Below the pieces are notes generated by a model, which was given only the letters and a program-made list of their open reading frames with translations, was not told the origin of the DNA and searched no databases. A stretch of DNA of 64,000 nt, taken from assembly GCA_947259495.1 (NCBI GenBank), contig CAMYLV010000016.1, forward strand, positions 44,505-108,504, written 5' to 3'. Made by a program: the position numbers and the translations under genes. This DNA comes from an uncultured Desulfobacterales bacterium (GTDB taxonomy: Bacteria; Desulfobacterota; Desulfobacteria; Desulfobacterales; JAHEIW01). Positions 1 to 64,000 of the stretch are shown here, piece after piece (within the stretch, counting starts at the first letter, position 1; the number at the start of each line of letters is the position of its first letter).

Positions 1-1073
1 TGACCGGTGATCAAATTGACCTTTTTAAATTTCCAGTTCCTCAGTGGTATCCGCTGGACGGTGGGCGCTATATCGGAACGGCCCATTTCATCATCAGCAA
101 AGATCCGGAGACCGGGTGGATCAATCTGGGCACCTACCGCAGCCAGTTGCTTGGAAAAGACAAGATGGGTACCCAGTTTATTAAAGGCAAACACGCTGAC
201 ATCATGCTCAAAAAATACCAGGCCATGGGCAAACCCATGCCCGTAGCTTCGGTTATCGGATGTGACCCCCTGCTCTTTGTCCTGGGAGCGGCCCGGGTCT
301 CAGCCTTTGTATCGGAATATGATGTCGCTGGGGCCCTGCGGGGCGGAGCTGTGGAAGTGGTTAAGGGCGAAACCGTCGATCTTCCGGTGCCGGCTCATGC
401 TGAAATCGTCATCGAGGGCGAAGTGGATGCGGATCAATTTATGGAAGAAGGGCCTTTTGGCGAGTATACCGGTTATTATTCCGGTGTCGGCACCGACCCG
501 CGTAATTTCATCGATGTCAAATGCGTCAGCCACCGAAACAACCCCATTTTGTGGGGAACCACCGTGGGTCGGGCGGTCACCGACACGCATATGACCATGG
601 CCCTCTCATACGGCGCAACCCTCTGGCAGCAGCTGCTGGCCATGAAAATACCGGGCCTTAAAGCGGTTTACTGCCCGCCGGAAGGCTCGGGACGTTTTCT
701 GGCTATCATTTCCATGAAGCAGATGTATCCCGGACATGCCGATCAGGTTCTGACCGCTGCCATCTCCACCGAGATGGGTGCCTATGGTCTGAAGACGGTC
801 ATCGTGGTTGATGAAGATATCGAACCCTGGGATATCCCCAGGGTCATGTATGCCCTTAGTTTCCGATTCCAACCCAATCGATCCCAGGTCATCAAGCGTG
901 GAAGATCAACGCCTCTGGATCCTTCTTTGCCGATCGAAGCCAGGGAAATTACGGGCAGACTCCTGCTGGATGCAACCATTCCGTATGATTGGAAGCATAA
1001 ACCCATTCCGATCGAACTGGATCCGGAAATGGTTGAGAGGATTAAGGGTCGGTGGTCTGAACTGGGCCTTTAG
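1..1073 (+). CDS. UbiD-family (de)carboxylase, 5'-truncated by window edge
   Basis: Frame 3 is open from base 3 (TGDQIDLFKFPVPQWYPLDGGRYIGTAHFIISKDPETGWINLGTYR...). It runs continuously into ORF 147..1073. This DGG-RYIGT / GxYR region is typical of UbiD. The N-terminus lies left of the window. Confidence 0.85.
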   Translation, partial: TGDQIDLFKFPVPQWYPLDGGRYIGTAHFIISKDPETGWINLGTYRSQLLGKDKMGTQFIKGKHADIMLKKYQAMGKPMPVASVIGCDPLLFVLGAARVSAFVSEYDVAGALRGGAVEVVKGETVDLPVPAHAEIVIEGEVDADQFMEEGPFGEYTGYYSGVGTDPRNFIDVKCVSHRNNPILWGTTVGRAVTDTHMTMALSYGATLWQQLLAMKIPGLKAVYCPPEGSGRFLAIISMKQMYPGHADQVLTAAISTEMGAYGLKTVIVVDEDIEPWDIPRVMYALSFRFQPNRSQVIKRGRSTPLDPSLPIEAREITGRLLLDATIPYDWKHKPIPIELDPEMVERIKGRWSELGL

Positions 1074-1254
1074 AACGTAACTCAAGAATGCAACCACGAA
1101 GTGGCTTAGGTTTAAGGCGTCGCTCGCGCAGCGCAGGCGCTTGCGCCGTATCACGCTCCATCCTTTATTATAAAATTATAATAATTCCAGTGTTTTAAAA
1201 CATTTAGTTCACTTTTCACTTTAGCACATATCTTTTGAAAAAGGAACTGCGAAA

Positions 1255-1785
1255 ATGGCAGATAAAAAATTGTTGGACGGCAAACGGGTTCTGGCAGTCG
1301 ACGACGAACAGGATGTTCTGGATACTTTGGTCGATTTACTGCCGATGTGTGAATTGGTAACCGCCTCTTCATTTGAGGAGGCCCGGGAACTGCTGGAATC
1401 CCGGCAGTTCGATCTGGTCATTCTCGATATCATGGGGGTTGACGGTTACGGCCTGCTGGATATGGCGACCCGTAAAAACATCCCGGCGGTCATGCTGACC
1501 GCCCACGCCTGGAGCCCGGATAACCTGGTGCGATCGATCAAAGAGGGTGCGGTCTCCTATCTGCCCAAAGAAGAACTGACAAACATCACAGGCTATTTAA
1601 ATGATGTTTTAACCGCTCAAAAGGAAGGTCGCGATCCATGGGCGTCCTGGCATGATCGCTTGCCGACCTCGTATTTCGAGCGGCGCTGGGGTGCTGCCTG
1701 GCAAGACAACGACCGGAAATTCTGGGAAACTTTTAAAGCCGGTTTAAAGGCCAAGCGCTCCGCATCAAAAAAAGAAGAGGACTAG
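1255..1785 (+). CDS. Stand-alone response regulator (REC domain) with Trp-rich C-terminal tail
   Basis: Has the CheY-like pattern VLAVDDE...DLVILDIMG...MLTA...K. There is no DNA-binding output domain. It is a paralog of 50184..50672. Confidence 0.85.
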   Translation: MADKKLLDGKRVLAVDDEQDVLDTLVDLLPMCELVTASSFEEARELLESRQFDLVILDIMGVDGYGLLDMATRKNIPAVMLTAHAWSPDNLVRSIKEGAVSYLPKEELTNITGYLNDVLTAQKEGRDPWASWHDRLPTSYFERRWGAAWQDNDRKFWETFKAGLKAKRSASKKEED

Positions 1786-1952
1786 AAACTGTCTCTAAAT
1801 CGCACGATATAGAACGAATTAAATCATTACCCATAAATACACAGCAGCGATTTGCAAGCTTAACCGTTTATGATAGCTTTATGTCAACAATTCACCACTG
1901 GCTTAGGTAATTTATTGTGGCGCTGTGTATAGCACTTAAAGGGAGGAAAATT

Positions 1953-3608
1953 GTGAAACCGATCCGTTATCAAAAAGAGATGGTCGCTGAATTCTTGAAC
2001 GAAGGCTACTGGACTCAGGAATTGTTTTACGATTTCTGGGATCGCAATGCCCGCGAGTATGGCGACCGGGAAGCATTGGTGGATTCCAAATATCGCGTTA
2101 CATGGGCGGAAGCCAAACGCCTGGTGGACGGGATTGCCGCTACCTGGGTTCAAATGGGCATCCCCCAATATTCGCGCATCATTATTCAATCGCCGAACAG
2201 TGTTTACGGCTTTCTGGCCAGAATCGCCAGTGAAAGAGCCGGTCTCATATCTCTGACGGTCTATCCGTATCTTCGTCAACGGGAATTGGAATACATGGTG
2301 GAACGAACCGAAGCCGCAGCAGTGGTCATTCCCCATGAATACCGCAAGTTTGATTATCTGGAAATGTATAAAGAACTGCAACAGCGGTTTCCGCACCTCG
2401 AAAATATCTTTCTTTTTGACGACACGGTGCCGGATTCGGCCCCGCAGAACACCTATTCGCTAACCCAGTTGGCCCGGGAGGCCGCTGAAAAACCCATCGA
2501 TGAAAATGTCCTTAAGGAAAGACGATTGGATCCGCTCTGGAATATTGCGCTGCTGACCACCACTTCAGGCACTACCGGACTGCCCAAACTGGTGGAATGG
2601 CCCACTGCCCCCCGGGTTTGCACGTCCAAAGGGCGCGTGAGCATCTGGGGCCTTAACAAGGATGACATTACCATGGCGATTGCCCCGCATGCCGGCGGCG
2701 CAGCCGGAACCCTGACTTATTTTGCCGCACCGTTGGCCGGTGCCAAAACGGTCATGCTAGAAGAGTTCATCCCGGAGGATGCCCTGGCCCTGATTGAAAA
2801 GGAAAAAGCCACGGCTATCGGCGTGGTCCCCACGCATCTGGTGCGCATGCTGGAATGCGACACCTCCAAATATGATCTTAGCTCCCTGCGGTTCATCCGC
2901 TCCGCCGGCGGCTACCTTTCGCCTCAGATTGCCGAAGAAGCCGAGAAAGCCTTCGGTGCTGTCATCACCAGCGATCTGGGCACCCAGGACATGGGCTCGG
3001 TGTCCGGATGTCGGGTCGAAGATAGCAAAGATTTGCGCCGCCGAACCGTCGGGCGCATGCTGCCCGGCAACAAGGTGGTCCTTAAGGATGAAGACGGCAA
3101 TAAGGTGCCGGACGGCGAGCCCGGCATCCTGTATTTCAGAGGTCCCCACGCTCCTGCCGGCTATTATCGCGATGCAGAGCTGACCTCCACTGTGTTCGAT
3201 CCCGATGGGTGGACCACTACCGGCGACATTGTCAAATTCGACCAAGAGTGTCTCTGGATATTGGGCCGCGCCAAAGATATGATCATACGCGGGGGTCAGA
3301 ATATTTATCCAGCTGAAATCGAGGGCTTGCTGAATGATCACCCCAAGGTGGCCTCGGTCGCCGTTGTCGGCTATCCGGACAGGGAAATGGGTGAACGGGC
3401 CTGCGCTTATGTGATACCCAGAGCAGGTCAGGATTTTACCTTCGATGAAATGGTGGAATTCCTGAAAGGCAAACAACTGGCCATGTTCAAACTGCCGGAG
3501 CGCCTGGAGGTTGTTTCGGAATTTCCGGCTGTCGGTGACTCGGGCAAGATCAACAAAGAAACTCTTAAAAAGGAAATTGCGGAGAAGTTAAAGCAGGAAA
3601 GTGCCTAG
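1953..3608 (+). CDS. AMP-dependent aryl/acyl-CoA ligase
   Basis: Contains the AMP-binding motif TTTSGTTGLPK and a C-terminal GKI/K motif. A GTG start at 1953 sits 6 nt after GGGAGG (1941-1946). The listed 1917 start is probably too long. Confidence 0.85.
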   Translation: MKPIRYQKEMVAEFLNEGYWTQELFYDFWDRNAREYGDREALVDSKYRVTWAEAKRLVDGIAATWVQMGIPQYSRIIIQSPNSVYGFLARIASERAGLISLTVYPYLRQRELEYMVERTEAAAVVIPHEYRKFDYLEMYKELQQRFPHLENIFLFDDTVPDSAPQNTYSLTQLAREAAEKPIDENVLKERRLDPLWNIALLTTTSGTTGLPKLVEWPTAPRVCTSKGRVSIWGLNKDDITMAIAPHAGGAAGTLTYFAAPLAGAKTVMLEEFIPEDALALIEKEKATAIGVVPTHLVRMLECDTSKYDLSSLRFIRSAGGYLSPQIAEEAEKAFGAVITSDLGTQDMGSVSGCRVEDSKDLRRRTVGRMLPGNKVVLKDEDGNKVPDGEPGILYFRGPHAPAGYYRDAELTSTVFDPDGWTTTGDIVKFDQECLWILGRAKDMIIRGGQNIYPAEIEGLLNDHPKVASVAVVGYPDREMGERACAYVIPRAGQDFTFDEMVEFLKGKQLAMFKLPERLEVVSEFPAVGDSGKINKETLKKEIAEKLKQESA

Positions 3609-3745
3609 AAGCCATTTCAAAACCTCTTTAGAGCTAATTTTGCGGACTTTTGTTAAAAAGCGCTTAGCGCAGTGGAGCGTAAAATCTTGAATTGTTTGAG
3701 GCAAAAGCCGCAAATCGGCTGGAACGGGGTTTTGAAATGGCTTCT
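3607..3745. repeat. Extended imperfect palindrome directly after the CoA-ligase stop codon
   Basis: Perfect 18-bp arms: AGAAGCCATTTCAAAACC (3607-3624) and GGTTTTGAAATGGCTTCT (3728-3745). Inner arms: TTTGCGGACTTTTG and CAAAAGCCGCAAA. Confidence 0.7.
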
Positions 3746-3758
3746 AACCTTAATTAGC

Positions 3759-3831
3759 CTCATGCAAAGGCGCGAAGTCGCAAAGAAGATTTCTAGCGCT
3801 ATACATTATATGCTAAGCGGCTTTGCGTGAG
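3759..3831. repeat. Second imperfect palindrome built from GCAAAG-type words
   Basis: CTCATGCAAAGGCGC (3759-3773) is complementary to GCGGCTTTGCGTGAG (3817-3831) at 13 of 15 positions. Confidence 0.55.
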
Positions 3832-3853
3832 CAATACCTACCATAGATAACCG

Positions 3854-5065
3854 ATGCAAAAGACCGTACTGATCATTTCAACCCTGGACACCAAGGGACT
3901 GGAAACCGATTATCTGATGGAAAAATTGAAGGGACTGGGTCTCAACACGCTCCTGATGGATATCTCCATGCGCGGCGATGCGCCATCCAGCGCAGACATC
4001 CCACCCGATCGAGTTGCCGCAGCCGGCGGCAGCAATTTTGAAGAAATCCGCAACTCACGCAACCGCTCACAGATCACCAATATTACAATGGCAGGCGCCT
4101 CTCGTATTGCAGCTGATCTGCTTTCTGAAAACAAACTCGACGGATTGATCGCAATGGGCGGCTCGACCGGCACGCTAATGGCCACCGAAGTGATGCGGTC
4201 CCTGCCCTTTGGCATACCCAAAGTAATGATTTCTTCTACGGCAGCACTGCCGGGACTTGCCACCCGCTACATCGGTACCGGCGATATCGCCCTTTTCCAT
4301 TCAGTAATTGAAATTTCGGGGATCACCGATTTGCTCAAAAATGTCATGGATCGTGCAGCTGAAGCCCTGGCCGGGATGGTGCTGGGTACGATCACCTCGC
4401 CCAAAGCCCAAAAAGGTAAAGCAATTGCATTGACCATGCTGGGCCCCTGTGAAAAATGTGCCAGCGCCGTTCGTTCCGGTCTTGAAAACAAGGGCTTTCA
4501 GGTCATTGGTTTTTCGGCTGCCGGTATCGGTGACCGGGCCATGGAAGATATGGTTGCTGATGGTTTCTTTCAGGGCGTCGTTGATCTAGCCCCGGGTGGC
4601 GTCGGCGAACATCTGTACGGATTTATGCGGGATGCCGGACCCCATCGTCTGGAAACAGCCGGCAAGGCCGGTATCCCCCAGATCATTTCAACCTGCAGTG
4701 TCAATCACATGACGCCGGCCAAGTCTAAATACAAGCCGGACTATCATAAGCGCCGCAAGTATGATCTGGATAAATTCAGAACCTGGATTCGTTTATCCAG
4801 CGATGAACTCAAGGAGGTCGCCGGGGCTTTCGCCGCTAAACTCAATAATGCGTCCGGTCCGGTCAGTGTCATCATACCGCAAAAGGGATGGTCCTCTGTG
4901 GACAGCCCGGAAAATCCAACTTACGACCCTGAAGAAGATCAGGTATTTGTCGAAACGCTTCGCGAACAGCTGAATTCCGATGTCAGAATAATTGAAATCC
5001 CGGCCAATATGGAAGATGAAACCTTTGCGCAGGCGGTTGTCATGGCTGCATTGGAGATCTTTTAA
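3854..5065 (+). CDS. UPF0261 / Tm-1-like ATP-binding protein
   Basis: The N-terminus MQKTVLIISTLDTKGLETDYL and the roughly 400-aa length match the UPF0261 family pattern as I remember it. Confidence 0.7.
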   Translation: MQKTVLIISTLDTKGLETDYLMEKLKGLGLNTLLMDISMRGDAPSSADIPPDRVAAAGGSNFEEIRNSRNRSQITNITMAGASRIAADLLSENKLDGLIAMGGSTGTLMATEVMRSLPFGIPKVMISSTAALPGLATRYIGTGDIALFHSVIEISGITDLLKNVMDRAAEALAGMVLGTITSPKAQKGKAIALTMLGPCEKCASAVRSGLENKGFQVIGFSAAGIGDRAMEDMVADGFFQGVVDLAPGGVGEHLYGFMRDAGPHRLETAGKAGIPQIISTCSVNHMTPAKSKYKPDYHKRRKYDLDKFRTWIRLSSDELKEVAGAFAAKLNNASGPVSVIIPQKGWSSVDSPENPTYDPEEDQVFVETLREQLNSDVRIIEIPANMEDETFAQAVVMAALEIF

Positions 5066-5455
5066 ATGGCAACTCTGGATTTTACCGTACAAACCGAAGA
5101 AGATGCTTATAATCTTTCCGCCAATGTCAGACTGATTGGCGCCGACGTGCTGGTGGCCATTTGGGGCGGAGAAAGACCTCATATTGGAGCCGTGGCGGTT
5201 GCCCAGCCCCGCCCCAGCCTCAAAGATCCTGCAGTGACCAGTGCCAGCGCATCCGTTATATGCCTTGTGGGGCACAAGGAAGACGAACTGGCCAAGGCGA
5301 CGGCCGAGATTCTGGCAGCGGCATTGAAAACGCAGGTTGTTGTCACAGCCGGGATCCATTGGGACAACCTGGCGCCGGAAGCCATCCAGCGTATCGTCCG
5401 GCACAGTGAAATTCTGGTAGAGATAATTTTGACCCGGCTTGCCGCCGAAACCTGA
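5066..5455 (+). CDS. Small protein translationally coupled to the UPF0261 gene; possibly an LpdD-like prenyl-FMN chaperone (tentative)
   Basis: TAAATG stop/start junction at 5063-5068. The protein is 129 aa with GGERPHIGAVAV. It lies between UbiD/UbiX-context genes. The family assignment is from memory only. Confidence 0.5.
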   Translation: MATLDFTVQTEEDAYNLSANVRLIGADVLVAIWGGERPHIGAVAVAQPRPSLKDPAVTSASASVICLVGHKEDELAKATAEILAAALKTQVVVTAGIHWDNLAPEAIQRIVRHSEILVEIILTRLAAET

Positions 5456-5462
5456 TCTCGTT

Positions 5463-5568
5463 ATACCGCTTTTCATAATAATGTTCTAAGTCAGGGAATT
5501 GGGGTATAAGTGGTTGTAGAAAAAATCGCTTGAATAACGGAACGTTTTTTTGACAACCACTGTAAAAG
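5463..5568 (+). repeat. Copy 1 of a roughly 105-nt intergenic element with interleaved hairpins and a T-run
   Basis: About 80% identical by eye to 48144-48248. Arms: AATGTTC (5480-5486) with GAACGTT (5540-5546) followed by T7, and AGTGGTTGT (5509-5517) with ACAACCACT (5553-5561). Contains TTGACA. Confidence 0.7.
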
Positions 5569-5656
5569 AACTCTGGGATAGACGTAAAAGTATATTCTTT
5601 TAATCCAAAATCATGTATATTAAAAAATAAGATTATATAACCAAAAGGAATAATTG

Positions 5657-6277
5657 ATGGCTAAACGAATTGTAATCGGTATATCCGGTGCCAGTGGGGT
5701 CACCTATGGGGTCCGTATGCTGGAGTTACTCGGAGAAATGGATTTCGAAACCCATTTGATTATCTCCAAGGCCGGCCGGTTAAATATCGAGATCGAAACA
5801 GACTACCAACCCGATGCCGTTGAAGCCATGGCGGATTTTACCTACGACCATAAGGATATGGCTGCATCTTTAGCAAGCGGGTCTTTTTTAACCGAAGGCA
5901 TGGTGGTCGTACCCTGCACCATTAAATCGCTTTCCGGCATCGCCAATTCCTATAATGAAAACCTGCTGGTGCGGGCAGCGGATGTCACCTTAAAAGAAAA
6001 GCGGAAACTGGTGCTGGTTATCAGGGAAACACCGCTGCATGTTGGGCACCTGCGCCTGATGACCCTGGCTGCTGAAATGGGCGCCCATCTGCTGCCCCCG
6101 GTCCCTTCATTTTACCATCAGCCCAAAACCATCGAAGATATCATTGACCAAACCATCGGCAAAGTTTTCGACTATATGGGCATTGAACACGATCTGTTCA
6201 AGCGCTGGGGAGAAAACAAACAGATAGAAAAACCCCGCAAAAAGAATACCCGAATTTTACTGGCACAAAAAAAATGA
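5657..6277 (+). CDS. ubiX: Flavin prenyltransferase UbiX
   Basis: MAKRIVIGISGASGVTYG...VVPCTIKSLSGIA is a classic UbiX/Pad1 sequence. The ATG at 5657 follows AAAGGA. Confidence 0.9.
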   Translation: MAKRIVIGISGASGVTYGVRMLELLGEMDFETHLIISKAGRLNIEIETDYQPDAVEAMADFTYDHKDMAASLASGSFLTEGMVVVPCTIKSLSGIANSYNENLLVRAADVTLKEKRKLVLVIRETPLHVGHLRLMTLAAEMGAHLLPPVPSFYHQPKTIEDIIDQTIGKVFDYMGIEHDLFKRWGENKQIEKPRKKNTRILLAQKK

Positions 6278-6376
6278 TCAGATTGCCGGTCGTTTCATTC
6301 TGATTGATAGCGGCTGAAAAGATTTTCAATTGAAATATTCGACAGCGGCGGGCACTTGGTTTGGAATTCTATTTCC

Positions 6377-7117
6377 TTATTTCTTTCTTTTGTCTTTTAA
6401 ATAAATTGCCTTTGAGGGTCCAACGCCAATAGCTCTCTCTTCGATTTGGAATAGCTTTGTTGCTGATGCAAGTTCCCCCAACTTTTTGTAACCATAGTTT
6501 CGTGGATCAAACTCTGGTGCCTGCTTGGCAATGTTGCTACCCACGGATGCAAGATGAGCCCAACCAGAATCGTCCGAAGATGCCTCAACAGCGTTTCTTA
6601 ATAAATTAACGAGCTTCGTGTCTTTCTTAAGCCCGCTGGTTGTCTTGCGCCTTATTTTCTCACTATAATCACCTTCGGAACGCAGCACTTCAGTGAAAAC
6701 AAACTTATCACACGCAGAAACGAATGCTTCAGGGGTTTTTCCCTCCCCAAATCCATATACAAAAAGGCCCGCTTCCCTTATCCTTGATGCTAACTTGGTA
6801 AAATCACTATCGCTGGATACGATACAAAAACCGTCAAATTTGCCCGTGTAAAGCAAATCCATTGCGTCAATTATCAATGCACTGTCGGTTGCATTTTTCC
6901 CTGAAGTATACCCAAATTGCTGTATGGGCTGTATTGAATACTGTAAAAGAACTTCCTTCCACCCTTTAAGGCCTGCTCGCGTCCAGTCACCGTAAATCCT
7001 TTTTACATTAGCGGTTCCATATTTTGCGATTTCCGATAGTAGTCCGTCAACAATAGAAGGTTGGGCGTTGTCTGCATCTATTAATACGGCCAATTTTTCA
7101 ATTTTTTCGTCTGACAT
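6377..7117 (-). CDS. NYN-domain (LabA-like) protein with C-terminal OST-HTH/LOTUS-like region
   Basis: LAVLIDADNA...KNATDSALIIDAMD...IVSSDSDF matches the NYN pattern. The C-terminal roughly 70 aa resemble OST-HTH. Confidence 0.8.
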   Translation of the reverse strand: MSDEKIEKLAVLIDADNAQPSIVDGLLSEIAKYGTANVKRIYGDWTRAGLKGWKEVLLQYSIQPIQQFGYTSGKNATDSALIIDAMDLLYTGKFDGFCIVSSDSDFTKLASRIREAGLFVYGFGEGKTPEAFVSACDKFVFTEVLRSEGDYSEKIRRKTTSGLKKDTKLVNLLRNAVEASSDDSGWAHLASVGSNIAKQAPEFDPRNYGYKKLGELASATKLFQIEERAIGVGPSKAIYLKDKRKK

Positions 7118-7360
7118 ATTTTCCTTTTATGATTCTAACATTTATATGGGGCGGTGAATCCGCCGGCTTCTGATTGTTCTGCGAATGGATTTAGGCGCCT
7201 CATCGAATGGTTCGCGCAACAGCAGCCGCGATAGAACGATTCGAGCTTACTACTGTCGTCCCGACGCGGTCTGCTGCATGCGCTTTTTAGCTGCCTTTAG
7301 TCTCTATAGTAATAATTTCGACGTGCTCCATCGAAACGCTTCGTTTTTATGCAACACTTC

Positions 7361-7498
7361 TTAAAACAAGCGCCCTGATCCACAGGGACATGGATCGTTT
7401 CTGCCAAGTTTCTCGATCAGTTCCTTGTCCCCATGCACGATGCGAATCCCTCGCTTCACATTTGCTTCGGAAGGGAAACCTCTTCTGCGCTTGCTCAT
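7361..7498 (-). pseudogene. SEC-C motif protein remnant (frameshifted)
   Basis: A 45-codon minus-strand ORF ends ...[14 protein letters not shown]. The expected KKCC continues in another frame. Upstream minus-strand frames carry stop-broken protein-like sequence up to about 8000. Confidence 0.45.
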
Positions 7499-7972
7499 CG
7501 GCTCAAAATAACACCTTCCCTCTGCGTTGTTTCTTCCGTTTCATGGTACACCTCACTTTCTATGGCGGCCTCACCACGGGACAGCTAACTTTAATACCAA
7601 ATGGCAGTCGTCGATTTTGATCTTTTAATATGTCCAATTCCTCGCCGCCCTTTTGACGATATGAATCCCGTTCAATTTCCTTCGAGCTCCCCGCCGCATT
7701 CAATAGGCGTATTAACCATGAACATACCAGCTTCCGCCGCCTCAGACATTTCAAGCTGGCTTCGCAGCTGTGCAGTTTTTTCATCGTCTTTATTCATGCC
7801 GGCAACAAGAAAAGCAAAGCCACGCGGTGTCAGCCTCTCATCCGCTTTTTTTGCCAGACATTTGCAAATGGGGAGCCCCAGATCGGTAGATGAGCTACAG
7901 GCCTTAACAAATGCGTTAATGTCATCGGATGTGATTCCGGAAATGGGGGACCGTTACGGGTCACTTGCAATA

Positions 7973-8040
7973 GGAAATTCAGAAGCAACTAATATGGGCT
8001 TATACCCAAATCGATGGGGTTTAGTCAATCATAATCGAGA
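7973..8040 (+). repeat. Island-boundary direct repeat, copy a
   Basis: The core TTATACCCAAATCGATGGGGTTTAGTCAAT (8000-8029) is identical 30/30 to 25788-25817. It also resembles 22998-23040. Confidence 0.75.
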
Positions 8041-8101
8041 ATAACGATGGGTGGTGATTTACTGAAAGACTGTCGAAAAAGTTCAAACATTTAGTTAACA
8101 T

Positions 8102-8497
8102 CTATTTTAATATTGCGTTCTGAATATACCCTTGCGTTTTACGGGGGTAAGGTTTTCGATGATTTAGACTAAATCTGCGTTCTGACCGTATTTTTCTTGC
8201 TACTTGGCTTCTTCGGTCAAACCCTTTTCTACGGTCCCTGCCCAATCTTTTTTCTGGGAAATAAGTTATACAAAAAAATTTCCGCCTATCCTTTCCTGAA
8301 CGGGTTCCACCATTATCTGTCAGCTTTAATTTCCTGGTCGCCAATATCTGGTCTTTTTTAAGTACACTAATGATATATTTCAATTTTTTCCGAATTGTTT
8401 TGGCATGCATTTTTTTATGTTTGGATAAAACGTAACCACAATATTGACATTTATGCATCCCTTCTTGCGGTAGCTTACATCTTGGACAGTTTTTCAT
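8102..8497 (-). CDS. Zinc-ribbon protein with basic [DE]RR-repeat tail
   Basis: N-terminal CPRC...CQYC. Repeated GKDRRK, GRDRRKGFDRR and SERR motifs. The motif is shared with 24140..24355. Confidence 0.5.
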   Translation of the reverse strand: MKNCPRCKLPQEGMHKCQYCGYVLSKHKKMHAKTIRKKLKYIISVLKKDQILATRKLKLTDNGGTRSGKDRRKFFCITYFPEKRLGRDRRKGFDRRSQVARKIRSERRFSLNHRKPYPRKTQGYIQNAILK

Positions 8498-9110
8498 TTT
8501 TGCTAATGCTTTTTTTAAAAAGAGAGGGTATGATTTTCCACTAATTGAGGCTAACTCTACTACCTGATTACCTTTCTAATAATGGCAGAGATGACGATCA
8601 AAACCAATCCAAGCAATATCATCGACATAGTTTCTGGCTCCAAAATAGGTGGTGTTTGGATAAACTGTCAGTGTTACTTCTGAATTTGAAAAGGGAATTG
8701 GATTTGTGACTTATGAGGAGAAAGTTAAAATTTAATTCAATTTCATTAAATGCCTGAAAATCTATTCAGCCACACGATGAACCACAAAAATTCGAAACTC
8801 AAATTCAATTAAGCAACGGTAGGATTAATTAAATAAAAATGGTAAAGGATGTCAAGTAAAAAGCTGAGAGCTAATAAAAATTTAACAATATTAACAAATA
8901 GTTATGTAGTAATCTAAATATATAGTTATATTGTTTTCTTTGGATAAAGAAATTTTCTATATTGCATTAAATGAAAATTCAAATTTATACAGGGCTTTTA
9001 GATGCCTTGATTAGCTCCTCTTAGCGGACTATCATCTTCCTCTTTTTGAGCAACAGGCTGTATAATCAAACCACAGATACATTGAGAAGCTACCAGTTAT
9101 CACAATAAAG

Positions 9111-9181
9111 GAAATTATTGCAGATACCAAATGGATATCACAGGAATTTTAGCGCTCTGATAGTTGTACTTTGTTGGAAGT
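9111..9181 (+). repeat. Island intergenic repeat family, copy C1
   Basis: Matches 19584-19654 at 66 of 71 positions (GAAATTATTGCAGATAYCAAATG.ATATCACA.GAATTTTAGCGC.CTGATAGTTGTACTTTGTTGGA.GT). Confidence 0.75.
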
Positions 9182-9366
9182 ATAAAAGGTTTTGGAATTG
9201 CAAAGAAACCCGCGATACACAGAAAAAGCGCAAGGTTTAGCAGTGATAAAACAGACTTAACTTGACAATTGCAAATAATAGGTAATGCGTTCTCTTCTGG
9301 GGTCATTCAACAATTTTAAGAAGGTATCATTTACCTGCTTTTCCAGATGCTCCGTTCAGATTATCA

Positions 9367-9876
9367 CTACTTCTCGATAACCATTGTGCCAGCCATTTTA
9401 TCGCCTAGTCTTACCCCTTTCTCATCAGAGAAGATCTTAATAATTTCGATGATAACTAGGATAAAAACAGCAATTCCAATCAGAATATCAATGATCCAGC
9501 CAAGAATTGGTATGAATAAGAAGAACATCATCATGGGACCAAGAGCGAACATCCAGTTTCTTTTCGCAGATGCAGCATAATCGATCTTAGATGTTGGGTC
9601 TTCAATATTTACTACAGATAGTTGCAGCAATTTCTTCCCAATACTTTTATACTCAAGAGCTTCGATAGGTAGAGCATCTCGAAAGAGCATATAAAAAGCC
9701 CCAATAATTCCACCAACAAAAGGTATAAACCCTACAATTATAGAAGCCACAGCATCGATGACAAATGCTATTATCCGCTTAACTGGGTCAGCTTTTGTTA
9801 GTGTGGCATTATTGATCTTTGCTTCATTGGTTTCAGGTTTCTCCTCTTTTGCCTGGACTTCTTTTTCCTCGTTCAT
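9367..9876 (-). CDS. RDD-family membrane protein
   Basis: KRIIAFVIDAV...LFRD...LGDKMAGTMV with 3 hydrophobic segments. The ATG at 9876 follows GGGAGGA. Confidence 0.65.
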   Translation of the reverse strand: MNEEKEVQAKEEKPETNEAKINNATLTKADPVKRIIAFVIDAVASIIVGFIPFVGGIIGAFYMLFRDALPIEALEYKSIGKKLLQLSVVNIEDPTSKIDYAASAKRNWMFALGPMMMFFLFIPILGWIIDILIGIAVFILVIIEIIKIFSDEKGVRLGDKMAGTMVIEK

Positions 9877-10029
9877 AAGACATCCTCCCTGCTGAATACT
9901 TTTTTGTGGACGATTTAAAGGCAATCTCAAAAATGCATCTAACGCCCAATGGCCCACGGATTGTTCCCCAGAATTGAAATGCTCATTTCTCGTGGCAAGA
10001 TGTGGCTCAATTGTCTTTGACCCAATTTC

Positions 10030-11565
10030 CTAGCTTTTTTTATTTAAGCGTTTTATTTCATTCTGCCAGTACTTCATAATATTAGACCCCATAGAGCCAG
10101 CAGCAGTATTAATTTCTGATTTGATATTCTCCTCCATGTTGAGAGGGGTAAATTTAACAGTACCTGTTGCCGGCGAAGCGACAGTTTGTCCTGAGGCCAT
10201 GTCAAATGCCCTGACGGAATAGGCCACCGTTGTGAGCTCCTGGATCCGCCCATAGTATTTTAGCTTCATAGCTCCAGCACGACGTATTTTCGCCAAGAGC
10301 AATATATTCGCCTTATGTTTCGGAACAAATTGTTTGATAGTATACCAAGTCATTGGCAAATCGCCATATTGCGCTTTTTCCATAAGTACGGGTATTTCAG
10401 CAATAGAAATTACTCTCAAACCGCTATCAATCAAACATGTTTCAAGGTGGGCATGAAAAATCGGAATCACGTTTTCATCCCCCGAGACCACCACCAGTGC
10501 GGTAGGAACTTTTGGTAATACCGGGACTACCTGTTTTTTCGTTTGATCGGTATGCGCTTTCAATTGCTCAAGCTCCCCACGTTCATGCTCAATTCTGTCC
10601 GCCTCAGCAAATAAGTGTTTTTTCTCCGCTTCCGGTTCAGGCTCTGCTGTAATGTATTGACTGAATTGGACCGGACGCTTTAATACAAATACAAAATCCC
10701 CCTTGTCCAACTTTGGGTTGTTAATTTTTCCAAATTGGGGATGCTGGGCTTTGTGGGAATAATTGATTACTTTTTCCTGAAGGTATGAACCAAGTTCCTC
10801 TCCGGTGACATAGCCGTCCCGATTGAAATCGGCATAGCCATCCTTGATACCCTGGATAAAACAGATCTTAAACACCGATCGATCGGGCACTTGCTCGTTC
10901 TCTCTGCCTGCGGTAATAAACTCCCTGACCGGTGCGGCGATTTTTTCCTCGATATATTCTGTAGGCGCAGCCCGCACCATGGTAAAGATTGCACCAGAAA
11001 AACATGAATCAAAAACCATCAACACATGCTTGGCCCGGATACGTTTGGCTACGGTTTCAATTTGACGCATATCGATGGCGCGCCGCATAAAGTTTGTTTC
11101 ATCTTGAGTCGGGCGAGGGGCGTCCACCGGAACGATGTAGCCTAATTTTGTACCGTCGGCTTCTTCGAGTGTATGACCATGACCCGAGAACCAAAAAAGA
11201 ACACCCTTGTCTTTTACCTTGCCGGGGCCCGTTATCAGCTTATTCAATGCGTTATCCAAACGGTCCCAATCAGGGTCTTCAAGCAAGTCAACCTGCCAAC
11301 CCATCTCTTTGAGTGTGATGGCAATCTCGCGGGCATCATTTACTGGATTGGGTAGTCTGGGCCAACCGGCTCTGTAATCTGAGCAACCCACTATCAGTGC
11401 ATAATAACCAGAGTAAAGTGATATCTGCTGGGGAGAACCTGAATGGGTCTTGGCCTTAACGAAGATGCCTCTGGAAGTAGCATATATAGGAAGTGTAACG
11501 AACACAAAACTGATGACAATTAAAAATAGACAAGCACCCAGAACTCTTGTTTGACTGAAGATCAT
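10030..11565 (-). CDS. Caspase-like (peptidase C14) protein with N-terminal signal/anchor and uncharacterised C-terminal domain
   Basis: A catalytic His/Cys dyad context is present (FWFSGHGH and MVFDSCFSG). The N-terminus is hydrophobic. Confidence 0.8.
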   Translation of the reverse strand: MIFSQTRVLGACLFLIVISFVFVTLPIYATSRGIFVKAKTHSGSPQQISLYSGYYALIVGCSDYRAGWPRLPNPVNDAREIAITLKEMGWQVDLLEDPDWDRLDNALNKLITGPGKVKDKGVLFWFSGHGHTLEEADGTKLGYIVPVDAPRPTQDETNFMRRAIDMRQIETVAKRIRAKHVLMVFDSCFSGAIFTMVRAAPTEYIEEKIAAPVREFITAGRENEQVPDRSVFKICFIQGIKDGYADFNRDGYVTGEELGSYLQEKVINYSHKAQHPQFGKINNPKLDKGDFVFVLKRPVQFSQYITAEPEPEAEKKHLFAEADRIEHERGELEQLKAHTDQTKKQVVPVLPKVPTALVVVSGDENVIPIFHAHLETCLIDSGLRVISIAEIPVLMEKAQYGDLPMTWYTIKQFVPKHKANILLLAKIRRAGAMKLKYYGRIQELTTVAYSVRAFDMASGQTVASPATGTVKFTPLNMEENIKSEINTAAGSMGSNIMKYWQNEIKRLNKKS

Positions 11566-11864
11566 TTGTCCCCCTCTTTTATGTTATTATAGAAGAGTTT
11601 TGCCGAACTAAAAAATCTTAAAAGGACAAATTTGTCTTGATAACAATCTTATAGTCTATTAAACTGACAAGGTCAATTGAATCGTAAAAATAAACCTCAA
11701 AAGCTCGATTACCACACCTTGTGGCACAACTCGATATCATACTCGAATGTTGGCAAGCTATCTGCAACTACAACAAGTCCCTAATACCTGAATCTGAGCC
11801 GCTTATTTATTTGTCGATCAACTTCAATCGAGCTGACTATCATTTAAAATGAAAGGGGGAGATT

Positions 11865-12881
11865 ATGAAAAGGCGTAAATGTTGGGCTGCAATTGGATGT
11901 ATCGTAATGTTTTTTGTAGCGGGCCTGCTTTTTCATGGATGCAAAACGATTCAGCCTAAGCCCGAAGCGAAAGTCACTGAAGCGGGGGGACCTTCTATTG
12001 AAGAAGCCCAGAGTGCAGCCTACGGCGGCCCTATGGCAAGAATTGCCGTATCGCGATTCACTGACAAGACCGGAAAAGGTTGGTGGAGCCGTGATGTCGG
12101 CGATGGTATGGCTGACATGTTGGCCACGGCGCTTTTCCACACCAACCGCTACATTGTGCTGGAGCGGCAGCAACTGCGAGATGTTCTCCGGGAGCAGGAT
12201 CTGGGGGCATCCGGAAGAGTCAAACAGCAAACGGCCGCACCTATCGGCGAAATTGAGGGAGCAGAGCTTTTGATCACTGGCGCTGTGACCGAGTTTGAAG
12301 GTGCCGCTTCCGGTACCAAGGGCGGTTTAGGCGGCTGGGGAAGCGGAGTGGTTGGAGCTGTTTTAGGGGCTTATAAAAAATCGCACATGGCGATTGACGT
12401 GCGTGTCATCGATACAAAGACCTCCCGAATTGTAGCTGTTACCTCTGTAGAAGGATCTGCAACGGACATCGGTGGCTTGGGGGCTTTAGGAGGCGCTGTC
12501 GGTGGTGGAGCCTTAGGGGGTGCTTTGGGTGGTTGGTCAAAGACCCCAACCGAGAAAGCGTTGCGAATCTGTATAAAAAATTCGGTTGATTTTATTGTCA
12601 GTAAAACACCTGCCCAATACTACCATTTTGGCTCTGGTGGAACGGCAGTTCAACCTACATCAGCAACGCCGGCATCGACTGCTCCTCAGTCACAGGAGCC
12701 GTCTGTTCAGGTGACAGGTTCTTCGGTAAACATTCGTTCCGGACCGGGAACAAGTCACGATATAATCGGCAGTGTGAGGCGCGGAGATCGCCTGGTTCTC
12801 CTGGGCGAAAGCGGAAATTGGTTTCAGGTGCGCCTGCCCAATGGAAAAGTAGGATATATTATCAATAAGCTTTGTAAATAA
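11865..12881 (+). CDS. CsgG-like lipoprotein with C-terminal bacterial SH3 domain
   Basis: Lipobox LLFHGC. CsgG-like IAVSRFTDKTG...LERQQLRDVLREQDL...LLITGAVTEFE. Gly-rich loop. SH3b-like VNIRSGPGTSHDIIGSV...GNWFQV. Confidence 0.7.
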   Translation: MKRRKCWAAIGCIVMFFVAGLLFHGCKTIQPKPEAKVTEAGGPSIEEAQSAAYGGPMARIAVSRFTDKTGKGWWSRDVGDGMADMLATALFHTNRYIVLERQQLRDVLREQDLGASGRVKQQTAAPIGEIEGAELLITGAVTEFEGAASGTKGGLGGWGSGVVGAVLGAYKKSHMAIDVRVIDTKTSRIVAVTSVEGSATDIGGLGALGGAVGGGALGGALGGWSKTPTEKALRICIKNSVDFIVSKTPAQYYHFGSGGTAVQPTSATPASTAPQSQEPSVQVTGSSVNIRSGPGTSHDIIGSVRRGDRLVLLGESGNWFQVRLPNGKVGYIINKLCK

Positions 12882-12976
12882 GCCCTCGAGCTAGCTTTGT
12901 TGTTTTGCCTATCGCGTTTTTCCATCTTGTGTCAAACAGGGAGCCCGAACAATGCGGCTAAGTTGTGATTTAATTT

Positions 12977-13024
12977 AAATATCACAGATATTTTCAGAAT
13001 TGATATTTACGACATTGTTGGAGT
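12977..13024 (+). repeat. Island repeat family, partial copy C7
   Basis: AAATATCACAGATATTTTCAGAATTGATATTTACGACATTGTTGGAGTT aligns to the right half of C1, including the GTTGGAG box. Confidence 0.45.
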
Positions 13025-13043
13025 TATCTGTAGACCAGCGGTG

Positions 13044-13075
13044 AATAAAAAGGCAGAGCCAATATTGACTCTGCC
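13044..13075 (-). terminator. Rho-independent terminator candidate downstream of 13116..13595
   Basis: On the minus strand: GGCAGAG-N10-CTCTGCC followed by TTTTTATT. Confidence 0.55.
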
Positions 13076-13115
13076 CCAAAAATCTATAATGACCGACCTC
13101 CTATATATTTTTAAT

Positions 13116-13595
13116 TTATTCAGATTTAGGCAATTCAAATGTCCCTTTTATTATAATGCAATTTTGAAAAGTTCCCGGAGCGATAGATTTGCCACGCTGG
13201 AGCATACTCCATGTACCACCGCCTTTAATGTTCTCCCATTTGCCGGTACCCAATAAAAATTTCCATTCACCACCATTACCATTACCATCCCATCTTACAA
13301 CATTTATATCCCCATTAAGATACATGTATTTACAATACCCGCTCTGCTTTATTTCATCACCTGTTCTTTCGAATATACCCGCACCTATTTCGGAGACATT
13401 GTGAAGCATTTCCGAATTCGTATTGCTTCGAAGCATTCCTTTTAGTTCAAGACCTATAATCATCAATTCTTTGCTATTGTGAACCATAGTGGCTGTCCCT
13501 GATCTACAGGCCATTGATTCGAAAGGGTCTGAAGCCTGAACGGCTGGGATGAAAACGAAAATAGCGAGAAGTGTAATTAAAAATGATCGAATCAT
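13116..13595 (-). CDS. Secreted hypothetical protein
   Basis: Signal peptide MIRSFLITLLAIFVFIPAVQA. AAAGGAGG lies upstream of the ATG. Confidence 0.6.
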   Translation of the reverse strand: MIRSFLITLLAIFVFIPAVQASDPFESMACRSGTATMVHNSKELMIIGLELKGMLRSNTNSEMLHNVSEIGAGIFERTGDEIKQSGYCKYMYLNGDINVVRWDGNGNGGEWKFLLGTGKWENIKGGGTWSMLQRGKSIAPGTFQNCIIIKGTFELPKSE

Positions 13596-13698
13596 AGAGC
13601 GCCTCCTTTCATTTGATTATCAAAAATGTTTTTCTTCAAAAGGCTATTCAGAATCCCAACAGGATTGACAACCTCTTGTTGGGAGAAGGGTTGGCAAA

Positions 13699-13779
13699 AT
13701 TTGAGTGGTTTCTCCATTGAATCTTTACCTGATTGTTAGGTTAAAGTTTAAGGGAAACCAGTTTCTATTTCAGCAGGAA
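13699..13779 (-). promoter_or_regulatory. Conserved leader motif, copy U1 (candidate cis-regulatory RNA or operator region)
   Basis: About 88% identical by eye to 17547-17626. It lies 104-184 nt upstream of the 13595 start. Nested stems: GGTTTC/GAAACC and CTTTAACCT/AGGTAAAG. Confidence 0.5.
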
Positions 13780-13963
13780 AAGTATTTAGAAGTTGAGAAT
13801 CGATTCGACGATGAGTAGGAGTAGCCGATAAGAATTTATTAGAACTAACAACACGTGTGAGATTGAGCTTCAGATGAGTTCAATATTAAAGTTCAAATAT
13901 TATGGACACCATGTAATGTCAATAAAATTCAAGTAAATATATTGAGAATACATGGGTTTTGCC

Positions 13964-14031
13964 GAAATTTCAGATACCATTTGAGTATCACAGGTTTTTT
14001 TGGATTTCAAATGTTTGAATACGTTGGAGAT
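13964..14031 (+). repeat. Island repeat family, copy C3
   Basis: CAGATACCATTTGAGTATCACAGG...CGTTGGAGAT has the same box order as C1/C2. It lies directly 3' of the S41 gene. Confidence 0.55.
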
Positions 14032-14041
14032 ATTCCAAATT

Positions 14042-15037
14042 TTAATCTGAATCATTCCGATTTATAATATCCTCTTGAATCAAGTTCTTGATTCTTTCCA
14101 TTTCAACATCTTTACCAAGTCGATAATCATCTATTGTTCGAGATACCAGAATATCCGGTATTACTCCTCGATCTGGATTTTCACCTGGCAGTGTGTAAAT
14201 AGCTAAAGGAATAGAACCTTTTAATCTACTGTTTGAGAGCTTTGCCGTTACTGGGTCGCTATTAAAGCTTATTCTACCGGCAGTTTCTCTCCCAATTACT
14301 AACCCAAATTCATTGGCCTTGAAAACTGCTGCGAAAACCACCCCAGCAGAAAATGTTTTTTCAGAAATTAGAAGAAATACTTTCCCTTTAAATTTATTCG
14401 ACGCCTCATAAGGCACTCTCATTCTATGATTAACAGCTTCTATGTAGTCACCATTCTTTGCATTAGCTAAATGATTGCCAGCTTTTCCAGCATAGATACT
14501 GTTACGCATTATTTCACTAACTTTAAACTCGAATAGTTTTGCAATTTGGTATTCTGAAGGTGTTAAATTATCAAGAAGATAGAATCCCCAATAACCACTC
14601 CCGCCGCGATTTTCCCTAATGTCAATAACCAAATAAGAAGACTCAGCATATTTATTGAAAAATGAGTCTATAAATTGTTTATAGCTCTCAGCTTTTCCAT
14701 AACTGAAACCTGGCATTTTTAGGACTGGAATTTCTTCATCTTGGATAAAAAACGAATATTTACTGTATTTGTTGTCATGCTGAGTTACAGTTTTGTTAAA
14801 CTCTTTTAAAGTAACAGATTTGAGTTCTGTGATCCTAACTTTTGAGTCGAGTTTATATTTAACCTTCCAAGGCGGTGTGACTTTCAAATACTTAAGAAGC
14901 AGTATATGAAAATAGTCCTCAAAAAAAGACCATTTAACATGATCTAAAGAGGTATGAAATAATTGAGAGCACTCTTTAAACAGTGAAGTGAACCCATCCG
15001 ATTGCACAAAAATTAGTTGAGTGTTAAGAGGGGTCAC
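14042..15037 (-). CDS. S41-family (tail-specific-like) serine peptidase
   Basis: LVIDIRENRGGSG and ISEKTFSAGVVFA (Ser nucleophile context), plus GRETAG. The start is uncertain (GTG) and no signal peptide is evident. Confidence 0.75.
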   Translation of the reverse strand: MTPLNTQLIFVQSDGFTSLFKECSQLFHTSLDHVKWSFFEDYFHILLLKYLKVTPPWKVKYKLDSKVRITELKSVTLKEFNKTVTQHDNKYSKYSFFIQDEEIPVLKMPGFSYGKAESYKQFIDSFFNKYAESSYLVIDIRENRGGSGYWGFYLLDNLTPSEYQIAKLFEFKVSEIMRNSIYAGKAGNHLANAKNGDYIEAVNHRMRVPYEASNKFKGKVFLLISEKTFSAGVVFAAVFKANEFGLVIGRETAGRISFNSDPVTAKLSNSRLKGSIPLAIYTLPGENPDRGVIPDILVSRTIDDYRLGKDVEMERIKNLIQEDIINRNDSD

Positions 15038-15132
15038 ACTTTTTTAAAAAAAATCGAACAGATGCTGTGAATGACGCTTGAGGTTGAGAATTGCAAATTA
15101 TTTGACTGAAATCCAAATACGACAAAGGTACC

Positions 15133-15208
15133 GATACATTGAGAATACATGCATTTTGGCATTTTTACAGATACGAAATGGATGTCTGGATTTGTAAGCT
15201 CACTGGTA
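15133..15208 (+). repeat. Island repeat family, degenerate copy C6
   Basis: GATACATTGAGAATACATG...CAGATACGAAATGGATGTCTGG shares its left boxes with 13940-13990 and 9078-9145. Confidence 0.35.
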
Positions 15209-15569
15209 TCTGAATTGTTTGTAAAATCCAACAGAAAATATCGCATTAAATTTCAGCCATTACATAGGAGAATAGTACGATAATCAGTGCGCTTTTTCAA
15301 AATTTATTTTTAATATTAATAATTCTTTATATGAGCATCTCGGCCTGCGACAATTTTAAAAATGGGTGTCAATTCGCTTCTCCTGTCAGAATTTTTTTGG
15401 AGCTGTTGTGGATATTTCAATGGCAAGGAGTTTGAGCGTAAGAACAGGAAGGCGGGTCACTTTGATAACAAGATTTTCAATGCTTGCCATAGAAGCCATA
15501 CAATGAGGATTATAATCCAACAGATAATTGTTACGTGGAGTATTTTTAACATTCTGACTACTGAATTTC

Positions 15570-15803
15570 CTAACTGAATATAAGTTTATCTAATTGATGT
15601 TCTGAAATATGGGCAAGACGGCCAATCTCTTGTGCTTGCATAATAAGTTCAAAGGGAGGCTCCTTGCCCTTGTAGCGAAGTTTTGAAATTTTTAAGACTA
15701 AATTCAAATAATCACGTTTGAGTTTCATAAAATTTTTGTCGTCTGTTTCCATTTTGATTTTCTGCAAATTTAGGTGTTTTGGGTGACCCCCAAGCGAGGC
15801 CAC
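15570..15803 (-). CDS. Small helical hypothetical protein (start uncertain, possibly Met at 15752)
   Basis: Supported by the ORF only. No family was recognised. Confidence 0.3.
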   Translation of the reverse strand: MASLGGHPKHLNLQKIKMETDDKNFMKLKRDYLNLVLKISKLRYKGKEPPFELIMQAQEIGRLAHISEHQLDKLIFS

Positions 15804-15955
15804 TCACGGACAAAAGCCATGGGCATGGCGCTTATTGATCATGGTATGTCCATATAAAATATCGGGAATTTTTGGTTAGAACTTGAATTAGATTTGCCAA
15901 CGATCTGATCAACCGGGGCATTTAAAGGTATTGGGTATTGGGGGGATGTTATTGG

Positions 15956-16507
15956 GGGGTCGGGCCGCGCTAACAATTCGACATTATACGACATACATCA
16001 TAAAATCAAGCCGTTTAGGCCTTAGAAGCCCCATTTTAGGGGCAAAATCACCCTTCTAAGAAATAGTTTAATTGACTTCAAAAGTCATATGCGGTGGCTG
16101 CCGGCTTAGTCCAAAGATGAATTGAAGATAGCGCATCATTAATGGATTGAGGAGGAATTGAAAAAATCACAGCTGGTTCGCCAGAGCAAGGGGACGCAAA
16201 GCATTGCTGTTGGAGAAAAATCGTTTGTTGAACAAATCAAAAACCGTCTTGGTATTCGTTCTAAAGGTTGGAAGATTCTCGAAGATGAAGGTGACTACCA
16301 GTTATGTGACCGTCAGACCGGTTATTGCGACAGCGCCCAATTTATTAATTCAAATTCTTTTTATTGGGATTTAGACAATAAACCCGCAGACTTCCCTATT
16401 CCTTAAAGAGCCCATTTTACCCATAGAATGGCATTGCTAAGCCCAAAAATCGGTCCTTTTTTTAACTCTTTTTATTAATTATCAGACACTTACTGCGGCC
16501 CGACCCC
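15956..16507. mobile_element. Decayed small element bounded by perfect 13-bp inverted repeats around a COG1943 transposase remnant
   Basis: GGGGTCGGGCCGC (15956-15968) and GCGGCCCGACCCC (16495-16507). The outer flanks are word repeats (GGTATTGGGTATTGGGG and CATTTTG x4). Confidence 0.45.
16158..16406 (+). pseudogene. C-terminal remnant of an IS200-like/COG1943 (Y1, RAYT-type) transposase
   Basis: QSIAVGEKSFVEQIKNRLGIRSKGWKI...YQL...NSFYWD matches the conserved C-terminal tail of this family as I remember it. The catalytic N-terminal part is absent. Confidence 0.55.
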
Positions 16508-16552
16508 ATTTTGCACCATTTTGCATTTTGCATTTTGCTATAGTTGAAATGA

Positions 16553-16849
16553 TTACCAGAGGCCTACAGCATAAATATTGAACTCTGTTTTGGTTCGAAG
16601 ATGCTTCTTGATATTTTCATAAAGTTCGATACGACGTGGGTCCCCAGTCCAGTGCTGCCAGCGCTCTAAAGATGTCCACCTGCTTATTACCAAACATTCC
16701 TCCGGGCGATCTAAGTGAAAAAATGTTTCGCCTGAAATATAACCTGGTTGTCTGACTGCAAGAGCTCTTAATTCTATGATGTGAGGCAAGAGTATCTTCG
16801 CATTGACCCCGTTCTTTGTTACATGCTTTATTAAAACTCCAATCGCCAT
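16553..16849 (-). CDS. Antibiotic-biosynthesis-monooxygenase (ABM) fold protein
   Basis: The protein is 98 aa. PGYISGETF...VISRWTSLERWQHW is typical of the ABM domain. GGAGG lies before the ATG. Confidence 0.65.
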   Translation of the reverse strand: MAIGVLIKHVTKNGVNAKILLPHIIELRALAVRQPGYISGETFFHLDRPEECLVISRWTSLERWQHWTGDPRRIELYENIKKHLRTKTEFNIYAVGLW

Positions 16850-16954
16850 GTCCCCCTCCCCTCTTTAGTTTATATTTGATACTAAAGGAAATTTAATTTT
16901 TGAGGTATGGATGAAATTCATTGAGTCAGATGTGAAACTGATACACACAACTTA

Positions 16955-17401
16955 TCACATATTGAAGATAGATGATAAACAGCAGACCCTACAAACATGT
17001 GTCTTCGCGAAGGAAAAGGGCAAACTCTGACTTTTGATGTATTCAACTGCCCCACTCAACTCCTCCAACCACCGACTGAGACTATAACCAATACCATGCA
17101 GGTAAGCACTAATGCCAGCAGACTGGAGAGCTGCATAAGAAGCTTCCTGGATTTGGTCATCGTCTATTCCACTGAGCCGTTACTGCTCAGTATGGAAGGG
17201 CGTTCAGTACTGACAACGGCCAGCAGCTGCAGCTCCAAAAGCGACTAATGCTTTATCACGTGCAGGCAGCTTGCTGTCGCTAAGGAACCATGCAGTAAGT
17301 CGCCACTGGTGTTCGAGCTGCGAATCCGGCAGTCCATCAAGCCAGCCCGGCACTCCGCCTAGTGTCTGAGAAATTTGAGCAAGGATTTCTTGTCTCGTCA
17401 T
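16955..17401 (-). pseudogene. AhpD/carboxymuconolactone-decarboxylase-family gene with in-frame TGA at the CxxC position (candidate Sec) and an in-frame TAA 8 codons later
   Basis: MTRQEILAQ... (ATG 17401 after AAGGAG). ...AAAAGRCQY-TGA(17204-17206)-TPFHTEQ-TAA(17180-17182)-RLSGIDDDQIQEASYAALQSAGISAYLHG. The family pattern C-x-Y-C-x3-H...G.t.eEi.EA continues in frame through both stops. Confidence 0.5.
17171..17191 (-). promoter_or_regulatory. SECIS-like hairpin 12 nt downstream of the in-frame UGA
   Basis: RNA ACUGAGC-AGUAACG-GCUCAGU: 7-bp stem, 7-nt loop with G at loop position 2. The loop G is about 24 nt from the UGA. Confidence 0.35.
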
Positions 17402-17546
17402 TGGATTTTTCTCCTTTTGTGGATAGGGTGCGATTCGCATCAATGGTTTACAATAAATAGCACCAAAACAGGTCAGGTTTGCTGACTTAAACGAGTGGAT
17501 TACACTCCTAACAGAAAAAAATTTTTTTAGGAGCCGGGTAGGCACA

Positions 17547-17626
17547 TTTTGAGAGGTTTCTCCATTGAAGCTTTACCTTATTGGTAGGTTAAAGTTTACA
17601 GGAAACCAGAATCTATTGCAGTGGAA
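17547..17626 (-). promoter_or_regulatory. Conserved leader motif, copy U2
   Basis: Lies 146-225 nt upstream of the AhpD-like ATG. See 13699-13779. Confidence 0.5.
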
Positions 17627-17888
17627 TGTGTCGCTTAGAGTGAGAGGATAAATTCATGATGAAAGCTAATTTCAGGGCAAAATGAAAAAGCGCTGTTTTC
17701 CTGTTGCCACATTGTGGTATTTTTGTCAAGCTAATTTTGGATCATTGTAGGTCAGGTCTTAAATCGAGAGGATTATGAATTATCATTGAACTGGCATTGA
17801 AAATGATGTTGATGAGAAGGGTGAAGAGGAATTTTATTTTCTTTGAATAAGTTCGTTTTTATTTTTCCAGTTATTTTAACTTGAATTG

Positions 17889-19538
17889 TTAATTCTGCAT
17901 TTTAATGATCACCGAGGTTATGTCATCTTCTATTCTTGACTCACTTATAAATTTATCCAAGATGTCAAAAATTGCATCCAATATTTGTGTTGCGTCTGAA
18001 GATGAGTTTTGTCGAATTGCAGATAGGATTGGCTCTTTGCCTAACATCTCTCCATTTTTATTGCGCGCCTCCCAGATTCCATCTGTACTGAGAAAAACGA
18101 TTTGACCATTTGAAAAATCGGTTTCTTTATTATCCTCGTAGACCCATTCGGCATCCAAACCAAGAGCTATTCCCGATCCTCCAAGTTCACTGAATGAATC
18201 TGAGCCAGGATCATAAACAATGGCGGGATCATGTCCCGCCCGCACCCAATCAAGGCGTTTGGATTCTGTATCAAGAGTTAAAAAAAACATTGTCATAAAT
18301 TGCCCGGAATCTTCAACATCTTTAACCAACTGACGGTTCACATCAGAAATGATATTGGCCGTGCTGCCCGGTAAAAATACCCGCTGCCGCAATGAAGAAC
18401 GAACAGTGGCCATAAGTAATGCAGAAGAAATACCATGCCCTGAGACATCGCCAATCGCAACCCCAATTTTCTGCTCATCATTATCTTCAATAGATATAAA
18501 ATCATAATAATCACCACCGGTTTCATCGCAGTAAACGCTTTTTCCGGCTATATCGATCCCGTTAACCTTTATATTACTTTTTGGAAGAAGATTTTGTTGA
18601 ACCTCCTTTGCTAAATTAAGAGACTGCTGCATTCTTTCACGTTCCTTCAGACCCGCGGTCATTTCATTGATCACATCACCCGTATACCCAATTTCATCAT
18701 TAGAGGTAACTTGCACTTTTTTGTCAAAGCGGCCGTTTCTTACCCCCCGCAGGGTAATGATGATCTCCTTGAAGGGTATCGTCAGATTTCTGCCTACCAG
18801 CATCGTCAAACATATGCCAAAACCGATAAATATGAATGTATTAGTGAATATAACAGGCCTTAGCTGCTGTATTGCCAATGCCGGGTCCGAGTATTTTAGG
18901 GAGATTCTATGAAAAAGATGCAAAATTGTTAAGAGGGGAATCAGATTGCAAGCAAAAAGCATTGCAACCAGCCGGGTGCGGATCCGGATGCGCAGGGTCT
19001 TCGGGATGGCAGTAAGTCCACCTTCCGGGAAAAAATGCGGTGCCAGTCGCTTTTGTGAAATATGCTCCAACAAAAAAAAAGCAACAATCACGGTGATAGA
19101 GCCAGTGCTCAGGCTTAATAACAACGCGCGTTGCATCAAATCCGATCCTAAACCAAGGCTCCAGTAAATAGCCGTCCAAATTATAGCCGCCAACATCCAC
19201 ATACTCAAATCCAGGGCCATGAGAAAAAAGGGTTCGTTGAGCACTTTTTGGCGGGCCCTGTTCTCCAGTTCCGCCGACACTTCTGAGCGTTTGAATTTGG
19301 CATTTAGATATAACCGAATGGGTCTTTCATATAGCAGAGTCATCACCACGACAAATAAAAAGGCCAATGGCGTAAAAATTGTATCCATCACATCGACAGC
19401 AGTAAATTTCCATATATCTGCAGGCAACGGTTCCGCCCTGAACATCAGCTTATGAACAAATACAACGGAAAATAAATTGGCAAATGCATTCGCAAAAATC
19501 ATTTCGTTTTTTAGGTGGAAAAGTTTAAATTTTGTCAT
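17889..19538 (-). CDS. Membrane-bound PP2C/SpoIIE-family phosphatase with HAMP linker
   Basis: Multiple N-terminal TM segments. HAMP-like IPFKEIIITLRGVRNGRFDKKV. PP2C motifs GGDYYDF, GDVSGHG and DGIWEA. Confidence 0.85.
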   Translation of the reverse strand: MTKFKLFHLKNEMIFANAFANLFSVVFVHKLMFRAEPLPADIWKFTAVDVMDTIFTPLAFLFVVVMTLLYERPIRLYLNAKFKRSEVSAELENRARQKVLNEPFFLMALDLSMWMLAAIIWTAIYWSLGLGSDLMQRALLLSLSTGSITVIVAFFLLEHISQKRLAPHFFPEGGLTAIPKTLRIRIRTRLVAMLFACNLIPLLTILHLFHRISLKYSDPALAIQQLRPVIFTNTFIFIGFGICLTMLVGRNLTIPFKEIIITLRGVRNGRFDKKVQVTSNDEIGYTGDVINEMTAGLKERERMQQSLNLAKEVQQNLLPKSNIKVNGIDIAGKSVYCDETGGDYYDFISIEDNDEQKIGVAIGDVSGHGISSALLMATVRSSLRQRVFLPGSTANIISDVNRQLVKDVEDSGQFMTMFFLTLDTESKRLDWVRAGHDPAIVYDPGSDSFSELGGSGIALGLDAEWVYEDNKETDFSNGQIVFLSTDGIWEARNKNGEMLGKEPILSAIRQNSSSDATQILDAIFDILDKFISESRIEDDITSVIIKMQN

Positions 19539-19583
19539 GATACTGCTCTCCTACAAGCTGATAATTGAATACCAGCATGGAAC

Positions 19584-19654
19584 GAAATTATTGCAGATAT
19601 CAAATGTATATCACAAGAATTTTAGCGCCCTGATAGTTGTACTTTGTTGGAGGT
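19584..19654 (+). repeat. Island repeat family, copy C2
   Basis: Matches C1 (9111-9181) at 66 of 71 positions. It fills most of the 144-bp spacer between two minus-strand genes. Confidence 0.75.
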
Positions 19655-19682
19655 GTCTGCATTTCAATTATATGATGACTGG

Positions 19683-21143
19683 CTATTGGGGAAGTTGGTT
19701 CCCATACCATTTCCAATGTCCGTTATCTTTAATTAGCTTACTGCCGGTCATAAAGAGGGCTTCAAAATATTTATCTTTAAGCCAAACATCAATTTTAGCC
19801 TCATCGCCTTCAGGCTCAAACTTGGTGATGATAATTTTAGCCTCAGAAGTATAAGATAAAGTTCCTTCTAAAAATTTTAAAGCCATTTGTTTGGTAACGC
19901 CATAATGAAGAAATCGATCCGAAATTAAATCGGCCATTGTCACCACATCTTTATTAAATCTAGCTTGATTATAATCTGTTATGAATGCTTTTACATCAGT
20001 GGGCAATTCCACGGCTTTTAGTGGTTTTTTCGGTGGTCTTTTCCTTTGAACAGAGACTGCAACTAAATCAAATAAAGGACTATAATGAATTGAAGTTGGG
20101 GGATGAGGCTGGGCTGTTTTCGATGTTACAGCAATAACAAGGTCAAGTTCCGGAACGACCACTATAAATTGCCCCCGCCTTCCCCAAGCCCTGAAACTGC
20201 TGCAGCCATCGACTTTCTTCACCCACCATTGATACCCGTATCCAAACGAACCATATATTGGCGAGCTGAAAGTCTTTATCTGTTGATCGGTGGATTCTTT
20301 CACCCAATATTCAGAGACAATAGATTGACCGTTCCAATATCCATTATTCAAGTACAGGAAACCGATTTTTGCTAAATCTCGTGCTGAGAGGCCCAAACCG
20401 AAACCGCCAATGTAGTATCCTTGTGGGTCTTGATGCCAATAGGCTGATTGTATCCCTAACGGTTCAAAAAGGTTTCTCTTTGCAAAATCCAAGGTGCTGG
20501 ATTTAGTCGACTTGGACAGAATTATGGACAGAAGATGTGATGTTGATGAATTGTAATTAAATACATCCCCCGGATTTTTTTCCTGCGGAAGTTGAATCGT
20601 GAATTTTGCCCAGTTCGAGGAAGTATACCAGAACCGCATTACAGGTCCCCGATCGTTCCACCTAAAACCTGCACTCATTGTCAAAAGGTGTCTAAGACTG
20701 ATCTTCTTTTTCCTCGGATCAAGGTCCTCTGTGATATATTCAGGAAAAAATTCGGTTAGTTTTTGATCCACGCTTTTAAGATAACCTTTGTCCAGTGCTA
20801 TACCAATTAGGGCTGAGGTAACACTTTTGGTAACTGAATGAACGACAGCGTATTTTTCAGGGCTTCCCCAAGAGTAGTATTTCTCAAAAACTAAATAGCC
20901 GTTCTTAACAACCAACAAACTGAAAGCATCGGGAAGTCTATTTTGGACAAATTCGTCCGCTATCCTTAGCTTAGCAGAATCCATACCCTGAATCTCCGGG
21001 GTAGAAGTCCTCCAACCGCTGGTAGGCCAGTATTCGCGCTTTTTTGGTTGTTCGCAAAATGCATATTCAGTCAAGAAGGCAAAAAGGGAGAAAGTAAGAA
21101 TACAAAATGTTTTTTTACTATAACTCAAATTAAATATTTTCAT
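19683..21143 (-). CDS. Beta-lactamase-fold serine hydrolase with C-terminal extra domain
   Basis: SxxK motif HSVTKSV. N-terminal signal-like segment. The ATG at 21143 follows AAAGGAGA. Confidence 0.8.
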   Translation of the reverse strand: MKIFNLSYSKKTFCILTFSLFAFLTEYAFCEQPKKREYWPTSGWRTSTPEIQGMDSAKLRIADEFVQNRLPDAFSLLVVKNGYLVFEKYYSWGSPEKYAVVHSVTKSVTSALIGIALDKGYLKSVDQKLTEFFPEYITEDLDPRKKKISLRHLLTMSAGFRWNDRGPVMRFWYTSSNWAKFTIQLPQEKNPGDVFNYNSSTSHLLSIILSKSTKSSTLDFAKRNLFEPLGIQSAYWHQDPQGYYIGGFGLGLSARDLAKIGFLYLNNGYWNGQSIVSEYWVKESTDQQIKTFSSPIYGSFGYGYQWWVKKVDGCSSFRAWGRRGQFIVVVPELDLVIAVTSKTAQPHPPTSIHYSPLFDLVAVSVQRKRPPKKPLKAVELPTDVKAFITDYNQARFNKDVVTMADLISDRFLHYGVTKQMALKFLEGTLSYTSEAKIIITKFEPEGDEAKIDVWLKDKYFEALFMTGSKLIKDNGHWKWYGNQLPQ

Positions 21144-21302
21144 TTTTTTCTCCTTTCTGCTGAAAATATGACTCACAAAACATGTTATTTTGTCTTAAAC
21201 ATCATAGTGATGCTAATTTGCGATGAGAATAACAAAGTTTTGCCAATTTTGCCGATATGATTTGGATATATGATACTTACCACGCAATCAACTGTCTTTT
21301 CT

Positions 21303-21377
21303 AATTTCTGTCATCTGCGATTAAAATAGAATATCACAAAAAATTTCAGAACTGTTATCTGCCGTTTAGTTGGAGGT
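21303..21377 (+). repeat. Island repeat family, diverged copy C4
   Basis: ...AATATCACAAAAAATTTCAGAACTGTTATCTGCCGTTTAGTTGGAGGT shares the ATATCACA box and the GTTGGAGGT box. Confidence 0.45.
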
Positions 21378-21637
21378 ATTACGAATTTCCAAATCGAAAA
21401 GGTTTGATACAAATAGTTTGGCCTTATCACAAAAATGACCCAAAAAGGCCAACCACAACATATGGCAGGATTCTCCGCAGATTAACGGCGGCGGGCGTTG
21501 AGTACGCCTCGCCACAAACTTTTGTGGGGCCTTGCGCAGCAGAAAAAAGTCTCATTTCTGAATCGGACACTCATTAGTGCCAAGATCCTTTCGGGGATGA
21601 GCACTAATTAAAACCTTCATTTAGAAACATAACCAGT

Positions 21638-22660
21638 TTAGGCTGTCATATTGACTATTGTCCGACCCTTGTGTTTGCCTTGTAACATACGGTCGATGGC
21701 CTGATCCAGATCGACCAGGGTAATTTCTTCCACGACCGTTTCCATCATTGGGATTTTCCATTCATCGGCGAGTTTCTCCCAAGTCTTGAGCCGGTTCGGC
21801 ATCGGGCAATTCTGGGAATCGATACCCACGAGGCTGACCCCACGCAGGATGAAGGGATATACATTGATCGGCAACTCAGGTGATGCCACATTACCGCGGT
21901 GGCCAGGATATCTCCTCCTACCGTGTCGATGCTGCCTGCCCAGCGAGACTTGTGAAGCGGACGACCACTTTGATCTGTGGCCTCTTCGATGCTGATAATA
22001 CGCTGTGCGCCGATTTCTTTTAGATATTCCGACTCATCTACCAAACCATTGACGGCAACGACCGTGTAACCCAATTTTGACAAAATTGCCACGGCAATGC
22101 TGCCAACGCCGCCGCTGGCGCCTGATACCAGCACCTCACCATGTTCCGGCAAAATGCTCCCATGAACGGTCAGTTGAAAGACTGACAGGGCCGCCGTAAA
22201 CCCGGCCGTTCCATAGCACATGGCCTCTCTTGACGTCAGTCCCTTGGGCAGGGGAACCACCCATTGGCCGGGTACCCGAATATATTGGCCAAACCCCCCT
22301 GCCGTGTTCATGCCTAAATCATAACTGGTGAACCCGAATATATTGGCCAAACCCCCCTGCCGTGTTCATGCCTAAATCATAACTGGTGACGATAACATCA
22401 TCTCTGGGTTTAAGGGCGATATCAGTGCTTTCCACCACCACACCTGCTGCGTCGATGCCGGGTGTATGGGGATAGCTGCGTGTTACGCCTTTATTGCCGC
22501 TGGCTGATAACGCATCTTTGTAATTCAAAGATGAATAGTGCACCTCGACCACAACGTCTCCCGGGGGAAGGTCGTCTATGGTTTTGTTGAGGATCTGACG
22601 CGTGTATTTTTTGTCGTTAGTTTCTTCTACTACCAAGGCCTTAAATAATTCATCTGTCAT
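21638..22660 (-). pseudogene. YhdH/AcuI-type NADPH:quinone (acrylyl-CoA) oxidoreductase, disrupted twice
   Basis: Three collinear ORF pieces (22319..22672, 21745..22350, 21638..21889). SYDLGMNTAGGFGQYIRV is encoded twice. The first break is a 58-bp duplication. The second break, near 21890, removes part of the conserved region before PFILRGV. Confidence 0.8.
22274..22389. repeat. Perfect 58-bp tandem duplication inside the oxidoreductase pseudogene
   Basis: 22274-22331 and 22332-22389 are identical when read base by base. 58 is not a multiple of 3, so the duplication shifts the frame. Confidence 0.9.
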
Positions 22661-22778
22661 TTTAACCTCCACAAGTGTCTGGGTTATAGATATACTTTTT
22701 GCCGAACGAGCTCAATTGCTGATCTGGGTTAAATATTTCACAAGTGTACTAAGAGTCATGTTTAAATTTTGCACGGAT

Positions 22779-22841
22779 TTATCCGATGACATCTGCGCTG
22801 AGAATCGCTGCGAGCTTACGCTTAAAACCTTCATCTGCCAT
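22779..22841 (-). pseudogene. 20-codon N-terminal remnant of a class III adenylate/guanylate cyclase-type protein
   Basis: GGAGG-N7-ATG, then MADEGFKRKLAAILSADVIG*. KLAAILSADVVGYS is the usual start of the cyclase homology domain in such proteins. Confidence 0.4.
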
Positions 22842-22945
22842 GTGCCACCTCCGTTTATAAGGTTTTAAACTTTGGAATTCAGTATGTTGATTATTCACAG
22901 AAACGCAGTATCAGACGAGCAACAAGATTCGATTCAAGGATTTGC

Positions 22946-23040
22946 GAACCATTTCAGGTCAGGTGGAATAGAAGCTTCAGAAATTGTTAAATAGACTTTA
23001 TAGACAAATGTATGGGATTTAGTCAATCATTATTGAGAGT
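22946..23040 (+). repeat. Island direct repeat, internal copy b
   Basis: Its right part matches copy a at about 36 of 43 positions. Its left part (GAACCATTTCAGGTCAGGTGGAATAGAAGCTTCAGAAATTGTT) parallels 25736-25778. Confidence 0.65.
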
Positions 23041-23141
23041 TCGGAAAGGTGCTGATAATTTACAAAAAACCAAATATCAGTCAGTTGCAGATTTATTGAG
23101 ATTACATTCAAAATCACAAAGTTCCAGATATCAAACGCAAT

Positions 23142-23190
23142 GAAATTATTGCAGATACATAACAGATACCATAATGTATACCTTAATTCG
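23142..23190 (+). repeat. Island repeat family, rearranged copy C5
   Basis: GAAATTATTGCAGATAC, then a reiterated CAGATACC box. It is immediately upstream of the recombinase remnant. Confidence 0.4.
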
Positions 23191-23222
23191 AAAAAAATAC
23201 GCACCGATGCTATTCGGTGGTA

Positions 23223-23387
23223 ATGGAGAAATTCTGTGAGGTGTTTGGAGATCATCAACTTGGTGGGCCTACTGTTGATGATGTTATGGGCTTCCTAACT
23301 CAGGTAACGGATGGATGCAAGACTCAAACAAAACGCATCGGCTCTGCCCACCTTTCTGCATTTTTCAATTTCACTGAAATTATTTAA
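23223..23387 (+). pseudogene. N-terminal (SAM-like domain) remnant of a tyrosine recombinase/integrase
   Basis: A 54-codon ORF MEKFCEVFGDHQLGGPTVDDVMGFLTQVTDGCKTQTKRIGSAHLSAFFNF has the pattern of integrase N-terminal domains. The catalytic domain is missing. Confidence 0.45.
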
Positions 23388-24139
23388 ATCTTAACCGGGC
23401 ACTATTGAGGGGCGGTAAGTGTTAACCTCTATTATTTAATTATTTTATTCGTTTTGTAAAATCTATGGTTCAGGTAATGATCAATCTTGTAAGGTTTTGT
23501 GCCAACCTTATTTTTAATCATTTCATCAACCAGCATATTTTGATTATTCGTTAAAAAGATAACTTTTTGCCTGGAAAGGGCTCCGCAACTTCTCAGGTTT
23601 GTAGATCTCGAGGCTTGCAGGCCTGCTTTTGACTGGTTTTTAGAAATACATTTCGATATATAATTCTTATAGCATTTATCTAACAATCCAATATTAAAGC
23701 GTGGCACCAGGTTTTGATATATCTGAGTGTAGTGAAAATATTGCCAACACCCTTGAACTTGTGAAACATTGCATTATCATTATTGGCGACTTCTGGGATG
23801 TTTGTGCATTTTTTCTGCTGAGAAATTAACAACGGCATCTTGGAAGCTACATCCATTAGGGGTGGTTCAAATTGAACTGCCCCTTTTTTTGTCCATATTG
23901 ACATTCTATCGTCCCCAAGAGAATACAATCAAAAAGGCCGGGCCGACCAGGCCTGGTAGGTAAACCCTGTTGCCATCTGCCGTGCAAATGCTGTAACCTC
24001 ATCGTAATATTCTGTCTCTCTACAATTGACTGGGCAATATGTTGCCTATTTCATCTTTCTCCTCCTCCTTAACGCGGTGGCCCATATGATTGATGGGCCG
24101 CCCGATAGAAATTGTATCAAACTGCACAGGAGGTCAAAA

Positions 24140-24355
24140 ATGCCACAGGTTCTTCGTATAATTCCAGAAAGACGCACCGGCAAAGACAGACGCAGAATCT
24201 TTAGTCTGCACCGTTTTTTCCACAAAGGTCCTGAAAGAAGAAAGGCGTTGCACGACCGAAGGTTGCAGAAAGAAAGGCGAGATGGTTGGGTTAGAATCAG
24301 CAGATGGTCAAGTACCAAATTGCATGATTTAAAAATCTCAAGATACTTGCATTAG
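24140..24355 (+). CDS. Small basic [DE]RR-repeat protein
   Basis: AGGAGG-N6-ATG at 24140. ERRTGKDRRR, PERRKALHDRR and KERRDGW repeats. Shares the motif with 8102..8497. Confidence 0.45.
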   Translation: MPQVLRIIPERRTGKDRRRIFSLHRFFHKGPERRKALHDRRLQKERRDGWVRISRWSSTKLHDLKISRYLH

Positions 24356-24527
24356 AAATAATCCAAAGCCCACCATCATTTTTAAGGTCTTTACCCACCA
24401 TGATTTCCCCTAAAATGAGATTCCACAGTGACACTGCTTCTAAAAGACTTTCACATGTAGGCGTTCTGTTGTCACAAACCGAGCTACCTACCGTAAAGTT
24501 GTCATGCTCATTAATTTTGCAGGTGAG

Positions 24528-24941
24528 CTACATTTGCAGCTTTTGGTCCTGAACATCATGGGTGTCATTGTCACCAGCGGCAGAACGCAACAGAGCGTTG
24601 CGCTGGTCAGGATCAAGGTACTCTGAAGACCAATCAAGAGGTGTTATACCTTGGGTTGATGGTTGGGTGAGACTGGCGCCATTTTCAATGAGCAACTGGG
24701 CGACCTCTACACGACCGTTTCGCACGGCAAAATGAAGCGGTGTCAAACCAAACCGTGAGTCCAGGGCGTTCACAAGGTGTCCCTCTTTAAGTAGCTTGCG
24801 AACCTTATTGATTTTGTCGGTCTTGGCTGCTTCATGAAGTTGGCAATTCTTCAGATATTTGTAAATCGAGAAACCCTCCCTAAGGAGAAAAACAGCAAGG
24901 ACTACAACGATAATAGGCAAAATTTTTATAAAGTTCTCCAT
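24528..24941 (-). CDS. Membrane-anchored ankyrin-repeat protein
   Basis: N-terminal TM segment. LTPLHFAVRNGRVEVAQLLIENGASL is an ankyrin consensus. Confidence 0.8.
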   Translation of the reverse strand: MENFIKILPIIVVVLAVFLLREGFSIYKYLKNCQLHEAAKTDKINKVRKLLKEGHLVNALDSRFGLTPLHFAVRNGRVEVAQLLIENGASLTQPSTQGITPLDWSSEYLDPDQRNALLRSAAGDNDTHDVQDQKLQM

Positions 24942-25064
24942 TGATCAACTCCCAAAACAACCCTTACAATCTGACATGTCGGCAAATGAATTCAGGGGTG
25001 AGAAGATTTCTAATCGAATTTAGTTTTGGGCTCTTGCCGATATCTGATTTTCGAGTAGATCGAA

Positions 25065-25619
25065 TTACCATTTATAGCGCACCCTGTTATAGCGCATCTT
25101 GCTGTAGCGCATACTGGACCAATCGTCGAAACTTACACCGATTCCATGGGTGCTGCTCCAAATAATTTTTCCACCCAGTTGAATATTTTTGTAGGAAAAT
25201 GGACTAAAGAAAGCGAGAGTTATTTTCTGACCGATGGGAAGCGGATCTTCAATATCGATATAAACGCCGGTCGAATTTACATCAAGAATTAAACCGTTGT
25301 AGCTTTGTTTTTCAAGCTTACACTTGACCGGTATCAAACAGAGTTTTCTGGGTAATGTGCGTTCGTCAATGATAGATTTAGCGTATTCTAATAATAATAA
25401 CTGTTCTCTCTCTGACATATTCAAAATAAGCTCTAACAAACGTGAAAAGGTCGTGTTGTACCGCATGAATTTTGGTTTGCCAGTAAGCTCCTCTGAACTA
25501 TTCATAATTGACACTTTCTTGTAAGGATTATTTGTAAGTTTTCTTTTCTTAGTTTCTGAGAAATCCTTCTGGTCAAAAACATTACCAGATCGTCTGAGCG
25601 CTCTATATTTTTTGCTCAT
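25065..25619 (-). CDS. PilZ-domain protein
   Basis: RTLPRK (RxxxR) is followed by LILDVNSTGVYI. The C-terminal half looks like a beta-barrel. Confidence 0.6.
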   Translation of the reverse strand: MSKKYRALRRSGNVFDQKDFSETKKRKLTNNPYKKVSIMNSSEELTGKPKFMRYNTTFSRLLELILNMSEREQLLLLEYAKSIIDERTLPRKLCLIPVKCKLEKQSYNGLILDVNSTGVYIDIEDPLPIGQKITLAFFSPFSYKNIQLGGKIIWSSTHGIGVSFDDWSSMRYSKMRYNRVRYKW

Positions 25620-25735
25620 AATGATTTTTCATCATATCGTGTCTCATATGTTAAAGTAACAGATCAACTCATTGTGCAGATTATCCGAAGGAGCGCAAGA
25701 ACCAGATGAAAACCGCAGTCGATTCTATAGTTGGA

Positions 25736-25817
25736 GAACCATTTCAGATCAGTTGGAGTGGGAGAATCAGAAATTGTTTAGATGCGTTTATACCCAAATC
25801 GATGGGGTTTAGTCAAT
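25736..25817 (+). repeat. Island-boundary direct repeat, copy c
   Basis: The 30-bp core 25788-25817 is identical to 8000-8029. It is preceded by two GTTGGAG boxes (25730-25736, 25752-25758). Confidence 0.75.
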
Positions 25818-25885
25818 ACCCCAGTTGCTGCCAGCCAATATTTTCCGATCGTCATTTTTCGGATCAAAAGCGACGGTTGCCTCTA

Positions 25886-27193
25886 TTATCCGATGACCGA
25901 AAAACTGGAATCCGTATTGATTTCGCGATTTCGGCAGAAAGATCCCACGTTGAGATGGCGTCGCGTATATTTTAGATAAAACTGCAAGGGATCTGCATCG
26001 TGGTCGCGCCCTTTCTCACAGGTGTCGATCAGTTCAGCCATCATGGCTCCCGCAACCGGAGCATTCTTGTATTGATTGCCACTGGTGCCGATTGCCATAT
26101 AAAATCCGGGAAGGTCGGATTTGTCGTAAATGGGAATCCAGTCATCGCTGCAATCATAGAGAGCAACCACGCCCTGATACTGGTTGGGGACGGCCAGATC
26201 TCTGATCCGCATGCCTTCGCGCATGATCATGCATTTGAACTGGTCGGTAAAATTCGTGTCGTACTCGTCCGGATTTTCCACCCACAGCCGCGGATCACAT
26301 TCCGGATCTTCACTGCCGATCAGAAAATGGTTACCCACCTCAGGACGCGAGTAGCAACCGATATCTCCATCAGACGTAATGACACCATCCCGCTCCCAAT
26401 TTACGCCTTTGGGTGCAGGTACATGGGCAACTTCCTGCTTCATCGGCCGTGTTTTGATCTTCATCGATTCTTCTACGCCGGCCATTTGATTGATCAAATA
26501 TGAGTGGGGGCCGGCCACATTCACCACAACCGGCGCTTCGATTTCAGTGCCGTCGTTGAGCTTGACACCGGCCGTACGCCCTTGTTTCTGCAATATCTCG
26601 GTAACTTCCACCCTGTAAAGAAAGTCCGCCTGTTTAGCCTGGGCCGCCACCATGACATTGTGGGTGGAAAGTTTAGGATCTGAGATATAGCCGGATTCGG
26701 GGATCCAGAGGGCGCCGGGGATGGTCTCTGCGGTGGTTTGACCGAATTCCGGATCATCAACCCATTTTTGCGGAAAATAGCTGGCCAGACTAACATTCGG
26801 CAGGTAGCGGTCGATCTCCTCGGGTTGCAGGTCCAAATAACCCACACCGAATTCGTCCAGGGCAGCTTTCACCCGGCTGAGATTCTTATTGATGGGGGTC
26901 TTGAAAACCAGAGCCCCGGTATTGCGATAGGCGGCCATGCCGTCGGGATCTCTTACCTCGAGGTATGAGGGCCAATCCAGCCAGTAGAAATAACCTTCTC
27001 TTGCCAGCGCGACGCCCTCGGTTGTGGAGTAATGGAAACGGATAATAGCGCAGGATCCACCCGTGGACCCCATACCGGCGTCAGCGAGTTTGTCCACATT
27101 CAGGGTCCGGTAACCCAGTTTGGCCAATTCGAAGGCGATGCAACATCCGATAACTCCTGAACCAATAATGACCGCATCGTATTTATTTTTCAT
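25886..27193 (-). CDS. FAD-dependent oxidoreductase (DAO / sarcosine-oxidase-beta-like)
   Basis: The dinucleotide-binding site is YDAVIIGSGVIGCCIAFELAK. The ATG at 27193 is 6 nt after AAGGAGG. Confidence 0.8.
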   Translation of the reverse strand: MKNKYDAVIIGSGVIGCCIAFELAKLGYRTLNVDKLADAGMGSTGGSCAIIRFHYSTTEGVALAREGYFYWLDWPSYLEVRDPDGMAAYRNTGALVFKTPINKNLSRVKAALDEFGVGYLDLQPEEIDRYLPNVSLASYFPQKWVDDPEFGQTTAETIPGALWIPESGYISDPKLSTHNVMVAAQAKQADFLYRVEVTEILQKQGRTAGVKLNDGTEIEAPVVVNVAGPHSYLINQMAGVEESMKIKTRPMKQEVAHVPAPKGVNWERDGVITSDGDIGCYSRPEVGNHFLIGSEDPECDPRLWVENPDEYDTNFTDQFKCMIMREGMRIRDLAVPNQYQGVVALYDCSDDWIPIYDKSDLPGFYMAIGTSGNQYKNAPVAGAMMAELIDTCEKGRDHDADPLQFYLKYTRRHLNVGSFCRNREINTDSSFSVIG

Positions 27194-27303
27194 CAAACGC
27201 CTCCTTTTATATGATCATTAATTTTCATGCAAAATGCAGGTTATGAATATCAAAGAAGAGCACAGCTTTCAAGAGACCGCTTATCTATTGACCTGAACGG
27301 TGG

Positions 27304-28728
27304 TCAGATGGGATGCGGTGCATCCCACCAACCAATAACAGTGCCGTATCGCTGCCACCGGAGCCCTTCCCGGCGTTCAATTTCTCTGATCCAATCTCCC
27401 AGAGCGGAAGCGTGATGGATCACAAGAGGCGTGCTGTGGGGGGGTAGGACATCGTTTTGCAGGCCATACAGGTAAATGGTTTTTTGAATTTCGGCTGCGG
27501 TCTCTTCGGTATCCCATGCGGTGGGATGGATAAATCCGTGGTTGGCCCCTTCCCTGCTTGAATATCCGAATGCATCTCCAAATTCTTCTTTGAGCTGCCG
27601 CATCAGTCGTATGGCCTGCAGATTTTTTGCAACACTCAATCCCTTGTTCAGATTTCGCAGGATGCGGTCATCAAATGACTCAAATCCGATTGAACTCAAT
27701 AACACAAAAAGGCCACGCCGGGCGGCAACCGCCAACACCGCTCTTAAATGCTGAATCCCGGAAATGAGCCCATCTGCCCTTAAGGTCAGATTGATCTGTG
27801 ATATTCCGATGTGCCGCGAATGGACCGCACTCAGTAAGTCGGAAAGAACCGGCAGCGGATATTCATTAATGAGTTCAAAGGGTATCTTTCTACCATCCGG
27901 TGCCTCAGGCAGACAGCGGATTTGCTGGATCACCGTTTCTGTGTCCAGCGTGCCTTGAAAGCCTTTGTCTACGGCCACGTCGCAAAAGCTGCAGCCACGC
28001 ATGCGAAGCCTGGTTGCTTTGTCCTGGCCTCTGCTGACGGAAGCCGGATAATCGATGCGGGGTTCGGTGGTGCGGGCTGCATGGGGGCAGCCGATGTGTT
28101 GTAAAATCTGTCCCGTCCTGACATTTAAGGGTGCCAGTCCATCTTTTGCGAGTATGTAGATATTCTCCCAGCGCACCCTCCCCAGGTAATTGGGATCCCA
28201 AACTTTCGGGGCATTTTGTCTGACGATGCCATCCGCGTCCACAACCAAAAGCCCGGGGATGGACAATACGTCATTCGTATCCAGACGATTTAGCAACGGG
28301 AGCACCTGCTCTGCCGGCCCCTGCAAACCGTAGCTGAAGGATTCCCACAAACCCTTAAACCGATGGGGATGATCCCGCCAGTCCCTTTCTCCTGAAAAAT
28401 CAACGTTTGCCTGCGGACCCGCCAGAATGGTGACGGCCCCCTCGGCCTTCAGCTCAGCGGCCAGGGAGAAAAGATCTTCGCGGCCACTCAAAGCGGAAAA
28501 GCCGATGATGGGTCTGTGGACGCCAAAATAATCTGCCAGTACCTTTTTCAGCGCAATCCGGTCATCTTCCCGACTGACGGCGATCACGATGCACTCACAG
28601 GCGCTGTGGTCTTCGATGATGGTGGCCGCCATCTGGGGACCCAGAAGACCGTAAGTCTCACCTTTGAAAAAGCTGGTAATGACGGCCATTTTTTTTGCGG
28701 GACGGTATGTTGTGCGGAGGGCTGTCAT
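27304..28728 (-). CDS. B12-binding-domain-like / radical-SAM-like protein with non-canonical Cys spacing
   Basis: N-terminal Rossmann-like segment. HIGCPH...(31 aa)...GCSFCDV replaces a compact CxxxCxxC. A TIM-barrel-like region follows. Confidence 0.5.
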   Translation of the reverse strand: MTALRTTYRPAKKMAVITSFFKGETYGLLGPQMAATIIEDHSACECIVIAVSREDDRIALKKVLADYFGVHRPIIGFSALSGREDLFSLAAELKAEGAVTILAGPQANVDFSGERDWRDHPHRFKGLWESFSYGLQGPAEQVLPLLNRLDTNDVLSIPGLLVVDADGIVRQNAPKVWDPNYLGRVRWENIYILAKDGLAPLNVRTGQILQHIGCPHAARTTEPRIDYPASVSRGQDKATRLRMRGCSFCDVAVDKGFQGTLDTETVIQQIRCLPEAPDGRKIPFELINEYPLPVLSDLLSAVHSRHIGISQINLTLRADGLISGIQHLRAVLAVAARRGLFVLLSSIGFESFDDRILRNLNKGLSVAKNLQAIRLMRQLKEEFGDAFGYSSREGANHGFIHPTAWDTEETAAEIQKTIYLYGLQNDVLPPHSTPLVIHHASALGDWIREIERREGLRWQRYGTVIGWWDAPHPI

Positions 28729-28740
28729 TTATTCATCTAT

Positions 28741-28778
28741 AGAAAAAATAGAGGTCCCCAGATGAACCGGGGACCCCC
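28741..28778 (-). terminator. Rho-independent terminator candidate after the AOR ferredoxin subunit
   Basis: On the minus strand: GGTCCCC-N9-GGGGACC followed by TCTATTTTTTCT. Confidence 0.6.
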
Positions 28779-28899
28779 ATCATTAATCCAAGATAAAATC
28801 ATAGTGGGATTTATTCGGAATTTGATGCTTGAAAATTGGGATTTAAACGAATTTATTTAAATCTATAAGTTTTTAAACCAATCCGTAAAATGGTGTCAG

Positions 28900-29397
28900 T
28901 TAAAATTGATTCTCCAACGCAGCGGCATCCTTGCTCGCGGAAGATACCCGTTCCGCTGCCTTGCGCCGCTTGGAGATGCTCACTTTATCGGCTTCAACAA
29001 AGTCCACGGCTTTTTCCTCACAGAATCGGACACACTGCGGATCGCCGTCACAGAGGTCGCACTTGAAGACCTTTCTGTCGGTAGGATTAAATATCATGGC
29101 ACCGAAAGGACATGCGCTCACACAGGAACGGCATCCAATGCAGACATCATAATCCACCACGACCCTTTCCAATTCCGCATTGCGTGAGATCGCCTTAACC
29201 GGGCAAACATTCAAACAGGGTGCATCCTGACACTGCTGGCAGGACATCGGGATATACAGACCTTCGGCCTCCCATTTAACCACCCGGATCCGGCTTCTGG
29301 CAGGATTCGATATTCCATCATGCGAAACAGCGCACACAAGCTCACACAGCTGACAGCCCGTGCACTTCTGGTGATCTATATATAGCACTTTAGCCAT
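28900..29397 (-). CDS. Poly-[4Fe-4S] ferredoxin-like AOR electron-transfer subunit
   Basis: Four Cys clusters (CTGCQLCELVC, CQQCQDAPC, CIGCRSCVSACP, CDLCDGDPQC). It is adjacent to the AOR gene. TAGGAGG RBS. Confidence 0.85.
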   Translation of the reverse strand: MAKVLYIDHQKCTGCQLCELVCAVSHDGISNPARSRIRVVKWEAEGLYIPMSCQQCQDAPCLNVCPVKAISRNAELERVVVDYDVCIGCRSCVSACPFGAMIFNPTDRKVFKCDLCDGDPQCVRFCEEKAVDFVEADKVSISKRRKAAERVSSASKDAAALENQF

Positions 29398-29455
29398 TTA
29401 TATCCTCCTATCTAATTGAGCGAAAACCGCTCAATTAGGTTTAACTCAATTGGGA

Positions 29456-31396
29456 TTACAGCATATGGGACGGCTCATTTTCCAGGCCGAGGTTTTTCAA
29501 GGTCTCTTTTTTAGGAACACCCTCTCGATCGAGTCCCTGGTGCTTGTATAATTCATCGACCATCTTGACGAATTTTTTCTTGTCGATCGTCAGACCGATC
29601 ACATCGATGGCGCCGCGTTTGCAGGGCTCATCGAAATAACGGTGGTTCAACATATCGCCTTTCTCAAGATCGTTGCGGGTTAACCCTTCCCTTAAGTTGA
29701 AGAGTCTTTCGATCATGTTGCATCGTCGGGCGGCCTCCCAGATCTCTTCGGGTGTCATTTCGAGTCCGGTATTATAATAAAGCACTTTTGACCAATCCTC
29801 GAAATTGGGCAGTGTCGGTCCCAGGAAGGTTGTATGATATTTGCAGATTCCGAGACAGTCGACGCCCATGAAACAGTTTTCCTGCCAGAAAACCTGCCAG
29901 GGTTTGCCGACATATTCGGTATGCTCGGAGCTCAGCGGCCCGTCATAGGGTACGGGGCTGCCGTAAATCTTCCTTAAAACCTTTTCCGGCAGATGGTATA
30001 AATCGATGGCCGGCCTGCTCCTCAAATGGTCCGAACCCCTTGACGCGGTGGCAACATTGAGCGCCAGTGCCGGTGTGGGCCGTTCATCCGAATGCAAATT
30101 GCTCATGCCTTTGACCTGAACAAGATAATCAAAAGATTTCTTCCCGATCTTTTTCGAGGCTGGAATTCCGCCGTCGGCAAGTGCATCTGCCAGCCAGCCT
30201 TTGCGGTAGCAGATCCGTTCAACCATTTCCAGGACCACCTTGTCATTACCCCAGCTCAGATCGAGCCCATCGGTTTCTTTGTCGGTAATGATACCCAGCT
30301 CGTAGAGCTCCATAGCCCAGGAAATAAGGCTGCCGGTTTCAAGATTATCCATCCCGAACTGATTGACCAGATAATTGCCGGTCAGAACCGTCTCAGCCCG
30401 GGGTGTGTCGGTCTCGGCCCCAAATGCCCCCAGAGAGGTGTATTCGGGACCTTCATCGTATTTTCCGGCCAGGGGGCCTCCCGGAATTTTATACTGGGCG
30501 CGGCAATGGACCTGGCAGCCGAAGCAACCCGTCATATGATGGGGTCCCATTGACTCTTCAGCAATTTCATCAATACGCTCGGGTTCGATGTCATCGGCAT
30601 ATTCACACTGATTGTATTGAAAATTTCGGGTCCGGACACCGCCCCAGCAATTCGTCGCACCCCAGATGAAAGGGGTCCCTAACACACCCTGGGTTTGGTT
30701 CACCTTGGCGCTCACGATTTGATCGATGAAGCGTTTATTGTATTCCAGAGCTTCAACCGGATGGGCAATCTGGATGTCCATGGTCCCGCGGGCAGCAACA
30801 GCCTTCAGATTCTTGGAACCCATGACACATCCCATACCCGTGCGACCGCCGGAATTTTTGATTCCCGTCATCACGTTGGCAAACCGAACCAGATTTTCTC
30901 CGGCCGGCCCGATAACGCAACTTTTGACTTCCTCGTCTCCCAGATCTTCCCGGATGGCCCACTGGGTGTCGGTTACGGATTTACCCCAGATATCGCGCGC
31001 GTCGCGAATTCCGATTTCGCCGTTGTTAATCGAGATATAAACGGGATGTTCGGCCTTGCCTTTGATGACCAGATGGTGAAAGCCTGCCCAGGCCAGCTCG
31101 GGTGCAAAAAACCCGCCCATGTTCGTGCTGCCCAGCAATCCGGTCAGCGGCGATTTGGCCATAATATGCGTTCTGGCAGTTGCGGAAGCGCAGGTGGCGG
31201 TCAGAATACCGCCGCTGATCAACAGGGTGTTTGCAGGCCCCAGCGGATTACATCCCTTTTTTGTATGGTTATACAGCAGATAAGCATCCAGTCCGCGGCC
31301 GCCCAAAAATTTCTTGCGGATATCGAGCGGAATCGGTTTGGTTTCGACATCACCGGTGGTGAGATCGATGTATGCGATCTTTCGGTTTAACGCCAT
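29456..31396 (-). CDS. aor: Tungsten-type aldehyde:ferredoxin oxidoreductase
   Basis: 646 aa with AOR N-terminal and pterin-binding domain patterns (GGRGL...LISGG..., GLDxxS, CxxC region). Confidence 0.9.
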   Translation of the reverse strand: MALNRKIAYIDLTTGDVETKPIPLDIRKKFLGGRGLDAYLLYNHTKKGCNPLGPANTLLISGGILTATCASATARTHIMAKSPLTGLLGSTNMGGFFAPELAWAGFHHLVIKGKAEHPVYISINNGEIGIRDARDIWGKSVTDTQWAIREDLGDEEVKSCVIGPAGENLVRFANVMTGIKNSGGRTGMGCVMGSKNLKAVAARGTMDIQIAHPVEALEYNKRFIDQIVSAKVNQTQGVLGTPFIWGATNCWGGVRTRNFQYNQCEYADDIEPERIDEIAEESMGPHHMTGCFGCQVHCRAQYKIPGGPLAGKYDEGPEYTSLGAFGAETDTPRAETVLTGNYLVNQFGMDNLETGSLISWAMELYELGIITDKETDGLDLSWGNDKVVLEMVERICYRKGWLADALADGGIPASKKIGKKSFDYLVQVKGMSNLHSDERPTPALALNVATASRGSDHLRSRPAIDLYHLPEKVLRKIYGSPVPYDGPLSSEHTEYVGKPWQVFWQENCFMGVDCLGICKYHTTFLGPTLPNFEDWSKVLYYNTGLEMTPEEIWEAARRCNMIERLFNLREGLTRNDLEKGDMLNHRYFDEPCKRGAIDVIGLTIDKKKFVKMVDELYKHQGLDREGVPKKETLKNLGLENEPSHML

Positions 31397-31397
31397 C

Positions 31398-31658
31398 TTA
31401 GGATACCCCCTTTTCCTTTAATTTTTCTTCCGCCAATTTCTTGTTGACCGCCCAGACCGGACCCCGAATACGGGGAAAATTGGGATTGACCCAATGGATC
31501 CGGTATTCCATTCCGCAGGTCGGGCATTTGGCGGTCTTGCTGCCCTTTTCCGGCTGAATTCTTTCCATGCAGCTCGGATTATGGCATCTGAACTTACCGT
31601 AGGTCCGGGTCTTGCGAAGACTTTCGGCCGTTGAAAGGCCTTGCTTATCGGTCGCCAT
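31398..31658 (-). CDS. Zinc-ribbon small protein coupled to aor
   Basis: AGGAGA RBS. CHNPSC...CPTC. Its stop lies 1 nt before the aor ATG. Confidence 0.55.
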   Translation of the reverse strand: MATDKQGLSTAESLRKTRTYGKFRCHNPSCMERIQPEKGSKTAKCPTCGMEYRIHWVNPNFPRIRGPVWAVNKKLAEEKLKEKGVS

Positions 31659-31796
31659 GCTTCTCTCCTTTGTTTTATTAGAACCCATCCAAAAATGCGT
31701 CCGGAAGCGCAGAGCTTTACTTTTATGATGGCTTCTGTGGAATTTTATCCGCTTAACGCAAACCTGACTTTGCGGAGGGTTGCATACAGTCAAATA

Positions 31797-31814
31797 TGTT
31801 CATCATCATGAACA
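31797..31814. promoter_or_regulatory. Dyad operator candidate Op1 (TGTTCAT-N4-ATGAACA)
   Basis: Perfect 7-bp inverted repeat in the iclR/aor divergent spacer. Confidence 0.55.
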
Positions 31815-31974
31815 AATCGTCTTTCTAAGCTTGATACCACAAAGCGTTTTTTTGATCAAGCGAAAATATCGCTCTCATCTTATTATTTCGACCTGTATTT
31901 GGTACTCAAAGTATCAATTACAGATTAAATCCTGACTATAATGAGATCCTTAATTTGGACTTTACGAAATTGTC

Positions 31975-31990
31975 GTTCATTGAGATGAAC
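31975..31990. promoter_or_regulatory. Dyad operator candidate Op2 (GTTCAT-N4-ATGAAC)
   Basis: Same dyad, about 45 bp upstream of the iclR start. Confidence 0.55.
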
Positions 31991-32034
31991 ATAATTATGT
32001 TGACAAATACCGATATCCGATTGTATCCTCAGTT

Positions 32035-32838
32035 ATGAAAAAATATGGCGCACCCTCTGTAAAAAAGGCATTTGCCATCCTCGGTGCCATTTCCTCGTCC
32101 AGAGTTGGCCTGGGAGTGAGCGAACTGGCCAAAAACCTCAAGATGGCCAAGAGCACGGTTCATGGGATGGCCTCGGCCCTGGAAGAACTGGGCGCCGTCA
32201 TGCGGGATCCGCTGACCAAAAAATATAAACTGGGTTTTACTCTGCTCGAAATTGGCCGTTCGGCCTACACCCAGATTGATCTCAAAACGTCGGCACGACC
32301 GGTCATGGAAGACCTGATGGAAAAAACCCAGACATCGGTTTTTCTGGGTATCCTGAACTGGGACCATGTGACCATACTGGATATTGTCGAATCCAGACAG
32401 GATCTCAAAATCACAGCCCCCGTCGGCACCACCATACCCATGCTGGCCGGAGCCGTGGGCAAGGTCTTTCTGGCATCCATGGATGACGAGCAGGCCCGCA
32501 AAATCGTTAAATCCAAGGGATTGCCCCGCTTTACGGCCAATTCGATCGTCGATACGGCATCGTATTTTCAGGAGCTAAAGCAAGTCAGTGAACAAGGCTT
32601 CGCCGTTGATGATGAGGAATATATTCTCGGTGTCCGGGCGGTGGCATCACCGCTGATCGGTCTGGGACAATTGAGGTCGGCCATCTGGATCGTCGGGTTC
32701 AAGGCCAGTCTTGATGAAAAAAAGATGAAAACACTTACCGGCGAAACCCACAAGGCCGCCGCGACCATTAGCCGGCGGATTCAACAACAGCTCATTGCTC
32801 CCCAAAACGGCCAATTTAGTGAAAGACAAGTGATTTGA
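32035..32838 (+). CDS. IclR-family transcriptional regulator
   Basis: N-terminal wHTH (KAFAILGAISSSRVGLGVSELAKNLKMAKSTVHGM) and a C-terminal IclR effector domain. Confidence 0.85.
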   Translation: MKKYGAPSVKKAFAILGAISSSRVGLGVSELAKNLKMAKSTVHGMASALEELGAVMRDPLTKKYKLGFTLLEIGRSAYTQIDLKTSARPVMEDLMEKTQTSVFLGILNWDHVTILDIVESRQDLKITAPVGTTIPMLAGAVGKVFLASMDDEQARKIVKSKGLPRFTANSIVDTASYFQELKQVSEQGFAVDDEEYILGVRAVASPLIGLGQLRSAIWIVGFKASLDEKKMKTLTGETHKAAATISRRIQQQLIAPQNGQFSERQVI

Positions 32839-34240
32839 CCGTAACCGGAAATACCTGACCGGCCACCAGGGGCTCACCGATATCGACCCAATCACCTTCT
32901 TTGAGCGTTAGCTCATCAAGAGTCAGTAAATTGGTTTTTAAATCCGTTTCACGGCGAATAACGTTTCCGACACCGCACGCAATGTCGGTTCCAAAAATTA
33001 AAATAATCGGGAGGCCGTTCTTTATTGAATCGGCATGGGCCGCTTCAATTGATCTGGCAAACAATTCCAGCCGGGGATAGGACGCCTGAACCGGATTCTT
33101 AAAATATAGCGCCACAACGTCCTCGCCTTCGACCCGGTCAAATCGCCGGAAGGCGGCATTTATCTGCGATACAATATGTTCAAAACTTAAATTTGATGGG
33201 TCTACATCCACCCGAAGGACCGGCACGTTTCTGATCGGAAACACAATCTGATCGTCCATAAAACAAGAGCTGCCCGATATGGATAATGAATAGGCACCGG
33301 CACCAATGACGGTGGCTCTGATTTTATTGGCAGGTTCAACAACCGCGGCAGTCAATCCGGGTGTCAAGGCATTAATTTGTTCGGCCAGAATTTTCCCGAT
33401 ATCGTCATAATGGTTTAACCCGCCGTACATCAGTTCAGCAACCCCACCGGAAAATGAATATTCGTCAATGCGGCCGGGAAGTTGCAGATCATCGGTCTGT
33501 ATAAGCTGCCGGGCTAAGCGGGATTTGGCGGGCCCCGTGATCACCTCGAACAAAATCTTGCCAAACGTTGCGGCGATGCTTTTGATCTCTGCTTTTGAAA
33601 TGCGATCCCCGATTGTATAGTTCAGCCCTAAATGCTGCATCACGGCCTGGGCCGGTTGGTCGATGCGCCAGATTTTTCCTTTGGAGCTGACGCCCAGCAC
33701 TCGCCCACCGACAGAGATGCAACTGGTCGACAGGGTCTGCCCATTTTTGATGACGGCGATGTTTGATGTTCCGCCGCCGATATCGCAGGATAAGATGGTC
33801 TTATTTCGATCTTTAGATCGCGCTACCGCGCCGGAACCCATTGCGGCGATTAAGCTTTCGAAATTGGGTCCTGCTGTGGCCGCTACAAATTTTCCGGCAT
33901 CATTGGATAACGCTTCGGCAATTTGCCGGGCGTTTTTCTTGCGAGCAGACTCGCCGGTGACAATGACCGCGCCGGTTTGGATATCTTTCGGATGAATTCC
34001 CGCACGTTCATATTCTGCTTTAAAAAATTCAGTTAATTTACCGATATCAATTGTTTTATCGTCTGATAAAGGCGTATGAATGATATTGCCTTCATAGACG
34101 ATGTGTCTTTGCTGAATTTTAAAGCGACGGGTAACCGAACGCTCATCTTTTTTCAGCAAGAGTTTGGAAAAGACCAGATGACTGGTTGAACTCCCGACAT
34201 CCACCCCAACTGAAAGTATGTCAAATTCGTTTGTTTCCAT
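32816..34240 (-). CDS. EutA-like ASKHA-fold ATPase (reactivase/activase-like)
   Basis: LSVGVDVGSSTSHLVFS...VIVTGESA...DIGGGTSNIAV matches the EutA family pattern. Its 3' end overlaps the iclR 3' end convergently. Confidence 0.7.
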   Translation of the reverse strand: METNEFDILSVGVDVGSSTSHLVFSKLLLKKDERSVTRRFKIQQRHIVYEGNIIHTPLSDDKTIDIGKLTEFFKAEYERAGIHPKDIQTGAVIVTGESARKKNARQIAEALSNDAGKFVAATAGPNFESLIAAMGSGAVARSKDRNKTILSCDIGGGTSNIAVIKNGQTLSTSCISVGGRVLGVSSKGKIWRIDQPAQAVMQHLGLNYTIGDRISKAEIKSIAATFGKILFEVITGPAKSRLARQLIQTDDLQLPGRIDEYSFSGGVAELMYGGLNHYDDIGKILAEQINALTPGLTAAVVEPANKIRATVIGAGAYSLSISGSSCFMDDQIVFPIRNVPVLRVDVDPSNLSFEHIVSQINAAFRRFDRVEGEDVVALYFKNPVQASYPRLELFARSIEAAHADSIKNGLPIILIFGTDIACGVGNVIRRETDLKTNLLTLDELTLKEGDWVDIGEPLVAGQVFPVTVKSLVFH

Positions 34241-34247
34241 AATCAAA

Positions 34248-34404
34248 GGTTCAGAGGTTCTGCGTTCTGCGTTCAGGCTTCAGGGTTTCGCGTTCAGAGG
34301 TTCAGGGTATCGGGCCTTGACTAGACGGAGCTCGTCGCAGACTGTCGGTTGGCGATGGCGACTATCTACCGTTATCTAACCTTTGAACGTTGAACCTTTG
34401 AACC
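34248..34404. repeat. Word-repeat imperfect palindrome (GGTTCAGAGG words)
   Basis: GGTTCAGAGGTTCTGCGTTC (34248-34267) matches the reverse complement of 34385-34404 at 17 of 20 positions. There are additional GTTCAG repeats. Confidence 0.5.
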
Positions 34405-34442
34405 CGTGACTCAAGCCAGAAACCTTTATTCGGGGCAACGGT

Positions 34443-35141
34443 TTAGCTATTTTTATTTGGGTGCGATTTTGAACCATCGCCCAGCCCGGCTCTTACCCGC
34501 TTTCGCACCCCGGACGCACCGCCCGGGCGCCAGTCTTTGGATGAGCGGATTTCTTCATAGCAGTGCAGTTTGTCCATCTTTTTGAGCCGCGCAACAATCT
34601 GGGTCCAGGCGCAAGGCGTGCCCTGGCCAACTTCACAGAACCCCCCTTTGGAACCGCCGCAGGGGCCGTTAAAAAGACTTTTCGCGCAGCGCGCAACCGG
34701 ACATATGCCGCCGGTATGAATCAGAATACAATTGCCGCAACCTTTGCATTTTTCGGTCCATGAACCCGGTTTATCCGATGCGCCCAGAAAGGTCGTATTT
34801 AAGGCCGGAATCACCGGCACCGGTTCAAGTTCATCTGCCAGGGTTTGAACACCGGCGCCGCAGGCCAGCGACAGAACTGCATCGGTCCCGGGGGGAATCT
34901 CCTGATAATCGTGCACCAGATCCCGCTCACACTGCCTGAGGATTGACCCGACCACAAATTTCGGCGGTGGACCCTGATAATGCCGTATCTGAGAGAGCTC
35001 GCGACTGAGCTGTTCAGCCTCCCTTTCGCCGCCCGAAAGACAGACCGTCACGCAACTGCCGCAGCCCAGAACAAGCACCTGTTTGTAGTCTTTGATGGCA
35101 GAAACTATTTCTTCCAGCGGTTTTAAATCTCCAACGATCAT
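34443..35141 (-). CDS. MetV-like protein (methylene-THF reductase C-terminal domain family), Cys-rich
   Basis: VLVLGCGSCVTVCLSGG..., CKGCGNC, ICPVARCAKSLFNGPCGG. No metF is nearby. Confidence 0.6.
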   Translation of the reverse strand: MIVGDLKPLEEIVSAIKDYKQVLVLGCGSCVTVCLSGGEREAEQLSRELSQIRHYQGPPPKFVVGSILRQCERDLVHDYQEIPPGTDAVLSLACGAGVQTLADELEPVPVIPALNTTFLGASDKPGSWTEKCKGCGNCILIHTGGICPVARCAKSLFNGPCGGSKGGFCEVGQGTPCAWTQIVARLKKMDKLHCYEEIRSSKDWRPGGASGVRKRVRAGLGDGSKSHPNKNS

Positions 35142-35153
35142 CTGTACCTCAAT

Positions 35154-35546
35154 TTAAGTTTTATTTTCTTCGCCCGGTTTTGAGGGCAGCATCTTGGCGG
35201 CCGCCGCATATTGCCGGTGCTTTGGACAGAGTGTTTCACTGGCTGAATTCAGTTTGCTTTCCATTTTTTGCTGAAAGGCCGGCGAATAAAGTACTTCGCC
35301 GCATAACCGGCAATGAATCAAATCAAGCGCAATGACGTCATCCCATTCGCCCACTAAAAGATGCTGGAACTCGATGGCACGCTGGGGGCAAACTCGCCAG
35401 CATTGACCGCAGCGCGCACATTTGGTCATATTGTGTTTGAGTGTCCGCCTGCCGCCCTGATCGTCAAACCCCAATGCTGAAGCCGGGCAATTTTCCACGC
35501 AGGCCAGACATCCGTTACAATTATCATTAACTCGAAAATAAGACAT
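35154..35546 (-). CDS. 2x[4Fe-4S] ferredoxin-domain protein with Cys-containing C-terminal extension
   Basis: CNGCLACVENCP and CARCGQCWRVCP. Confidence 0.75.
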   Translation of the reverse strand: MSYFRVNDNCNGCLACVENCPASALGFDDQGGRRTLKHNMTKCARCGQCWRVCPQRAIEFQHLLVGEWDDVIALDLIHCRLCGEVLYSPAFQQKMESKLNSASETLCPKHRQYAAAAKMLPSKPGEENKT

Positions 35547-35723
35547 TAGTTTTCACCGGTATCTATTTAAAATATTAAACTTTTTAATTTATAAATGAAT
35601 CAAGCATAGCGCATAGGGCATAGCGTCCGAATGAAAGAAGAAAAAAATGGTATATTTTAACGCCATGCGCTTTGTCCTTTGCCTTCATTTTTTAAAATTT
35701 GAAACGTTCAATTTAGGAAAAAC

Positions 35724-36011
35724 CTAGCCGCCGCCGACTAAAAGCATTATCTTAACCTTATCACCGTCTTTCAGCGGCCGCTGTGACAATTTATTTCGGG
35801 GTACAAAGCCTTCGTCATTGAGCATCACCTGGATTGTCATATCCAGCTCGCCGCTGTCGTCCAACAATACTTTACGCGCCTTGCTACCGGTTCGGTTTAC
35901 AATATGCGCAATGAGATCCGCCACCGAGCCGTCAGCCATTTCCAGTTCGGTCTTTCTGCCGATTAATTTGGACAGGGACGGCAACCCGAGAGATTCTACC
36001 TGGATTTTCAA
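35724..36011 (-). CDS. MoaD/ThiS-family ubiquitin-like sulfur-carrier protein
   Basis: 95 aa ending ...LLVGGG. AGGAGG-N5-TTG start. Confidence 0.7.
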   Translation of the reverse strand: MKIQVESLGLPSLSKLIGRKTELEMADGSVADLIAHIVNRTGSKARKVLLDDSGELDMTIQVMLNDEGFVPRNKLSQRPLKDGDKVKIMLLVGGG

Positions 36012-36040
36012 TGAAACCTCCTAAAAAATGCTTGATGACG

Positions 36041-36167
36041 GAGCGTCAAGCTTTGGCGTGACTTGAAGACCAGCCCACCGGGCTTTGAAGAGCGCCTCTT
36101 CGGGGCTTTAAGTCAGAGGCAAATTTTATTTTACCTTTAGCGAAGCGCTCTTCAAGTGAAACGCTCC
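36041..36167. repeat. Structured imperfect palindrome (CTTGAAGA words)
   Basis: GGAGCGT...TGACTTGAAGA is complementary to TCTTCAAGTGAAACGCTCC. Inner hairpins: GAAGAG-CGC-CTCTTC and GCCC-ACC-GGGC. Confidence 0.55.
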
Positions 36168-36216
36168 TATAGTACCAGCGCACTGCGCGGGGACGACCCG
36201 ATAATCCTGAGCGGGA

Positions 36217-36705
36217 TTATCGCTTATGATGTCGTGTCGCCCGGGCGTAAGATTTGGCAGCCTGGCGCATGCGACCGGTGCTGACGTTGCTGGTTGCCTG
36301 ATAGTCAACCGCTCTGGTATAGCAAAAGCGCACGCATTGCGGGTCGCCATCACACAGATTGCATTTGAAAACGCGGCCCCGCCCTGTATTCCATCGCATG
36401 GCACCAAAGGGACAGGCTGCAACACACATTTTGCAGCCGATGCAGAGGTCATGGTTGATGGTGACGCTTTCAAGCACCTCATCGCGGTAGATGGCATCTT
36501 GGGGACAGACTTCCAGACAGGGAGCATCTTCACACTGCTGACAGCTCATGGGTATATAAACGCCGATGTGTTCCCATTTAACCACCTGAATCCGGGCCAA
36601 AGAGGGGTTGCTCACCCCATAATGCCTGACCGAACAAACGAGCTCGCAGTTCCGGCAACCGGTGCACTTTTCCGGATCTATCGTCAGTAATTTCTTGGCC
36701 ATCAT
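36217..36705 (-). CDS. Paralog of the AOR poly-ferredoxin subunit
   Basis: Collinear with 28900..29397 (KCTGCRNCELVC, CQQCEDAPC, CIGCKMCVAACPFGAM, FKCNLCDGDPQCVRFC). No AOR catalytic gene follows. Confidence 0.8.
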   Translation of the reverse strand: MMAKKLLTIDPEKCTGCRNCELVCSVRHYGVSNPSLARIQVVKWEHIGVYIPMSCQQCEDAPCLEVCPQDAIYRDEVLESVTINHDLCIGCKMCVAACPFGAMRWNTGRGRVFKCNLCDGDPQCVRFCYTRAVDYQATSNVSTGRMRQAAKSYARATRHHKR

Positions 36706-36765
36706 CAACCCCTTGTGTCGAACAGGATTGTCACAGATAACGACAACCCAATCACTATTAAGATT

Positions 36766-36781
36766 GTTCACTTCAATGAAC
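36766..36781. promoter_or_regulatory. Dyad operator candidate Op3 (GTTCAC-N4-ATGAAC)
   Basis: Lies about 60 bp upstream of the 36705 start. Confidence 0.5.
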
Positions 36782-36894
36782 GATTAAGATGATTTATACT
36801 ATCAGCTAAAACTGTTTTGTCAAGCAGTATGTTGTTAGATATTAAATTACATGGCTAAAGTATGGAGTTGATTCATATCAATTGACGATAAATC

Positions 36895-36910
36895 GTTCAT
36901 CATAATGAAC
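36895..36910. promoter_or_regulatory. Dyad operator candidate Op4 (GTTCAT-N4-ATGAAC)
   Basis: Perfect dyad in the spacer between the ferredoxin operon and the ABC importer. Confidence 0.55.
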
Positions 36911-37346
36911 TTTATTATTCTAACTGTATCGCCGAGCAATATACATGAATCCACCGCTGCGGGGACCATACCAAATAATAAAACATCAAAGACCAATTGC
37001 CAGTTCTCGGAATAATCAATATCGATCCAACCTGAATATGCCATTGTAAATAATGCTCAGGCATAACAAATTTCTTGACAACCCGCCACGGTTCATATAG
37101 CTACCACAGAGTAGCTATTTCATAGCTATATTGCCTGCACTTAGATGATCTATATAAATGGTTGCCAGGCTAAACTTAATCGCTTATTCAATAACGTTGA
37201 GAAAGGCGATTCTCATCCACAAACCGCTCGGAGCCGCTTGCCACCGTTACCCCGCAGCGGTAAAATCCGCAGCACCGTTTCCAAATAAATGCTTTAACCT
37301 GTTTTCTCCCGTATGCTGGGGGGAAGCCCACAAAAGGAGGCGTCTA

Positions 37347-38627
37347 ATGAAACGTAACGTATTCTTACTCTGTCTTGCGATAGTCGCTGTGTTTGTCTGG
37401 ATGATACCCGGGCCGACTGTCTATGCTGCCGAGCCGATTGTTATCGGCGTCCCCACTTCCATGGGTTTTCTGGAAGGCAAAGAATCTCACAAGGCGGTTC
37501 AAATTGCGGTCAGCGAGATTAACGCCCAGGGCGGTGTCAATGTCGGCGGTACCAAACGGCTTTTAAAGGTCGCCGCAACAGACCTGCGGGATGCCGCTCC
37601 CGGCGTCCCCGTACCGGAAGCATTGCTGGGTCTGGAGAAAATCATCCTGGAAAAGAAACCGACTGCCATTGTCGTGGGGCCATTTCGTTCGGAAGCTTTG
37701 ATCGCAGGCATGGATATCATTGCCAAATACAAGGTGCCGATGCTGGGCACCATTGCGATGAGCCCCGGTTCCGAGAAAAAAATCAAAGGAGATCCGGAAA
37801 AATATAAATATATTTTTAGAACCTGCCTCAATGCGGTGCATCTGGTGAAATATTTGGCCGGCAGCATGGCGCTGATCAATAAGGAATTCGGGTTCAACAA
37901 AGTTTTCGTTATGCATCAAGACGTTGCCTGGGCTAGAGCAACAGCAGGATTTGTCAAAAAAGTGTATTTCGACAAGGCCGGCTGGGAGGTTTTAGGTATG
38001 GAGGCTTATCCAACAGGCACCTCTGATTTTTCATCCGCCCTGATGAAAGCGCGGGCCAAGGGTGCTCAAGTCATTATGCCGATATTTGATATGCCCCAGA
38101 GCGGCATTCTGGTGAAACAATGGAAATCAATGAAAGTGCCCGCTTTGATGGCCGGCTTTATCTCACCCCTGGCCGGATCGGAAGCCTGGAAGACTTTTGA
38201 TGGTAAAATCGGCGGCGCCATGAACAGCATCTTTGAGCTGGGCAGTGCCATTTATTCCCCGAAAGTACCCAAGTCGAAGGAATTTTTTAATAAATATAAA
38301 AGAACGTTTGGCAAACCCGTCCAGGGCGGCCACGGCATTGCGCCCTCCTATGAATCGGTCTATATCCTGGCCGAAGCGATTGAGCGGGCCGGCAGCCTGG
38401 ACCCGGACGCCATTGTAGCGGAACTGAAGAAAACAGACCGCAATGGTGTCATGGGACGTGTTCGATATGACGAGGGCAATCAGGCCGTCTTTGGTACCGA
38501 CCCCGGTGAAACAGCCATCGGCCTGGTTTTTCAGTGGACAGATGACGGGCAGCGCAGGATCGTATTCCCGGCGTCTGTTGCCGAGGCCAAAATCCAGCTG
38601 CCGCCCGGATTAAAGTCTCTGAAATAG
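37347..38627 (+). CDS. ABC transporter substrate-binding protein (Liv/branched-chain-amino-acid type)
   Basis: AAGGAGG-N6-ATG at 37347. Signal peptide ...TVYAAEP. Peripla_BP_6-like pattern. The listed 37158 start is an artefactual extension. Confidence 0.85.
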   Translation: MKRNVFLLCLAIVAVFVWMIPGPTVYAAEPIVIGVPTSMGFLEGKESHKAVQIAVSEINAQGGVNVGGTKRLLKVAATDLRDAAPGVPVPEALLGLEKIILEKKPTAIVVGPFRSEALIAGMDIIAKYKVPMLGTIAMSPGSEKKIKGDPEKYKYIFRTCLNAVHLVKYLAGSMALINKEFGFNKVFVMHQDVAWARATAGFVKKVYFDKAGWEVLGMEAYPTGTSDFSSALMKARAKGAQVIMPIFDMPQSGILVKQWKSMKVPALMAGFISPLAGSEAWKTFDGKIGGAMNSIFELGSAIYSPKVPKSKEFFNKYKRTFGKPVQGGHGIAPSYESVYILAEAIERAGSLDPDAIVAELKKTDRNGVMGRVRYDEGNQAVFGTDPGETAIGLVFQWTDDGQRRIVFPASVAEAKIQLPPGLKSLK

Positions 38628-38810
38628 GCGCTCGGGGTCCGCAAAATTAACGTGTCCATGTTCGATTAGCTTAAAGCGGAAGATTGATATATTCATACCG
38701 CTTAGCAGGGTAATGTTGCGGGTCATCGACCACCCGTTCACCTGTACCAAACCGCAGCAGAAATAGAGGTTTAAACAGGTTACCATAATAAAACTGGAGA
38801 AAACGATTTA

Positions 38811-39683
38811 ATGTTCATCGGCACCGTGCTTTACGCTGTGGTAAACAGCGTTATTTTAGCGTTGTTGGCGATCGGTTTCAATTTAACTTTCGGCATCAGC
38901 GGTGTGGCGAATTTTGCCTACGGGGCCCTGTATATCATGTCCGCCTACCTGAGCTGGATGCTCTTGAATCTTTTGGAGCTCCCGTTTCTACTCGCAGCTG
39001 TCATATCCATCCTCATTACCACTCTGTGCGGGGCACTGATGTACCGTTTCGTATTGCTGCGTGTGCGGGGTCAGGCGCTTTCCGAAGTGATCGCAACCTT
39101 TGGCATTGGTCTGGCCATACTGGAGTTGTTCCGATACCTGGGCTTTGTGGGATTTGAGTACACCCTGCCCGTGCTTATCGACCATAGCTTTGTTATTTTC
39201 GGCGCCTATATTGACATGCAACGCATTTTAATCGTTATTGTCGGTGCGGTGCTGGTCATTTTCCTATGGCTTTTTACCCACCATACGTCTATCGGACTCG
39301 CTTTCAGAGGGATTGCCCAGGATGAACGCACGGCCCTTAGCCTGGGCATCAATTCAGATCGAATCGCAACTTTAAGCGTCTCCTTTGGTGCCGGTCTGGC
39401 CGCCATCGCAGCCACCATTATCATCCCGCTTGGAAGCATATCCCCAAGCGAAGGATACGATGTACTGATCAAAGCGCTTGCGGTGTGCATTATCGGCGGC
39501 CTGGGCAGCACCGGCGGTGTTATTGTTGCCAGTTTTGTCATCGGTTTTGCCGAACGCTTTACAGACAGTTATATCAGCTCGCACTGGACGATGATTGTCA
39601 GCCTGGCGGCGATACTGATCGTGCTGACCATTAAACCTTCCGGTCTCTTCGGCAAACAAAAAGAGCTGGAAGAGCGAATTTAA
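38811..39683 (+). CDS. ABC permease, LivH-like
   Basis: Polytopic membrane protein with the LivH pattern (GISGVANFAYGALYIM...). Confidence 0.85.
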   Translation: MFIGTVLYAVVNSVILALLAIGFNLTFGISGVANFAYGALYIMSAYLSWMLLNLLELPFLLAAVISILITTLCGALMYRFVLLRVRGQALSEVIATFGIGLAILELFRYLGFVGFEYTLPVLIDHSFVIFGAYIDMQRILIVIVGAVLVIFLWLFTHHTSIGLAFRGIAQDERTALSLGINSDRIATLSVSFGAGLAAIAATIIIPLGSISPSEGYDVLIKALAVCIIGGLGSTGGVIVASFVIGFAERFTDSYISSHWTMIVSLAAILIVLTIKPSGLFGKQKELEERI

Positions 39684-39687
39684 AAAA

Positions 39688-40737
39688 GTGAAATCGGATT
39701 TCGGAATGCGGAATGCGCAGCTAAACTCAACCGATTCTAAACACCGGCGCAAAGAACGCATCGATCGCGGCATCAAAGCCCGCTCCAGCGATATCTTTGC
39801 CCTGTCGTCCTGGCGTGAGATGCTCTATCTGGCGGCACCCAGATGTATACCCATCGTCGGGTGCCTGATGCTGCCGCTGGTGCTCGGTATTTACTGGCAA
39901 AAGGTCTTGCTCAGTGTGGCGGTTTTTGCGCTGTTGGCCATCAGCTGGGATATCTTGGAGCAAAGCGGCATGATATCGCTGGGACAGGCACTTTTTTTCG
40001 GCATGGGCGCTTACACGGCCGGCGTTTTCAATCACTATTTCGGCTGGCCACCATTTTTAACCATCCCCTTTGCTTCCATTTTAGGTGGGTTGATCTCTAC
40101 CGTCATTCTGCTTCCGGTGCTGCGGCTGAGAGGCATTTACTTTTCCATGGTGACCCTGATCATCCCGCTGATGCTGGTACGGATTGTCGAAGCCACCAGG
40201 ATCTTTGGGGGCACCGAAGGGTTGAGTGGCATTACGCCCCTGCCCTCAAAATGGCTCGAACTCTATCTGATTGTCGGCGCCCTGTTGGGGGCCCTCTTTG
40301 GCTTCCGCCGGATGATGGGATCAGATTACGGTCTGGTCTTAAAGGCCATCAGAGACAATGATCGATCGGTCATGAATGCGGGCATCAATGTATATTGGTT
40401 TAAGGCGCAGGCACTGTTTATTGCCAGTGCAATCGGGGCTTTTGCAGGCGCCTTTATGACCCACGTCTATATGTTCGTCGGTATGCCGGTCTTTGCGCTG
40501 GATTATTCCATCCTGCCCATTGCGGCTGCGGTGGTGGGCGGACCCGGCACACTGGCGGGTGCCACCCTGGGCGCTTTTATTCTGGTTCCGCTGTCAGAAA
40601 TCTTGCGTGGCATCGGTGGGCTGCGCATCGTAATCTACGGACTGTTTCTGGTGGTGTTTATCGTTGCCCTGCCGGAAGGCATCTTCCACTATATTCAGCG
40701 CAAATATCACCAGTTTGAACGCTGGGTGGAGGTGTAG
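39688..40737 (+). CDS. ABC permease, LivM-like (start uncertain)
   Basis: The GTG is 4 nt after the livH stop. LivM-like core (SLGQALFFGMGAYTAG). Confidence 0.8.
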   Translation: MKSDFGMRNAQLNSTDSKHRRKERIDRGIKARSSDIFALSSWREMLYLAAPRCIPIVGCLMLPLVLGIYWQKVLLSVAVFALLAISWDILEQSGMISLGQALFFGMGAYTAGVFNHYFGWPPFLTIPFASILGGLISTVILLPVLRLRGIYFSMVTLIIPLMLVRIVEATRIFGGTEGLSGITPLPSKWLELYLIVGALLGALFGFRRMMGSDYGLVLKAIRDNDRSVMNAGINVYWFKAQALFIASAIGAFAGAFMTHVYMFVGMPVFALDYSILPIAAAVVGGPGTLAGATLGAFILVPLSEILRGIGGLRIVIYGLFLVVFIVALPEGIFHYIQRKYHQFERWVEV

Positions 40738-40739
40738 GC

Positions 40740-41492
40740 ATGCACCCGTCTCCGCTGCTCAAGGTCGCCGGCCTTTATAAAAACTTCGGAGGGGTCCAGG
40801 CCATTCATGACTTGAGCTTTGACCTGGCCCGGGGAGAGCTATTGGGCCTGATCGGCCCCAACGGCTCGGGAAAAACGACGGCCGTGAATCTGATCACCGG
40901 TTTTGTCAAACCCACCGAAGGCAATATTATTTACAACGGACAGAATATCAGTGGGTTGCCGCCCTACAAAATTATCCGAATGGGGATCGCGCGCACCTTC
41001 CAGATGGTCAAGCCTTTCTATCAGTTGCCGGCTTATAAAAACATGATTATTCCGCTGTATTCACCGCGGGTCAAAAAAAGGGTCGGCGGGAAATATGGTG
41101 ACCGCGACGCGGTGGCCCTGGATCTTCTGGAAGAAGTCGGCTTTGAACGCGATGCCTTCGTGGCCTACAAAAGCGCCAGTGTGTTGCCCCAGGGCTACCT
41201 CAAACGCCTGGAACTGGCCAAAGCCATCGCCCTGCAGCCGGATTTGATTATTCTGGATGAACTGTTTTCGGGCTTGAGCCTGGCTGAAGTGGCCAGTATC
41301 GTGCCGATCATTGAAAAATTGCGCCTGGAAGGCAAAACCATTATTATGATCGAGCATCGCTTAAAGGAGCTTTTTAGAATCGCTGACCGCATCATCGTTT
41401 TAAATTACGGTGAAAAAATCGCGGAGGGGTTTTCAAACGAAGTGATGGAGAGCGATGCCGTCAAGAAAGCATATCTAGGAGCAGAAGCTTAA
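40740..41492 (+). CDS. ABC ATPase, LivG-like
   Basis: Walker A GPNGSGKTT, signature LSGL-type region, Walker B ILDE. Confidence 0.85.
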   Translation: MHPSPLLKVAGLYKNFGGVQAIHDLSFDLARGELLGLIGPNGSGKTTAVNLITGFVKPTEGNIIYNGQNISGLPPYKIIRMGIARTFQMVKPFYQLPAYKNMIIPLYSPRVKKRVGGKYGDRDAVALDLLEEVGFERDAFVAYKSASVLPQGYLKRLELAKAIALQPDLIILDELFSGLSLAEVASIVPIIEKLRLEGKTIIMIEHRLKELFRIADRIIVLNYGEKIAEGFSNEVMESDAVKKAYLGAEA

Positions 41493-41512
41493 TTTTCATT
41501 TAAAAATGGCCC

Positions 41513-41611
41513 TTTTTCCGATGAGCTGCGTTCTCCGCGGGTTTCAGCCCTCGACGTACTCTAAGTACGCCTCAAGCTGAAACCCTTGTGCGGCCTTGCT
41601 CATCGAAAAAA
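41513..41611. repeat. Nested palindrome inserted between the two ABC ATPase genes
   Basis: Outer arms TTTTTCCGATGAGC and GCTCATCGAAAAAA (13 of 14). Inner perfect 10-bp arms GGGTTTCAGC and GCTGAAACCC (41539-41548, 41576-41585). Core GTACT-CTA-AGTAC. Confidence 0.6.
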
Positions 41612-41736
41612 TTGCTCATTTCCATATTGAAAATCAACTATTGCTGTGCTTTGGGAAAACCATTCTCGGATGGGCGAAAATAATTAGGCAGCTGAAAATC
41701 GTATTTCTTTTGTTCCAGCGGATTAAGGATTTGAAA

Positions 41737-42483
41737 ATGTTGGAAGTTCAAAATTTGATGGTTTTTTTTGAGAACGCCCTGGCCATCAATGACTTAAACA
41801 TAGAAGTCGATGAAGGTGAAATAGTGGGTGTCATCGGCTCAAACAGTGCCGGAAAAACCACCCTGATGAATGCACTCTCCGGCCTGATCATCGACATGCG
41901 TATCAAAGAAAAGCGCAGAGGCGGCGAACGCATCACCGTTTACGGAAATATCCTCTTTAACGGTCAAGACATCACTGAAACGCGCCCCGATGACCGGGTC
42001 AAAATGGGCATTGTGCTTTGCCGTGAACGACACCCCATTTTCCCTGAAAGCAGCGTGCTGGAAAATTTAAAGATCGCCGGATACTTGAAAAAGCGGCCGG
42101 AGGTACTTGACTCCATTAAATATGTTTTTGACCTTTTTCCGGCTCTGCCCAAATTAAAAACCCGCAAAGCCGGATTTTTAAGCGGCGGGGAGCAGCAAAT
42201 GCTGGCCATCGGTATGGCGTTGATCGTGCGTCCGAAGCTTTTGTTGCTGGATGAGCCGCTCCTCGGGTTGAGCCCCATGATGCAACAGGTGGTCGTGGAC
42301 GCGGTTGCGCATCTTAAAAAAAGGACCGGGATCACGGTGGTCATCAGTGAACAGTTTGCCCGGCCGGTTTTGCCGATGATCGACAAAGGCTATATCGTCG
42401 AAAACGGGATGCTGACCTTATCGGGCACCGGCCAGGAGCTAATGGACAACCCTGAAATTAAATCCGCATATTTTGGAATCTGA
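41737..42483 (+). CDS. ABC ATPase, LivF-like
   Basis: Walker A GSNSAGKTT, LSGGEQQ, LLLDEP. The ATG at 41737 follows AAGGA. Confidence 0.85.
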   Translation: MLEVQNLMVFFENALAINDLNIEVDEGEIVGVIGSNSAGKTTLMNALSGLIIDMRIKEKRRGGERITVYGNILFNGQDITETRPDDRVKMGIVLCRERHPIFPESSVLENLKIAGYLKKRPEVLDSIKYVFDLFPALPKLKTRKAGFLSGGEQQMLAIGMALIVRPKLLLLDEPLLGLSPMMQQVVVDAVAHLKKRTGITVVISEQFARPVLPMIDKGYIVENGMLTLSGTGQELMDNPEIKSAYFGI

Positions 42484-42492
42484 CACTTGCCA

Positions 42493-44139
42493 ATGGACCC
42501 CAAAACAACCCGCAATATTTATGCAACTTTTGCCGAAACCGCCGATCAAAGAAAAAGCCGTACGGCTGTCGTGTACCTGGGCACGCGGTTTTCCTACGAA
42601 CAGGTAAAAGAGATGGCGGAGCGGTTTGCCGGCGCCCTCAGCCATGCCGGTCTACGAGCCGGACAGAAAATTATCATTTACGTTCCCAACAGTATCCAGT
42701 GGGTGGTGGCCTGGCTGGGCATTCAAAAAATGGGGGGCGTCTGCGTGCCCATCACGCCGATCTATACCCCCCATGACCTCAAATACATCGCCAACGACAG
42801 CGGGGCCGAGGCCATTGTCTGCGCCGACACCAATTTTGGCTACGTCACCAGCGTGCTGTCAGAAACGCAGCTTAAAAAAGTAATCGTCACCAAAATGGCC
42901 GATCTGCTGCCCTGGTGGAAACGGGGATTCGGCTGGCTGTTTGATATCATCCCCCGGGGGAAAACTGCGCTGGACCAAAACACCTACTCCTTTCGCAAGT
43001 TACTGGCTCAACACCGCCAGTCAGCACGCGGGCAGCCGGCTGATGGACCGGACGGCAATGACATTGCTGAAATTCTGTACACGGGGGGCACCACCAAATT
43101 CCCCAAAGGGGTCCCCTTCACCCACAACCTGTTCCTGGTATCAGCCCGTGAACAGATCACCATCAGTCAATCCCTGTTTCCGCCTGAAAAAAATGTGATT
43201 CTGGGAAATGCACCCCTGTTTCACATTCTGGGACAGACCTGCGGCCTGGCGACCCTTTTAGTGGGCGGAACTTTGATTTTGCAGCCCAAAATCAACCTGG
43301 ATGCGGCCCTGGATGCTATGCAGCGGTTTAAGGCCAGAACCATGATCGGGGTACCCACCCTGTACCGCATGATTTTAGAGCATGTTCGCCTCGGACAATA
43401 TGACCTGAGCTCGGTCGATTACTGGTTTAGCGCCGGCGACCTGCTGCCGATTGAAATCGGCAAGCGCTGGGAGAAAAAATTCGGTCGCAAAATTCTTCAG
43501 GGGTACGGGGCGACCGAAACCTGCGGCGGGGTTTCCATGTGCCCGGTGGATATCGACATCCCGCCCAAAAGCGTCGGTCGCATTATGGCAACCAAAAAAA
43601 TAAAAATCGTGGACCCGGCAACCCTTGAACCGGTCAACGTCGGAGATCCTGGTGAGTTGCTGGTTTCCTCTGATCATATGGTAACCTATTACTTGAATAA
43701 ACCCGAAGAAACCACTGAATCATTTATAGAAATAGACGATATAAAATGGTATCGCACCGCCGACGTCATGTCCATGGATGCAGACGGCAACCTGTATTTT
43801 GTAGACCGCACGGTCGACACCATCAAACACAAGGGCTATCGGGTATCGGCTTCTGAAATCGAATCCGTCCTTCAGGAACATCCGGCGGTCATCGGCGCCT
43901 GCGTGGTTGGCGTGCCAGATGAAAAAGTCGGCGAGCGCATCAAAGCCTATGTGGTGCTCAAAGAAGATATAAAAGGTATCACCGGCTATGAGTTGATCAA
44001 ATGGTGCCGCGAAAGCCTGGTCGCGTACAAAGTGCCCCAGTATATTGAATTCCGGGACATGCTTCCCAAGTCCAAGGTCGGCAAACTGCTCAGGCGTGAA
44101 ATCCGGGATGAGGAACAGCGCAGGAAAGAAACCCGTTAA
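42493..44139 (+). CDS. AMP-dependent acyl/aryl-CoA ligase
   Basis: YTGGTTKFPKG, GYGATE, and a C-terminal GKLLRRE-type motif. It directly follows the importer genes. Confidence 0.85.
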   Translation: MDPKTTRNIYATFAETADQRKSRTAVVYLGTRFSYEQVKEMAERFAGALSHAGLRAGQKIIIYVPNSIQWVVAWLGIQKMGGVCVPITPIYTPHDLKYIANDSGAEAIVCADTNFGYVTSVLSETQLKKVIVTKMADLLPWWKRGFGWLFDIIPRGKTALDQNTYSFRKLLAQHRQSARGQPADGPDGNDIAEILYTGGTTKFPKGVPFTHNLFLVSAREQITISQSLFPPEKNVILGNAPLFHILGQTCGLATLLVGGTLILQPKINLDAALDAMQRFKARTMIGVPTLYRMILEHVRLGQYDLSSVDYWFSAGDLLPIEIGKRWEKKFGRKILQGYGATETCGGVSMCPVDIDIPPKSVGRIMATKKIKIVDPATLEPVNVGDPGELLVSSDHMVTYYLNKPEETTESFIEIDDIKWYRTADVMSMDADGNLYFVDRTVDTIKHKGYRVSASEIESVLQEHPAVIGACVVGVPDEKVGERIKAYVVLKEDIKGITGYELIKWCRESLVAYKVPQYIEFRDMLPKSKVGKLLRREIRDEEQRRKETR

Positions 44140-44163
44140 GCTTGGCCGGGAATCGGCCAAGCT
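44139..44163 (+). terminator. Terminator-like hairpin overlapping the ligase stop
   Basis: AGCTTGGCC-N7-GGCCAAGCT (9-bp stem). The T-tract after it is weak. Confidence 0.4.
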
Positions 44164-44370
44164 GTTATTGGTTACCGGTTATTCGTTATTGGTTAAATTC
44201 AGCTTTCCCTGAGATAAACTGATTTGCATCGACAAAATCTACAGATGACATGAACGTTTCAAATGAAGTACCGAATCAACAACCGACCGATTAAGATATA
44301 TCCATAATAAAGTCATTATTCCGCTTTTCTGTGTCTCTATTCAAAAATTTGATCTAACAAAGTATTCTTG

Positions 44371-44414
44371 TTGACAGCGACTGCGTCCTTGTTATATTCT
44401 TTTTATGGAATATA
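44371..44414 (+). promoter_or_regulatory. Sigma70-like promoter with overlapping dyad upstream of arsR
   Basis: TTGACA (44371-44376), 16 nt, TATATT (44393-44398). Perfect dyad TATATTC-N8-GAATATA (44393-44414). Confidence 0.5.
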
Positions 44415-44424
44415 TGGAGGCGCT

Positions 44425-44769
44425 ATGAAAAATTTTATTAAGGTGATGAAAGCCCTGTCTGATCCGAATCGGGTTAAGATATTAAAACTGTTGCAGCAGA
44501 AAACCATGTGTGTGTGTGAATTGCAGGGTGCGCTGCAGATATCACAGCCAAGTGTTTCAAAAGCGCTTAAAATGCTGGAAGAAGCAGGCCTGGTAGACTA
44601 CAAAAAAGAAGGACTGTGGGTAAATTATTATCTGGCGGATGGCAAGACCAGCCCTTATGCAGCCAGTCTTTTGGGCAATCTCAAACATTGGCTGGATGAT
44701 GATCCGGAAGTGTCAGGACTCATTAAAAAAGTACCCTTTTTAAACCGCGCCGAACTGTGCAATCTATAG
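44425..44769 (+). CDS. arsR: ArsR/SmtB-family metalloregulator
   Basis: ALSDPNRVKILKLLQQKTMCVCELQGALQISQPSVSKALKMLEEAGLV. Confidence 0.85.
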   Translation: MKNFIKVMKALSDPNRVKILKLLQQKTMCVCELQGALQISQPSVSKALKMLEEAGLVDYKKEGLWVNYYLADGKTSPYAASLLGNLKHWLDDDPEVSGLIKKVPFLNRAELCNL

Positions 44770-44878
44770 TTTTCATAATATGCTTAAATAGGTATATAGC
44801 ATCTTGTTAACTGAACCTTGCATGAAAATCAACGAGAAAAGGTTTTTTATAAATTCAGGCATAAGGAACAGAAACGGA

Positions 44879-46264
44879 ATGCAAAATGCTACTGTTATGG
44901 ATGAAGGCCGAGCGAGTGCTGCGGCAGTTGGAGAACATACCAAGGCGCCACCCCCCAGTCAGGTGGACTGGAGGAGTATCTGGAAGCCGCTGGGTATTAT
45001 CATCGGCGGGTTTCTGTTATTCTTCTGGCTACCGGTCGCCAACAGTCGATTTAGCGGCGCGCTGATTGAATCTTTGGCTCTGGCGAAGTGGTATGCTCAG
45101 GAGCATGTGATACTTTGCCTGGTCCCGGCATTTTTTATTGCAGGCGCAATTGCCTGTTTCGTATCTCAGGCGGCTGTCATTAAATACTTAGGCGTCGGGG
45201 CCAAGAAAACTCTCGCCTACGGGGTGGCCTCGGTGTCCGGCACCATATTAGCGGTCTGCTCCTGCACCGTGCTCCCTCTTTTTGCAGGCATCTGGAAGCG
45301 AGGAGCCGGATTGGGACCTGCGACCGCTTTTCTATACTCCGGTCCTGCGATAAATGTGCTGGCAATTGTGCTTACCGCCCGCGTTCTCGGGGTAACCCTC
45401 GGAATGGCCAGGGCCGTGGGGGCGGTGATCTTCAGCATTGTTATCGGCCTTCTCATGCATCTTTTATTCAGGAAAGAGGAACAAGCAAAGGCCGAGTCCC
45501 CTGTTTATATGCCCGAGCCGGAGGTGCAACGACCCCTGTGGCAGAATGTGATTTATTTTGCGACGATGGTGAGTATCCTTGTTTTTGGGACCTGGGGCAA
45601 GCCGGCGCAACCCTTAGGTCTGTGGCATAGCATTTACAGCATCAAGTGGATGATAACCGGCGGGTTTGCGACGCTACTGGCGATAATGCTCGTCGCCTGG
45701 TTCAAGGTTAAAGCATATAAATTGGTCCCGGCAGTAGCAGCGGTTTTGGTCCCGGCGCTGCTCTTTCCTCATGAACCGCTCATCGCCTATTCCGGTGGAA
45801 TCATCGCGCTGGTGGCGCTGCTTACGACCACCAGAGGCGAAACCGAAAACTGGTTTCTTGCAACCTGGGACTTTACCAAACAGATCATACCGCTGCTGTT
45901 TGCCGGTGTTTTGGTCGCCGGTATGCTGTTGGGACGACCCGGATCAGAGGGTCTCATCTCATCTCATTGGGTGAACAGCTTGGTCGGAGGCAACTCCCTG
46001 TGGGCCAACCTGTTTGCCTCTGTAGCCGGTGCATTTATGTATTTTGCCACGCTTACGGAGATCCCGATTCTGCAGGGTCTTCTTGGCGCCGGTATGGGCA
46101 AGGGTCCGGCTTTGGCCCTTTTACTGGCGGGTCCCGCCCTCAGCCTGCCGAATATGATCGTCATTAGAAGTGTTTTAGGGACGACAAAGACCATCACCTT
46201 TGTCAGCCTGGTGGTCGTAATGGCCACGATCAGCGGCATGATCTTCGGCCGTTTTTTTGTCTGA
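44879..46264 (+). CDS. Polytopic permease (DUF318/ArsP-like family)
   Basis: About 10 TM segments. CSCTVLP motif. The arsR / thioredoxin-like neighbourhood is typical of this family. Confidence 0.65.
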   Translation: MQNATVMDEGRASAAAVGEHTKAPPPSQVDWRSIWKPLGIIIGGFLLFFWLPVANSRFSGALIESLALAKWYAQEHVILCLVPAFFIAGAIACFVSQAAVIKYLGVGAKKTLAYGVASVSGTILAVCSCTVLPLFAGIWKRGAGLGPATAFLYSGPAINVLAIVLTARVLGVTLGMARAVGAVIFSIVIGLLMHLLFRKEEQAKAESPVYMPEPEVQRPLWQNVIYFATMVSILVFGTWGKPAQPLGLWHSIYSIKWMITGGFATLLAIMLVAWFKVKAYKLVPAVAAVLVPALLFPHEPLIAYSGGIIALVALLTTTRGETENWFLATWDFTKQIIPLLFAGVLVAGMLLGRPGSEGLISSHWVNSLVGGNSLWANLFASVAGAFMYFATLTEIPILQGLLGAGMGKGPALALLLAGPALSLPNMIVIRSVLGTTKTITFVSLVVVMATISGMIFGRFFV

Positions 46265-46369
46265 TCGATCGGTCCCGGCACGCGGGAATTACCCCTAAAG
46301 ATCGCTTAACCGGAAATATGAAAAGATGGCCCGGTAACAATCCGTGGCTGAACAGAAAATTAAATAATC

Positions 46370-46876
46370 ATGACAAAAGATGAAATCACCCAGATAAAAG
46401 TCGGAAATCACCGTATGGGCATTATTGGATTGCAGCATGTTCTGGAGGAAGTTGCCCAGGATTTTGCCGGCAGGCCGAATGATGAGGTGACTGCTGAACT
46501 GATTCGGCGGTTGTGCAAATTGAATTACATACCAGAGAACAGCCAAAAAGATTACGGCCATGCTTTTTTACGGGAACTTAAAAAATTTAGCGGGCAACCT
46601 TATGAAAAAAGCAACATGGAAGGCCTGGAAATCAAGGTCCTAGGCAGCGGTTGTCCCTGTTGCGACGACCTGGAACAGGATCTGATGGCGGTGATGACCG
46701 AAATGAATCTTGCAGCCGACATTGAGCATGTGACCGATCCCGCTGAAATCGGTAATTACGAAGTAACGGGCACCCCTGCGCTGGTCATCAACGGCGTGGT
46801 CAAAGCCGTCGGCTCGATGCCCAAAAAAGCTCAGCTCAGGACATTGCTGAGCGCTGCTGCTGCAAATCATCAATAA
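46370..46876 (+). CDS. Thioredoxin-fold 'redox-active disulfide protein 2'-like domain fused to an unknown N-terminal domain
   Basis: The C-terminal half reads KVLGSGCPCCDDL...TGTPALVINGVV. Confidence 0.7.
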   Translation: MTKDEITQIKVGNHRMGIIGLQHVLEEVAQDFAGRPNDEVTAELIRRLCKLNYIPENSQKDYGHAFLRELKKFSGQPYEKSNMEGLEIKVLGSGCPCCDDLEQDLMAVMTEMNLAADIEHVTDPAEIGNYEVTGTPALVINGVVKAVGSMPKKAQLRTLLSAAAANHQ

Positions 46877-46906
46877 TGCGAAAAATATAGTTAACGAGAT
46901 ATTCTC

Positions 46907-47998
46907 ATGACCGAATCGACCGTAAAAAGACTCTCCTTTCTGGATCGCTTTTTGACCCTCTGGATATTTGTGGCCATGTTTATCGGCGTCGGCATCGGCT
47001 ATCTTTATCCCGAGATCCGCAGGATCATCAACACCTTTCAAGTGGGCACAACCAACATCCCGATTGCAATCGGTTTAATTCTAATGATGTACCCGCCCCT
47101 GGCAAAAGTTAAATACGAGCAGCTCGGCCAGGTTTTTCGCAACTTAAAAGTGTTATTGCTGTCTTTGATTCAAAACTGGTTGATCGGCCCGATTTTAATG
47201 TTTTTGCTGGCCATCACCTTTTTGTCCGGCCGACACGAATATATGGTGGGGTTAATCCTGATCGGTCTGGCCCGCTGTATTGCCATGGTGATTGTCTGGA
47301 ATGATCTGGCAGCCGGCGACCGGGAATACTGCGCCGGGCTGGTGGCCTTTAATTCGATTTTCCAGATCTTGTTTTTCTCGGTTTACGCCTATATTTTCAT
47401 CACGGTGGTACCGCAATGGCTCGGGCTTCAAGGCGCTGTGGTCGATATTTCCATCGGCCAGATTGCCGAAAGTGTTTTCATTTATCTGGGCATCCCATTT
47501 ATTGGCGGGATTATCACCCGTATCATTGGCTTGAAAACAAAAGGCATAGAGTGGTATGAGCAAAAATTTATTCCAAAAATCAGCCCGCTTACCCTTTGCG
47601 CTCTGTTGTTTACCATTTTGGTGATGTTCTCTTTGAAAGGTGAGTTTATCGTCCAGCTGCCGTTCGATGTCATTCGCATTGCCATCCCGCTGTGCATCTA
47701 CTTTGTGTTGATGTTTTTTGTCTCATTCCTTTTATCCATGAAAGTCGGCGCCACCTACGAGCAGTCCACGACCCTGAGTTTCACGGCGGCTTCCAATAAT
47801 TTCGAGCTGGCGATTGCAGTGGCAGTGGCGGTATTCGGCATCGATTCCGGGCAGGCATTTGCCGCGGTCATCGGCCCGCTGGTGGAAGTCCCGGTACTCA
47901 TCAGCCTGGTAAACGTGGCGCTGTGGTTCAAACGTAAATACTTTCCATTCGCCATGGAAACACCAACCGGTGTTTGCCATGTTACCTGCGAACCATAA
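46907..47998 (+). CDS. acr3: ACR3-family arsenite efflux permease
   Basis: [23 protein letters not shown]...[11 protein letters not shown] matches the ACR3 pattern. Confidence 0.9.
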
Positions 47999-48143
47999 AA
48001 CCTGAATTATGAAAGTCTCCGGCACGTGCAAATATTCAGGTAAAAGCTCGCTGCCAGTTATTGGCTACTCGCGACTGGTTGCCGATCCCTGGCAGTTCCT
48101 CCAGGAATTTTTCTCTTTTCAAATACTTTTGTTAAATGCTACT

Positions 48144-48248
48144 ATACTGCCTTTCATAATAATGTTCCGATATATGGAAGTGAGGCATAAGTGGTTATAG
48201 AAAAAAACGTTTGAATATCGGAACGTTTTTTTGACAACCACTATAAAG
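48144..48248 (+). repeat. Copy 2 of the roughly 105-nt interleaved-hairpin element
   Basis: Aligns to 5463-5568. AATGTTCCGATAT pairs with ATATCGGAACGTT, followed by T7. AGTGGTTAT pairs with ACAACCACT. It ends 35 nt before the ade start. Confidence 0.7.
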
Positions 48249-48282
48249 CAGCCGCTACGTTATCAAATACATCGGAAGGGAT

Positions 48283-50079
48283 ATGAACACTCTGGTGATC
48301 AGTGAATCTATGATAGTTAAAAGTCCGGCTGAATCCAAAGCGTTGATGAAGGTGGCGCTGGGACAGGAAAGGGCTGATTTAGCCGTGATCAATGCCCGGC
48401 TGGCAAATGTCTATACCGGAGAAATATTGGATGATTGCGCCATCAGCACCAAAGGACGTTGGATCGCATATGTCGGCCAAAATCCAGACGACACCATCGG
48501 GTCCCAAACCGAAGTCATCGACGCCGGCGGTCAAACGGTTATTCCCGGCCTGATCGACGGTCACACACACCTGGCCTGGCTGTGTAAGATCGATGAATTT
48601 TTGAAATATGCAGCCAAGGGCGGCACCACCACCATCGTTAGCGAAACCCTGGAGGTGTTTCCGGTCGGCGGATATGCGGCTCTGATCGATTATCTGGAAT
48701 CGCTTAAGAATCAGCCCATCAAAATATGGGCAACTGCCCCGGTCATGATTTCCATTAGCAAAGCGGCTCATGGCATTTCGCAAAAAAATCTTCAAAAGCT
48801 GCTTGAACGCGATGATATCGTTGGTCTGGGTGAATCCTACTGGCAGGCAGTCCTTCAGGATCCCGACTGGCTTCTGGCCTTATACGGGCAAACCCTGAGA
48901 GCCGGCAAGACCATTGAGGGACATACCGCCGGCGCCAGTGAAAAAAAGCTGGCGGCCTATATTGCCAATGGCATAACATCCTGTCATGAGCCGATCAATG
49001 CCGAACAGGTCCTCGAGCGGCTGCGGCTGGGACTGCATGTCATGATTCGTGAAGGCGCTGTGCGCAAGGACCTTGAGGAAATTGTCAAAATCAAAGACCG
49101 GGGCATCGATTTGCGCCGCCTGATTCTGGTGAGCGACGGTATATCGCCGGCAGACCTGATGGCAAACGGCTATATGGAAGCCATCCTTCAAAAGGCAATC
49201 GATTGCGGATTTGAACCCATCAACGCTATTCAGATGGCCACATTAAACGTTGCCGAGCATTTTTCGTTAGACCACCTGGTCGGCGGTATTGCGCCGGGGA
49301 GATTTGCTGATTTTGCAATCATTCCGGACATCGCCACCATCGCTGCACAGGTGGTTGTCAGCAATGGACGGGTTATCGCCCGCAACGGAAATTTGTTGAC
49401 CGCTCCGCGAGCGCATTCCTATTCCGCCGACAGTCTAAACACCGTAAAACTGCCGCGCGACCTGAAACCTTCAGATTTTAAGATCCGCGCACCTGAAAAT
49501 GCTGAAAACACAAACGTTCGCGTGATGAACATGGTTACGGATCTGGTGACCGCTGAAATCGAGGAGCGACTTGCGGTCCGCGATGGGCAAATTTTTGCTG
49601 ATCTAAATAATGATATTGTTAAGATCGCCGCTATTGATCGCACCCATAACCCCGGACGGTTGTTTGTGGGGCTGATCAAGGGGTTCGGAATCAAATCCGG
49701 CGCCATCGCCTGCAGCGCTGCCTGGGACACCACCGATATCATCGTAGTCGGCAGCGACGACGGCGACATGGCCACAGCGGTCAACCGCATCCGCAGCCTG
49801 CAGGGCGGCGCGGTCGTCTGTCAGGATGGAAATATACTTGCGGAACTCCCGTTGCCGCTTTATGGCATCGTCGCAGACTTGAAAATTGAAGATCTCGTTC
49901 AACGATTAGAAAATGTAACCCGGGCAGCTCAAAATCAAGGAATCCCCTTCCCTGAACCGGTCCTGTCCCTGATAACGTTAACCGGCGCGGCGATCCCCTA
50001 TTTGCGAATCTGTGAGGAGGGGTTGGTAAATTTAAAAGACGGCAAAGCCGTTTCGCTTTTTATGGTCCAAGGACGCTAA
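48283..50079 (+). CDS. ade: Adenine deaminase (amidohydrolase superfamily)
   Basis: VIPGLIDGHTHL, roughly 600 aa, Ade-like two-domain layout. Confidence 0.8.
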   Translation: MNTLVISESMIVKSPAESKALMKVALGQERADLAVINARLANVYTGEILDDCAISTKGRWIAYVGQNPDDTIGSQTEVIDAGGQTVIPGLIDGHTHLAWLCKIDEFLKYAAKGGTTTIVSETLEVFPVGGYAALIDYLESLKNQPIKIWATAPVMISISKAAHGISQKNLQKLLERDDIVGLGESYWQAVLQDPDWLLALYGQTLRAGKTIEGHTAGASEKKLAAYIANGITSCHEPINAEQVLERLRLGLHVMIREGAVRKDLEEIVKIKDRGIDLRRLILVSDGISPADLMANGYMEAILQKAIDCGFEPINAIQMATLNVAEHFSLDHLVGGIAPGRFADFAIIPDIATIAAQVVVSNGRVIARNGNLLTAPRAHSYSADSLNTVKLPRDLKPSDFKIRAPENAENTNVRVMNMVTDLVTAEIEERLAVRDGQIFADLNNDIVKIAAIDRTHNPGRLFVGLIKGFGIKSGAIACSAAWDTTDIIVVGSDDGDMATAVNRIRSLQGGAVVCQDGNILAELPLPLYGIVADLKIEDLVQRLENVTRAAQNQGIPFPEPVLSLITLTGAAIPYLRICEEGLVNLKDGKAVSLFMVQGR

Positions 50080-50183
50080 AAAATAAATTTTCTTGATCTG
50101 ATATTAATCGACCTTACGTTAATTGCTTGAGGGGTTGGGGAGTTTTTTAAAATCGGTCGCTACATGAACGGAGAACCCGTATT

Positions 50184-50672
50184 ATGGCTGACAAAGACAT
50201 GTTGGAAGGTAAACGAATCCTTTTGGTGGATGATGAACCGGATGTACTGGATACTCTGGTAGATCTGCTGCCCATGTGTGAAACCGTTAAAGCGTCCAAT
50301 TTTAAAGCTGCCAAAGATTATTTGGAATCCGAGTATTTTGATCTGGCGATTCTGGATATCATGGGGGTTGAAGGTTATCAACTGCTGGAAGTTGCCAATC
50401 AAAGAGAAGTGACGGCTGTCATGTTGACTGCCCATGCCCTCAGCCCGGAGAACGTTGTCAAATCCTACAAGGAAGGCGCCGCCTCCTATCTGCCCAAAGA
50501 AGAAATGGTCAACATCGCCTCTTTTTTAAACGACGTTCTCGAGGCCAAAGAACAGGGTAAGAGCCCGTGGGACCGCTGGTATGACCGTATGGGTGCTTTT
50601 TTCGAAAAGAAGTTCGGTAGCAAATGGCAGGACGACGAAAAAGACTTCTGGGAAAAATTTCCATTTTATTAA
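50184..50672 (+). CDS. Stand-alone response regulator, paralog of 1255..1785
   Basis: Collinear over the full length, including the C-terminal PW..W.DR...F....G..WQD....FWE.F tail. Confidence 0.85.
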   Translation: MADKDMLEGKRILLVDDEPDVLDTLVDLLPMCETVKASNFKAAKDYLESEYFDLAILDIMGVEGYQLLEVANQREVTAVMLTAHALSPENVVKSYKEGAASYLPKEEMVNIASFLNDVLEAKEQGKSPWDRWYDRMGAFFEKKFGSKWQDDEKDFWEKFPFY

Positions 50673-50837
50673 ACACCGATGTCTGTTTCCCTCAAATAGT
50701 TTCCCCCCTCCTGGTTTCAGAATCATGTCAAATTTGCCGGAATGAATAGATCAGGCTAAAGCGTTTAACTAATATCAGGATTGGCATGTATCTTGCTGCC
50801 TTTGGGATCTTGACTTTAAACCCGAAGGAGCTTGCGA

Positions 50838-52253
50838 ATGCCGGATAACCTGATGAACCGATTCCCCTATGCACTGAACAATCTTGAAGCAATGAAAATA
50901 CCCCTTCGAGCGAGTACAGAAATGCTCGATCACGGAATTCGATCCCTTTCTTTGGGATTCGACCTGAACAAAAATGTCCAAAACCTCGGATTTCAGCTGG
51001 CCCAAAGATGGTACAGCCTGGCGGACGCCAACCTGCCGAAAGTCTTTAGCCGTTTCACGACCCTCCAGTATCAGGCGCTAAAACATTTTTCTGCCGTTTT
51101 TAAAAATCTTCTGCTAACCCATCTTAAACAAGTGCACCAGGAAAAACGGGGTGAGCTGGAATTTATCAGGCTGTTCACCGAACAGCTTCCCGACCAGGAT
51201 TGGTCGGAGGCCTTTGACGACACCCGCATCCTTCTTGACCTGCCGAGCTTAAAGGTTCTTGACATTTCTAGCGAAGTCAAACATACCCACCATAATTACG
51301 CAGTGGTATTTGCGCCTCGTGCCGGACATCATTCCAATATTGCCGACCGGGTAGCGCTGCATCTGAGAGATCAGGGGCTCACCCGAATGGCGATTGTGGA
51401 GCAAAAATGCGCGGCTGATATTCCCCTTTATGTTGACCAAAAGCGGCACAGGGAAAATTTCGATAGCCAGGTTGACCAATACAAAAAAGTATTGGCTCAT
51501 CTGGAATACCTTACCGGATACCCGCCCCATCTGATTGCCGTTTGCCAACCCGGCCCTTTGCTGATGAGCACCCTGATCCTGAATCCCCATCTAGGAAAAA
51601 CCTTCGGTTCGGCAGGATCACCCATGCACACCGAAGGAGAAAAAGGCGTTTTAACCGATTTTGCCCGCTTGATGGGAGAAAATTATATTGACGGGCTAAT
51701 GCGCTTTTGCGGTCACACAATAGCCGCCACTCGCCCGGGCCATGGAAGGCAGTGCTTTGACGGGGCGCTTCAGGTCTTAGGATTTTACTATTTGGGAATG
51801 GATCAGCATGTTAGAAACTTCAAGCGCCTTTTGCTGGATTTAAAGCAGGGCAACACCGAATCAGCCAGACGCCAGATAGTATTTTACCGGTGGTATCACA
51901 CGGTAAATCACTTTCCGGCTGGTTTTATACAAGATACCTATAAAAAAATTTTTGTTAAAAATGAATTGATTCGGGGAAAACTCTCCGTCGGCAACAAAAT
52001 CATTGGCATCAAAGATTACCCTGGCCATGTCCCGATTTGGGCACTCGGAGGTAGCCAGGATAACATCGCGCCGCCCCTTCAGGCCACCGGTCACGTAAAA
52101 TTGATCAACTCTGTTTCAGAGGGCGACAAGCTAAATTTAACCTGCAGCGGCGGCCATATGGGTTTGTTTCGATCAGAAAAAATTCTTAAAAACTATTATT
52201 CCAAAATAGCAAAGTTTATATTGGATCGCAGCGATCGGGTCATGGCGGTTTAG
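50838..52253 (+). CDS. Intracellular PHA depolymerase-like alpha/beta hydrolase (PhaZa-type, Cys nucleophile context)
   Basis: GAAGGAG-N7-ATG at 50838. HLIAVCQPGP resembles the AVCQP active-site region of intracellular PHB depolymerases (from memory). PHA locus context. Confidence 0.6.
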   Translation: MPDNLMNRFPYALNNLEAMKIPLRASTEMLDHGIRSLSLGFDLNKNVQNLGFQLAQRWYSLADANLPKVFSRFTTLQYQALKHFSAVFKNLLLTHLKQVHQEKRGELEFIRLFTEQLPDQDWSEAFDDTRILLDLPSLKVLDISSEVKHTHHNYAVVFAPRAGHHSNIADRVALHLRDQGLTRMAIVEQKCAADIPLYVDQKRHRENFDSQVDQYKKVLAHLEYLTGYPPHLIAVCQPGPLLMSTLILNPHLGKTFGSAGSPMHTEGEKGVLTDFARLMGENYIDGLMRFCGHTIAATRPGHGRQCFDGALQVLGFYYLGMDQHVRNFKRLLLDLKQGNTESARRQIVFYRWYHTVNHFPAGFIQDTYKKIFVKNELIRGKLSVGNKIIGIKDYPGHVPIWALGGSQDNIAPPLQATGHVKLINSVSEGDKLNLTCSGGHMGLFRSEKILKNYYSKIAKFILDRSDRVMAV

Positions 52254-52320
52254 CGCGAATGCTTTGACTCGCAATCAGGACATCAATTAGGCAAAATTTG
52301 CCGGGCGGCAATGCAACCGG

Positions 52321-52791
52321 TTATTCCTGATGTTTCTTTTTTTCGGTTTTTTTTTCTTTGGATAGTTTTTCGAATACGGACTGAAAGGGGTTTGCTTGCA
52401 TCAGGCTTTTCTGAGCCACCTCGGAGAAGCCCATTCCCATGTCCAGCCATTTTTTAAACTGATCGTCCATCGAACTTTTGTAAGCCAGGTAGCTCTTGAT
52501 GGCTTGCTGCAAATAGTTTTCAAAAAAATCCGCCAGCACGTTGTCACCGTACTGAATGATCATGTAAAGGAACGGCACGGGCAACAATACGTTTTTATTT
52601 TTGGCTTCCTCCAATACGATCTGGGTCAGGATAAAGGCGGTAACATCCGCTTTGGTTTTCGCGTCGATTACCTCCACCTGCTGACCGTTGCGTATGCGCT
52701 CGGCAACTTCATCAAGTGTCACGTACTTGCTCTTTTCTGTGTCGTACAGCCGCCGGTTGGCATATTTTTTTAGCAGAATTTTTTCAGCCAT
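52321..52791 (-). CDS. phaR: PHA synthesis repressor PhaR
   Basis: LLKKYANRRLYDTEKSKYVTLDEV is a hallmark PhaR N-terminus. Confidence 0.85.
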   Translation of the reverse strand: MAEKILLKKYANRRLYDTEKSKYVTLDEVAERIRNGQQVEVIDAKTKADVTAFILTQIVLEEAKNKNVLLPVPFLYMIIQYGDNVLADFFENYLQQAIKSYLAYKSSMDDQFKKWLDMGMGFSEVAQKSLMQANPFQSVFEKLSKEKKTEKKKHQE

Positions 52792-52948
52792 TGTTTTTTT
52801 CCTATTTATTGTCATATTGCAACAATATTTCTTGTCTAAATAGACCCCATTTTAAATCAACTACACAATTAAATTTTATTATATAATATTTACAGTATAT
52901 TATATCATATTCTGATATTTCTTAAAATAAAAAAAAGAGCAAAAATAT

Positions 52949-52998
52949 TTGTGCACTGCACAATTATTGTTGACAAATCAAATTTGCGCAATTATATT
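52949..52998 (+). promoter_or_regulatory. Phasin promoter with upstream palindrome (PhaR operator candidate)
   Basis: TTGTGCA-C-TGCACAA (52949-52963). TTGACA (52970-52975), 17 nt, TATATT (52993-52998). Confidence 0.5.
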
Positions 52999-53051
52999 AC
53001 ATCCTAAAAATGATCAAAAAACTTAATTTTAAAATGGGAGGAAACCTTAAC

Positions 53052-53333
53052 ATGGACTCAAGTCGGATTGCAAAACAAATGATTGATTTTCAAAAAACAA
53101 CCTTTGACAATATGTACAATTCCATGGTTATGCTTCAAGATCACACGGAAAAATTAGCAAACACGCTTTTTGAGCAGGCCACCTGGATTCCGGAGGAAAG
53201 CAGCCGGGTTGTCAACCAGTGGACGGAGATCTTTAAAAAAGGTCGCAATGACCTTAAAGTCGCAGTGGATGATAGCTTCAGTAAAATGGAAAAATTGCTT
53301 ACAGCCGAAAAACAAGCCCACTCGCAACAATAA
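53052..53333 (+). CDS. Phasin-like protein 1
   Basis: GGGAGG RBS. Paralog of the next gene (Q.M..F.KT.FDN....M......E........QATWIPEE). Confidence 0.6.
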   Translation: MDSSRIAKQMIDFQKTTFDNMYNSMVMLQDHTEKLANTLFEQATWIPEESSRVVNQWTEIFKKGRNDLKVAVDDSFSKMEKLLTAEKQAHSQQ

Positions 53334-53363
53334 CCACCACCCCATATAAAGGAGGCTACTAAA

Positions 53364-53630
53364 ATGGATCAAAAACAAATCGCACAGCAGATGATGCAGT
53401 TTAACAAAACCGCTTTTGACAACAGTTTTAATGCCATGACCATGGTATACGAGCAGAGTGAGAAAATGGTCGGCAGTTTCCTGCAGCAGGCTACCTGGAT
53501 CCCCGAAGAGGGCAGAAAAGCCATTGATAACTGGATGCAGTCGTACAAAAAAGGCTGTGAAGATTTCAAAAAACTGGCGGACGAAAATTATCAGAAAGTA
53601 GAGGAGTTCTTCGCTGGCTCCGGAGACTAA
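53364..53630 (+). CDS. Phasin-like protein 2
   Basis: AAAGGAGG RBS. It is a paralog of 53052..53333. Confidence 0.6.
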   Translation: MDQKQIAQQMMQFNKTAFDNSFNAMTMVYEQSEKMVGSFLQQATWIPEEGRKAIDNWMQSYKKGCEDFKKLADENYQKVEEFFAGSGD

Positions 53631-53718
53631 GACGTTTAGATGTGAAGACGGATGCATGCAAGGTTCATGGCTTGCCTGGCATGAACCTTGCCGCAAATTT
53701 GTACAGGAGTGACGCTTT

Positions 53719-55320
53719 ATGAACGAACGCAAAGAACCTTCTGACTATTCATCATTTCTGGCCCAAACCCTCGACAAAAACGTTTCTGCCACTTATCAAC
53801 TTATCAACACCACCCAGAACTACCTCACCGGGCTTTCTAAATATGCCGGCGATTTCATGATTCCTTATCTAATTTCTACCAGTTATTTCAAAAAAGTGGA
53901 GAATGAAAAACTATCGCAAACCTCCCCGTTAGATAGTCTTGCAGCCTACCTAAAGCTCCTGGATTTCAATCTTAATATTTTCAACCGGGGCTTTTTGGGC
54001 GGTCTGGAATCCGTCAACGGCTACGCCCAATTTGAAATGGGTAGCTTCATTGCCGCCGTCTATAATACGTTTTTAAATATGGAAGGGGAAGATCTATACA
54101 CCTTCGTCGAGCGCCAGGCGCGGTTAATGGATCTGGTCGTAAACGTTTACCCCAAGGCGATTCAGGCAATTGAACCCGAGTACGGATTTCATTTTGAGCG
54201 GGGAGAGCATAAACTGGTGGCGGAGACGGACCGTTTTTACCTTTACCGGATTTCTCCCACGGATAAAACAAAAAAAATCAAAAGTTCCGGGAAACCGATC
54301 ATCATCATTCCCCCATATGTTCTGGGCGCCAATATCCTGGGCTTTTTACCCGCCGAAAACAGAAGTTATGCTCACTGTTTTGCCAACCAGGGGATTCCCA
54401 CTTATATCCGAATTTTAAAAGATATCGAAACCTCAGAAGCCCTTCAGGTAATGACCGGTGAAAATGATGCCCGCGATACCCGTCTGTTTTGTGAGACCGT
54501 CATGCAGAGCCACGGCAAACCGATTACCTTAAACGGCTATTGCCAGGGCGGGTTTTCCGCTTTGTGCAATCTGCTTTCCGGCGAGCTGGATGGACTGGTG
54601 GACGCATTTATTACGTGTGTTGCTCCCATGGATGGTACGCGCAGCGAGGGTCTGGCGGACTTTCTGAAAACCCTGCCCCGGCGGTTTAACGACCTGACCT
54701 ACGGCACCAAGACGCTGCCCAACGGTAATACGGTGGCAGACGGCAAATTGATGGGCTGGGTCTACAAGCTCAAAAGCATCGAACAGGAATCGCCGATTTC
54801 CACATTTTACCGGGATCTGATGATGTTTGCCCGAAAAGGCAAGAAAAACTTTCAAATCAGCAAAACCGCGGCAGGTCTGAATTTTTGGCTGAACAATGAA
54901 CGTTTCGATCTTCCCCTGGAAATCACAAAGCTGAGTTTTGCCTCCTATAACGTTCCGATTACAAATGATGGGACCCTACCGGTCAAATTGTTCGATAAAA
55001 AACTCAATCTAAAGCGTCTCAAAGAGATGGCAATCCCCTGGTTGATTTGCTACGGCGAAAGCGACGATTTGGTGGAAAAAGCAACTGCGCTGGCACCGCT
55101 GGATTACATCGAGGCAGAAGTCACCCCTTTTCCAAAAGGGCATGTGGCCATCGCAACGTCGTGGTCCGATCCCAATTCGGCCTGTGCGCTGCACACCCGT
55201 TTCGGAGACGGAAACTGGCGCGGACCGGTTCGCTTTCAGCTGGATCTGGATCGCACCTCGTCTGGGGCCCGATCGCGGAAAGGGCGTGCAAAGGCCGACG
55301 GGAAGGACAGCCATGGATAG
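53719..55320 (+). CDS. Second PHA synthase-like alpha/beta hydrolase (GYCQGG box)
   Basis: Cys lipase-box GYCQGG. Candidate Asp in YGESDDLV and His in PKGHVAI. 533 aa. Confidence 0.7.
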   Translation: MNERKEPSDYSSFLAQTLDKNVSATYQLINTTQNYLTGLSKYAGDFMIPYLISTSYFKKVENEKLSQTSPLDSLAAYLKLLDFNLNIFNRGFLGGLESVNGYAQFEMGSFIAAVYNTFLNMEGEDLYTFVERQARLMDLVVNVYPKAIQAIEPEYGFHFERGEHKLVAETDRFYLYRISPTDKTKKIKSSGKPIIIIPPYVLGANILGFLPAENRSYAHCFANQGIPTYIRILKDIETSEALQVMTGENDARDTRLFCETVMQSHGKPITLNGYCQGGFSALCNLLSGELDGLVDAFITCVAPMDGTRSEGLADFLKTLPRRFNDLTYGTKTLPNGNTVADGKLMGWVYKLKSIEQESPISTFYRDLMMFARKGKKNFQISKTAAGLNFWLNNERFDLPLEITKLSFASYNVPITNDGTLPVKLFDKKLNLKRLKEMAIPWLICYGESDDLVEKATALAPLDYIEAEVTPFPKGHVAIATSWSDPNSACALHTRFGDGNWRGPVRFQLDLDRTSSGARSRKGRAKADGKDSHG

Positions 55321-55786
55321 GCAGTTTCTTGAATTTTTGGGAAGTTTTTTTCTCAATGCCGCTAAAGGCCAAAAACAGCTTGAAGATATGACCCAATGGA
55401 TCGGCGGCGGATTCAGCGGTTCCGATGAGTTAACGAGCATGTTTCGCAAATTCTATGGCATGAACGGGCTGCCGCTGGCTTCGCCGGATAATGCCAAGGC
55501 CTGGGAAAAGGCATCGGAAAATTTCAAGAAATCTTATCATGAGTGGTTGAATCTCATGAGCGTCATTCCCAAAAGCGAGTATCAAATCCTGGGAAAAAAA
55601 TGTGAGGCCCTCGAGGAAAAAGTTGCAACGCAGGATGAAACCATCCGGCATCTGCGAAACCTGCTGAGTGAAAAAGGCCTGCCCTATGCCGATGCAGTTC
55701 AAGGCTTTACCAAAATGATGGAAAAGCAGGGGCATCAATTCCAGGAACTCATGGACAGTGTGGGCAAGGCCTTTAAAAAGGAATAA
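55313..55786 (+). CDS. Coiled-coil protein overlapping the end of the second synthase (PhaE/PhaR-subunit-like?)
   Basis: The ATG at 55313 overlaps the synthase stop (ATGGATAG). The C-terminal coiled coil SEYQILGKKCEALEEKVATQDETIRHLRNLL resembles the PhaE C-terminus at 58614-58700. Confidence 0.55.
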   Translation: MDRQFLEFLGSFFLNAAKGQKQLEDMTQWIGGGFSGSDELTSMFRKFYGMNGLPLASPDNAKAWEKASENFKKSYHEWLNLMSVIPKSEYQILGKKCEALEEKVATQDETIRHLRNLLSEKGLPYADAVQGFTKMMEKQGHQFQELMDSVGKAFKKE

Positions 55787-55789
55787 TCC

Positions 55790-56227
55790 TCATTTTTTTT
55801 TACGACCGGGATTTTTTGGCGGGCTGACCACAGCCTCACCGTCCAGAACAATTACGCCGTTTTGGTTTTCACAGACGGTCTTCAACCGGATCCTGTTTTT
55901 GTCGGCCATGATTTCCGCCACCTCTGCGGAGGCGGTTATGGTATCGCCGATGTGCACCGGTGCTGTAAAATTGAGCGTCTGCCCGATATAAATGGTACCG
56001 GGGCCGGGGAGCCGCGTACCCAGGATGGCGGAAATAAATCCAGCCGGAAGCATTCCGTGGGCGATACGAGTTTTAAAAAAAGTTTTTTCAGCATAGGGCT
56101 CATTGATATGGGCAGGATTAAAATCGCCGGTCACGCCGGCATACAGATAGACATCCGATTCGGAAACAGTTTTGGTAAATTCGGCTCTGTCTCCAAGATT
56201 GAGTTCGTTGATGGTTTTTCCGATCAT
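55790..56227 (-). CDS. phaJ: MaoC-like (R)-specific enoyl-CoA hydratase
   Basis: YAGVTGDFNPAHINEPYAEKTFFKTRIAHGM is a hot-dog fold motif. Confidence 0.8.
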   Translation of the reverse strand: MIGKTINELNLGDRAEFTKTVSESDVYLYAGVTGDFNPAHINEPYAEKTFFKTRIAHGMLPAGFISAILGTRLPGPGTIYIGQTLNFTAPVHIGDTITASAEVAEIMADKNRIRLKTVCENQNGVIVLDGEAVVSPPKNPGRKKK

Positions 56228-56302
56228 GGCCGTTCCTTTCAAAAACGCAGGCATGCGTCTTTTGCATCAATTCAATCTTCGCGTCACGCGTTCAACTGAT
56301 AC

Positions 56303-57349
56303 CTAAAACCAGGAGCGGTGGCTCCAGATATCCTGTTCCAGATCTTCCTTGTCTTTTTGAAGTTTGAGATACATGGAGGCGTTCTGGATGGCCAGGGCTC
56401 CCTGATGGGCCAGGGCTTGAAGCATGGTGACGAAATCCTCCGGAAACTCCCGTTTATTATTGGTGTACAGTCGCAACACCCCGATAATCTCATCCCGCGA
56501 CTTAATCGGTGTAACGATCATAGAGACGATGCCTTCCTTTTTCATCTCATTTTTGTATTGAATCCGTTTGTCTTTTGTTGCATCTTTGATTACTAGGGTT
56601 TCGCCTTTGAGTGCCTGGGCGGCGCTTTTGGTTGCAGATACCAGCCCCTTGTTCAAAAATTCATCACTGAGGCCATAGCTGGCCACCAATTTCAATTCGC
56701 CGCTGTCTTTATCCAGCAAACGGATGGCCGCCCCTTTCATACCCAGAGCTTGGCAGATATCGACCGTCAGATTGTTTAAGATCTTCTTTATATCGAGACT
56801 GGAATTGATATGAGAAGCCAGATCGAGAAAAAGCGTGGCGTTTTTCTGTATCCGACCCAGCAGCCGGGCATGCTCAATGGCAATACCGCCCTGCTCGGCA
56901 AGGGCTGACAGAAAATCGATCTCGTCTTTGCTAAAATCCCTTGTCTTAGCGGTGTACAGCGATAAAATTCCCATGGCCTGGTTTTTGACCATCACCGGTA
57001 CGCTCAGAATTGTGGCAATTCCTTCCGCTTTTTTGGCGTCATGATGTTCCAGGAGCGGGTCGGAGGTGGCATCCCGAAAATGCAGATGGCCCGCTTCGAT
57101 GATTTCTGCGACAATCCGCCGGGCTTTCAACGGTTTCTGGAGTAAATACTTATCGGACAACCCCTTCTGGGCCACCGGAACAAAGACATCCTTTTCCGCC
57201 ACGGCCAGAAACAGACAGGCGGCCTTGGCACTCATGGTATCGATGGCGCTCTGAACGATCAGATTCAAAAGTTTTTCACTGGAAAGGGTTGTTCCAAAGG
57301 CTTTACTCACCTTGCAAAATGTTCTGAAATAATCTTTCTCCTTGGTCAT
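56303..57349 (-). CDS. Tandem GAF-domain protein without output domain
   Basis: Two GAF-like repeats (...LSVPVMVKNQAMGILSLY... and ...MIVTPIKSRDEIIGVLRLY...). Confidence 0.8.
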   Translation of the reverse strand: MTKEKDYFRTFCKVSKAFGTTLSSEKLLNLIVQSAIDTMSAKAACLFLAVAEKDVFVPVAQKGLSDKYLLQKPLKARRIVAEIIEAGHLHFRDATSDPLLEHHDAKKAEGIATILSVPVMVKNQAMGILSLYTAKTRDFSKDEIDFLSALAEQGGIAIEHARLLGRIQKNATLFLDLASHINSSLDIKKILNNLTVDICQALGMKGAAIRLLDKDSGELKLVASYGLSDEFLNKGLVSATKSAAQALKGETLVIKDATKDKRIQYKNEMKKEGIVSMIVTPIKSRDEIIGVLRLYTNNKREFPEDFVTMLQALAHQGALAIQNASMYLKLQKDKEDLEQDIWSHRSWF

Positions 57350-57363
57350 AAAATATCTCCTCG

Positions 57364-58557
57364 CTATCCGGATCGTTGGGCATGCTTTTGGGACCGCCGG
57401 GATGATTTAGATTTTACTGCAGCGATGGTGGCTGCTTTTTTTGTGGTGGCTGACTTTTTCTTGCGCGGTTTTCGATCCGGTTCATCTCTTTCCGCGAGCC
57501 AGGCAGCTATCCGGGGAGCAAATTCTCTCTGGCACTTTGAACTCACATAGATACCGATATGCCCGGTTTCCAGGCAAACATCGGTTGAATCCTTACTGCC
57601 GACGCGACCCGTCAAAAGCTCGCAGGCTTCCGGTGGAACCAGATGATCATACTTGCCATAAAAATTGAGTAACGGCATGGTGATATTTTTCAGATCAACC
57701 CGCTTTCCCCCCACTTCGAGCTTGCTTTGAATCAGTAGATTTTTCTGGTAGAAATCCTTAATGAACTGCCGAAATGTTTCTCCCGGCAGATCCGGACTGT
57801 CAAAGATCCATTTTTCCATGCGGACGAAATTTTCCACAAATTGTTTATTGTCTATTTTCTCAAAGAACCCCACGTATTTGTCAATCATCAAACGGGCCGG
57901 ATTCAGCAGCAGAAAGCCGAAATTCATGGCATCGCCGGAAATATTGCCATAAGTATCCGTGAGGCGATCCGGGTCGACTGCTTTCATCCACAAATGCAAA
58001 AGACCTTTGTCTGTGTCGAAATTTGTCGGGGTTACCGTGGTAATTAGGTTCTTAATTTTGGCGGGATTCAAAGACGAATAGATCACACAGAAGGTACCGC
58101 CCATGCAAATCCCCATGAGGTTTATCTTTTCCAGATTGTGTTTCTGCCGAATGAAATCCACCATCGTATCCATGTAGCCGTTTACATGGTCGTCAATGGT
58201 AAGGAATTTATCTTTGCGGGACGGATATCCCCAATCGATCATGTAAAGATCGATCCCGTGTGCCAGCAGGGTTTCAACAACACTTCTTCCCGGTTGAAGA
58301 TCCAGCATGGTTTCCCGGTTGATGAGGGCATAAACCACCAGTAGCGGCGTTTTTAATTTAATATCGGTTACCGGTATATAGTGCTTCAGTTTTACCCGGT
58401 CTTCTTGACACACGACTTCGTAAGGCGTTGCGGCAATTTTCGAATCCAGCGGTCCGAGCAGGACATCTGAAGCCTTATGTGCCCGCGCGCGAGCCTTATC
58501 GGCCTCTTCGACGAGCTTTGACAAGATAAGATCTACTGGAATTTTAGGCTTACCCAT
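57364..58557 (-). CDS. phaC: Class III PHA synthase catalytic subunit with basic C-terminal tail
   Basis: GICMGG box, GKYDHLVP, ETGHIGIYVS. It follows phaE. Confidence 0.85.
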   Translation of the reverse strand: MGKPKIPVDLILSKLVEEADKARARAHKASDVLLGPLDSKIAATPYEVVCQEDRVKLKHYIPVTDIKLKTPLLVVYALINRETMLDLQPGRSVVETLLAHGIDLYMIDWGYPSRKDKFLTIDDHVNGYMDTMVDFIRQKHNLEKINLMGICMGGTFCVIYSSLNPAKIKNLITTVTPTNFDTDKGLLHLWMKAVDPDRLTDTYGNISGDAMNFGFLLLNPARLMIDKYVGFFEKIDNKQFVENFVRMEKWIFDSPDLPGETFRQFIKDFYQKNLLIQSKLEVGGKRVDLKNITMPLLNFYGKYDHLVPPEACELLTGRVGSKDSTDVCLETGHIGIYVSSKCQREFAPRIAAWLAERDEPDRKPRKKKSATTKKAATIAAVKSKSSRRSQKHAQRSG

Positions 58558-58613
58558 GACATCACCCCGTAATTTTCTTTTGGATTATGAAAAGGGTCTA
58601 AACGATGTTCGTA

Positions 58614-59507
58614 TTAATGATCCAAATTCTTTTCCAATGCTTTTATCCGCTTTTTCAAAAGGTAAATTTCCTTGTAGAGATCATCCATATCCTTTTGGGT
58701 CGAGATGGGCAATGTGTTCAGCATATCTTCCATAAGGTCATTTTTTGCAGCAGCAAATTCAGACATAGTATCCAGTGTTTTTCCCATCGTTTGGACGTAT
58801 TCCGAGGATTGAAAAAGGGTCATGTAATGCCCTTCCAATATTTTTATCCACATTTGATAATATTGTTTTGAATCTTCCGGGAGCTCGCCTGCTTCAGAGA
58901 GCTCTCCGAGCTTTTCCTGCATAACACTAAATGACTTTGTTACCGGCAGATAAAGCAGCCGCAGGAATTCGCTTATGGCCGCCTGAAACAAATTAAATTT
59001 GTCTAAAGTCTGGTTGGCTTTTTCCTGGTAAAAGCGCGTCAGTCCCAGTTGGGGTATATTGAAAAATTGTCTGAATTCTTTCTCGTAAATCTCAGTCCAG
59101 GCTTTAAAAGCATTTTCGTCAAGATCCTCAAACGTATAAGCTTCGGTAGATTTCCCAATCCGTCCTGCCCTTTCAAACCACTTATGCTGAAACTCAAGAA
59201 AACCGCTAAGACTCGTTTGAGCCACCTTCATCAGGATTTCAGGCATGGTACCCGATCCTTTAAGCATGGAATCCAAGATTTCAGGTTGGGCCATTGTCGA
59301 CGATAAAACTTGCCAGGTTTTCATAGCGGCATCCATAGACGTTTGCGCATGACCGGATGCGCCGCTTGGAGATGCATCCGAAGGCCGGATTGTAGCGGCC
59401 GCATCGGACCAAACCCGGAACATATTTCCCCATACATCGCCGGCCGTCTTCATCCATGCTGAAAATATGTCTTGCCTGCTTTCATTTTTATCATGCTTTG
59501 CATTCAT
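58614..59507 (-). CDS. phaE: Class III PHA synthase subunit PhaE
   Basis: Lies immediately upstream of phaC. Roughly 300 aa with a C-terminal coiled coil. GAGGGA RBS before the ATG at 59507. Confidence 0.7.
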   Translation of the reverse strand: MNAKHDKNESRQDIFSAWMKTAGDVWGNMFRVWSDAAATIRPSDASPSGASGHAQTSMDAAMKTWQVLSSTMAQPEILDSMLKGSGTMPEILMKVAQTSLSGFLEFQHKWFERAGRIGKSTEAYTFEDLDENAFKAWTEIYEKEFRQFFNIPQLGLTRFYQEKANQTLDKFNLFQAAISEFLRLLYLPVTKSFSVMQEKLGELSEAGELPEDSKQYYQMWIKILEGHYMTLFQSSEYVQTMGKTLDTMSEFAAAKNDLMEDMLNTLPISTQKDMDDLYKEIYLLKKRIKALEKNLDH

Positions 59508-59882
59508 CGATCGTCCCTCGCATGGCTCCACCAGAAACCCTTCTGTCACCGATCACAAGTGTCATCCGAATATCGAAGATGAGGCCATTTGTCAACTTGG
59601 GTGTTATTATCGAAAAGGTAAGGCTGCAGGCTTAACAGAGGCCGTCACCAACAGCCAGCGCATCAGGTGTGCATTTGAGCGGAATGAGTGGTCAGATACC
59701 TTCTGGAATAATTTTAAAACTAAGCCAGCGAAAACGGTAATCATGACCACTCACCTTCGGACGGAATACCATCATTAGCCGAGCAAGTGCCACTTTGGAA
59801 CTTCAGGCCATACCCAACTGAGGGGCTACATCCCTTTGCCTAAATATCATTAACCCATAGAGGACTTTCCCGTTAACGAAAA

Positions 59883-60218
59883 CTACACCGCAAAATCCTG
59901 AATTCTGGCTTTGGGCGCATTTTTCTTAACAGAGGCAATGCCTTTTTGCATAGACGCTTTGCTCGAATAGGATTCACTTTTTCCGATAACCTGTTTATTG
60001 GCAGCCAGAAGAACAAAGTAAGGTTGCCCCTTCTTTGTTAGCTTCTGTTCAAAACGGGTCGCCTTGCGGCAGTTGTTACAGACTGCTTTGATTCCGTTTT
60101 TTGCGGCCGCTTTGGTTTTGTACGTTTGGCTTGTCAGAACCACTTTACCGTTGGCCGCTTTAAGGTTAAACGAGAACTTACCGCTTTTGCCCTTTTTCAA
60201 CTCGAATTTACCAATCAT
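59883..60218 (-). CDS. YegP/UPF0339 (DUF1508) tandem-repeat protein
   Basis: Two repeats: FSFNLKAANGKVVLTSQTYKTKAAAKNGIKAV and YFVLLAANKQVIGKSESYSSKASMQKGIASV. Confidence 0.8.
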   Translation of the reverse strand: MIGKFELKKGKSGKFSFNLKAANGKVVLTSQTYKTKAAAKNGIKAVCNNCRKATRFEQKLTKKGQPYFVLLAANKQVIGKSESYSSKASMQKGIASVKKNAPKARIQDFAV

Positions 60219-60411
60219 AAGACCCCCTTTGGTTTGCGGTGGACGAATCATTACTACGCGCATTCGATATTTATTGCCCAGCGGTTGTTGGGCGATTCTA
60301 ATGTCCACAATTTCTCACAAGATATTATTTGCGTATCACAACTTTGTCACAGGCTCAATAGGTATCATGCACGGCAGCAGGATAATCATATTTATACAGA
60401 GAAGATTACGG

Positions 60412-60591
60412 TCAGTTTAAATCAACTAAATCCGATACATTAATTTCGAGCATTTTGACACTGGCCAGTATGCGGACGGTGTTGCGGGCAATGGCCGGAA
60501 AATCTTCTCCGATGCGATTGAGATCCGCGGCTGTTTTCTTCAGCAGCTGAATTTTGGCGTCGATTTCATTTAAATCTGTTTGCGGTACCAT
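60412..60591 (-). CDS. Unlisted 59-aa ORF (just below the ORF-track cutoff)
   Basis: GAGGAG-N5-ATG. MVPQTDLNEIDAKIQLLKKTAADLNRIGEDFPAIARNTVRILASVKMLEINVSDLVDLN. Helical, on the same strand as its neighbours. Confidence 0.5.
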   Translation of the reverse strand: MVPQTDLNEIDAKIQLLKKTAADLNRIGEDFPAIARNTVRILASVKMLEINVSDLVDLN

Positions 60592-60652
60592 CGATTCTCC
60601 TCATTTTTATATTAATACGGTTATGCAGAAATCCCCAAATTAGTCTCTTTCA

Positions 60653-60732
60653 ACCACGAAGAGCACGTAGGACCCGAAGAGGGGGTTTTAATTTATTCAT
60701 CCTGCCTTTGTGATCTTCGTGATCTTCGTGGT
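60653..60732. repeat. CACGAAG-word imperfect palindrome
   Basis: ACCACGAAGAGCACG (60653-60667) is complementary to CGTGATCTTCGTGGT (60718-60732) at 14 of 15 positions. TGATCTTCG occurs twice in tandem. Confidence 0.6.
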
Positions 60733-60779
60733 GAGATCACTTTCGGACGTAAACGACTGGAACTTTCCAGACAACCGCG

Positions 60780-62117
60780 TTATTTTTTTTTGCGTAAATC
60801 TTTGAAACGCTTAGCCTTAACTTCATACCTGGGCAGAGTTTCGCAGCCGCAAATTTCAATATCATAGCGCAGGTTGGTCTTCAGTCTTAGCTGGTCCACC
60901 AGCTCGTTTTCAATAAGCGTGCATTGGTCCTCGGCCTGCGGCAACACCTCCACCCTGAGCTTAATCCTATCGGCATCCCCCGCTTTTTCCACGATGACCT
61001 CATATTCATCGCCTAAACCTCTGATGCTGCGTACAACCTCTTCTATAGCCGAAGGTGCCAGCAGTACCCCTTTGACCTTGGTAATATCATCAGCCCGGCC
61101 GACCACACCGCCTTTGATCAAACGCGAGGTTCGCCCGCAGGAACAGGGCTCAGCAGCCCATTCGATCACATCTTTGGAATCAAAACGCACGCAGGGCTGG
61201 GCCATGCGGTCCAGGGCGGTGATCACCATCTTGCCTCGGTGTCCGGGTTCTTCGATGATCTTGCCGGTTTCGACATCTTCGATTTCCACCAGAAACAATC
61301 CTTCGTTGACATGCATGCCGCCGGGCTGATCGGCGCACTCAAATGACCAGGCCCCAATTTCAGTTGCGCCCGCGTGATCGTATACTTCAGCCCCCCAGGC
61401 TTCCTGCAGGCGCTTTTTGGTGCTGGCGATGCTGGCACCGCATTCACCGGCACACGTAATTTTTTTGATTGGCAGTTTTGCAGGGTCGATACCCATTTTC
61501 AGGCGGGCGGTTTCGGCCATACCCAGAATATAGGTGGGGGTGCCCATCATCGCGGTCGCCTGCAATTCCTGGATCTTTAAAATCCGCGCCTTGGTATCCA
61601 GCACGCCTCCCGGAATCACCTCGCAGCCGATTTTTTCAGCAGCATAATGGCCGGCCCAGAAGGCCACGAATATATTATAGCCGAAAGGGATAAAAACCCG
61701 ATCTTGCGGTCGGTATCCCTGGGCCCAGAGGATATACGACCAGCACTCCATCCACCATTCCCAATCCTGCCAGGTGTCGGGTTGATAGACGGGTTGGCCG
61801 GTGGTGCCGCTGGTCTGGCGAAAGATGGTGACCTCATCTAAAGGCACGCAGAGAGCTTCGCCGTAGGGAAAGGGTTCCTTGCGCTGGATGTCCCGCATCA
61901 TTGATTTTTCCACTTTAGGAACCCGTTGAATATCCTCAAACGATTGAATGTCTCCCGGTTTTATGCCGGCATCATCATACAGGCGCCGGTGGAAGACGGA
62001 GTGTTCGCAGATCCATCGAAAGATCTTTTTGAATTTGCTGAATTGCAGCTGTTTGATTTTTTGGGGCGGGAGCGTTTCCAGAACCGGATTCCAGTAAATT
62101 TGTTTAGAATTCATCAC
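60780..62117 (-). CDS. Phenylacetate-CoA-ligase-like (PaaK / F390-synthetase family) adenylating enzyme
   Basis: RQTSGTTGQPVY, the roughly 440-aa size and the C-terminal KAKRFKD are typical of PaaK-like ligases. Confidence 0.8.
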   Translation of the reverse strand: MMNSKQIYWNPVLETLPPQKIKQLQFSKFKKIFRWICEHSVFHRRLYDDAGIKPGDIQSFEDIQRVPKVEKSMMRDIQRKEPFPYGEALCVPLDEVTIFRQTSGTTGQPVYQPDTWQDWEWWMECWSYILWAQGYRPQDRVFIPFGYNIFVAFWAGHYAAEKIGCEVIPGGVLDTKARILKIQELQATAMMGTPTYILGMAETARLKMGIDPAKLPIKKITCAGECGASIASTKKRLQEAWGAEVYDHAGATEIGAWSFECADQPGGMHVNEGLFLVEIEDVETGKIIEEPGHRGKMVITALDRMAQPCVRFDSKDVIEWAAEPCSCGRTSRLIKGGVVGRADDITKVKGVLLAPSAIEEVVRSIRGLGDEYEVIVEKAGDADRIKLRVEVLPQAEDQCTLIENELVDQLRLKTNLRYDIEICGCETLPRYEVKAKRFKDLRKKK

Positions 62118-62150
62118 AACTCCTTGGTTACTGTAATACTTATGCTGCCT

Positions 62151-63587
62151 TTAACTGAATCTGGCCCATTGCGGTGCCGGCTTCGATGTGGGTTTGCGCC
62201 CGTAAAAGATATCATCCATAAAGTAAAAGAGTCGGCGCGATAAGCGATTGCGACTGATCAGGGTCCGGATGATCTTGTGAGGAAAGGTGTTGGCATGGCT
62301 CCAGGGGCACACCCGCATACAGACATTGCAGTCGGTACCGACTTTACCCCAGTAGTCAAAACAGGTTTCGGCATTCAGCTTCCAGCGCAGGGTCCCGTTG
62401 ACTTCCGTTGGATCAGCCAGCGGGATGGAGTTTGAAGGGCAGCAATTGGCACACTTTTTACACCTCTTGCAAAAGTCTTCAACACCGATATCAACAGGGC
62501 TGTCCACAACCAGCTCAAGATCGGTGGTAACAGCGGCCAACCTGACCCGTGGGCCAAAATCTTTGGTCATTAAGTAGCCCAGCCGGCCGGTTTCGCCCAG
62601 ACCAGCATCAACGGCCAGCGGGACAAGAGCGGCATCATAGTGCCGCAGGTGGTTGGCGGTGGCCGAATAGCCCAAATTGGCTACATAGGCCGCCAACTGG
62701 GTGGCGATGAAGGCGCCCTGGGCATAATTACTCATACTGGCGATCACCGTCGGCGTGTGGGGTGCGGTGCCCACCAGTTCAAAAGCCATCTCTGTGGTGA
62801 AGACCACCGCATATGTATGGGTGGCTTCGATTTCTTTGCCCCAGTCCTCCCAGTTTTCACGAAAGATCTCTCCGCGTTTGGAATACAGCCACAGCGGATT
62901 GATCTTGGTAATTCCGACCTGCTTGGCGCCCAGATTCAGGGTATAGCCCTTGATACGTCTGCTGGCCTCCTGCGGGCTGATCTCAACCCGCTGTTCCTTA
63001 AATTCCGGGTGGGCAGCCGGTTGATATGTTTCCGATGCCGACAGATTCAGGGCGATACCCTGAGAGGACAGGGTCGCCGCAATATTGGGCCTGTCTTTGG
63101 GTTTATCGATGGCACCGGGTTGCCCTAAAGGTCCGCCCTTTTTTCTGCGGGCGGCATCCATCTTTTCATATTCAGGCCGCATGGCGTAATAGGCCCTGTA
63201 TTGTTCTGACCCCGGCCGAATCGTACGATTTCTGGCAAATACGACATCCCTTTCATCAACCCTTTTTACATCACCGACAATGGCTCCGCGGGTCCCCTCA
63301 AGCGCCCTGGCATTTTGTCCAGTTTTGCGCATGAGCAATACACAAAGAACAACACCTGAAATCAATCCTAAAATCAGCAACAACCTGCCGGCCTCAGTGC
63401 TGAAAAAGCCAATGCGTTCAAGATATATTAGCGCCAACACCAGTCCCAGCATCAGGATGAACTGGAGGGTGCTAAAAAAGGCGGCCCGGCTTTCTTTTTC
63501 CCACACACAAGAAACACAATAAGCCAAACCGATAAAAGCCTGCACGCTGGCGCTCAGAAGCGCAACAAAAAATAGAAAATTCTCCAT
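62151..63587 (-). CDS. Reductive-dehalogenase-superfamily-like Fe-S protein with N-terminal membrane anchor
   Basis: Three N-terminal TM segments and no RR (TAT) motif. The C-terminal FCKRCKKCANCCP...CFDYWGKVGTDCNVCMRVCPW matches the RdhA/QueG-type double-cluster pattern. Confidence 0.55.
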   Translation of the reverse strand: MENFLFFVALLSASVQAFIGLAYCVSCVWEKESRAAFFSTLQFILMLGLVLALIYLERIGFFSTEAGRLLLILGLISGVVLCVLLMRKTGQNARALEGTRGAIVGDVKRVDERDVVFARNRTIRPGSEQYRAYYAMRPEYEKMDAARRKKGGPLGQPGAIDKPKDRPNIAATLSSQGIALNLSASETYQPAAHPEFKEQRVEISPQEASRRIKGYTLNLGAKQVGITKINPLWLYSKRGEIFRENWEDWGKEIEATHTYAVVFTTEMAFELVGTAPHTPTVIASMSNYAQGAFIATQLAAYVANLGYSATANHLRHYDAALVPLAVDAGLGETGRLGYLMTKDFGPRVRLAAVTTDLELVVDSPVDIGVEDFCKRCKKCANCCPSNSIPLADPTEVNGTLRWKLNAETCFDYWGKVGTDCNVCMRVCPWSHANTFPHKIIRTLISRNRLSRRLFYFMDDIFYGRKPTSKPAPQWARFS

Positions 63588-63645
63588 AAGGCAAGCCCTA
63601 AATTACCAGAAGGATTTCAAATTGTCTGCACAGGTTTTTGACTCA

Positions 63646-64000
63646 CTAAAAGGCCGGCAAATTGCTCTGAAGAAACCACTTTCCCCGTTCTTCGTCATAT
63701 TCCCATTTTTGGCGGTCAATTAGCGTTTTCACGGTCACATCTTTCATTCGGTAATACTGGAAATCGACAATTTGGATGATCTTCGATTTGTCCTCTGAAA
63801 TAATCGTTTGTTTGACTTTGTAATTCGTAACTCTGACAGTGCGGTAGTCTTCAAAATCCGGCAACGGTTCGTCCCTTGCCGTTAGCTTTTTAAAGGCAAA
63901 TGCGGCTTCGAATTCCCCCCATCGAATAGCCCGTATGTAAGCTCTGGAGGTTTCGTCAAATTGACTCATTTTTTCACCGGTCTGCATTGACGCGCATCCC
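63646..64000 (-). CDS. Hypothetical (lipo)protein, 5' end beyond right window edge
   Basis: The frame is open to base 64000 (..GCASMQTGEKMSQFDE..), suggesting a lipobox Cys just inside the window. Confidence 0.45.
   Translation of the reverse strand, partial: GCASMQTGEKMSQFDETSRAYIRAIRWGEFEAAFAFKKLTARDEPLPDFEDYRTVRVTNYKVKQTIISEDKSKIIQIVDFQYYRMKDVTVKTLIDRQKWEYDEERGKWFLQSNLPAF

Follow-up and report, generated by a model that had tools for sequence, protein, structure and literature searches.

Leader-peptide (uORF) attenuators, such as ermC/cat-type translational attenuation, the mgtL-mgtA leader, and tnaC, work through the position of the ribosome. A regulatory leader peptide usually belongs to a single kind of operon, as in amino-acid biosynthesis, antibiotic resistance, or secretion monitors. 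Hairpins that sequester a Shine-Dalgarno (SD) sequence are found in RNA thermometers, among which ROSE and fourU are known types. Upstream open reading frames (uORFs) have also been treated in the literature (e.g., PMC12121999; PMC10219788). In addition, promoter reuse has been described in prokaryotes, where highly similar upstream regions precede non-homologous genes both within and between related genomes (PMC3575422).

The window analyzed in this study, the whole stretch of 64,000 nucleotides from an uncultured Desulfobacterales bacterium, includes two copies (A and B) of a shared upstream leader of about 150 nt. Both are located in a low-GC island at about 7000-26000, which has a GC content of 36-44% compared with about 50% on either side and also contains many small hypothetical genes. 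No tRNA gene was present, and no integrase was recognized among the island-boundary ORFs read by eye. Each leader copy lies 100-150 nt upstream of its gene, the two genes being unrelated to each other, and about 250 nt separate the upstream gene from the leader in each case, including a conserved promoter-like block. The positions of the individual features are given in Table 1. As read from the sequence, the element has about an even chance of being a modular leader-peptide regulatory leader, previously undescribed, in which a uORF is flanked by two hairpins.

Table 1. Features of the two leader copies and their flanking elements in the window.
Feature	Position	Strand	Basis or remark
Copy A, whole leader motif (5' flank, hairpin 1, uORF start, hairpin 2)	13635..13783	-	Covariance model R1, 143.9 bits, E ~1e-35; repeat family D3
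Copy A, hairpin 1	13707..13759	-	MFE folds, -14.2 kcal/mol; family-wide pairing and compensatory changes
Copy A, P1	GGTTTCCC 13752-13759 with GGaGAAACC 13707-13715	-	MFE fold
Copy A, P2	CTTTaACCT 13738-13746 with AGGTAAAG 13723-13730	-	MFE fold
Copy A, apical loop of hairpin 1 (AACAATC)		-	MFE fold
Copy A, uORF	13592..13717	-	ATG 13715-13717; sequence and uORF tabulation
Copy A, SD-like AGGT of the uORF	13727-13730	-	Sequence
Copy A, hairpin 2 (P3), TCCCAACA...TGTTGGGA	13654..13684	-	Fold; homologous covarying helix in the family
Copy A, class I promoter-like block	13895..13922	-	TTGACA 13917-13922, TAATAT 13897-13902; tentative
Gene downstream of copy A, 159-aa protein	13116..13595	-	ORF list and Pfam
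Copy B, whole leader motif	17487..17631	-	R1, 133.7 bits
Copy B, hairpin 1	17555..17607	-	Folds, -13.0 kcal/mol
Copy B, P1	GGTTTCC 17601-17607 with GGaGAAACC 17555-17563	-	Folds
Copy B, P2	CTTTaACCT 17586-17594 with AGGTAAAG 17571-17578	-	Folds
Copy B, uORF, 12 codons and TAA, product MEKPLKMCLPGS*	17527..17565	-	Sequence; family tabulation
Copy B, hairpin 2 (P3), GCTCCTAA...TTAGGAGT	17504..17534	-	Sequence and fold; uORF stop in the 5' arm
Copy B, class II promoter-like block	17705..17729	-	TTGACA 17724-17729, then palindrome ACCACAATGTGG 17707-17718
Gene downstream of copy B, AhpD-like (CMD family)	16990..17401	-	Translation and Pfam; orthologues behind the same leader

An earlier note on this DNA, made from the sequence alone, had placed two copies of a shared block at these positions on the minus strand, and their presence was confirmed by a core match, a repeat search, and a covariance model. 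The 62-nt IUPAC core CTGGTTTCCNNTAAACTTTAACCTANCAATNAGGTAAAGNTTCAATGGAGAAACCNCTCAAA matched only 13700-13761 and 17548-17609 in the window, with an expectation of 0 from shuffles. The repeat search recovered 13676-13773 and 17524-17621 as the family D3, with 84% identity across 98 nt. The covariance model R1 found exactly two copies in the 64 kb at the scores listed in Table 1, while the next best score was 11.8 bits (E=0.6). The start codons reported for the secreted-protein gene (13595) and the AhpD-like gene (17401) were correct, and the nested stems GGTTTCC/GGaGAAACC and CTTTaACCT/AGGTAAAG, with one bulge each, were observed in the MFE folds of both copies. A clustering of substitutions in the apical loop, which had also been suggested, was not found: the six core differences were spread over the 5' internal loop (two), the apical loop (two), the 3' internal loop (one), and the position just after P1 (one). 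Similarly, the hairpins described downstream of the two blocks do exist at 13654-13684 and 17504-17534, but the two are homologous to each other, representing a single conserved helix that covaries, rather than different hairpins.

Further copies of the leader were identified in both genomes and metagenomes. A 20-base pattern searched against one genome per species returned 12 true further copies and one chance match, where the hosts were Desulfobacterales or "delta proteobacterium" metagenome-assembled genomes (MAGs), or short contigs binned elsewhere. A 24-base pattern searched against metagenomes matched at least 120 contigs, which came mostly from marine or estuarine sediment samples, judging by the names among the matches listed. 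Between 106 and 118 unique leader instances among the matches listed were used in the analyses below. As the search patterns selected close relatives, loop conservation in this main set is inflated; a covariance-model search of the fetched loci recovered extra copies beyond those that the patterns had caught. Covariance-model searches also revealed that the copies cluster, with two to four per contig, mostly co-oriented and 0.6-3 kb apart, and that arrays of three or four copies occur within 3-6 kb before different genes. In one contig (L046), an ORF at 616-1899 encodes a group II intron-type reverse transcriptase/maturase of 427 aa, as identified by sequence motifs, and is located directly upstream of an array of four leader-bearing genes.

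Judging from these matches, the leader is a member of a large, lineage-specific, and undescribed family in sulfate-reducing Desulfobacterales. No Rfam 15 family reached its gathering score in the whole window, a permissive scan of 13300-18000 gave no match with E<=10 overlapping either copy, and the scan of five related loci gave nothing relevant, with only one chance match to U4. The earlier note had not recognized a known riboswitch class in the block, and the scans of the window and of the related loci agree with this. In the literature, a search for the peptide string gave no hit, and keyword searches revealed no relevant account of a motif or uORF leader of this kind from Desulfobacterales.

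The expectation of a conserved structured element on the transcribed strand, located in the 5' leader of unrelated genes, was also upheld, and a check for covariation was positive, as none of 500 shuffles reached the observed score. An alignment of 106 sequences (A3) was evaluated by pair counting against an explicit three-helix structure. Pairing was observed in 88% of its cells, compared with 38-55% when the partners were slid, and in 86% of the cells in a second alignment (A4), with double-sided changes at 16 pairs in A3 and 20 pairs in A4. In hairpin 2 (P3), with the consensus GCUCCURACAGG-loop-CCUGUURGGAGC, both sides changed in 11 of the 12 pairs in A3. Its middle pairs alternate between U-G/G-U and U-A/A-U, and the pairing therefore fits only the RNA of this strand. 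The search pattern had fixed the 3' strand of P1 in A3, and P1 was therefore evaluated on A4. In this second alignment, which comprises 50 model hits enriched in pattern-independent copies and, being fitted to the model, leans toward the structure, double changes were found in five of eight pairs of P1, six of seven of P2, and eight of 12 of P3. The mean energies of hairpins 1 and 2 were -12.4 and -17.0 kcal/mol, compared with -6 and -8 kcal/mol in shuffles. RNAalifold gave no structure on the raw MAFFT alignment because this alignment is gappy. Extra helices or pseudoknots were sought by mutual information and rejected, as the top pairs represented subfamily signals and not base pairs.

Hairpin 1 of the main type includes a conserved internal loop (CNUAAA / AUUCAAU) and an AAUAAU apical loop. 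In divergent copies, the loop and spacer sequences are not conserved, and what is retained is limited to the ORF, hairpin 2, and a hairpin that pairs an SD with an anti-SD. Some copies (for example, L125, L126, and L081) lack the 5' half of hairpin 1 altogether.

The near-invariant segment that resembled a linker between the hairpins reads, from its ATG, as ATG GAG AAA CCN CTM AAA NTN TGC NNN CCN NNN TCC TGA/TAA, with the translation M-E-K-P-L-K-[LMIF]-C-x-P-x-[SF]-stop. It comprises exactly 12 codons in 93 of 118 unique copies, while the other 25 (21%) are longer or shorter, and it ends with TGA in 70, TAA in 40, and TAG in eight. In copy B, the codons are ATG GAG AAA CCT CTC AAA ATG TGC CTA CCC GGC TCC TAA. 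In copy A, the usual stop is replaced by CAA, so that the uORF extends to 41 codons (MEKPLKFCQPFSQQ...) and a TGA at 13592-13594, with its end overlapping the main ATG (ATGA).

The search patterns had left certain sites free, and each of these falls on a third codon position (CCN, CTM) or on the first or third position of the hydrophobic NTN codon. Among 22 pattern-independent copies, the ATG was retained in 20, and differences from the consensus fell on codon positions 3:1:2 in a ratio of 24:8:13 (binomial p=0.0045). These copies included 13 synonymous codon changes (AAA>AAG, GAG>GAA, TGC>TGT, and CCN), and the segments most deeply conserved among them were ATGGAGA..C.CTCAAA...TGC and hairpin 2. 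Conservation at the peptide level, accompanied by synonymous changes, was observed for E2, L5, K6, and C8, as well as for the hydrophobic residue 7. The codons CTC AAA hardly vary, including at their third positions, which hints at an additional constraint, either a codon-specific arrest motif or an RNA-level constraint that could act in place of a peptide constraint or together with it. Against a coding interpretation, the alternation of TGA and TAA at the stop is also allowed by the pairing of hairpin 2, and 12 codons offer limited statistical power for coding tests. On balance, the uORF is probably real, and its translation is predicted.

The uORF overlaps the RNA structure at both ends: its start falls within the 3' strand of P1, and its stop codon is contained in the 5' arm of hairpin 2. 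In P1, the 3' strand consists of the G of the AUG and codons 2-4 (GGaGAAACC with GGUUUCC), while P2 pairs the SD of the uORF, with AGGU against ACCU in the main type and GGAGG against CCUC in divergent copies. This SD is a weak AGG(T) at a spacing of 10 nt in the main type; the divergent copies carry a strong AAGGAGG, GGAGG, or AGGAGG at 8-10 nt before the ATG. Since each of these strong SDs pairs with CCUC in a P2-like hairpin, P2 represents an SD/anti-SD hairpin for the uORF. Additionally, the 3' arm of hairpin 2 contains a conserved SD-like RGGAG. Selenocysteine recoding at a uORF UGA preceding the hairpin was considered and rejected, as 40% of the copies have TAA or TAG.

A co-oriented downstream ORF with a good SD was found for 108 of 121 copies, with most of the others cut by contig ends, and every copy with enough flank was located upstream of, and co-oriented with, an SD-bearing ORF. 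A distribution in random contexts or orientations, named in the earlier note as a sign of a plain dispersed repeat, was therefore not observed among the copies checked. The downstream proteins were highly diverse: 75 Pfam families were assigned among 101 proteins, the top family having only four members, and BLAST divided 108 proteins into 68 clusters, including 50 singletons. No metabolic theme was recognized among these families and clusters. The largest cluster (nine of 108) is the family of the 159-aa protein of copy A, whose members are 159-173 aa with signal-like N-termini; the protein itself has such an N-terminus and no match in Pfam. Homologues of this protein (32-66% identity) in five other long contigs had no leader, and a co-inheritance of the leader with this gene family was thus rejected. 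Across these comparisons, the leader is evidently not tied to a particular gene. A signal-peptide-like N-terminus was found in 56 of the 108 downstream proteins by a crude hydrophobicity test, and several others are thiol or redox proteins, including AhpD-like, AhpC/TSA (peroxiredoxin), rhodanese, and DJ-1/PfpI proteins.

The AhpD-like selenoprotein formed the third largest downstream cluster, with six members. In the window, the gene at 16990-17401 on the minus strand contains an in-frame TGA at 17204-17206, probably encoding selenocysteine, in the context C-Q-Y-[TGA]-T-P-F-H, a CxxU form of the CxxCxxxH core. A SECIS-like hairpin (ACUGAGC-AGUAACG-GCUCAGU, 17171-17191) directly follows this motif. 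The AhpD-like (CMD) gene probably encodes a selenoprotein. An in-frame TAA was also found at 17180-17182 in the loop of the SECIS-like hairpin. The orthologues in L032, L064, L106, and L001, the last being an independent MAG of nearly the same organism, have TTA or TTG (Leu) at this position, and the TAA of the window therefore represents a strain-specific nonsense SNP or a sequencing error.

Several other features were observed in the island. A perfect 58-nt tandem duplication at 22274-22389 splits a gene resembling zinc-type alcohol dehydrogenases or quinone oxidoreductases into the overlapping ORFs 22319-22672 and 21745-22350, and this gene is therefore a frameshifted pseudogene or an assembly artefact. 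Three groups of intergenic repeats, D1 (7931-8029, 22929-23027, and 25719-25817), D4/D5 (9093-9181, 19566-19654, and 23124-23171), and D6 (13937-13977, 15134-15174, and 23091-23131), have the appearance of additional promoter and leader modules that are shared between genes. Read on the minus strand, D1 opens with TTGACT-N18-TATAAA and includes CTGAAATGGTTC, a sequence similar to the 5' edge of the leader motif. D6 closely precedes the class I promoter of copy A and of two further genes.

An alignment of the upstream DNA revealed conserved promoter-like blocks of at least three kinds, located 160-200 nt before the motif. Class I, to which copy A belongs, is composed of TTGACA, a short spacer, TAATAT, and then TTCAATCTCACAC, and it recurs in 20 or more unrelated contigs, about 200 nt before the anchor. 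In copy A itself, where it is followed by the conserved block CTCAATCTCACAC, the promoter assignment is tentative because the 14-nt spacer is short; a consensus promoter scan, which needs a spacer of 16-18 nt, did not call this block. Class II, to which copy B belongs, is composed of TTGACA and the palindrome ACCACAWTGTG and was found at about -159 in 24 other contigs; in copy B, the scan reported this palindrome as a hairpin. An upstream block of another kind makes up class III. A sigma-54 promoter inside the block was rejected on a reading of the sequence, as the spacing of GG...GC is wrong.

The earlier note had also considered that the shared block might lie upstream of the transcription start. 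The promoter-like blocks were found upstream of the motif, which is therefore very probably transcribed, and the element can be regarded with considerable confidence as a transcribed cis-acting leader RNA. Since at least three promoter classes feed the same uORF module, the conserved unit is the leader and not the promoter. In the class II promoters (17707-17718 in the window, and, for example, L025, L034, and L061), a palindrome (ACCACAATGTGGT) follows directly after TTGACA in the spacer, and in the D1 promoters its place is taken by another palindrome, CCCATCGATTTGGG. Both look like candidate repressor operators, and the leader-bearing genes may therefore also be controlled at transcription.

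Upstream of the leader is a conserved promoter-like block, and downstream of it is a gene that has a strong ribosome-binding site (RBS) of its own. Under the leader-peptide reading, downstream expression would depend on ribosomes entering and finishing the uORF. Hairpin 1 would keep initiation at the uORF low until opened, with temperature, a factor, a ligand, or co-transcriptional timing as candidate openers. Alternatively or additionally, the conserved peptide would cause the ribosome to pause close to the stop codon. On reaching the stop, a ribosome would have to melt hairpin 2, and what becomes of the message would then change by way of ribosome retention on RGGAG, decay of the mRNA, or access of Rho. 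Besides Rho, mRNA decay, and ribosome retention, a trans factor is also a candidate for the coupling to the main gene. Because the module occurs before more than 60 unrelated gene families, often as arrays in low-GC islands, the genes involved would represent a co-regulated accessory set and not a pathway.

Several conventional output devices were searched for in the sequences, and none was detected. An intrinsic terminator as the expression platform was rejected, as terminator-like sites followed only seven of 108 copies, and several of these were doubtful. Release of the main SD in the manner of erm was rejected by constrained partition-function folding of 61 leaders, where the modeled unpaired probability of the main RBS was 0.43 when free and 0.45 with hairpin 2 opened by masking the uORF stop region, a change of 0.02. 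The distance from the uORF stop to the main start ranged from 46 to 564 nt, which rejects tight translational coupling in general, with the exception of copy A and its ATGA overlap. A second mini-ORF from the RGGAG arm was rejected as well, as candidates occurred in 25 of 79 leaders compared with 15 of 79 in the control and mostly started with TTG. A bias for C over G after hairpin 2, as expected for Rho utilization, was not seen (C 19%, G 18%).

A more specific form of the leader-peptide reading is possible but doubtful, in which the M-E-K-P-L-K-hydrophobic-C... peptide would be a new sequence-specific regulatory nascent peptide that stalls or slows the ribosome at or near the stop and defines a modular regulon of more than 60 accessory gene families. 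The signal would then be a small molecule, or it would be related to redox state or sulfur, and the invariant Cys8 in the exit tunnel could be a sensor. Such a regulon would be genome-wide and post-transcriptional in uncultured marine Desulfobacterales, with both hairpins taking part.

A reused ("mobile") promoter-leader cassette without sensing, which provides transcription, stability, and ribosome entry and is spread by recombination in low-GC islands, was considered an unlikely explanation. The occurrence of the same leader before 68 unrelated protein clusters, the arrays of three or four copies within 3-6 kb, the location of both copies of the window in an island of 36-44% GC within a genome of roughly 50% GC, and the presence of homologous genes elsewhere without the leader all speak for such a cassette, and near-identical upstream regions before non-homologous genes have already been described (PMC3575422). 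However, at least three promoter or 5'-proximal classes feed the same uORF module, and the purifying selection on the hairpins and the peptide in divergent copies argues for a specific function. The cassette is also partly compatible with the uORF model, as it explains the spread of the leader but not its function.

The earlier note had compared the layout to an aptamer plus an expression platform. The structured leader is upheld by the present analysis and the riboswitch model is not: a gene-specific platform was not found, as the second hairpin belongs to the conserved motif itself, terminator-like sites are limited to the seven of 108 copies, and the accessibility of the RBS hardly differs between the two modeled states (0.43 vs 0.45). 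A riboswitch or protein-binding leader would have the loops of hairpin 1 bind a ligand or protein, with the ORF pattern being incidental or the uORF being gated by the aptamer. This is improbable, even though both the internal and the apical loop show strong sequence conservation, the stems covary, the diversity of associated genes would suit a global signal such as a second messenger, and the lack of an Rfam match would make it a new class. The loop conservation is inflated in the main set, where the patterns had picked close relatives, and it disappears in the divergent copies, along with the conserved spacers; the 5' half of hairpin 1 is missing in some copies, such as L125, L126, and L081. 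Furthermore, neither the terminators nor RBS accessibility provided an expression platform, the 75 Pfam families downstream point to no single ligand or pathway, and the codon-position bias and the retained ATG and SD would be left unexplained. The riboswitch reading is weakened because the segment with the highest conservation has the character of a coding sequence of 12 codons that is preceded by an SD of its own. For motif hunting in general, the appearance of an aptamer plus a linker can mask a mini-ORF.

A role of the 12-aa peptide itself, which is MEKPLKLCLPCS-like and often contains CxxC, as a functional micropeptide co-transcribed with many genes is very improbable. The conservation of E2, L5, K6, hydrophobic residue 7, and C8 as a peptide, with synonymous changes, would agree with this role, but the second Cys and the C-terminus are variable, the length is altered in 21% of the copies, and dozens of near-identical copies in 5' leaders with an initiation region buried in a hairpin fit a cis-regulatory role better.

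A DNA-level repeat, such as an integron attC, a REP or MITE, or an operator palindrome of a transcription factor, is hardly credible in spite of the nested imperfect inverted repeats in many copies and the arrays of small, diverse, cassette-like genes in a low-GC island: the attC, REP, and MITE readings were rejected on the fixed orientation relative to genes, the G-U-type pairings that work on the sense strand only, the absence of RYYYAAC/GTTRRRY core sites (the arms of both copies end in GGTTTCC/GGAGAAACC, and the sole GTTRRRY-like string is in the apical region of the opposite strand), the promoter-like block before each copy, the distance of 50-500 nt to the gene instead of abutting ORF ends, and the lack of a tRNA gene or of an integrase recognized by eye among the island-boundary ORFs.

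The leader-peptide reading thus concerns a single, strongly conserved module of a uORF plus hairpins that occurs before dozens of unrelated, mostly uncharacterized accessory genes, about half of which look secreted and several of which are thiol or redox genes. If the module is a genuine sensor, it would represent a global control circuit in abundant uncultured sediment sulfate reducers, many "hypothetical" genes could be grouped into one regulon, and a new short nascent-peptide or RNA device would be added to the known set.

A comparison with known systems revealed partial similarities to several of them. Like integron attC sites, the leader has imperfect nested inverted repeats beside diverse small genes in arrays, whereas its core sites, its position relative to ORFs, its strand behavior, and the promoter-less layout of cassettes do not fit. 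As with reused promoters, a near-identical upstream region is found before non-homologous genes, both in the window and on related contigs, yet the conserved unit is a transcribed leader with a uORF and hairpins that is combined with at least three promoter classes. The leader resembles SD-sequestering hairpins and RNA thermometers in that P2 is short, AU-rich, and pairs an SD (AGGU:ACCU or GGAGG:CCUC). Unlike in RNA thermometers, P2 would gate the uORF rather than the main gene, and it sits inside a larger conserved hairpin with another conserved helix after it. With riboswitches, it shares a conserved structured RNA in the 5' leader, covarying stems, conserved loops, and a position in cis to the gene; it differs in having a coding-like segment as its best-conserved part and in having no gene theme, expression platform, or Rfam match.

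By analogy, the Desulfobacterales leader would work most like the leader-peptide attenuators erm/cat, mgtL, and tnaC. It differs from these in that no terminator or helix sequestering the main SD was detected, the uORF contains no run of regulatory codons, the SD and AUG of the uORF itself are buried in a conserved hairpin, and one leader serves more than 60 unrelated gene families instead of one operon type. In common with them, it includes a short ORF with its own SD that overlaps conserved stem-loops in a long 5' leader, a peptide conserved beyond the needs of a spacer, and a uORF 3' end and stop placed in a helix that the ribosome must unwind.

Follow-up and report, generated by a model that had tools for sequence, protein, structure and literature searches.

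An AhpD-like gene in the DNA of an uncultured Desulfobacterales bacterium raises the question of whether an in-frame TGA at its active site specifies selenocysteine (Sec), and of what a second stop codon, a TAA in the same frame, means for the state of the gene. The gene, of the CMD/AhpD-domain type, lies on the minus strand of a 64-kb stretch (here called the window). It runs from 17401 to 16955, with its ATG at 17401-17399 and the end of the frame at 16955-16957. The translation reads MTRQ...AAAAGRCQY-TGA-TPFHTEQ-TAA-RLSGIDDDQIQEAS..., and the frame written out from the ATG at 17401 is MTRQEILAQISQTLGGVPGWLDGLPDSQLEHQWRLTAWFLSDSKLPARDKALVAFGAAAAGRCQY-TGA-TPFHTEQ-TAA-RLSGIDDDQIQEASYAALQSAGISAYLHGIGYSLSRWLEELSGAVEYIKSQS... 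Codons 1 to 65 are followed by the UGA as codon 66 and the TAA as codon 74; family sequence then extends to codon 126 and is followed by a run-on of 22 codons. The first Cys of the CxxU motif (C63) is encoded by TGT at 17213-17215, the TGA at 17204-17206 takes the second position of C-Q-Y-U, and the His of C-x-x-U-x3-H (H70), which is invariant in the family alignment, is encoded by CAT at 17192-17194.

The original prediction, made from the letters of the window, had recognized an AhpD/CMD-family gene with a TGA at the second Cys of a C-x-x-C-x3-H signature and an in-frame TAA (17180-17182) inside a hairpin loop. All three observations hold, the TGA being read on the minus strand. The Pfam CMD model (PF02627) scored 43.9 bits against a cutoff of 23 when the TGA was translated as Cys and the TAA as Gln, and the NCBIfam ahpD_dom model (TIGR00778) scored 38.3 bits against a cutoff of 27.8 with the TGA again taken as Cys but the TAA as Leu. 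The generic ahpD_dom was the only NCBIfam match, as no subfamily-specific model recognized the window protein. There is no paralog of the gene within the 64-kb window. Directly downstream is an intact ORF of 98 aa (16553-16849, minus strand) that is also the AhpD-like gene's syntenic partner in three other contigs (L026, L001 and L004).

Searches for other elements of a selenocysteine system in the window gave negative results. Neither tRNA-Sec nor any other tRNA was found within the 64 kb, Rfam at gathering thresholds returned no match over the whole window, and selA, selB, selC and selD were not among the 20 window ORFs scanned with Pfam. The window also yielded no second selenoprotein candidate: frames split by a TGA with at least 40 codons on each side were adjacent genes in the same frame or noise, devoid of a CxxU or UxxC context.

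The TGA codon and the hairpin in homologs

A search over 5.8 billion proteins returned 29 relatives of the window protein. They form four groups, namely fragments ending at C(Q/P/E)Y, full-length proteins in which a W stands at the TGA, two proteins with L there, and distant relatives with Cys (CKYCIPFH). The DNA of two metagenome contigs, L001 and L002, accounts for the first two groups: both have TGA at the Sec codon, and the frame goes on to ...SQSG or ...SQSR for a protein of about 127 aa. On this evidence the W entries arose where a gene caller applied a genetic code with TGA for Trp, and both the fragments and the W entries are as expected from gene callers that mishandle UGA. Public protein catalogues thus misrepresent the family, either as N-terminal fragments that stop at CxY or as proteins with a W written at the UGA.

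Scanning the GTDB species, each represented by a single genome, identified 19 homologous loci, 17 bacterial and 2 archaeal. All 17 bacterial loci, from at least six phyla, have TGA at the homologous codon, as do L001, L002 and a sister contig of the window locus (L026, see below), and a conserved frame follows the codon in every bacterial locus except the degenerate L020. The lineages concerned are a Desulfosarcina MAG (with three copies), a Desulfobacterales bacterium, Dehalococcoidales, other Chloroflexi including Anaerolineae, Armatimonadetes, Rubrobacteraceae, another member of the Actinomycetota, Desulfonatronovibrio, Desulfohalobiaceae and Nitrospirae. The two archaeal loci carry TGC and TGT, respectively. 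Three bacterial relatives likewise have TGC or TGT at the Sec position, such a Cys codon being present in L021, L022, L024, L147 and L148, and at the protein level U66 aligns with Cys in P0006, P0007, P0009, P0010, P0012-14 and P0017.

We determined dN/dS on both sides of the codon by comparing the intact sister allele with four relatives at measurable distance. The values were 0.05-0.13 downstream of the UGA and 0.06-0.09 upstream. The low downstream ratio indicates that the part after the UGA has been maintained as protein. Taken together, these comparisons argue that the TGA is a real selenocysteine codon and not a mutation; in the intact alleles, Sec is predicted to be inserted at codon 66.

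The hairpin that follows the codon (17167-17197, minus strand) has a bipartite stem with a bulge. Its lower stem begins 6 nt past the UGA and pairs UUCC (17197-17194) with GGAA (17170-17167). The upper stem-loop, ACUGAGC/AGUAACG/GCUCAGU at 17191-17171, begins 12 nt past the UGA and consists of 7 bp between ACUGAGC (17191-17185) and GCUCAGU (17177-17171). The small apical loop is AGUAACG in the window (17184-17178) and AGUUACG in the intact alleles; it starts 19 nt past the UGA, with a G and then a U near its 5′ side. In these respects the element resembles known bacterial SECIS hairpins, which likewise lie in the coding sequence directly past the UGA and combine a bipartite stem, interrupted by a bulge or internal loop, with a G followed by a U near the 5′ side of an apical loop starting at that distance. 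It differs from them in its unrelated sequence and, in the window copy, in a U-to-A change at the fourth loop base, and its binding of SelB is putative. The window hairpin presumably falls within the numerical limits of bSECISearch.

The folding energy of the 76-nt stretch was unremarkable when compared with dinucleotide shuffles (z = -0.41), and it is the comparative evidence that carries the case for a SECIS element. When the 42 nt after the UGA were compared with 1000 synonymous recodings of the same peptide, only 0.3% of the recodings folded as well as the window hairpin. By the same procedure (42 nt, 1000 recodings), the native fold surpassed at least 95% of the recodings for 16 of the 17 Sec forms, a level reached by none of six Cys forms, whose fractions were 0.10-0.92. 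When 16 genes are aligned by codon, synonymous variation is nearly absent from codons +5 to +11 past the UGA, whereas comparable codons in the rest of the gene vary freely. Thr is encoded by ACT in 10 of 13 cases in this frozen region, Glu by GAG in 10 of 10, Gln by CAG in 16 of 16 and Arg by CGG in 10 of 10; Leu codons are restricted to TTA or TTG at +8 and to CTC or CTG at +10.

Two subfamilies form the hairpin at the same place from different sequences. The stem-loop is ACUGAGC-AGUURCG-GCUCAGY in the TEQLRLS subfamily and (U/A)C(G/A)GCGC-AGUUK-GCGCUGA in the xAQ[LF]ALN subfamily. Since the two place the 3′ arm 2 nt apart, column-wise covariation on the ungapped codon alignment is unusable, and we counted stem pairs with a script that corrects the register. 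By this register-corrected count, pairing holds in 16 or 17 of the 17 sequences at six of the seven positions in the upper stem. Three upper-stem pairs differ on both sides between the subfamilies, from A-U to U-A, from U-A to A-U or G-U, and from A-U to C-G, and the loop starts with AGUU in 17 of 17 Sec forms. The frozen synonymous sites, the compensatory pairs and the constant loop start all point to a conserved SECIS element particular to the Sec forms. The original prediction had described a SECIS-like hairpin with a 7-bp stem 12 nt past the UGA, and conservation in the homologs bears it out. The alignment of Sec and Cys homologs that it had proposed as a check also came out in its favor, with TGA and hairpin in the bacterial genome orthologs and TGC or TGT in the Cys forms.

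Lesions of the window copy

The state of the gene in the window could be judged against a sister contig, CAMYNY010000061.1 of assembly GCA_947259895.1 (L026), which is 9.3 kb long and 99.6-99.9% identical to window positions 11425-20700. The protein sequences of the neighboring 549-aa gene and of the downstream 98-aa gene are identical on the two contigs. The AhpD-like gene of the sister contig is intact: it has the TGA, then a TTA (Leu) codon where the window has TAA, and it ends ...KSQSG-TAA. The in-frame TAA of the window copy, at 17180-17182 and eight codons past the UGA, stems from a T-to-A change at 17181; in the homologs this codon is without exception TTA, TTG or TTT. The same substitution alters the invariant U of the SECIS apical loop, its fourth base, so that Sec insertion itself is probably impaired in the window copy.

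The second lesion is a deletion of 35 nt with its junction at position 17024 (17023-17025). The missing segment, which has no flanking repeats, comprises the final codon (GGG) together with the TAA that natively ends the gene. As it is retained not only in the sister contig but also in L011 and L001, its loss is derived in the window lineage. With the native stop removed, the frame runs for 22 codons into the former 3′-UTR (16955-17022), where it encodes LPFSFAKTHVCRVCCLSSIFNM followed by a stop. This is not family sequence, the homologs ending ...SQSG or ...SQSR. The original prediction had counted about 70 family-like codons past the TAA; this stands for 53 of some 75 codons, and the last 22 are 3′-UTR. 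Beyond the UGA, the frame of the window copy is thus no longer open, being interrupted by the TAA at 17180-17182 and deprived of its native stop, and the two lesions, if real, make it a pseudogene of the family.

Aside from these lesions, 16 differences separate the window from the sister assembly; they are concentrated in non-coding DNA and resemble the usual polymorphism between strains. Across the promoter-leader region and the first 65 codons, the two strains differ at one synonymous site only. Elsewhere in the window, another gene contains a 58-nt tandem duplication, which could be an assembly artefact. We found no remnants in the window of the PALP gene located behind this locus in L001, and the gap at 15.0-16.5 kb is accordingly at most a putative decayed gene.

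Our preferred reading, which we hold with good though not complete confidence from the comparisons above, is that the locus is a recently inactivated allele of a genuine CxxU AhpD-like selenoprotein gene. The original prediction had listed this as one possibility, and the conserved TGA, the frame under selection behind it, the Sec-specific hairpin and the intact sister allele all support it. It had also considered a doubly mutated pseudogene; in that case a Cys-type AhpD-like gene that never used Sec would have acquired the TGA as a simple nonsense mutation, and the hairpin would be a by-product of codon choice. From the window by itself, a stop and a Sec codon look alike, the fold does not stand out from dinucleotide shuffles, and the GCN-CAG-NNN-GCN strings of Cys forms can make weak hairpins unaided. 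The comparative data nevertheless refute this explanation, to which we accord next to no probability: all 17 bacterial genome homologs, across phyla, carry the TGA, with full-length conserved frames behind it in all but L020, dN/dS downstream of it is low, and the hairpin is significant against synonymous recoding in Sec forms only, with compensatory changes.

The other two alternatives concern the lesions. The gene might be intact in the organism, with full-length selenoprotein being made, if the TAA and the 35-nt gap were sequencing or assembly errors or a minority variant. An otherwise near-identical sister assembly that differs at exactly these two sites is what one would then see, and the 58-nt duplication in another window gene, if an artefact, would fit as well. 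Against this, the gene, at 450 bp, contains two independent lesions of different kinds, neither a T-to-A substitution nor a 35-nt deletion that lacks flanking repeats is typical of assembly errors, and the remaining 16 differences are of the kind expected between strains. A sequencing error at the TAA, as the original prediction had allowed, is made less likely by the deletion, which that prediction had not mentioned: a second lesion of another type in the same small gene favors real decay. We therefore regard errors or a minority variant as unlikely and infer that both lesions are real. A functional allele of altered type, relying on read-through of the UAA or on a redox-active Sec-containing fragment of 73 residues, seems more improbable still. 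Nothing speaks for it directly, although the promoter-leader region and the first 65 codons are essentially those of the sister strain. The truncation would remove the family-invariant residues G78, A87, G96, L101, G103, Y106, E114 and L115, no homolog examined has a stop at the position of the TAA, and the mutation that creates it also hits the invariant base of the SECIS loop.

Known relatives and proposed working of the intact protein

AhpD-like proteins had been put forward in the original prediction as an established bacterial selenoprotein family, and the literature agrees. Twenty-seven AhpD-like CxxU sequences were reported in the Sargasso Sea survey, along with a separate CxxU class of “CMD domain-containing protein” (Zhang et al. 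2005, PMC1088965). The GOS survey distinguished “AhpD-like 1” (COG2128) from “AhpD-like 2” (pfam02627) (Zhang & Gladyshev 2008, PMC2398784) and contained a Prx-like/AhpD-like 2 gene pair on one ocean metagenome read (PMC2398784). Geobacter has a “distant AhpD homolog” (COG0599; Zhang et al. 2006, PMC1794560; PMC9312934). Five AhpD-like selenoprotein genes are present in the delta-1 symbiont of Olavius, a relative of Desulfosarcina (PMC1976440), which fits with the three copies in the Desulfosarcina MAG. The window family shares with these proteins the CMD/AhpD domain, Sec as the second residue of CxxU, an intragenic hairpin with a G in the apical loop, the existence of Cys-containing homologs and an abundance in Deltaproteobacteria. 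The window gene differs in that it is inactivated, by the TAA in the SECIS loop and by the loss of its native stop. It is a dead member of an already known selenoprotein group.

Among solved structures, the best sequence match is Methanothermobacter O27018 (PDB 3BEY; E = 6.5e-6), a short single-domain CMD protein that also has CxxC-x3-H. It is an archaeal Cys form, a conserved protein without known function. Comparison with AhpD of Mycobacterium tuberculosis (PDB 1KNC, 1GU9) aligns Cys130, Cys133 and His137 with C63, U66 and H70, respectively. The chemistry is likely to be similar, dithiol/disulfide exchange in AhpD having its counterpart in selenol/thiol exchange in the window family. In contrast, the M. 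tuberculosis protein has 177 aa and a duplicated fold and is trimeric, whereas the window-family protein has 127 aa. Glu118, which belongs to the proton relay, aligns with Ala51, and His132 is replaced by Tyr, as in PA0269 of Pseudomonas aeruginosa (PMC3141380). The model for true AhpD, TIGR00777, scored 20.2 bits against a cutoff of 191.95. By these measures the window gene is AhpD-like and not an ortholog of AhpD; given the Glu118-to-Ala replacement and a TIGR00777 score far below the cutoff, a role in reducing AhpC would be only an analogy.

The intact alleles are predicted to encode a thiol/selenol oxidoreductase of about 127 aa with the CMD fold and a C-x-Y-U-x3-H active site. While the ribosome is at the UGA of codon 66, SelB carrying Sec-tRNA would bind the hairpin, leading to insertion of Sec. 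The active site would be C63-x-Y-U66-x3-H70, and its oxidized state a selenenylsulfide between Sec66 and Cys63. The protein presumably passes reducing equivalents to a peroxiredoxin-type partner. The gene that comes next in L002 is Prx-like and has its own in-frame TGA at the active site (...FGGA-U-T...), an arrangement matched by the published Prx-like/AhpD-like 2 pair. Outside this contig, where the Sec-containing Prx-like gene lies directly downstream, no Prx gene was found in the window, L001 or L004. In the window copy, the T-to-A change would both create the TAA and alter the U of the SECIS loop, and the 35-nt deletion would take away the native stop; the product would at best be a 73-residue fragment without the C-terminal helices.

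The position of Sec in the motif also bears on the chemistry. The original prediction had the TGA replace a resolving Cys. The codon aligns with Cys133 of M. tuberculosis AhpD, which, reportedly from the work of Koshkin et al. in 2003, is the attacking nucleophile and not the resolving Cys. If so, Sec would sit where a stronger nucleophile pays off.

A conserved leader upstream of the gene

A conserved 5′ leader precedes the gene at 17484-17615 on the minus strand. It contains a mini-ORF that starts with the ATG at 17565 and encodes MEKPLKMCLPGS, with its stop at 17529-17527, and a hairpin at about 17533-17505 overlaps this stop. The leader recurs in the window at 13632-13767, ahead of an unrelated ORF of 159 aa, and it is also present upstream of the AhpD-like genes in L001, L002, L004, L005 and L007. 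Over its length of some 110-130 nt, it comprises three parts: a hairpin that would sequester a Shine-Dalgarno-like sequence, a conserved mini-ORF of 12 codons (MEKPLKxCLPxS) and a strongly covarying hairpin over the mini-ORF stop.

Exact copies of the leader core, ATGSAGRAACCNCTCAAANNKTGCC, number at least 120 in metagenome contigs, the majority of which come from sediments. Among the matches listed, the longest ORF just downstream is on the strand of the leader in 99 of 109 cases, genes upstream being oriented either way, and the start codons are mostly 110-250 nt past the core. The downstream proteins are diverse: 90 sequences among the matches listed fall into 55 clusters, which corresponds to at least 55 unrelated families. 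Judged by inspection of the sequences, without domain searches, these proteins look secreted, GYD-like, rhodanese-like, GAF, MBL-fold, SnoaL-like, cNMP-binding and Sec-Prx. The core reads as the mini-ORF MEKPLKxCLPxS in 75 of 115 copies among the matches listed, and the stop codon of the mini-ORF is TGA in 55 of these 115 copies, TAA in 45 and TAG in 15. We considered whether the closing TGA might itself be a Sec codon with a SECIS-like hairpin and rejected the idea, as TAA and TAG freely replace it.

Judged by eye, many of the aligned copies have a strong Shine-Dalgarno sequence able to pair with an upstream CCUCC. Across 60 copies, the hairpin over the stop of the mini-ORF shows 93.8% pairing, and both partners have changed in 9 of its 10 pairs. 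The two 5′ helices of the leader are less well supported, being 65-71% paired with one arm of the first fixed by the search pattern. An Rfam search of the leader region (17380-17720, E up to 10) gave only a chance match to a snoRNA at 12 bits, and a literature search for the mini-ORF peptide “MEKPLK” found nothing. The leader may tentatively be proposed as an undescribed class of portable cis-regulatory element, based on the uORF or on structure, in Desulfobacterales-like bacteria rather than a mere repeat, although we think this somewhat doubtful. It leaves the conclusion on the selenoprotein gene unchanged.

The stakes of the selenoprotein finding are modest, with little room for novelty in the selenoprotein itself: a bacterial selenoprotein gene proved recognizable to a reader of raw sequence. 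The leader is maybe the more interesting lead, as it could account for the coupling of many unrelated genes in one bacterial lineage to a shared control element. For the AhpD-like family, the locus would represent a selenoprotein gene caught at the moment of its loss, with a single base that both creates a stop and hits an invariant base of the SECIS loop. The pair of a broken and a working allele in near-identical strains may thus serve as a natural control for studies of SECIS function and of the gain and loss of selenoproteins.

A leader module shared by unrelated genes

Upstream of the AhpD-like gene, on the minus strand, we identified a conserved leader module (window 17484-17615) with three parts: a hairpin sequestering the SD, a mini-ORF of 12 codons (MEKPLKxCLPxS), and a second hairpin, which shows strong covariation and spans the stop of the mini-ORF. 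A second copy (13632-13767, minus strand) is located upstream of an unrelated ORF of 159 aa. The leader module has no match in Rfam, and its core has at least 120 exact matches in sediment metagenomes (loci L027-L146). Among the matches listed, 99 of 109 have the leader and its downstream gene on the same strand, and the proteins encoded behind the leader fall into at least 55 unrelated clusters. In locus L007, the core is located 615 nt upstream of the start of the AhpD-like homolog rather than approximately 170 nt, suggesting that an insertion separates the leader from the gene. At two metagenome loci (L052 and L144), the module precedes Prx ORFs ended by TGA after 72 aa, similar to the Prx-like gene of L002 described below.

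Genomic surroundings of the AhpD-like gene

In the homologous locus L002, a Prx-like (AhpC-TSA/Redoxin) gene (1214-1768, plus strand) directly follows the AhpD-like Sec gene. Because the active site of this gene contains a further in-frame TGA (...FYIFAFGGA-U-TNHV...), L002 is predicted from its sequence to contain two selenoprotein genes side by side. The AhpD-like Sec gene is present three times in one Desulfosarcina MAG (L004, L007 and L011), and the three proteins share 91-94% identity with that of the window.

In L001, the AhpD-like locus is followed by a PALP gene. We detected no PALP remnant in the corresponding region of approximately 1.5 kb of the window (15040-16550), whose longest ORF does not exceed 82 aa and which is rich in indels (6 nt, 1 nt and 3 nt) relative to the sister assembly. 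A YhdH-type zinc-dehydrogenase-like gene of the window (~21700-22660, minus strand) is disrupted. It harbors a perfect tandem duplication of 58 nt (repeat units 22389-22332 and 22331-22274), each unit encoding the peptide TSYDLGMNTAGGFGQYIRV, and a second frame change close to its 3′ end. This gene is either another recent pseudogene of the source genome or an assembly artifact.

Sec codon variants, decay and catalogue entries

One soil-metagenome homolog, L003, has a Leu codon, TTA, in place of the expected TGA (4196-4198, plus strand), and the SECIS hairpin is preserved despite this replacement. Relatives almost identical to this homolog (P0025, with 19 member sequences) end at the Sec position. 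As read from the protein sequence alone, P0008 also has a Leu there. These residues may represent a Sec-to-Leu variant or an error. Two MAG copies contain an extra in-frame stop, TAA at codon 36 in L015 and TGA at codon 33 in L020, and the latter is also frameshifted at its 3′ end, which disrupts the 3′ half of the gene. Decay, or assembly error, thus recurs across several lineages of the family.

Among the relatives found by protein search, seven (P0001-P0004, P0011, P0018 and P0022) have a Trp at the Sec position, an artifact of code-4 style gene calling, in which TGA is read as Trp. Eight others (P0015, P0016, P0019, P0020, P0025, P0026, P0028 and P0029) are cut at CxY, and the entries cut at the UGA have a false N terminus derived from translated upstream noncoding DNA. 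The AhpD-like selenoprotein family is therefore wrongly represented in public protein catalogues.

Follow-up and report, generated by a model that had tools for sequence, protein, structure and literature searches.

A conserved palindrome beside an iclR gene is a candidate operator of an AOR operon and its accessory operon in Desulfobacterales

Four copies of the palindrome GTTCAY-N4-ATGAAC in a 64 kb stretch of DNA from an uncultured Desulfobacterales bacterium (in the following, the window) are predicted, with a probability of roughly three in four, to be operators of the IclR-family regulator encoded in the same stretch. Comparison of related loci supports the view that this dyad is a real cis-element which is tied to the iclR gene and links the aor operon, iclR and a ferredoxin-MoaD-MetV-EutA operon (the accessory operon). 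Most likely IclR would switch off both operons and its own gene. The neighboring importer/CoA-ligase operon, though syntenic, appears from its promoter sequence to be under a different control element.

Results

The exact copies of the dyad (A to D in Table 1) all lie within two divergent non-coding spacers, 31659-32034 and 36705-37346. They coincide with the four positions given in a preliminary description of this DNA, in which site A had been listed as 31797-31814, that is, with one flanking base per side. Using 100 dinucleotide-preserving shuffles of the window as null, a mean of 0.04 copies was expected, and the observed number of four was reached in none of them. The earlier statement that there is no further copy holds as well: no other match with one mismatch or less is present in the 64 kb window. 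Allowing up to two mismatches adds four matches (26225, 30082, 52558 and 58607, each with two mismatches), but with 8 matches in total versus 3.2 expected these are at chance level. The gene assignments made before were broadly correct (AOR, IclR, ferredoxin, MoaD/ThiS, MetV-C (DUF5981), EutA, Liv-type ABC system and AMP-ligase), except that IclR is not the sole regulator of the block. An ArsR-family gene (44368-44769) is located directly 3' of the CoA ligase as the first gene of an ars-like cluster.

Table 1. Positions of the dyads, predicted promoters and genes in the window.
Feature	Position	Strand	Remarks
aor operon	25886-31658	minus	five genes; synteny with iclR in 63 loci
DAO-type FAD protein	25886-27196	minus	aor operon
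Radical-SAM-like protein	27304-28728	minus	aor operon
AorA-like polyferredoxin	28900-29397	minus	aor operon
AOR/AorB-like catalytic subunit	29456-31396	minus	aor operon
86-aa zinc-ribbon protein (small86)	31398-31658	minus	first gene of aor operon
Dyad A (GTTCATCATCATGAAC)	31798-31813	.	exact match; candidate primary operator of aor promoter, about +10 to +26 of predicted start
Predicted aor promoter	31831-31860	minus	-35 CTTGATC (31860-31854), 17-nt spacer, TGg-TATCAA (31839-31831); based on conservation
Dyad B (GTTCATTGAGATGAAC)	31975-31990	.	exact match; candidate distal partner of A, 177 bp away
Predicted iclR promoter	32000-32029	plus	TTGACA, 18-nt spacer, TATCCT; conserved
iclR	32035-32838	plus	267-aa IclR-family regulator, recognition helix AKSTVHGM; proposed dyad binder
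Accessory operon	32816-36704	minus	five genes; syntenic in most loci
EutA-like ATPase	32816-34246	minus	accessory operon
MetV-C/DUF5981 protein	34443-35141	minus	accessory operon
2x[4Fe-4S] ferredoxin	35154-35546	minus	accessory operon
MoaD/ThiS-like protein	35724-36011	minus	accessory operon
AorA-like ferredoxin	36217-36704	minus	accessory operon
Dyad C (GTTCACTTCAATGAAC)	36766-36781	.	exact match; candidate primary operator of accessory-operon promoter, about +8 to +23
Predicted accessory-operon promoter	36796-36823	minus	TTGACA, 16-nt spacer, TG-n-TAGTAT
Dyad D (GTTCATCATAATGAAC)	36895-36910	.	exact match; candidate distal partner of C, 129 bp away
Predicted importer promoter	37074-37128	plus	CTTGACA-N17-TAGCTA, conserved, with TAGCTA repeats
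Importer/CoA-ligase unit	37074-44139	plus	binding protein, two permeases, two ATPases, AMP-forming CoA ligase (42487-44139)

The iclR product contains the Pfam domains HTH_IclR (PF09339, E 8.7e-13, residues 8-59) and IclR_C (PF01614, E 8.2e-35, residues 78-247), and its length of 267 aa is inside the IclR-family range of about 250-280 aa. Its relatives in the PDB are TM0065 and TtgV, with full-length matches to 1mkm and 2xrn. No NCBIfam equivalog was found for it: the scores in bits, each followed by the cut-off, were 155/350 for BhcR, 139/275 for KdgR, 112/285 for IclR, 105/380 for AllR and 92/406 for PcaR/PcaU. The two best-scoring models, BhcR and KdgR, match over the full length as IclR-family proteins, but far below their equivalog cut-offs, and the iclR product is thus not their orthologue. 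The catalytic subunit of the aor operon shows both AFOR_N and AFOR_C domains (Pfam E 7.8e-72 and 2.7e-95) and is closest to true AORs, matching 1aor and 9mqx_D along the full length with 293 bits. BamB, the class II benzoyl-CoA reductase (PMC1924859), was rejected as an assignment, as the match to 4z3w_A (204 bits, residues 7-424) is weaker than that to true AORs and Hdr-like BamD-I genes are absent from the operon.

For the analysis of conservation the recognition-helix peptide AKSTVHGM was used to obtain 63 orthologous loci, whose IclR homologues show 62-91% identity. They contained 144 exact dyad sites, and with dyads present in 59 of the 63 loci the phylogenetic footprint is strong. Within 815 kb of orthologous Desulfobacterales loci the core GTTCA-N6-TGAAC occurred 178 times versus 0.8 expected copies, and nearly all of these were non-coding and adjoined iclR, the aor operon or the accessory operon. 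Hence the dyad is about 200-fold enriched and almost exclusively non-coding, and not equally frequent in coding or unrelated regions; 142 of 148 exact sites lay outside long ORFs, and variants with two mismatches were at chance level. Since the loci were fetched with AKSTVHGM, the association of iclR with the motif is partly built in. This is offset by a reverse scan of metagenomes using dyad pairs alone, with no protein information. It yielded 120 stretches, 60 of them in an AOR, accessory or importer context, and in these 60 iclR was present wherever the flank allowed. Two IclR homologues with 78-79% identity (L027 and L038) lacked dyads as well as a nearby AOR.

When 13 aor-iclR spacers were aligned with MAFFT, independently of the dyad pattern, conserved islands appeared at the two dyads, the two promoters, the ribosome-binding site of the zinc-ribbon gene and the iclR start, and dyad D was likewise a conserved island in an alignment of 11 loci. 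Promoter-operator modules with CTTGAY 38-46 nt upstream of a dyad were counted 86 times in 59 sources. Within the dyad the half-sites are conserved and their centers are 11 bp, or one helical turn, apart, while center and flanks vary across loci. The innermost half-site positions are Y/R (T 82%, C 18%), and the center favors A/T, with A in 72% of cases at position 8 and T in 72% at position 9. This pattern bears on two other explanations of the palindrome. One is that it arose by chance or derives from a dispersed repeat. The metagenome scan did also meet unrelated GTTCAC-N4-GTGAAC repeat families, including periodic arrays and a unit that recurs 5-11 times per locus. In those families, however, the whole 16-mer is identical between copies, whereas only the half-sites are conserved here, and the sites are orthologous across 59 loci; these conservation data exclude such an origin, whose probability is practically nil. 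The other is that the 5' leaders of the aor and accessory-operon mRNAs form an RNA hairpin there, with a 6-bp stem and a 4-nt loop. Sites A and C do lie inside predicted transcribed leaders, but B and D are outside the predicted transcripts, an Rfam search gave no match, and positions 6/11 show no compensatory covariation (T/A 97, T/G 33, C/A 16, A/G 11, C/G 2), so that a hairpin is highly improbable.

Dyads A and C are placed just downstream of predicted promoters. In nearly all orthologous loci dyad A follows a conserved extended -10 element at a distance of 17 nt; the -10 hexamer in the window (TATCAA) is without the usual final T and was missed by a consensus promoter scan. Dyad C is located 14 nt downstream of the -10 element of the accessory-operon promoter, which is conserved across loci, matches the consensus in 10 of 12 positions and carries a TG extension. 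In four loci (L014, L059, L109 and L130) a second AOR paralogue heads the accessory operon. In the window, 9 nt separate the end of dyad B from the iclR -35 element downstream. As the iclR ATG follows 5 nt after the predicted -10 element, the mRNA may be leaderless. In most other lineages the iclR -10 element and the ATG enclose a further dyad, often GTTTATTATGGYGAAC. The spacings of dyad pairs in the orthologous loci fall into clusters of 128-131, 154-156, 164-168 and 171-179 bp, with one pair at 62 bp. The spacing of the A-B type ranges from 154 to 179 bp and lacks crisp helical phasing, and DNA looping between these sites is therefore only a suggestion. The spacing from C to D is 127-131 bp in 62 of 64 pairs, though the intervening sequence has diverged. 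No conserved -35 element and no promoter of its own was found for dyad D in the orthologous loci compared.

Co-regulation of uptake, CoA activation, aldehyde oxidation and the accessory operon had been proposed before. The conserved dyads bear this out for the aor operon, iclR and the accessory operon. For the importer/CoA-ligase operon it is unsupported, and we consider it unlikely that IclR also controls this operon through D, be it as an activator or by a long-range repression loop. The importer does adjoin the C-D pair divergently in 39 of 49 loci with enough flank, 5 of 11 loci have a lone GTTCAT half-site inside the spacer of the importer promoter, and uptake, CoA activation and aldehyde oxidation would form a coherent pathway. 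The half-site is, however, absent in the group L015/L020/L028/L031, and the importer promoter carries separate conserved repeats (TAGCTA) and is followed by a long leader of roughly 220-240 nt (true start of the binding protein at 37347). While the distance from C to D is fixed, that from D to the importer -35 element is 179 bp in the window and 48-346 bp across loci. In addition, loci whose next gene is convergent or missing still have D, and 10 loci without importer keep it at constant spacing to C.

Discussion

The arrangement of the sites suggests a model in which an IclR dimer would bind each GTTCA-N6-TGAAC site. Sites A and C start 14-17 nt after the -10 hexamers of two predicted, conserved sigma-70 promoters, roughly at +8 to +26, and IclR bound there would repress the aor operon and the accessory operon, respectively. 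Sites B and D, located upstream of A (177 bp) and C (129 bp), may act as distal partner operators; an IclR tetramer that bridges the two sites of a pair would form a DNA loop and so probably make repression more stable. One promoter-proximal operator with a distal partner per repressed promoter fits the data better than two sites per divergent spacer, as the preliminary description had it. Site B abuts the iclR promoter, and we therefore propose autoregulation. Repression would be relieved by a small-molecule effector bound by IclR_C, with an aldehyde, an organic acid or a precursor as likely candidates.

The position of B at about -46 to -61 of the predicted iclR promoter in the lineage of the window is compatible with activation as well as with repression. 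Some IclR-family members are activators, for example those of the PobR or PcaU type. An effector-bound IclR might accordingly recruit RNA polymerase at B (about -53 of the iclR promoter) and perhaps at D, and in many loci B ends 6-12 nt before the iclR -35 element, as would suit such an activator or dual regulator. We regard this as quite unlikely, because the commonest conserved layout, seen at the aor operon, the accessory operon and in most lineages iclR, has the dyad just downstream of the -10 element, a position which blocks the polymerase rather than recruits it.

Binding of the dyad by another protein, either a global regulator or the 86-aa zinc-ribbon protein, with iclR merely travelling along, is very unlikely. 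The zinc-ribbon gene is linked to the dyads as tightly as iclR, and its product has no known family. The occurrence of one zinc-ribbon paralogue per AOR paralogue suggests, though, that this protein is a partner of the enzyme. Dyads are present at the promoter of iclR itself and fit the published IclR-family consensus. Moreover, more distant IclR relatives, L096 and L172 (50-51% identity) and L148 (31%), carry the same dyad and promoter module and have related recognition helices (GKSTVHGI, SKGTVHGI and PKSSLHGL). In L172 one dyad pair precedes a distant AOR-family operon without a detected zinc-ribbon homologue, while a separate dyad directly borders iclR; L148 keeps the dyads with its 31%-identical IclR, and homologues of the AOR context were not detectable there.

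According to Suvorova & Gelfand 2021 (PMC8222616) the consensus of IclR group-1 operators is GKTYCRYW3-4RYGRAMC, with a subgroup NGT-12-ACN of the form NGTYCRAW4TYGRACN. Tetramer binding and autoregulatory sites near the start of the gene are described there as typical of the family, and tandem sites 18-22 nt apart as present in 94 of 181 groups and not obligatory. GTTCAY-N4-RTGAAC equals positions 2 to n-1 of the group-1 consensus, with the flanking G/C not conserved here. The dyad shares with these operators the even palindrome, the GTYCR half-sites (here GTTCA), the G-T/A-C ends 12 nt apart, the A/T bias of the 4-nt center, the location beside the regulator gene itself as well as divergent operons, and the conservation upstream of orthologous genes. 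It differs from the subgroup by Y/R instead of A/T at the innermost positions, and from many group-1 operators by the lack of tandem sites 18-22 nt apart, the pairs being 62, 127-131 or 154-179 bp apart. The KdgR-type operator (group 2, TGRAACA-N1-2-TGTTYCA) has the opposite half-site arrangement. A regulon of Desulfobacterales or of AOR was not found in the searched parts of PMC8222616 and its supplements.

The iclR product shares the two-domain architecture with the tetrameric repressors IclR of E. coli (aceBAK; effector domain 2o99) and TtgV (ttgGHI; 2xrn). Like these it is predicted to be a repressor at the promoter which is released by a small molecule. At aceBAK, E. coli IclR uses a promoter-proximal and a distal box. 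Both proteins are only distantly related to it in sequence (E 1e-19 to 1e-22) and have a different operator sequence, and the candidate primary operator here is located downstream of the -10 element and not over the -35/-10 region.

The enzyme resembles AorABC of Aromatoleum aromaticum (PDB 8c0z; PMC6365974) in the AorB-like subunit (231 bits to 8c0z_A), the adjacent AorA-like polyferredoxin (142 bits to 8c0z_C) and an associated MoaD-like gene. In contrast to AorABC, the FAD protein of the aor operon matches only sarcosine/glycine oxidases and no chain of 8c0z, and was not assigned as AorC. The zinc-ribbon, radical-SAM-like and MetV-C-like proteins and the EutA-like ATPase are extra partners. 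In the literature searched no regulator for AOR was reported.

Taken together, the proposed operator-regulator pair would be a bacterial gene switch of a conventional type, though none has so far been described for a tungsten AOR. The abstract of a 2026 classification (PMC13328260) states that a physiological role is defined for only 5 of 92 tungsten oxidoreductase clades. With its sharply defined operator, a dedicated regulator provides a direct experimental handle on one AOR clade of uncultured sulfate-reducing Desulfobacterales, and the ligand that releases IclR from GTTCA-N6-TGAAC would point to the AOR substrate. The regulon also adds evidence of co-regulation, beyond adjacency, which ties the EutA-like, MetV-like and MoaD-like genes to AOR. 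A more far-reaching and doubtful proposal is that it marks an unrecognised accessory module for bacterial tungsten AORs, co-repressed with the enzyme and consisting of the small zinc-ribbon protein, the EutA-like ATPase, the MetV-C-like Fe-S protein, the MoaD-like protein and extra ferredoxins. In other lineages the proposed module also includes a membrane Fe-S protein. If this proposal is true, the module could use ATP to activate or repair AOR or to deliver electrons to it, and the effector of IclR would reveal the physiological substrate of an uncharacterised AOR clade.

Results

Occurrence and conservation of the dyads

Four copies of the dyad GTTCAY-N4-ATGAAC, designated A to D, had been described in two intergenic regions of the window. 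A and B are located between the operon of the tungsten aldehyde oxidoreductase (AOR) and iclR, C and D between the accessory operon (ferredoxin-MoaD-MetV-EutA genes) and the operon of a Liv-type importer and a CoA ligase. All four were confirmed, and the surrounding gene context turned out to be essentially right by Pfam and NCBIfam (see the table). Dinucleotide-preserving shuffles of the window contained a mean of 0.04 matches, and the observed count was reached in no shuffle. Allowing up to two mismatches yielded just four extra matches, each with two mismatches, giving a total of 8 compared with 3.2 expected.

Coordinates of the dyads, predicted promoters and genes in the window and, where a locus is named, in related loci.
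Feature	Position	Strand	Remarks
Dyad A	31798-31813		exact GTTCAY-N4-ATGAAC match, non-coding
Dyad B	31975-31990		exact GTTCAY-N4-ATGAAC match, non-coding
Dyad C	36766-36781		exact GTTCAY-N4-ATGAAC match, non-coding
Dyad D	36895-36910		exact GTTCAY-N4-ATGAAC match, non-coding
Predicted aor promoter	-35 31859-31854, -10 31836-31831	minus	A at about +10 to +26
Predicted accessory-operon promoter	-35 36823-36818, -10 36801-36796	minus	C at about +8 to +23
Importer promoter-like element	37074-37128	plus	CTTGACA, 17-nt spacer, TAGCTA; conserved
Zinc-ribbon protein, 86 aa	31398-31658	minus	aor operon
AOR	29456-31396	minus	aor operon; Pfam, NCBIfam
Polyferredoxin	28900-29397	minus	aor operon
Radical-SAM-like protein	27304-28728	minus	aor operon
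DAO-type FAD protein	25886-27196	minus	aor operon
iclR	32035-32838	plus	
Ferredoxin	36217-36704	minus	accessory operon
MoaD/ThiS-like	35724-36011	minus	accessory operon
Second ferredoxin	35154-35546	minus	accessory operon
MetV-C/DUF5981	34443-35141	minus	accessory operon
EutA-like ATPase	32816-34246	minus	accessory operon; PF06277, E 5.5e-140
Importer operon	to 44139	plus	Liv-type binding protein, two permeases, two ATPases, AMP-forming CoA ligase
ars-like cluster	44368-47998		directly after CoA ligase; ArsR-family regulator, ArsP-type permease, thioredoxin-like protein, SBF/ACR3-type transporter
Second AOR paralogue	L014 7801-10158; L059 13016-15270; L109 2719-4968; L130 2919-5047		heads accessory operon
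Membrane Fe-S protein, 338-341 aa	L032 5290-6315; L057 8587-9603		between aor operon and iclR

At E 1e-20 or better, IclR has more than 1,600 relatives. Identity is 81% or higher throughout the best 120, and the taxon-named ones among them are Desulfobacterales or Desulfobacteraceae metagenome bins. Using an alignment of 20 of the best 120, we collected 63 genomic loci (full-length matches 62-91% identical) with flanks of 10 kb or less around the IclR homologues. The pattern GTTCAY-N4-RTGAAC is present in 144 exact copies in 59 of the 63 loci (751 kb in total), and for the core GTTCA-N6-TGAAC we counted 178 occurrences in 815 kb versus 0.8 expected from base composition. Since a position weight matrix of pattern-selected sites is circular at the core positions, mismatch classes were compared between coding and non-coding DNA instead. 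Outside long ORFs we found 142 of 148 exact and 35 of 44 one-mismatch dyads; two-mismatch variants (111 versus 28) approximately followed the coding to non-coding ratio.

The arrangement is syntenic, dyads occupying the spacer that separates iclR from the zinc-ribbon/aor operon and the one on the far side of the accessory operon. When 13 aor-iclR spacers were aligned with MAFFT independently of the pattern, the conserved islands comprised both dyads, two promoter-like hexamer pairs, the zinc-ribbon ribosome-binding site and the start of iclR. D, too, stands out as a conserved island when the sequences of 11 loci downstream of this site are aligned. Judged by enrichment, non-coding bias and orthologous conservation, the dyad is therefore neither equally frequent in coding or unrelated regions nor absent from orthologous loci, the two outcomes that would have spoken against the preliminary description.

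Two IclR homologues with 78-79% identity, in the related loci L027 (9765-10553) and L038 (7643-8404), have neither dyads nor AOR nearby and may be paralogues with a different target. Downstream of the L027 homologue is a TAGCTA-type promoter, at 10780.

Predicted promoter-operator anatomy

In dyad-anchored views one module recurs: CTTGAY is separated by 17 nt from an extended -10 element (TGnTATnAn), and the dyad begins 14-17 nt further downstream. We counted 86 such modules in 59 sources, the -35 element beginning 38-46 nt upstream of the dyad. The predicted transcription starts are located near 31824 and 36789 on the minus strand and, on the plus strand, at 32035-32037 (leaderless) and about 37110. 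Relative to these inferred starts, A and C are predicted to be repressor positions, and the module was not seen at B or D. B ends 9 nt upstream of the predicted iclR -35 element (32000-32005). The ATG of iclR follows the predicted -10 element (32024-32029) after 5-6 nt and lacks a Shine-Dalgarno sequence, which suggests a leaderless iclR transcript in the lineage of the window. In most other lineages the stretch from the iclR -10 element to the ATG contains an additional dyad, in many cases the weaker GTTTATTATGGYGAAC, a placement that would correspond to classical autorepression.

The distance between C and D is 129 bp in the window and 127-131 bp in 62 of 64 pairs, though the intervening sequence has diverged. 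The A-B spacing is looser (154-179 bp, almost continuous from 164 to 179 bp). Helical phasing of the site pairs was rejected, as the A-B spacings show no clean periodicity and the C-D spacing alone is tight. A sigma-54 promoter at a conserved TTGCCAG block was discarded because of a misfit of the -12 element, judged by eye.

Candidate binding protein

Several lines point to IclR as the protein that binds the dyads. It is a standard two-domain member of the family and scores below every NCBIfam equivalog cut-off (best BhcR, 155 bits versus 350). The half-site centres of the dyad are separated by 11 bp, the distance that a helix-turn-helix dimer would require. A comparative study of the IclR family (PMC8222616) gives the group-1 operator consensus GKTYCRYW3-4RYGRAMC with an even-spaced subgroup NGTYCRAW4TYGRACN; the dyad fits this consensus, in particular that of the subgroup. 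It also describes tetramer binding and operators located near the start codon of the regulator gene itself (PMC8222616). The more distant IclR relatives of loci L096 and L172 (50-51% identity) and L148 (31%), with the helices GKSTVHGI, SKGTVHGI and PKSSLHGL, have the same dyads directly after promoter-like hexamers. An RNA hairpin as the basis of the dyad symmetry was rejected: positions 6 and 11 show no covariation (C/A 16, C/G 2), and Rfam finds nothing.

Metagenomes were scanned for dyad pairs with a distance of 100-130 nt, without the use of protein information, and at least 120 stretches were returned. Sixty of the 120 listed have an AOR, accessory or importer context, and iclR is present wherever the flank reaches. 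The listed stretches also comprise six periodic arrays, and most of the other 54 are repeats with an identical or nearly identical 16-mer.

The arrays have periods of about 38-132 bp and look like CRISPR or tandem repeats. In one metagenome repeat family the identical 16-mer GTTCACACGTGTGAAC occurs in at least 5-7 copies per locus, and unrelated repeat families containing GTTCAC-N4-GTGAAC were found in L105, L119 and L131 and in L071, L098, L101 and L155.

The claim that IclR is the only regulator holds within the AOR block and not for the wider neighbourhood, since an ArsR-family gene is located at 44368-44769.

Position of the importer operon

Of the four transcription units originally assigned to one regulon, the aor operon, iclR and the accessory operon were retained; for the importer/CoA-ligase operon, operator placement provides no evidence of control by the dyads. 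D is best interpreted as a distal partner site for C, since the C-D spacing is fixed, the distance from D to the conserved importer promoter varies from 48 to 346 bp across loci, D keeps its C spacing in 10 of 49 loci without an importer beyond, and the importer has a separate promoter. Synteny of the importer/CoA-ligase operon holds in 39 of the 49 loci. The large ORF that comes next in L022 and L029 is in convergent orientation, its 3' end pointing at D, and L016 looks alike.

The importer promoter of the window contains three palindromic TAGCTA hexamers (from 37098, 37112 and 37123; two or three across loci), and within the window and the 63 genome loci TAGCTA clusters occur only at promoters of this type. 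A leader of about 220-240 nt (promoter-to-ATG span 232-284 nt across seven loci) precedes the binding protein, whose true start is 37347, at the signal peptide. This leader contains conserved blocks and a TTCTCC stretch able to pair with the AAAGGAGG ribosome-binding site, a possible anti-Shine-Dalgarno pairing; no Rfam family matched the region 37074-37349. This promoter/leader region may be the operator of another regulator, a leader RNA, or both. The ArsR-family protein was set aside as importer regulator: its gene follows the CoA ligase in L090 and not in L121 or L147, and it heads the ars-like cluster. Four small ORFs in the region from D to the importer gene, among them one of 65 aa on the minus strand that overlaps D, were also dismissed, their translation being conserved in no locus. 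With regard to the substrate, the CoA ligase gave generic 4CL/FadD-like matches only, and for the binding protein no solved relative reached E 1e-15.

Gene content of the proposed regulon

The AOR belongs to the true aldehyde oxidoreductases, and its partner protein is AorA-like; identity of the AOR with BamB, an idea from a Geobacter paper, was ruled out by comparison with solved structures. The FAD protein, encoded only in closer relatives of the window, does not resemble AorC. It is DAO/sarcosine-oxidase-like instead, which hints at an amine or amino-acid dehydrogenase producing the aldehyde. The zinc-ribbon protein (CxxC...CxxC) has no relative in Pfam, NCBIfam or PDB. Its gene, mostly 82-95% identical, is the first of the aor operon wherever a locus covers the operon start, and a paralogue precedes each of the second AOR copies; the protein may be an unrecognised AOR subunit or maturation factor.

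The EutA-like ATPase gene is convergent with iclR, the 3' ends overlapping by 23 bp. It is a persistent companion of this AOR and, in the lineages most distant from the window (L050, L054, L056, L057 and L060), is located within the aor operon. An ethanolamine ammonia-lyase had no match among the window ORFs scanned. Because some relatives have a second AOR (55-57% identity), accompanied by a small zinc-ribbon gene of its own, at the head of the accessory operon, the accessory operon of the window looks like a version that lost both genes. Many loci additionally contain a dyad-flanked gene for a membrane Fe-S protein. This protein, which is hydrophobic in its N-terminal half and has a 2x[4Fe-4S] domain and a cysteine motif at the C-terminus, could link AOR to the membrane.

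Elsewhere in the window (147-6277 and 52321-62117), a CoA ligase and a UPF0261 protein are encoded together with UbiD-like and UbiX-like decarboxylases; a PHA cluster (type III PHA synthase with PhaR) and a PaaK-like ligase are also present. Dyads are absent at the UbiD/UbiX, type III PHA synthase and PaaK-like ligase genes.

Discussion

From its sequence features, the system would be a conventional IclR-type repressor-operator pair with a known motif type; its new aspects are the clade, the targets, namely a tungsten AOR together with uncharacterised partners, and the pairing of sites over a long range. Our literature search found no paper linking IclR with tungsten AOR and nothing relevant on the dyad motif, the motif matches appearing unrelated by title and abstract; the searchable parts of PMC8222616 do not cover an IclR-AOR system.

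We propose that, when the effector is absent, IclR would occupy A and C and block the aor and accessory operons. B and D would stabilise repression, probably by tetramer bridging, an idea supported by the fixed C-D spacing, and iclR would be autoregulated. Taken across the other lineages, the content of the proposed regulon supports a functional unit around AOR.
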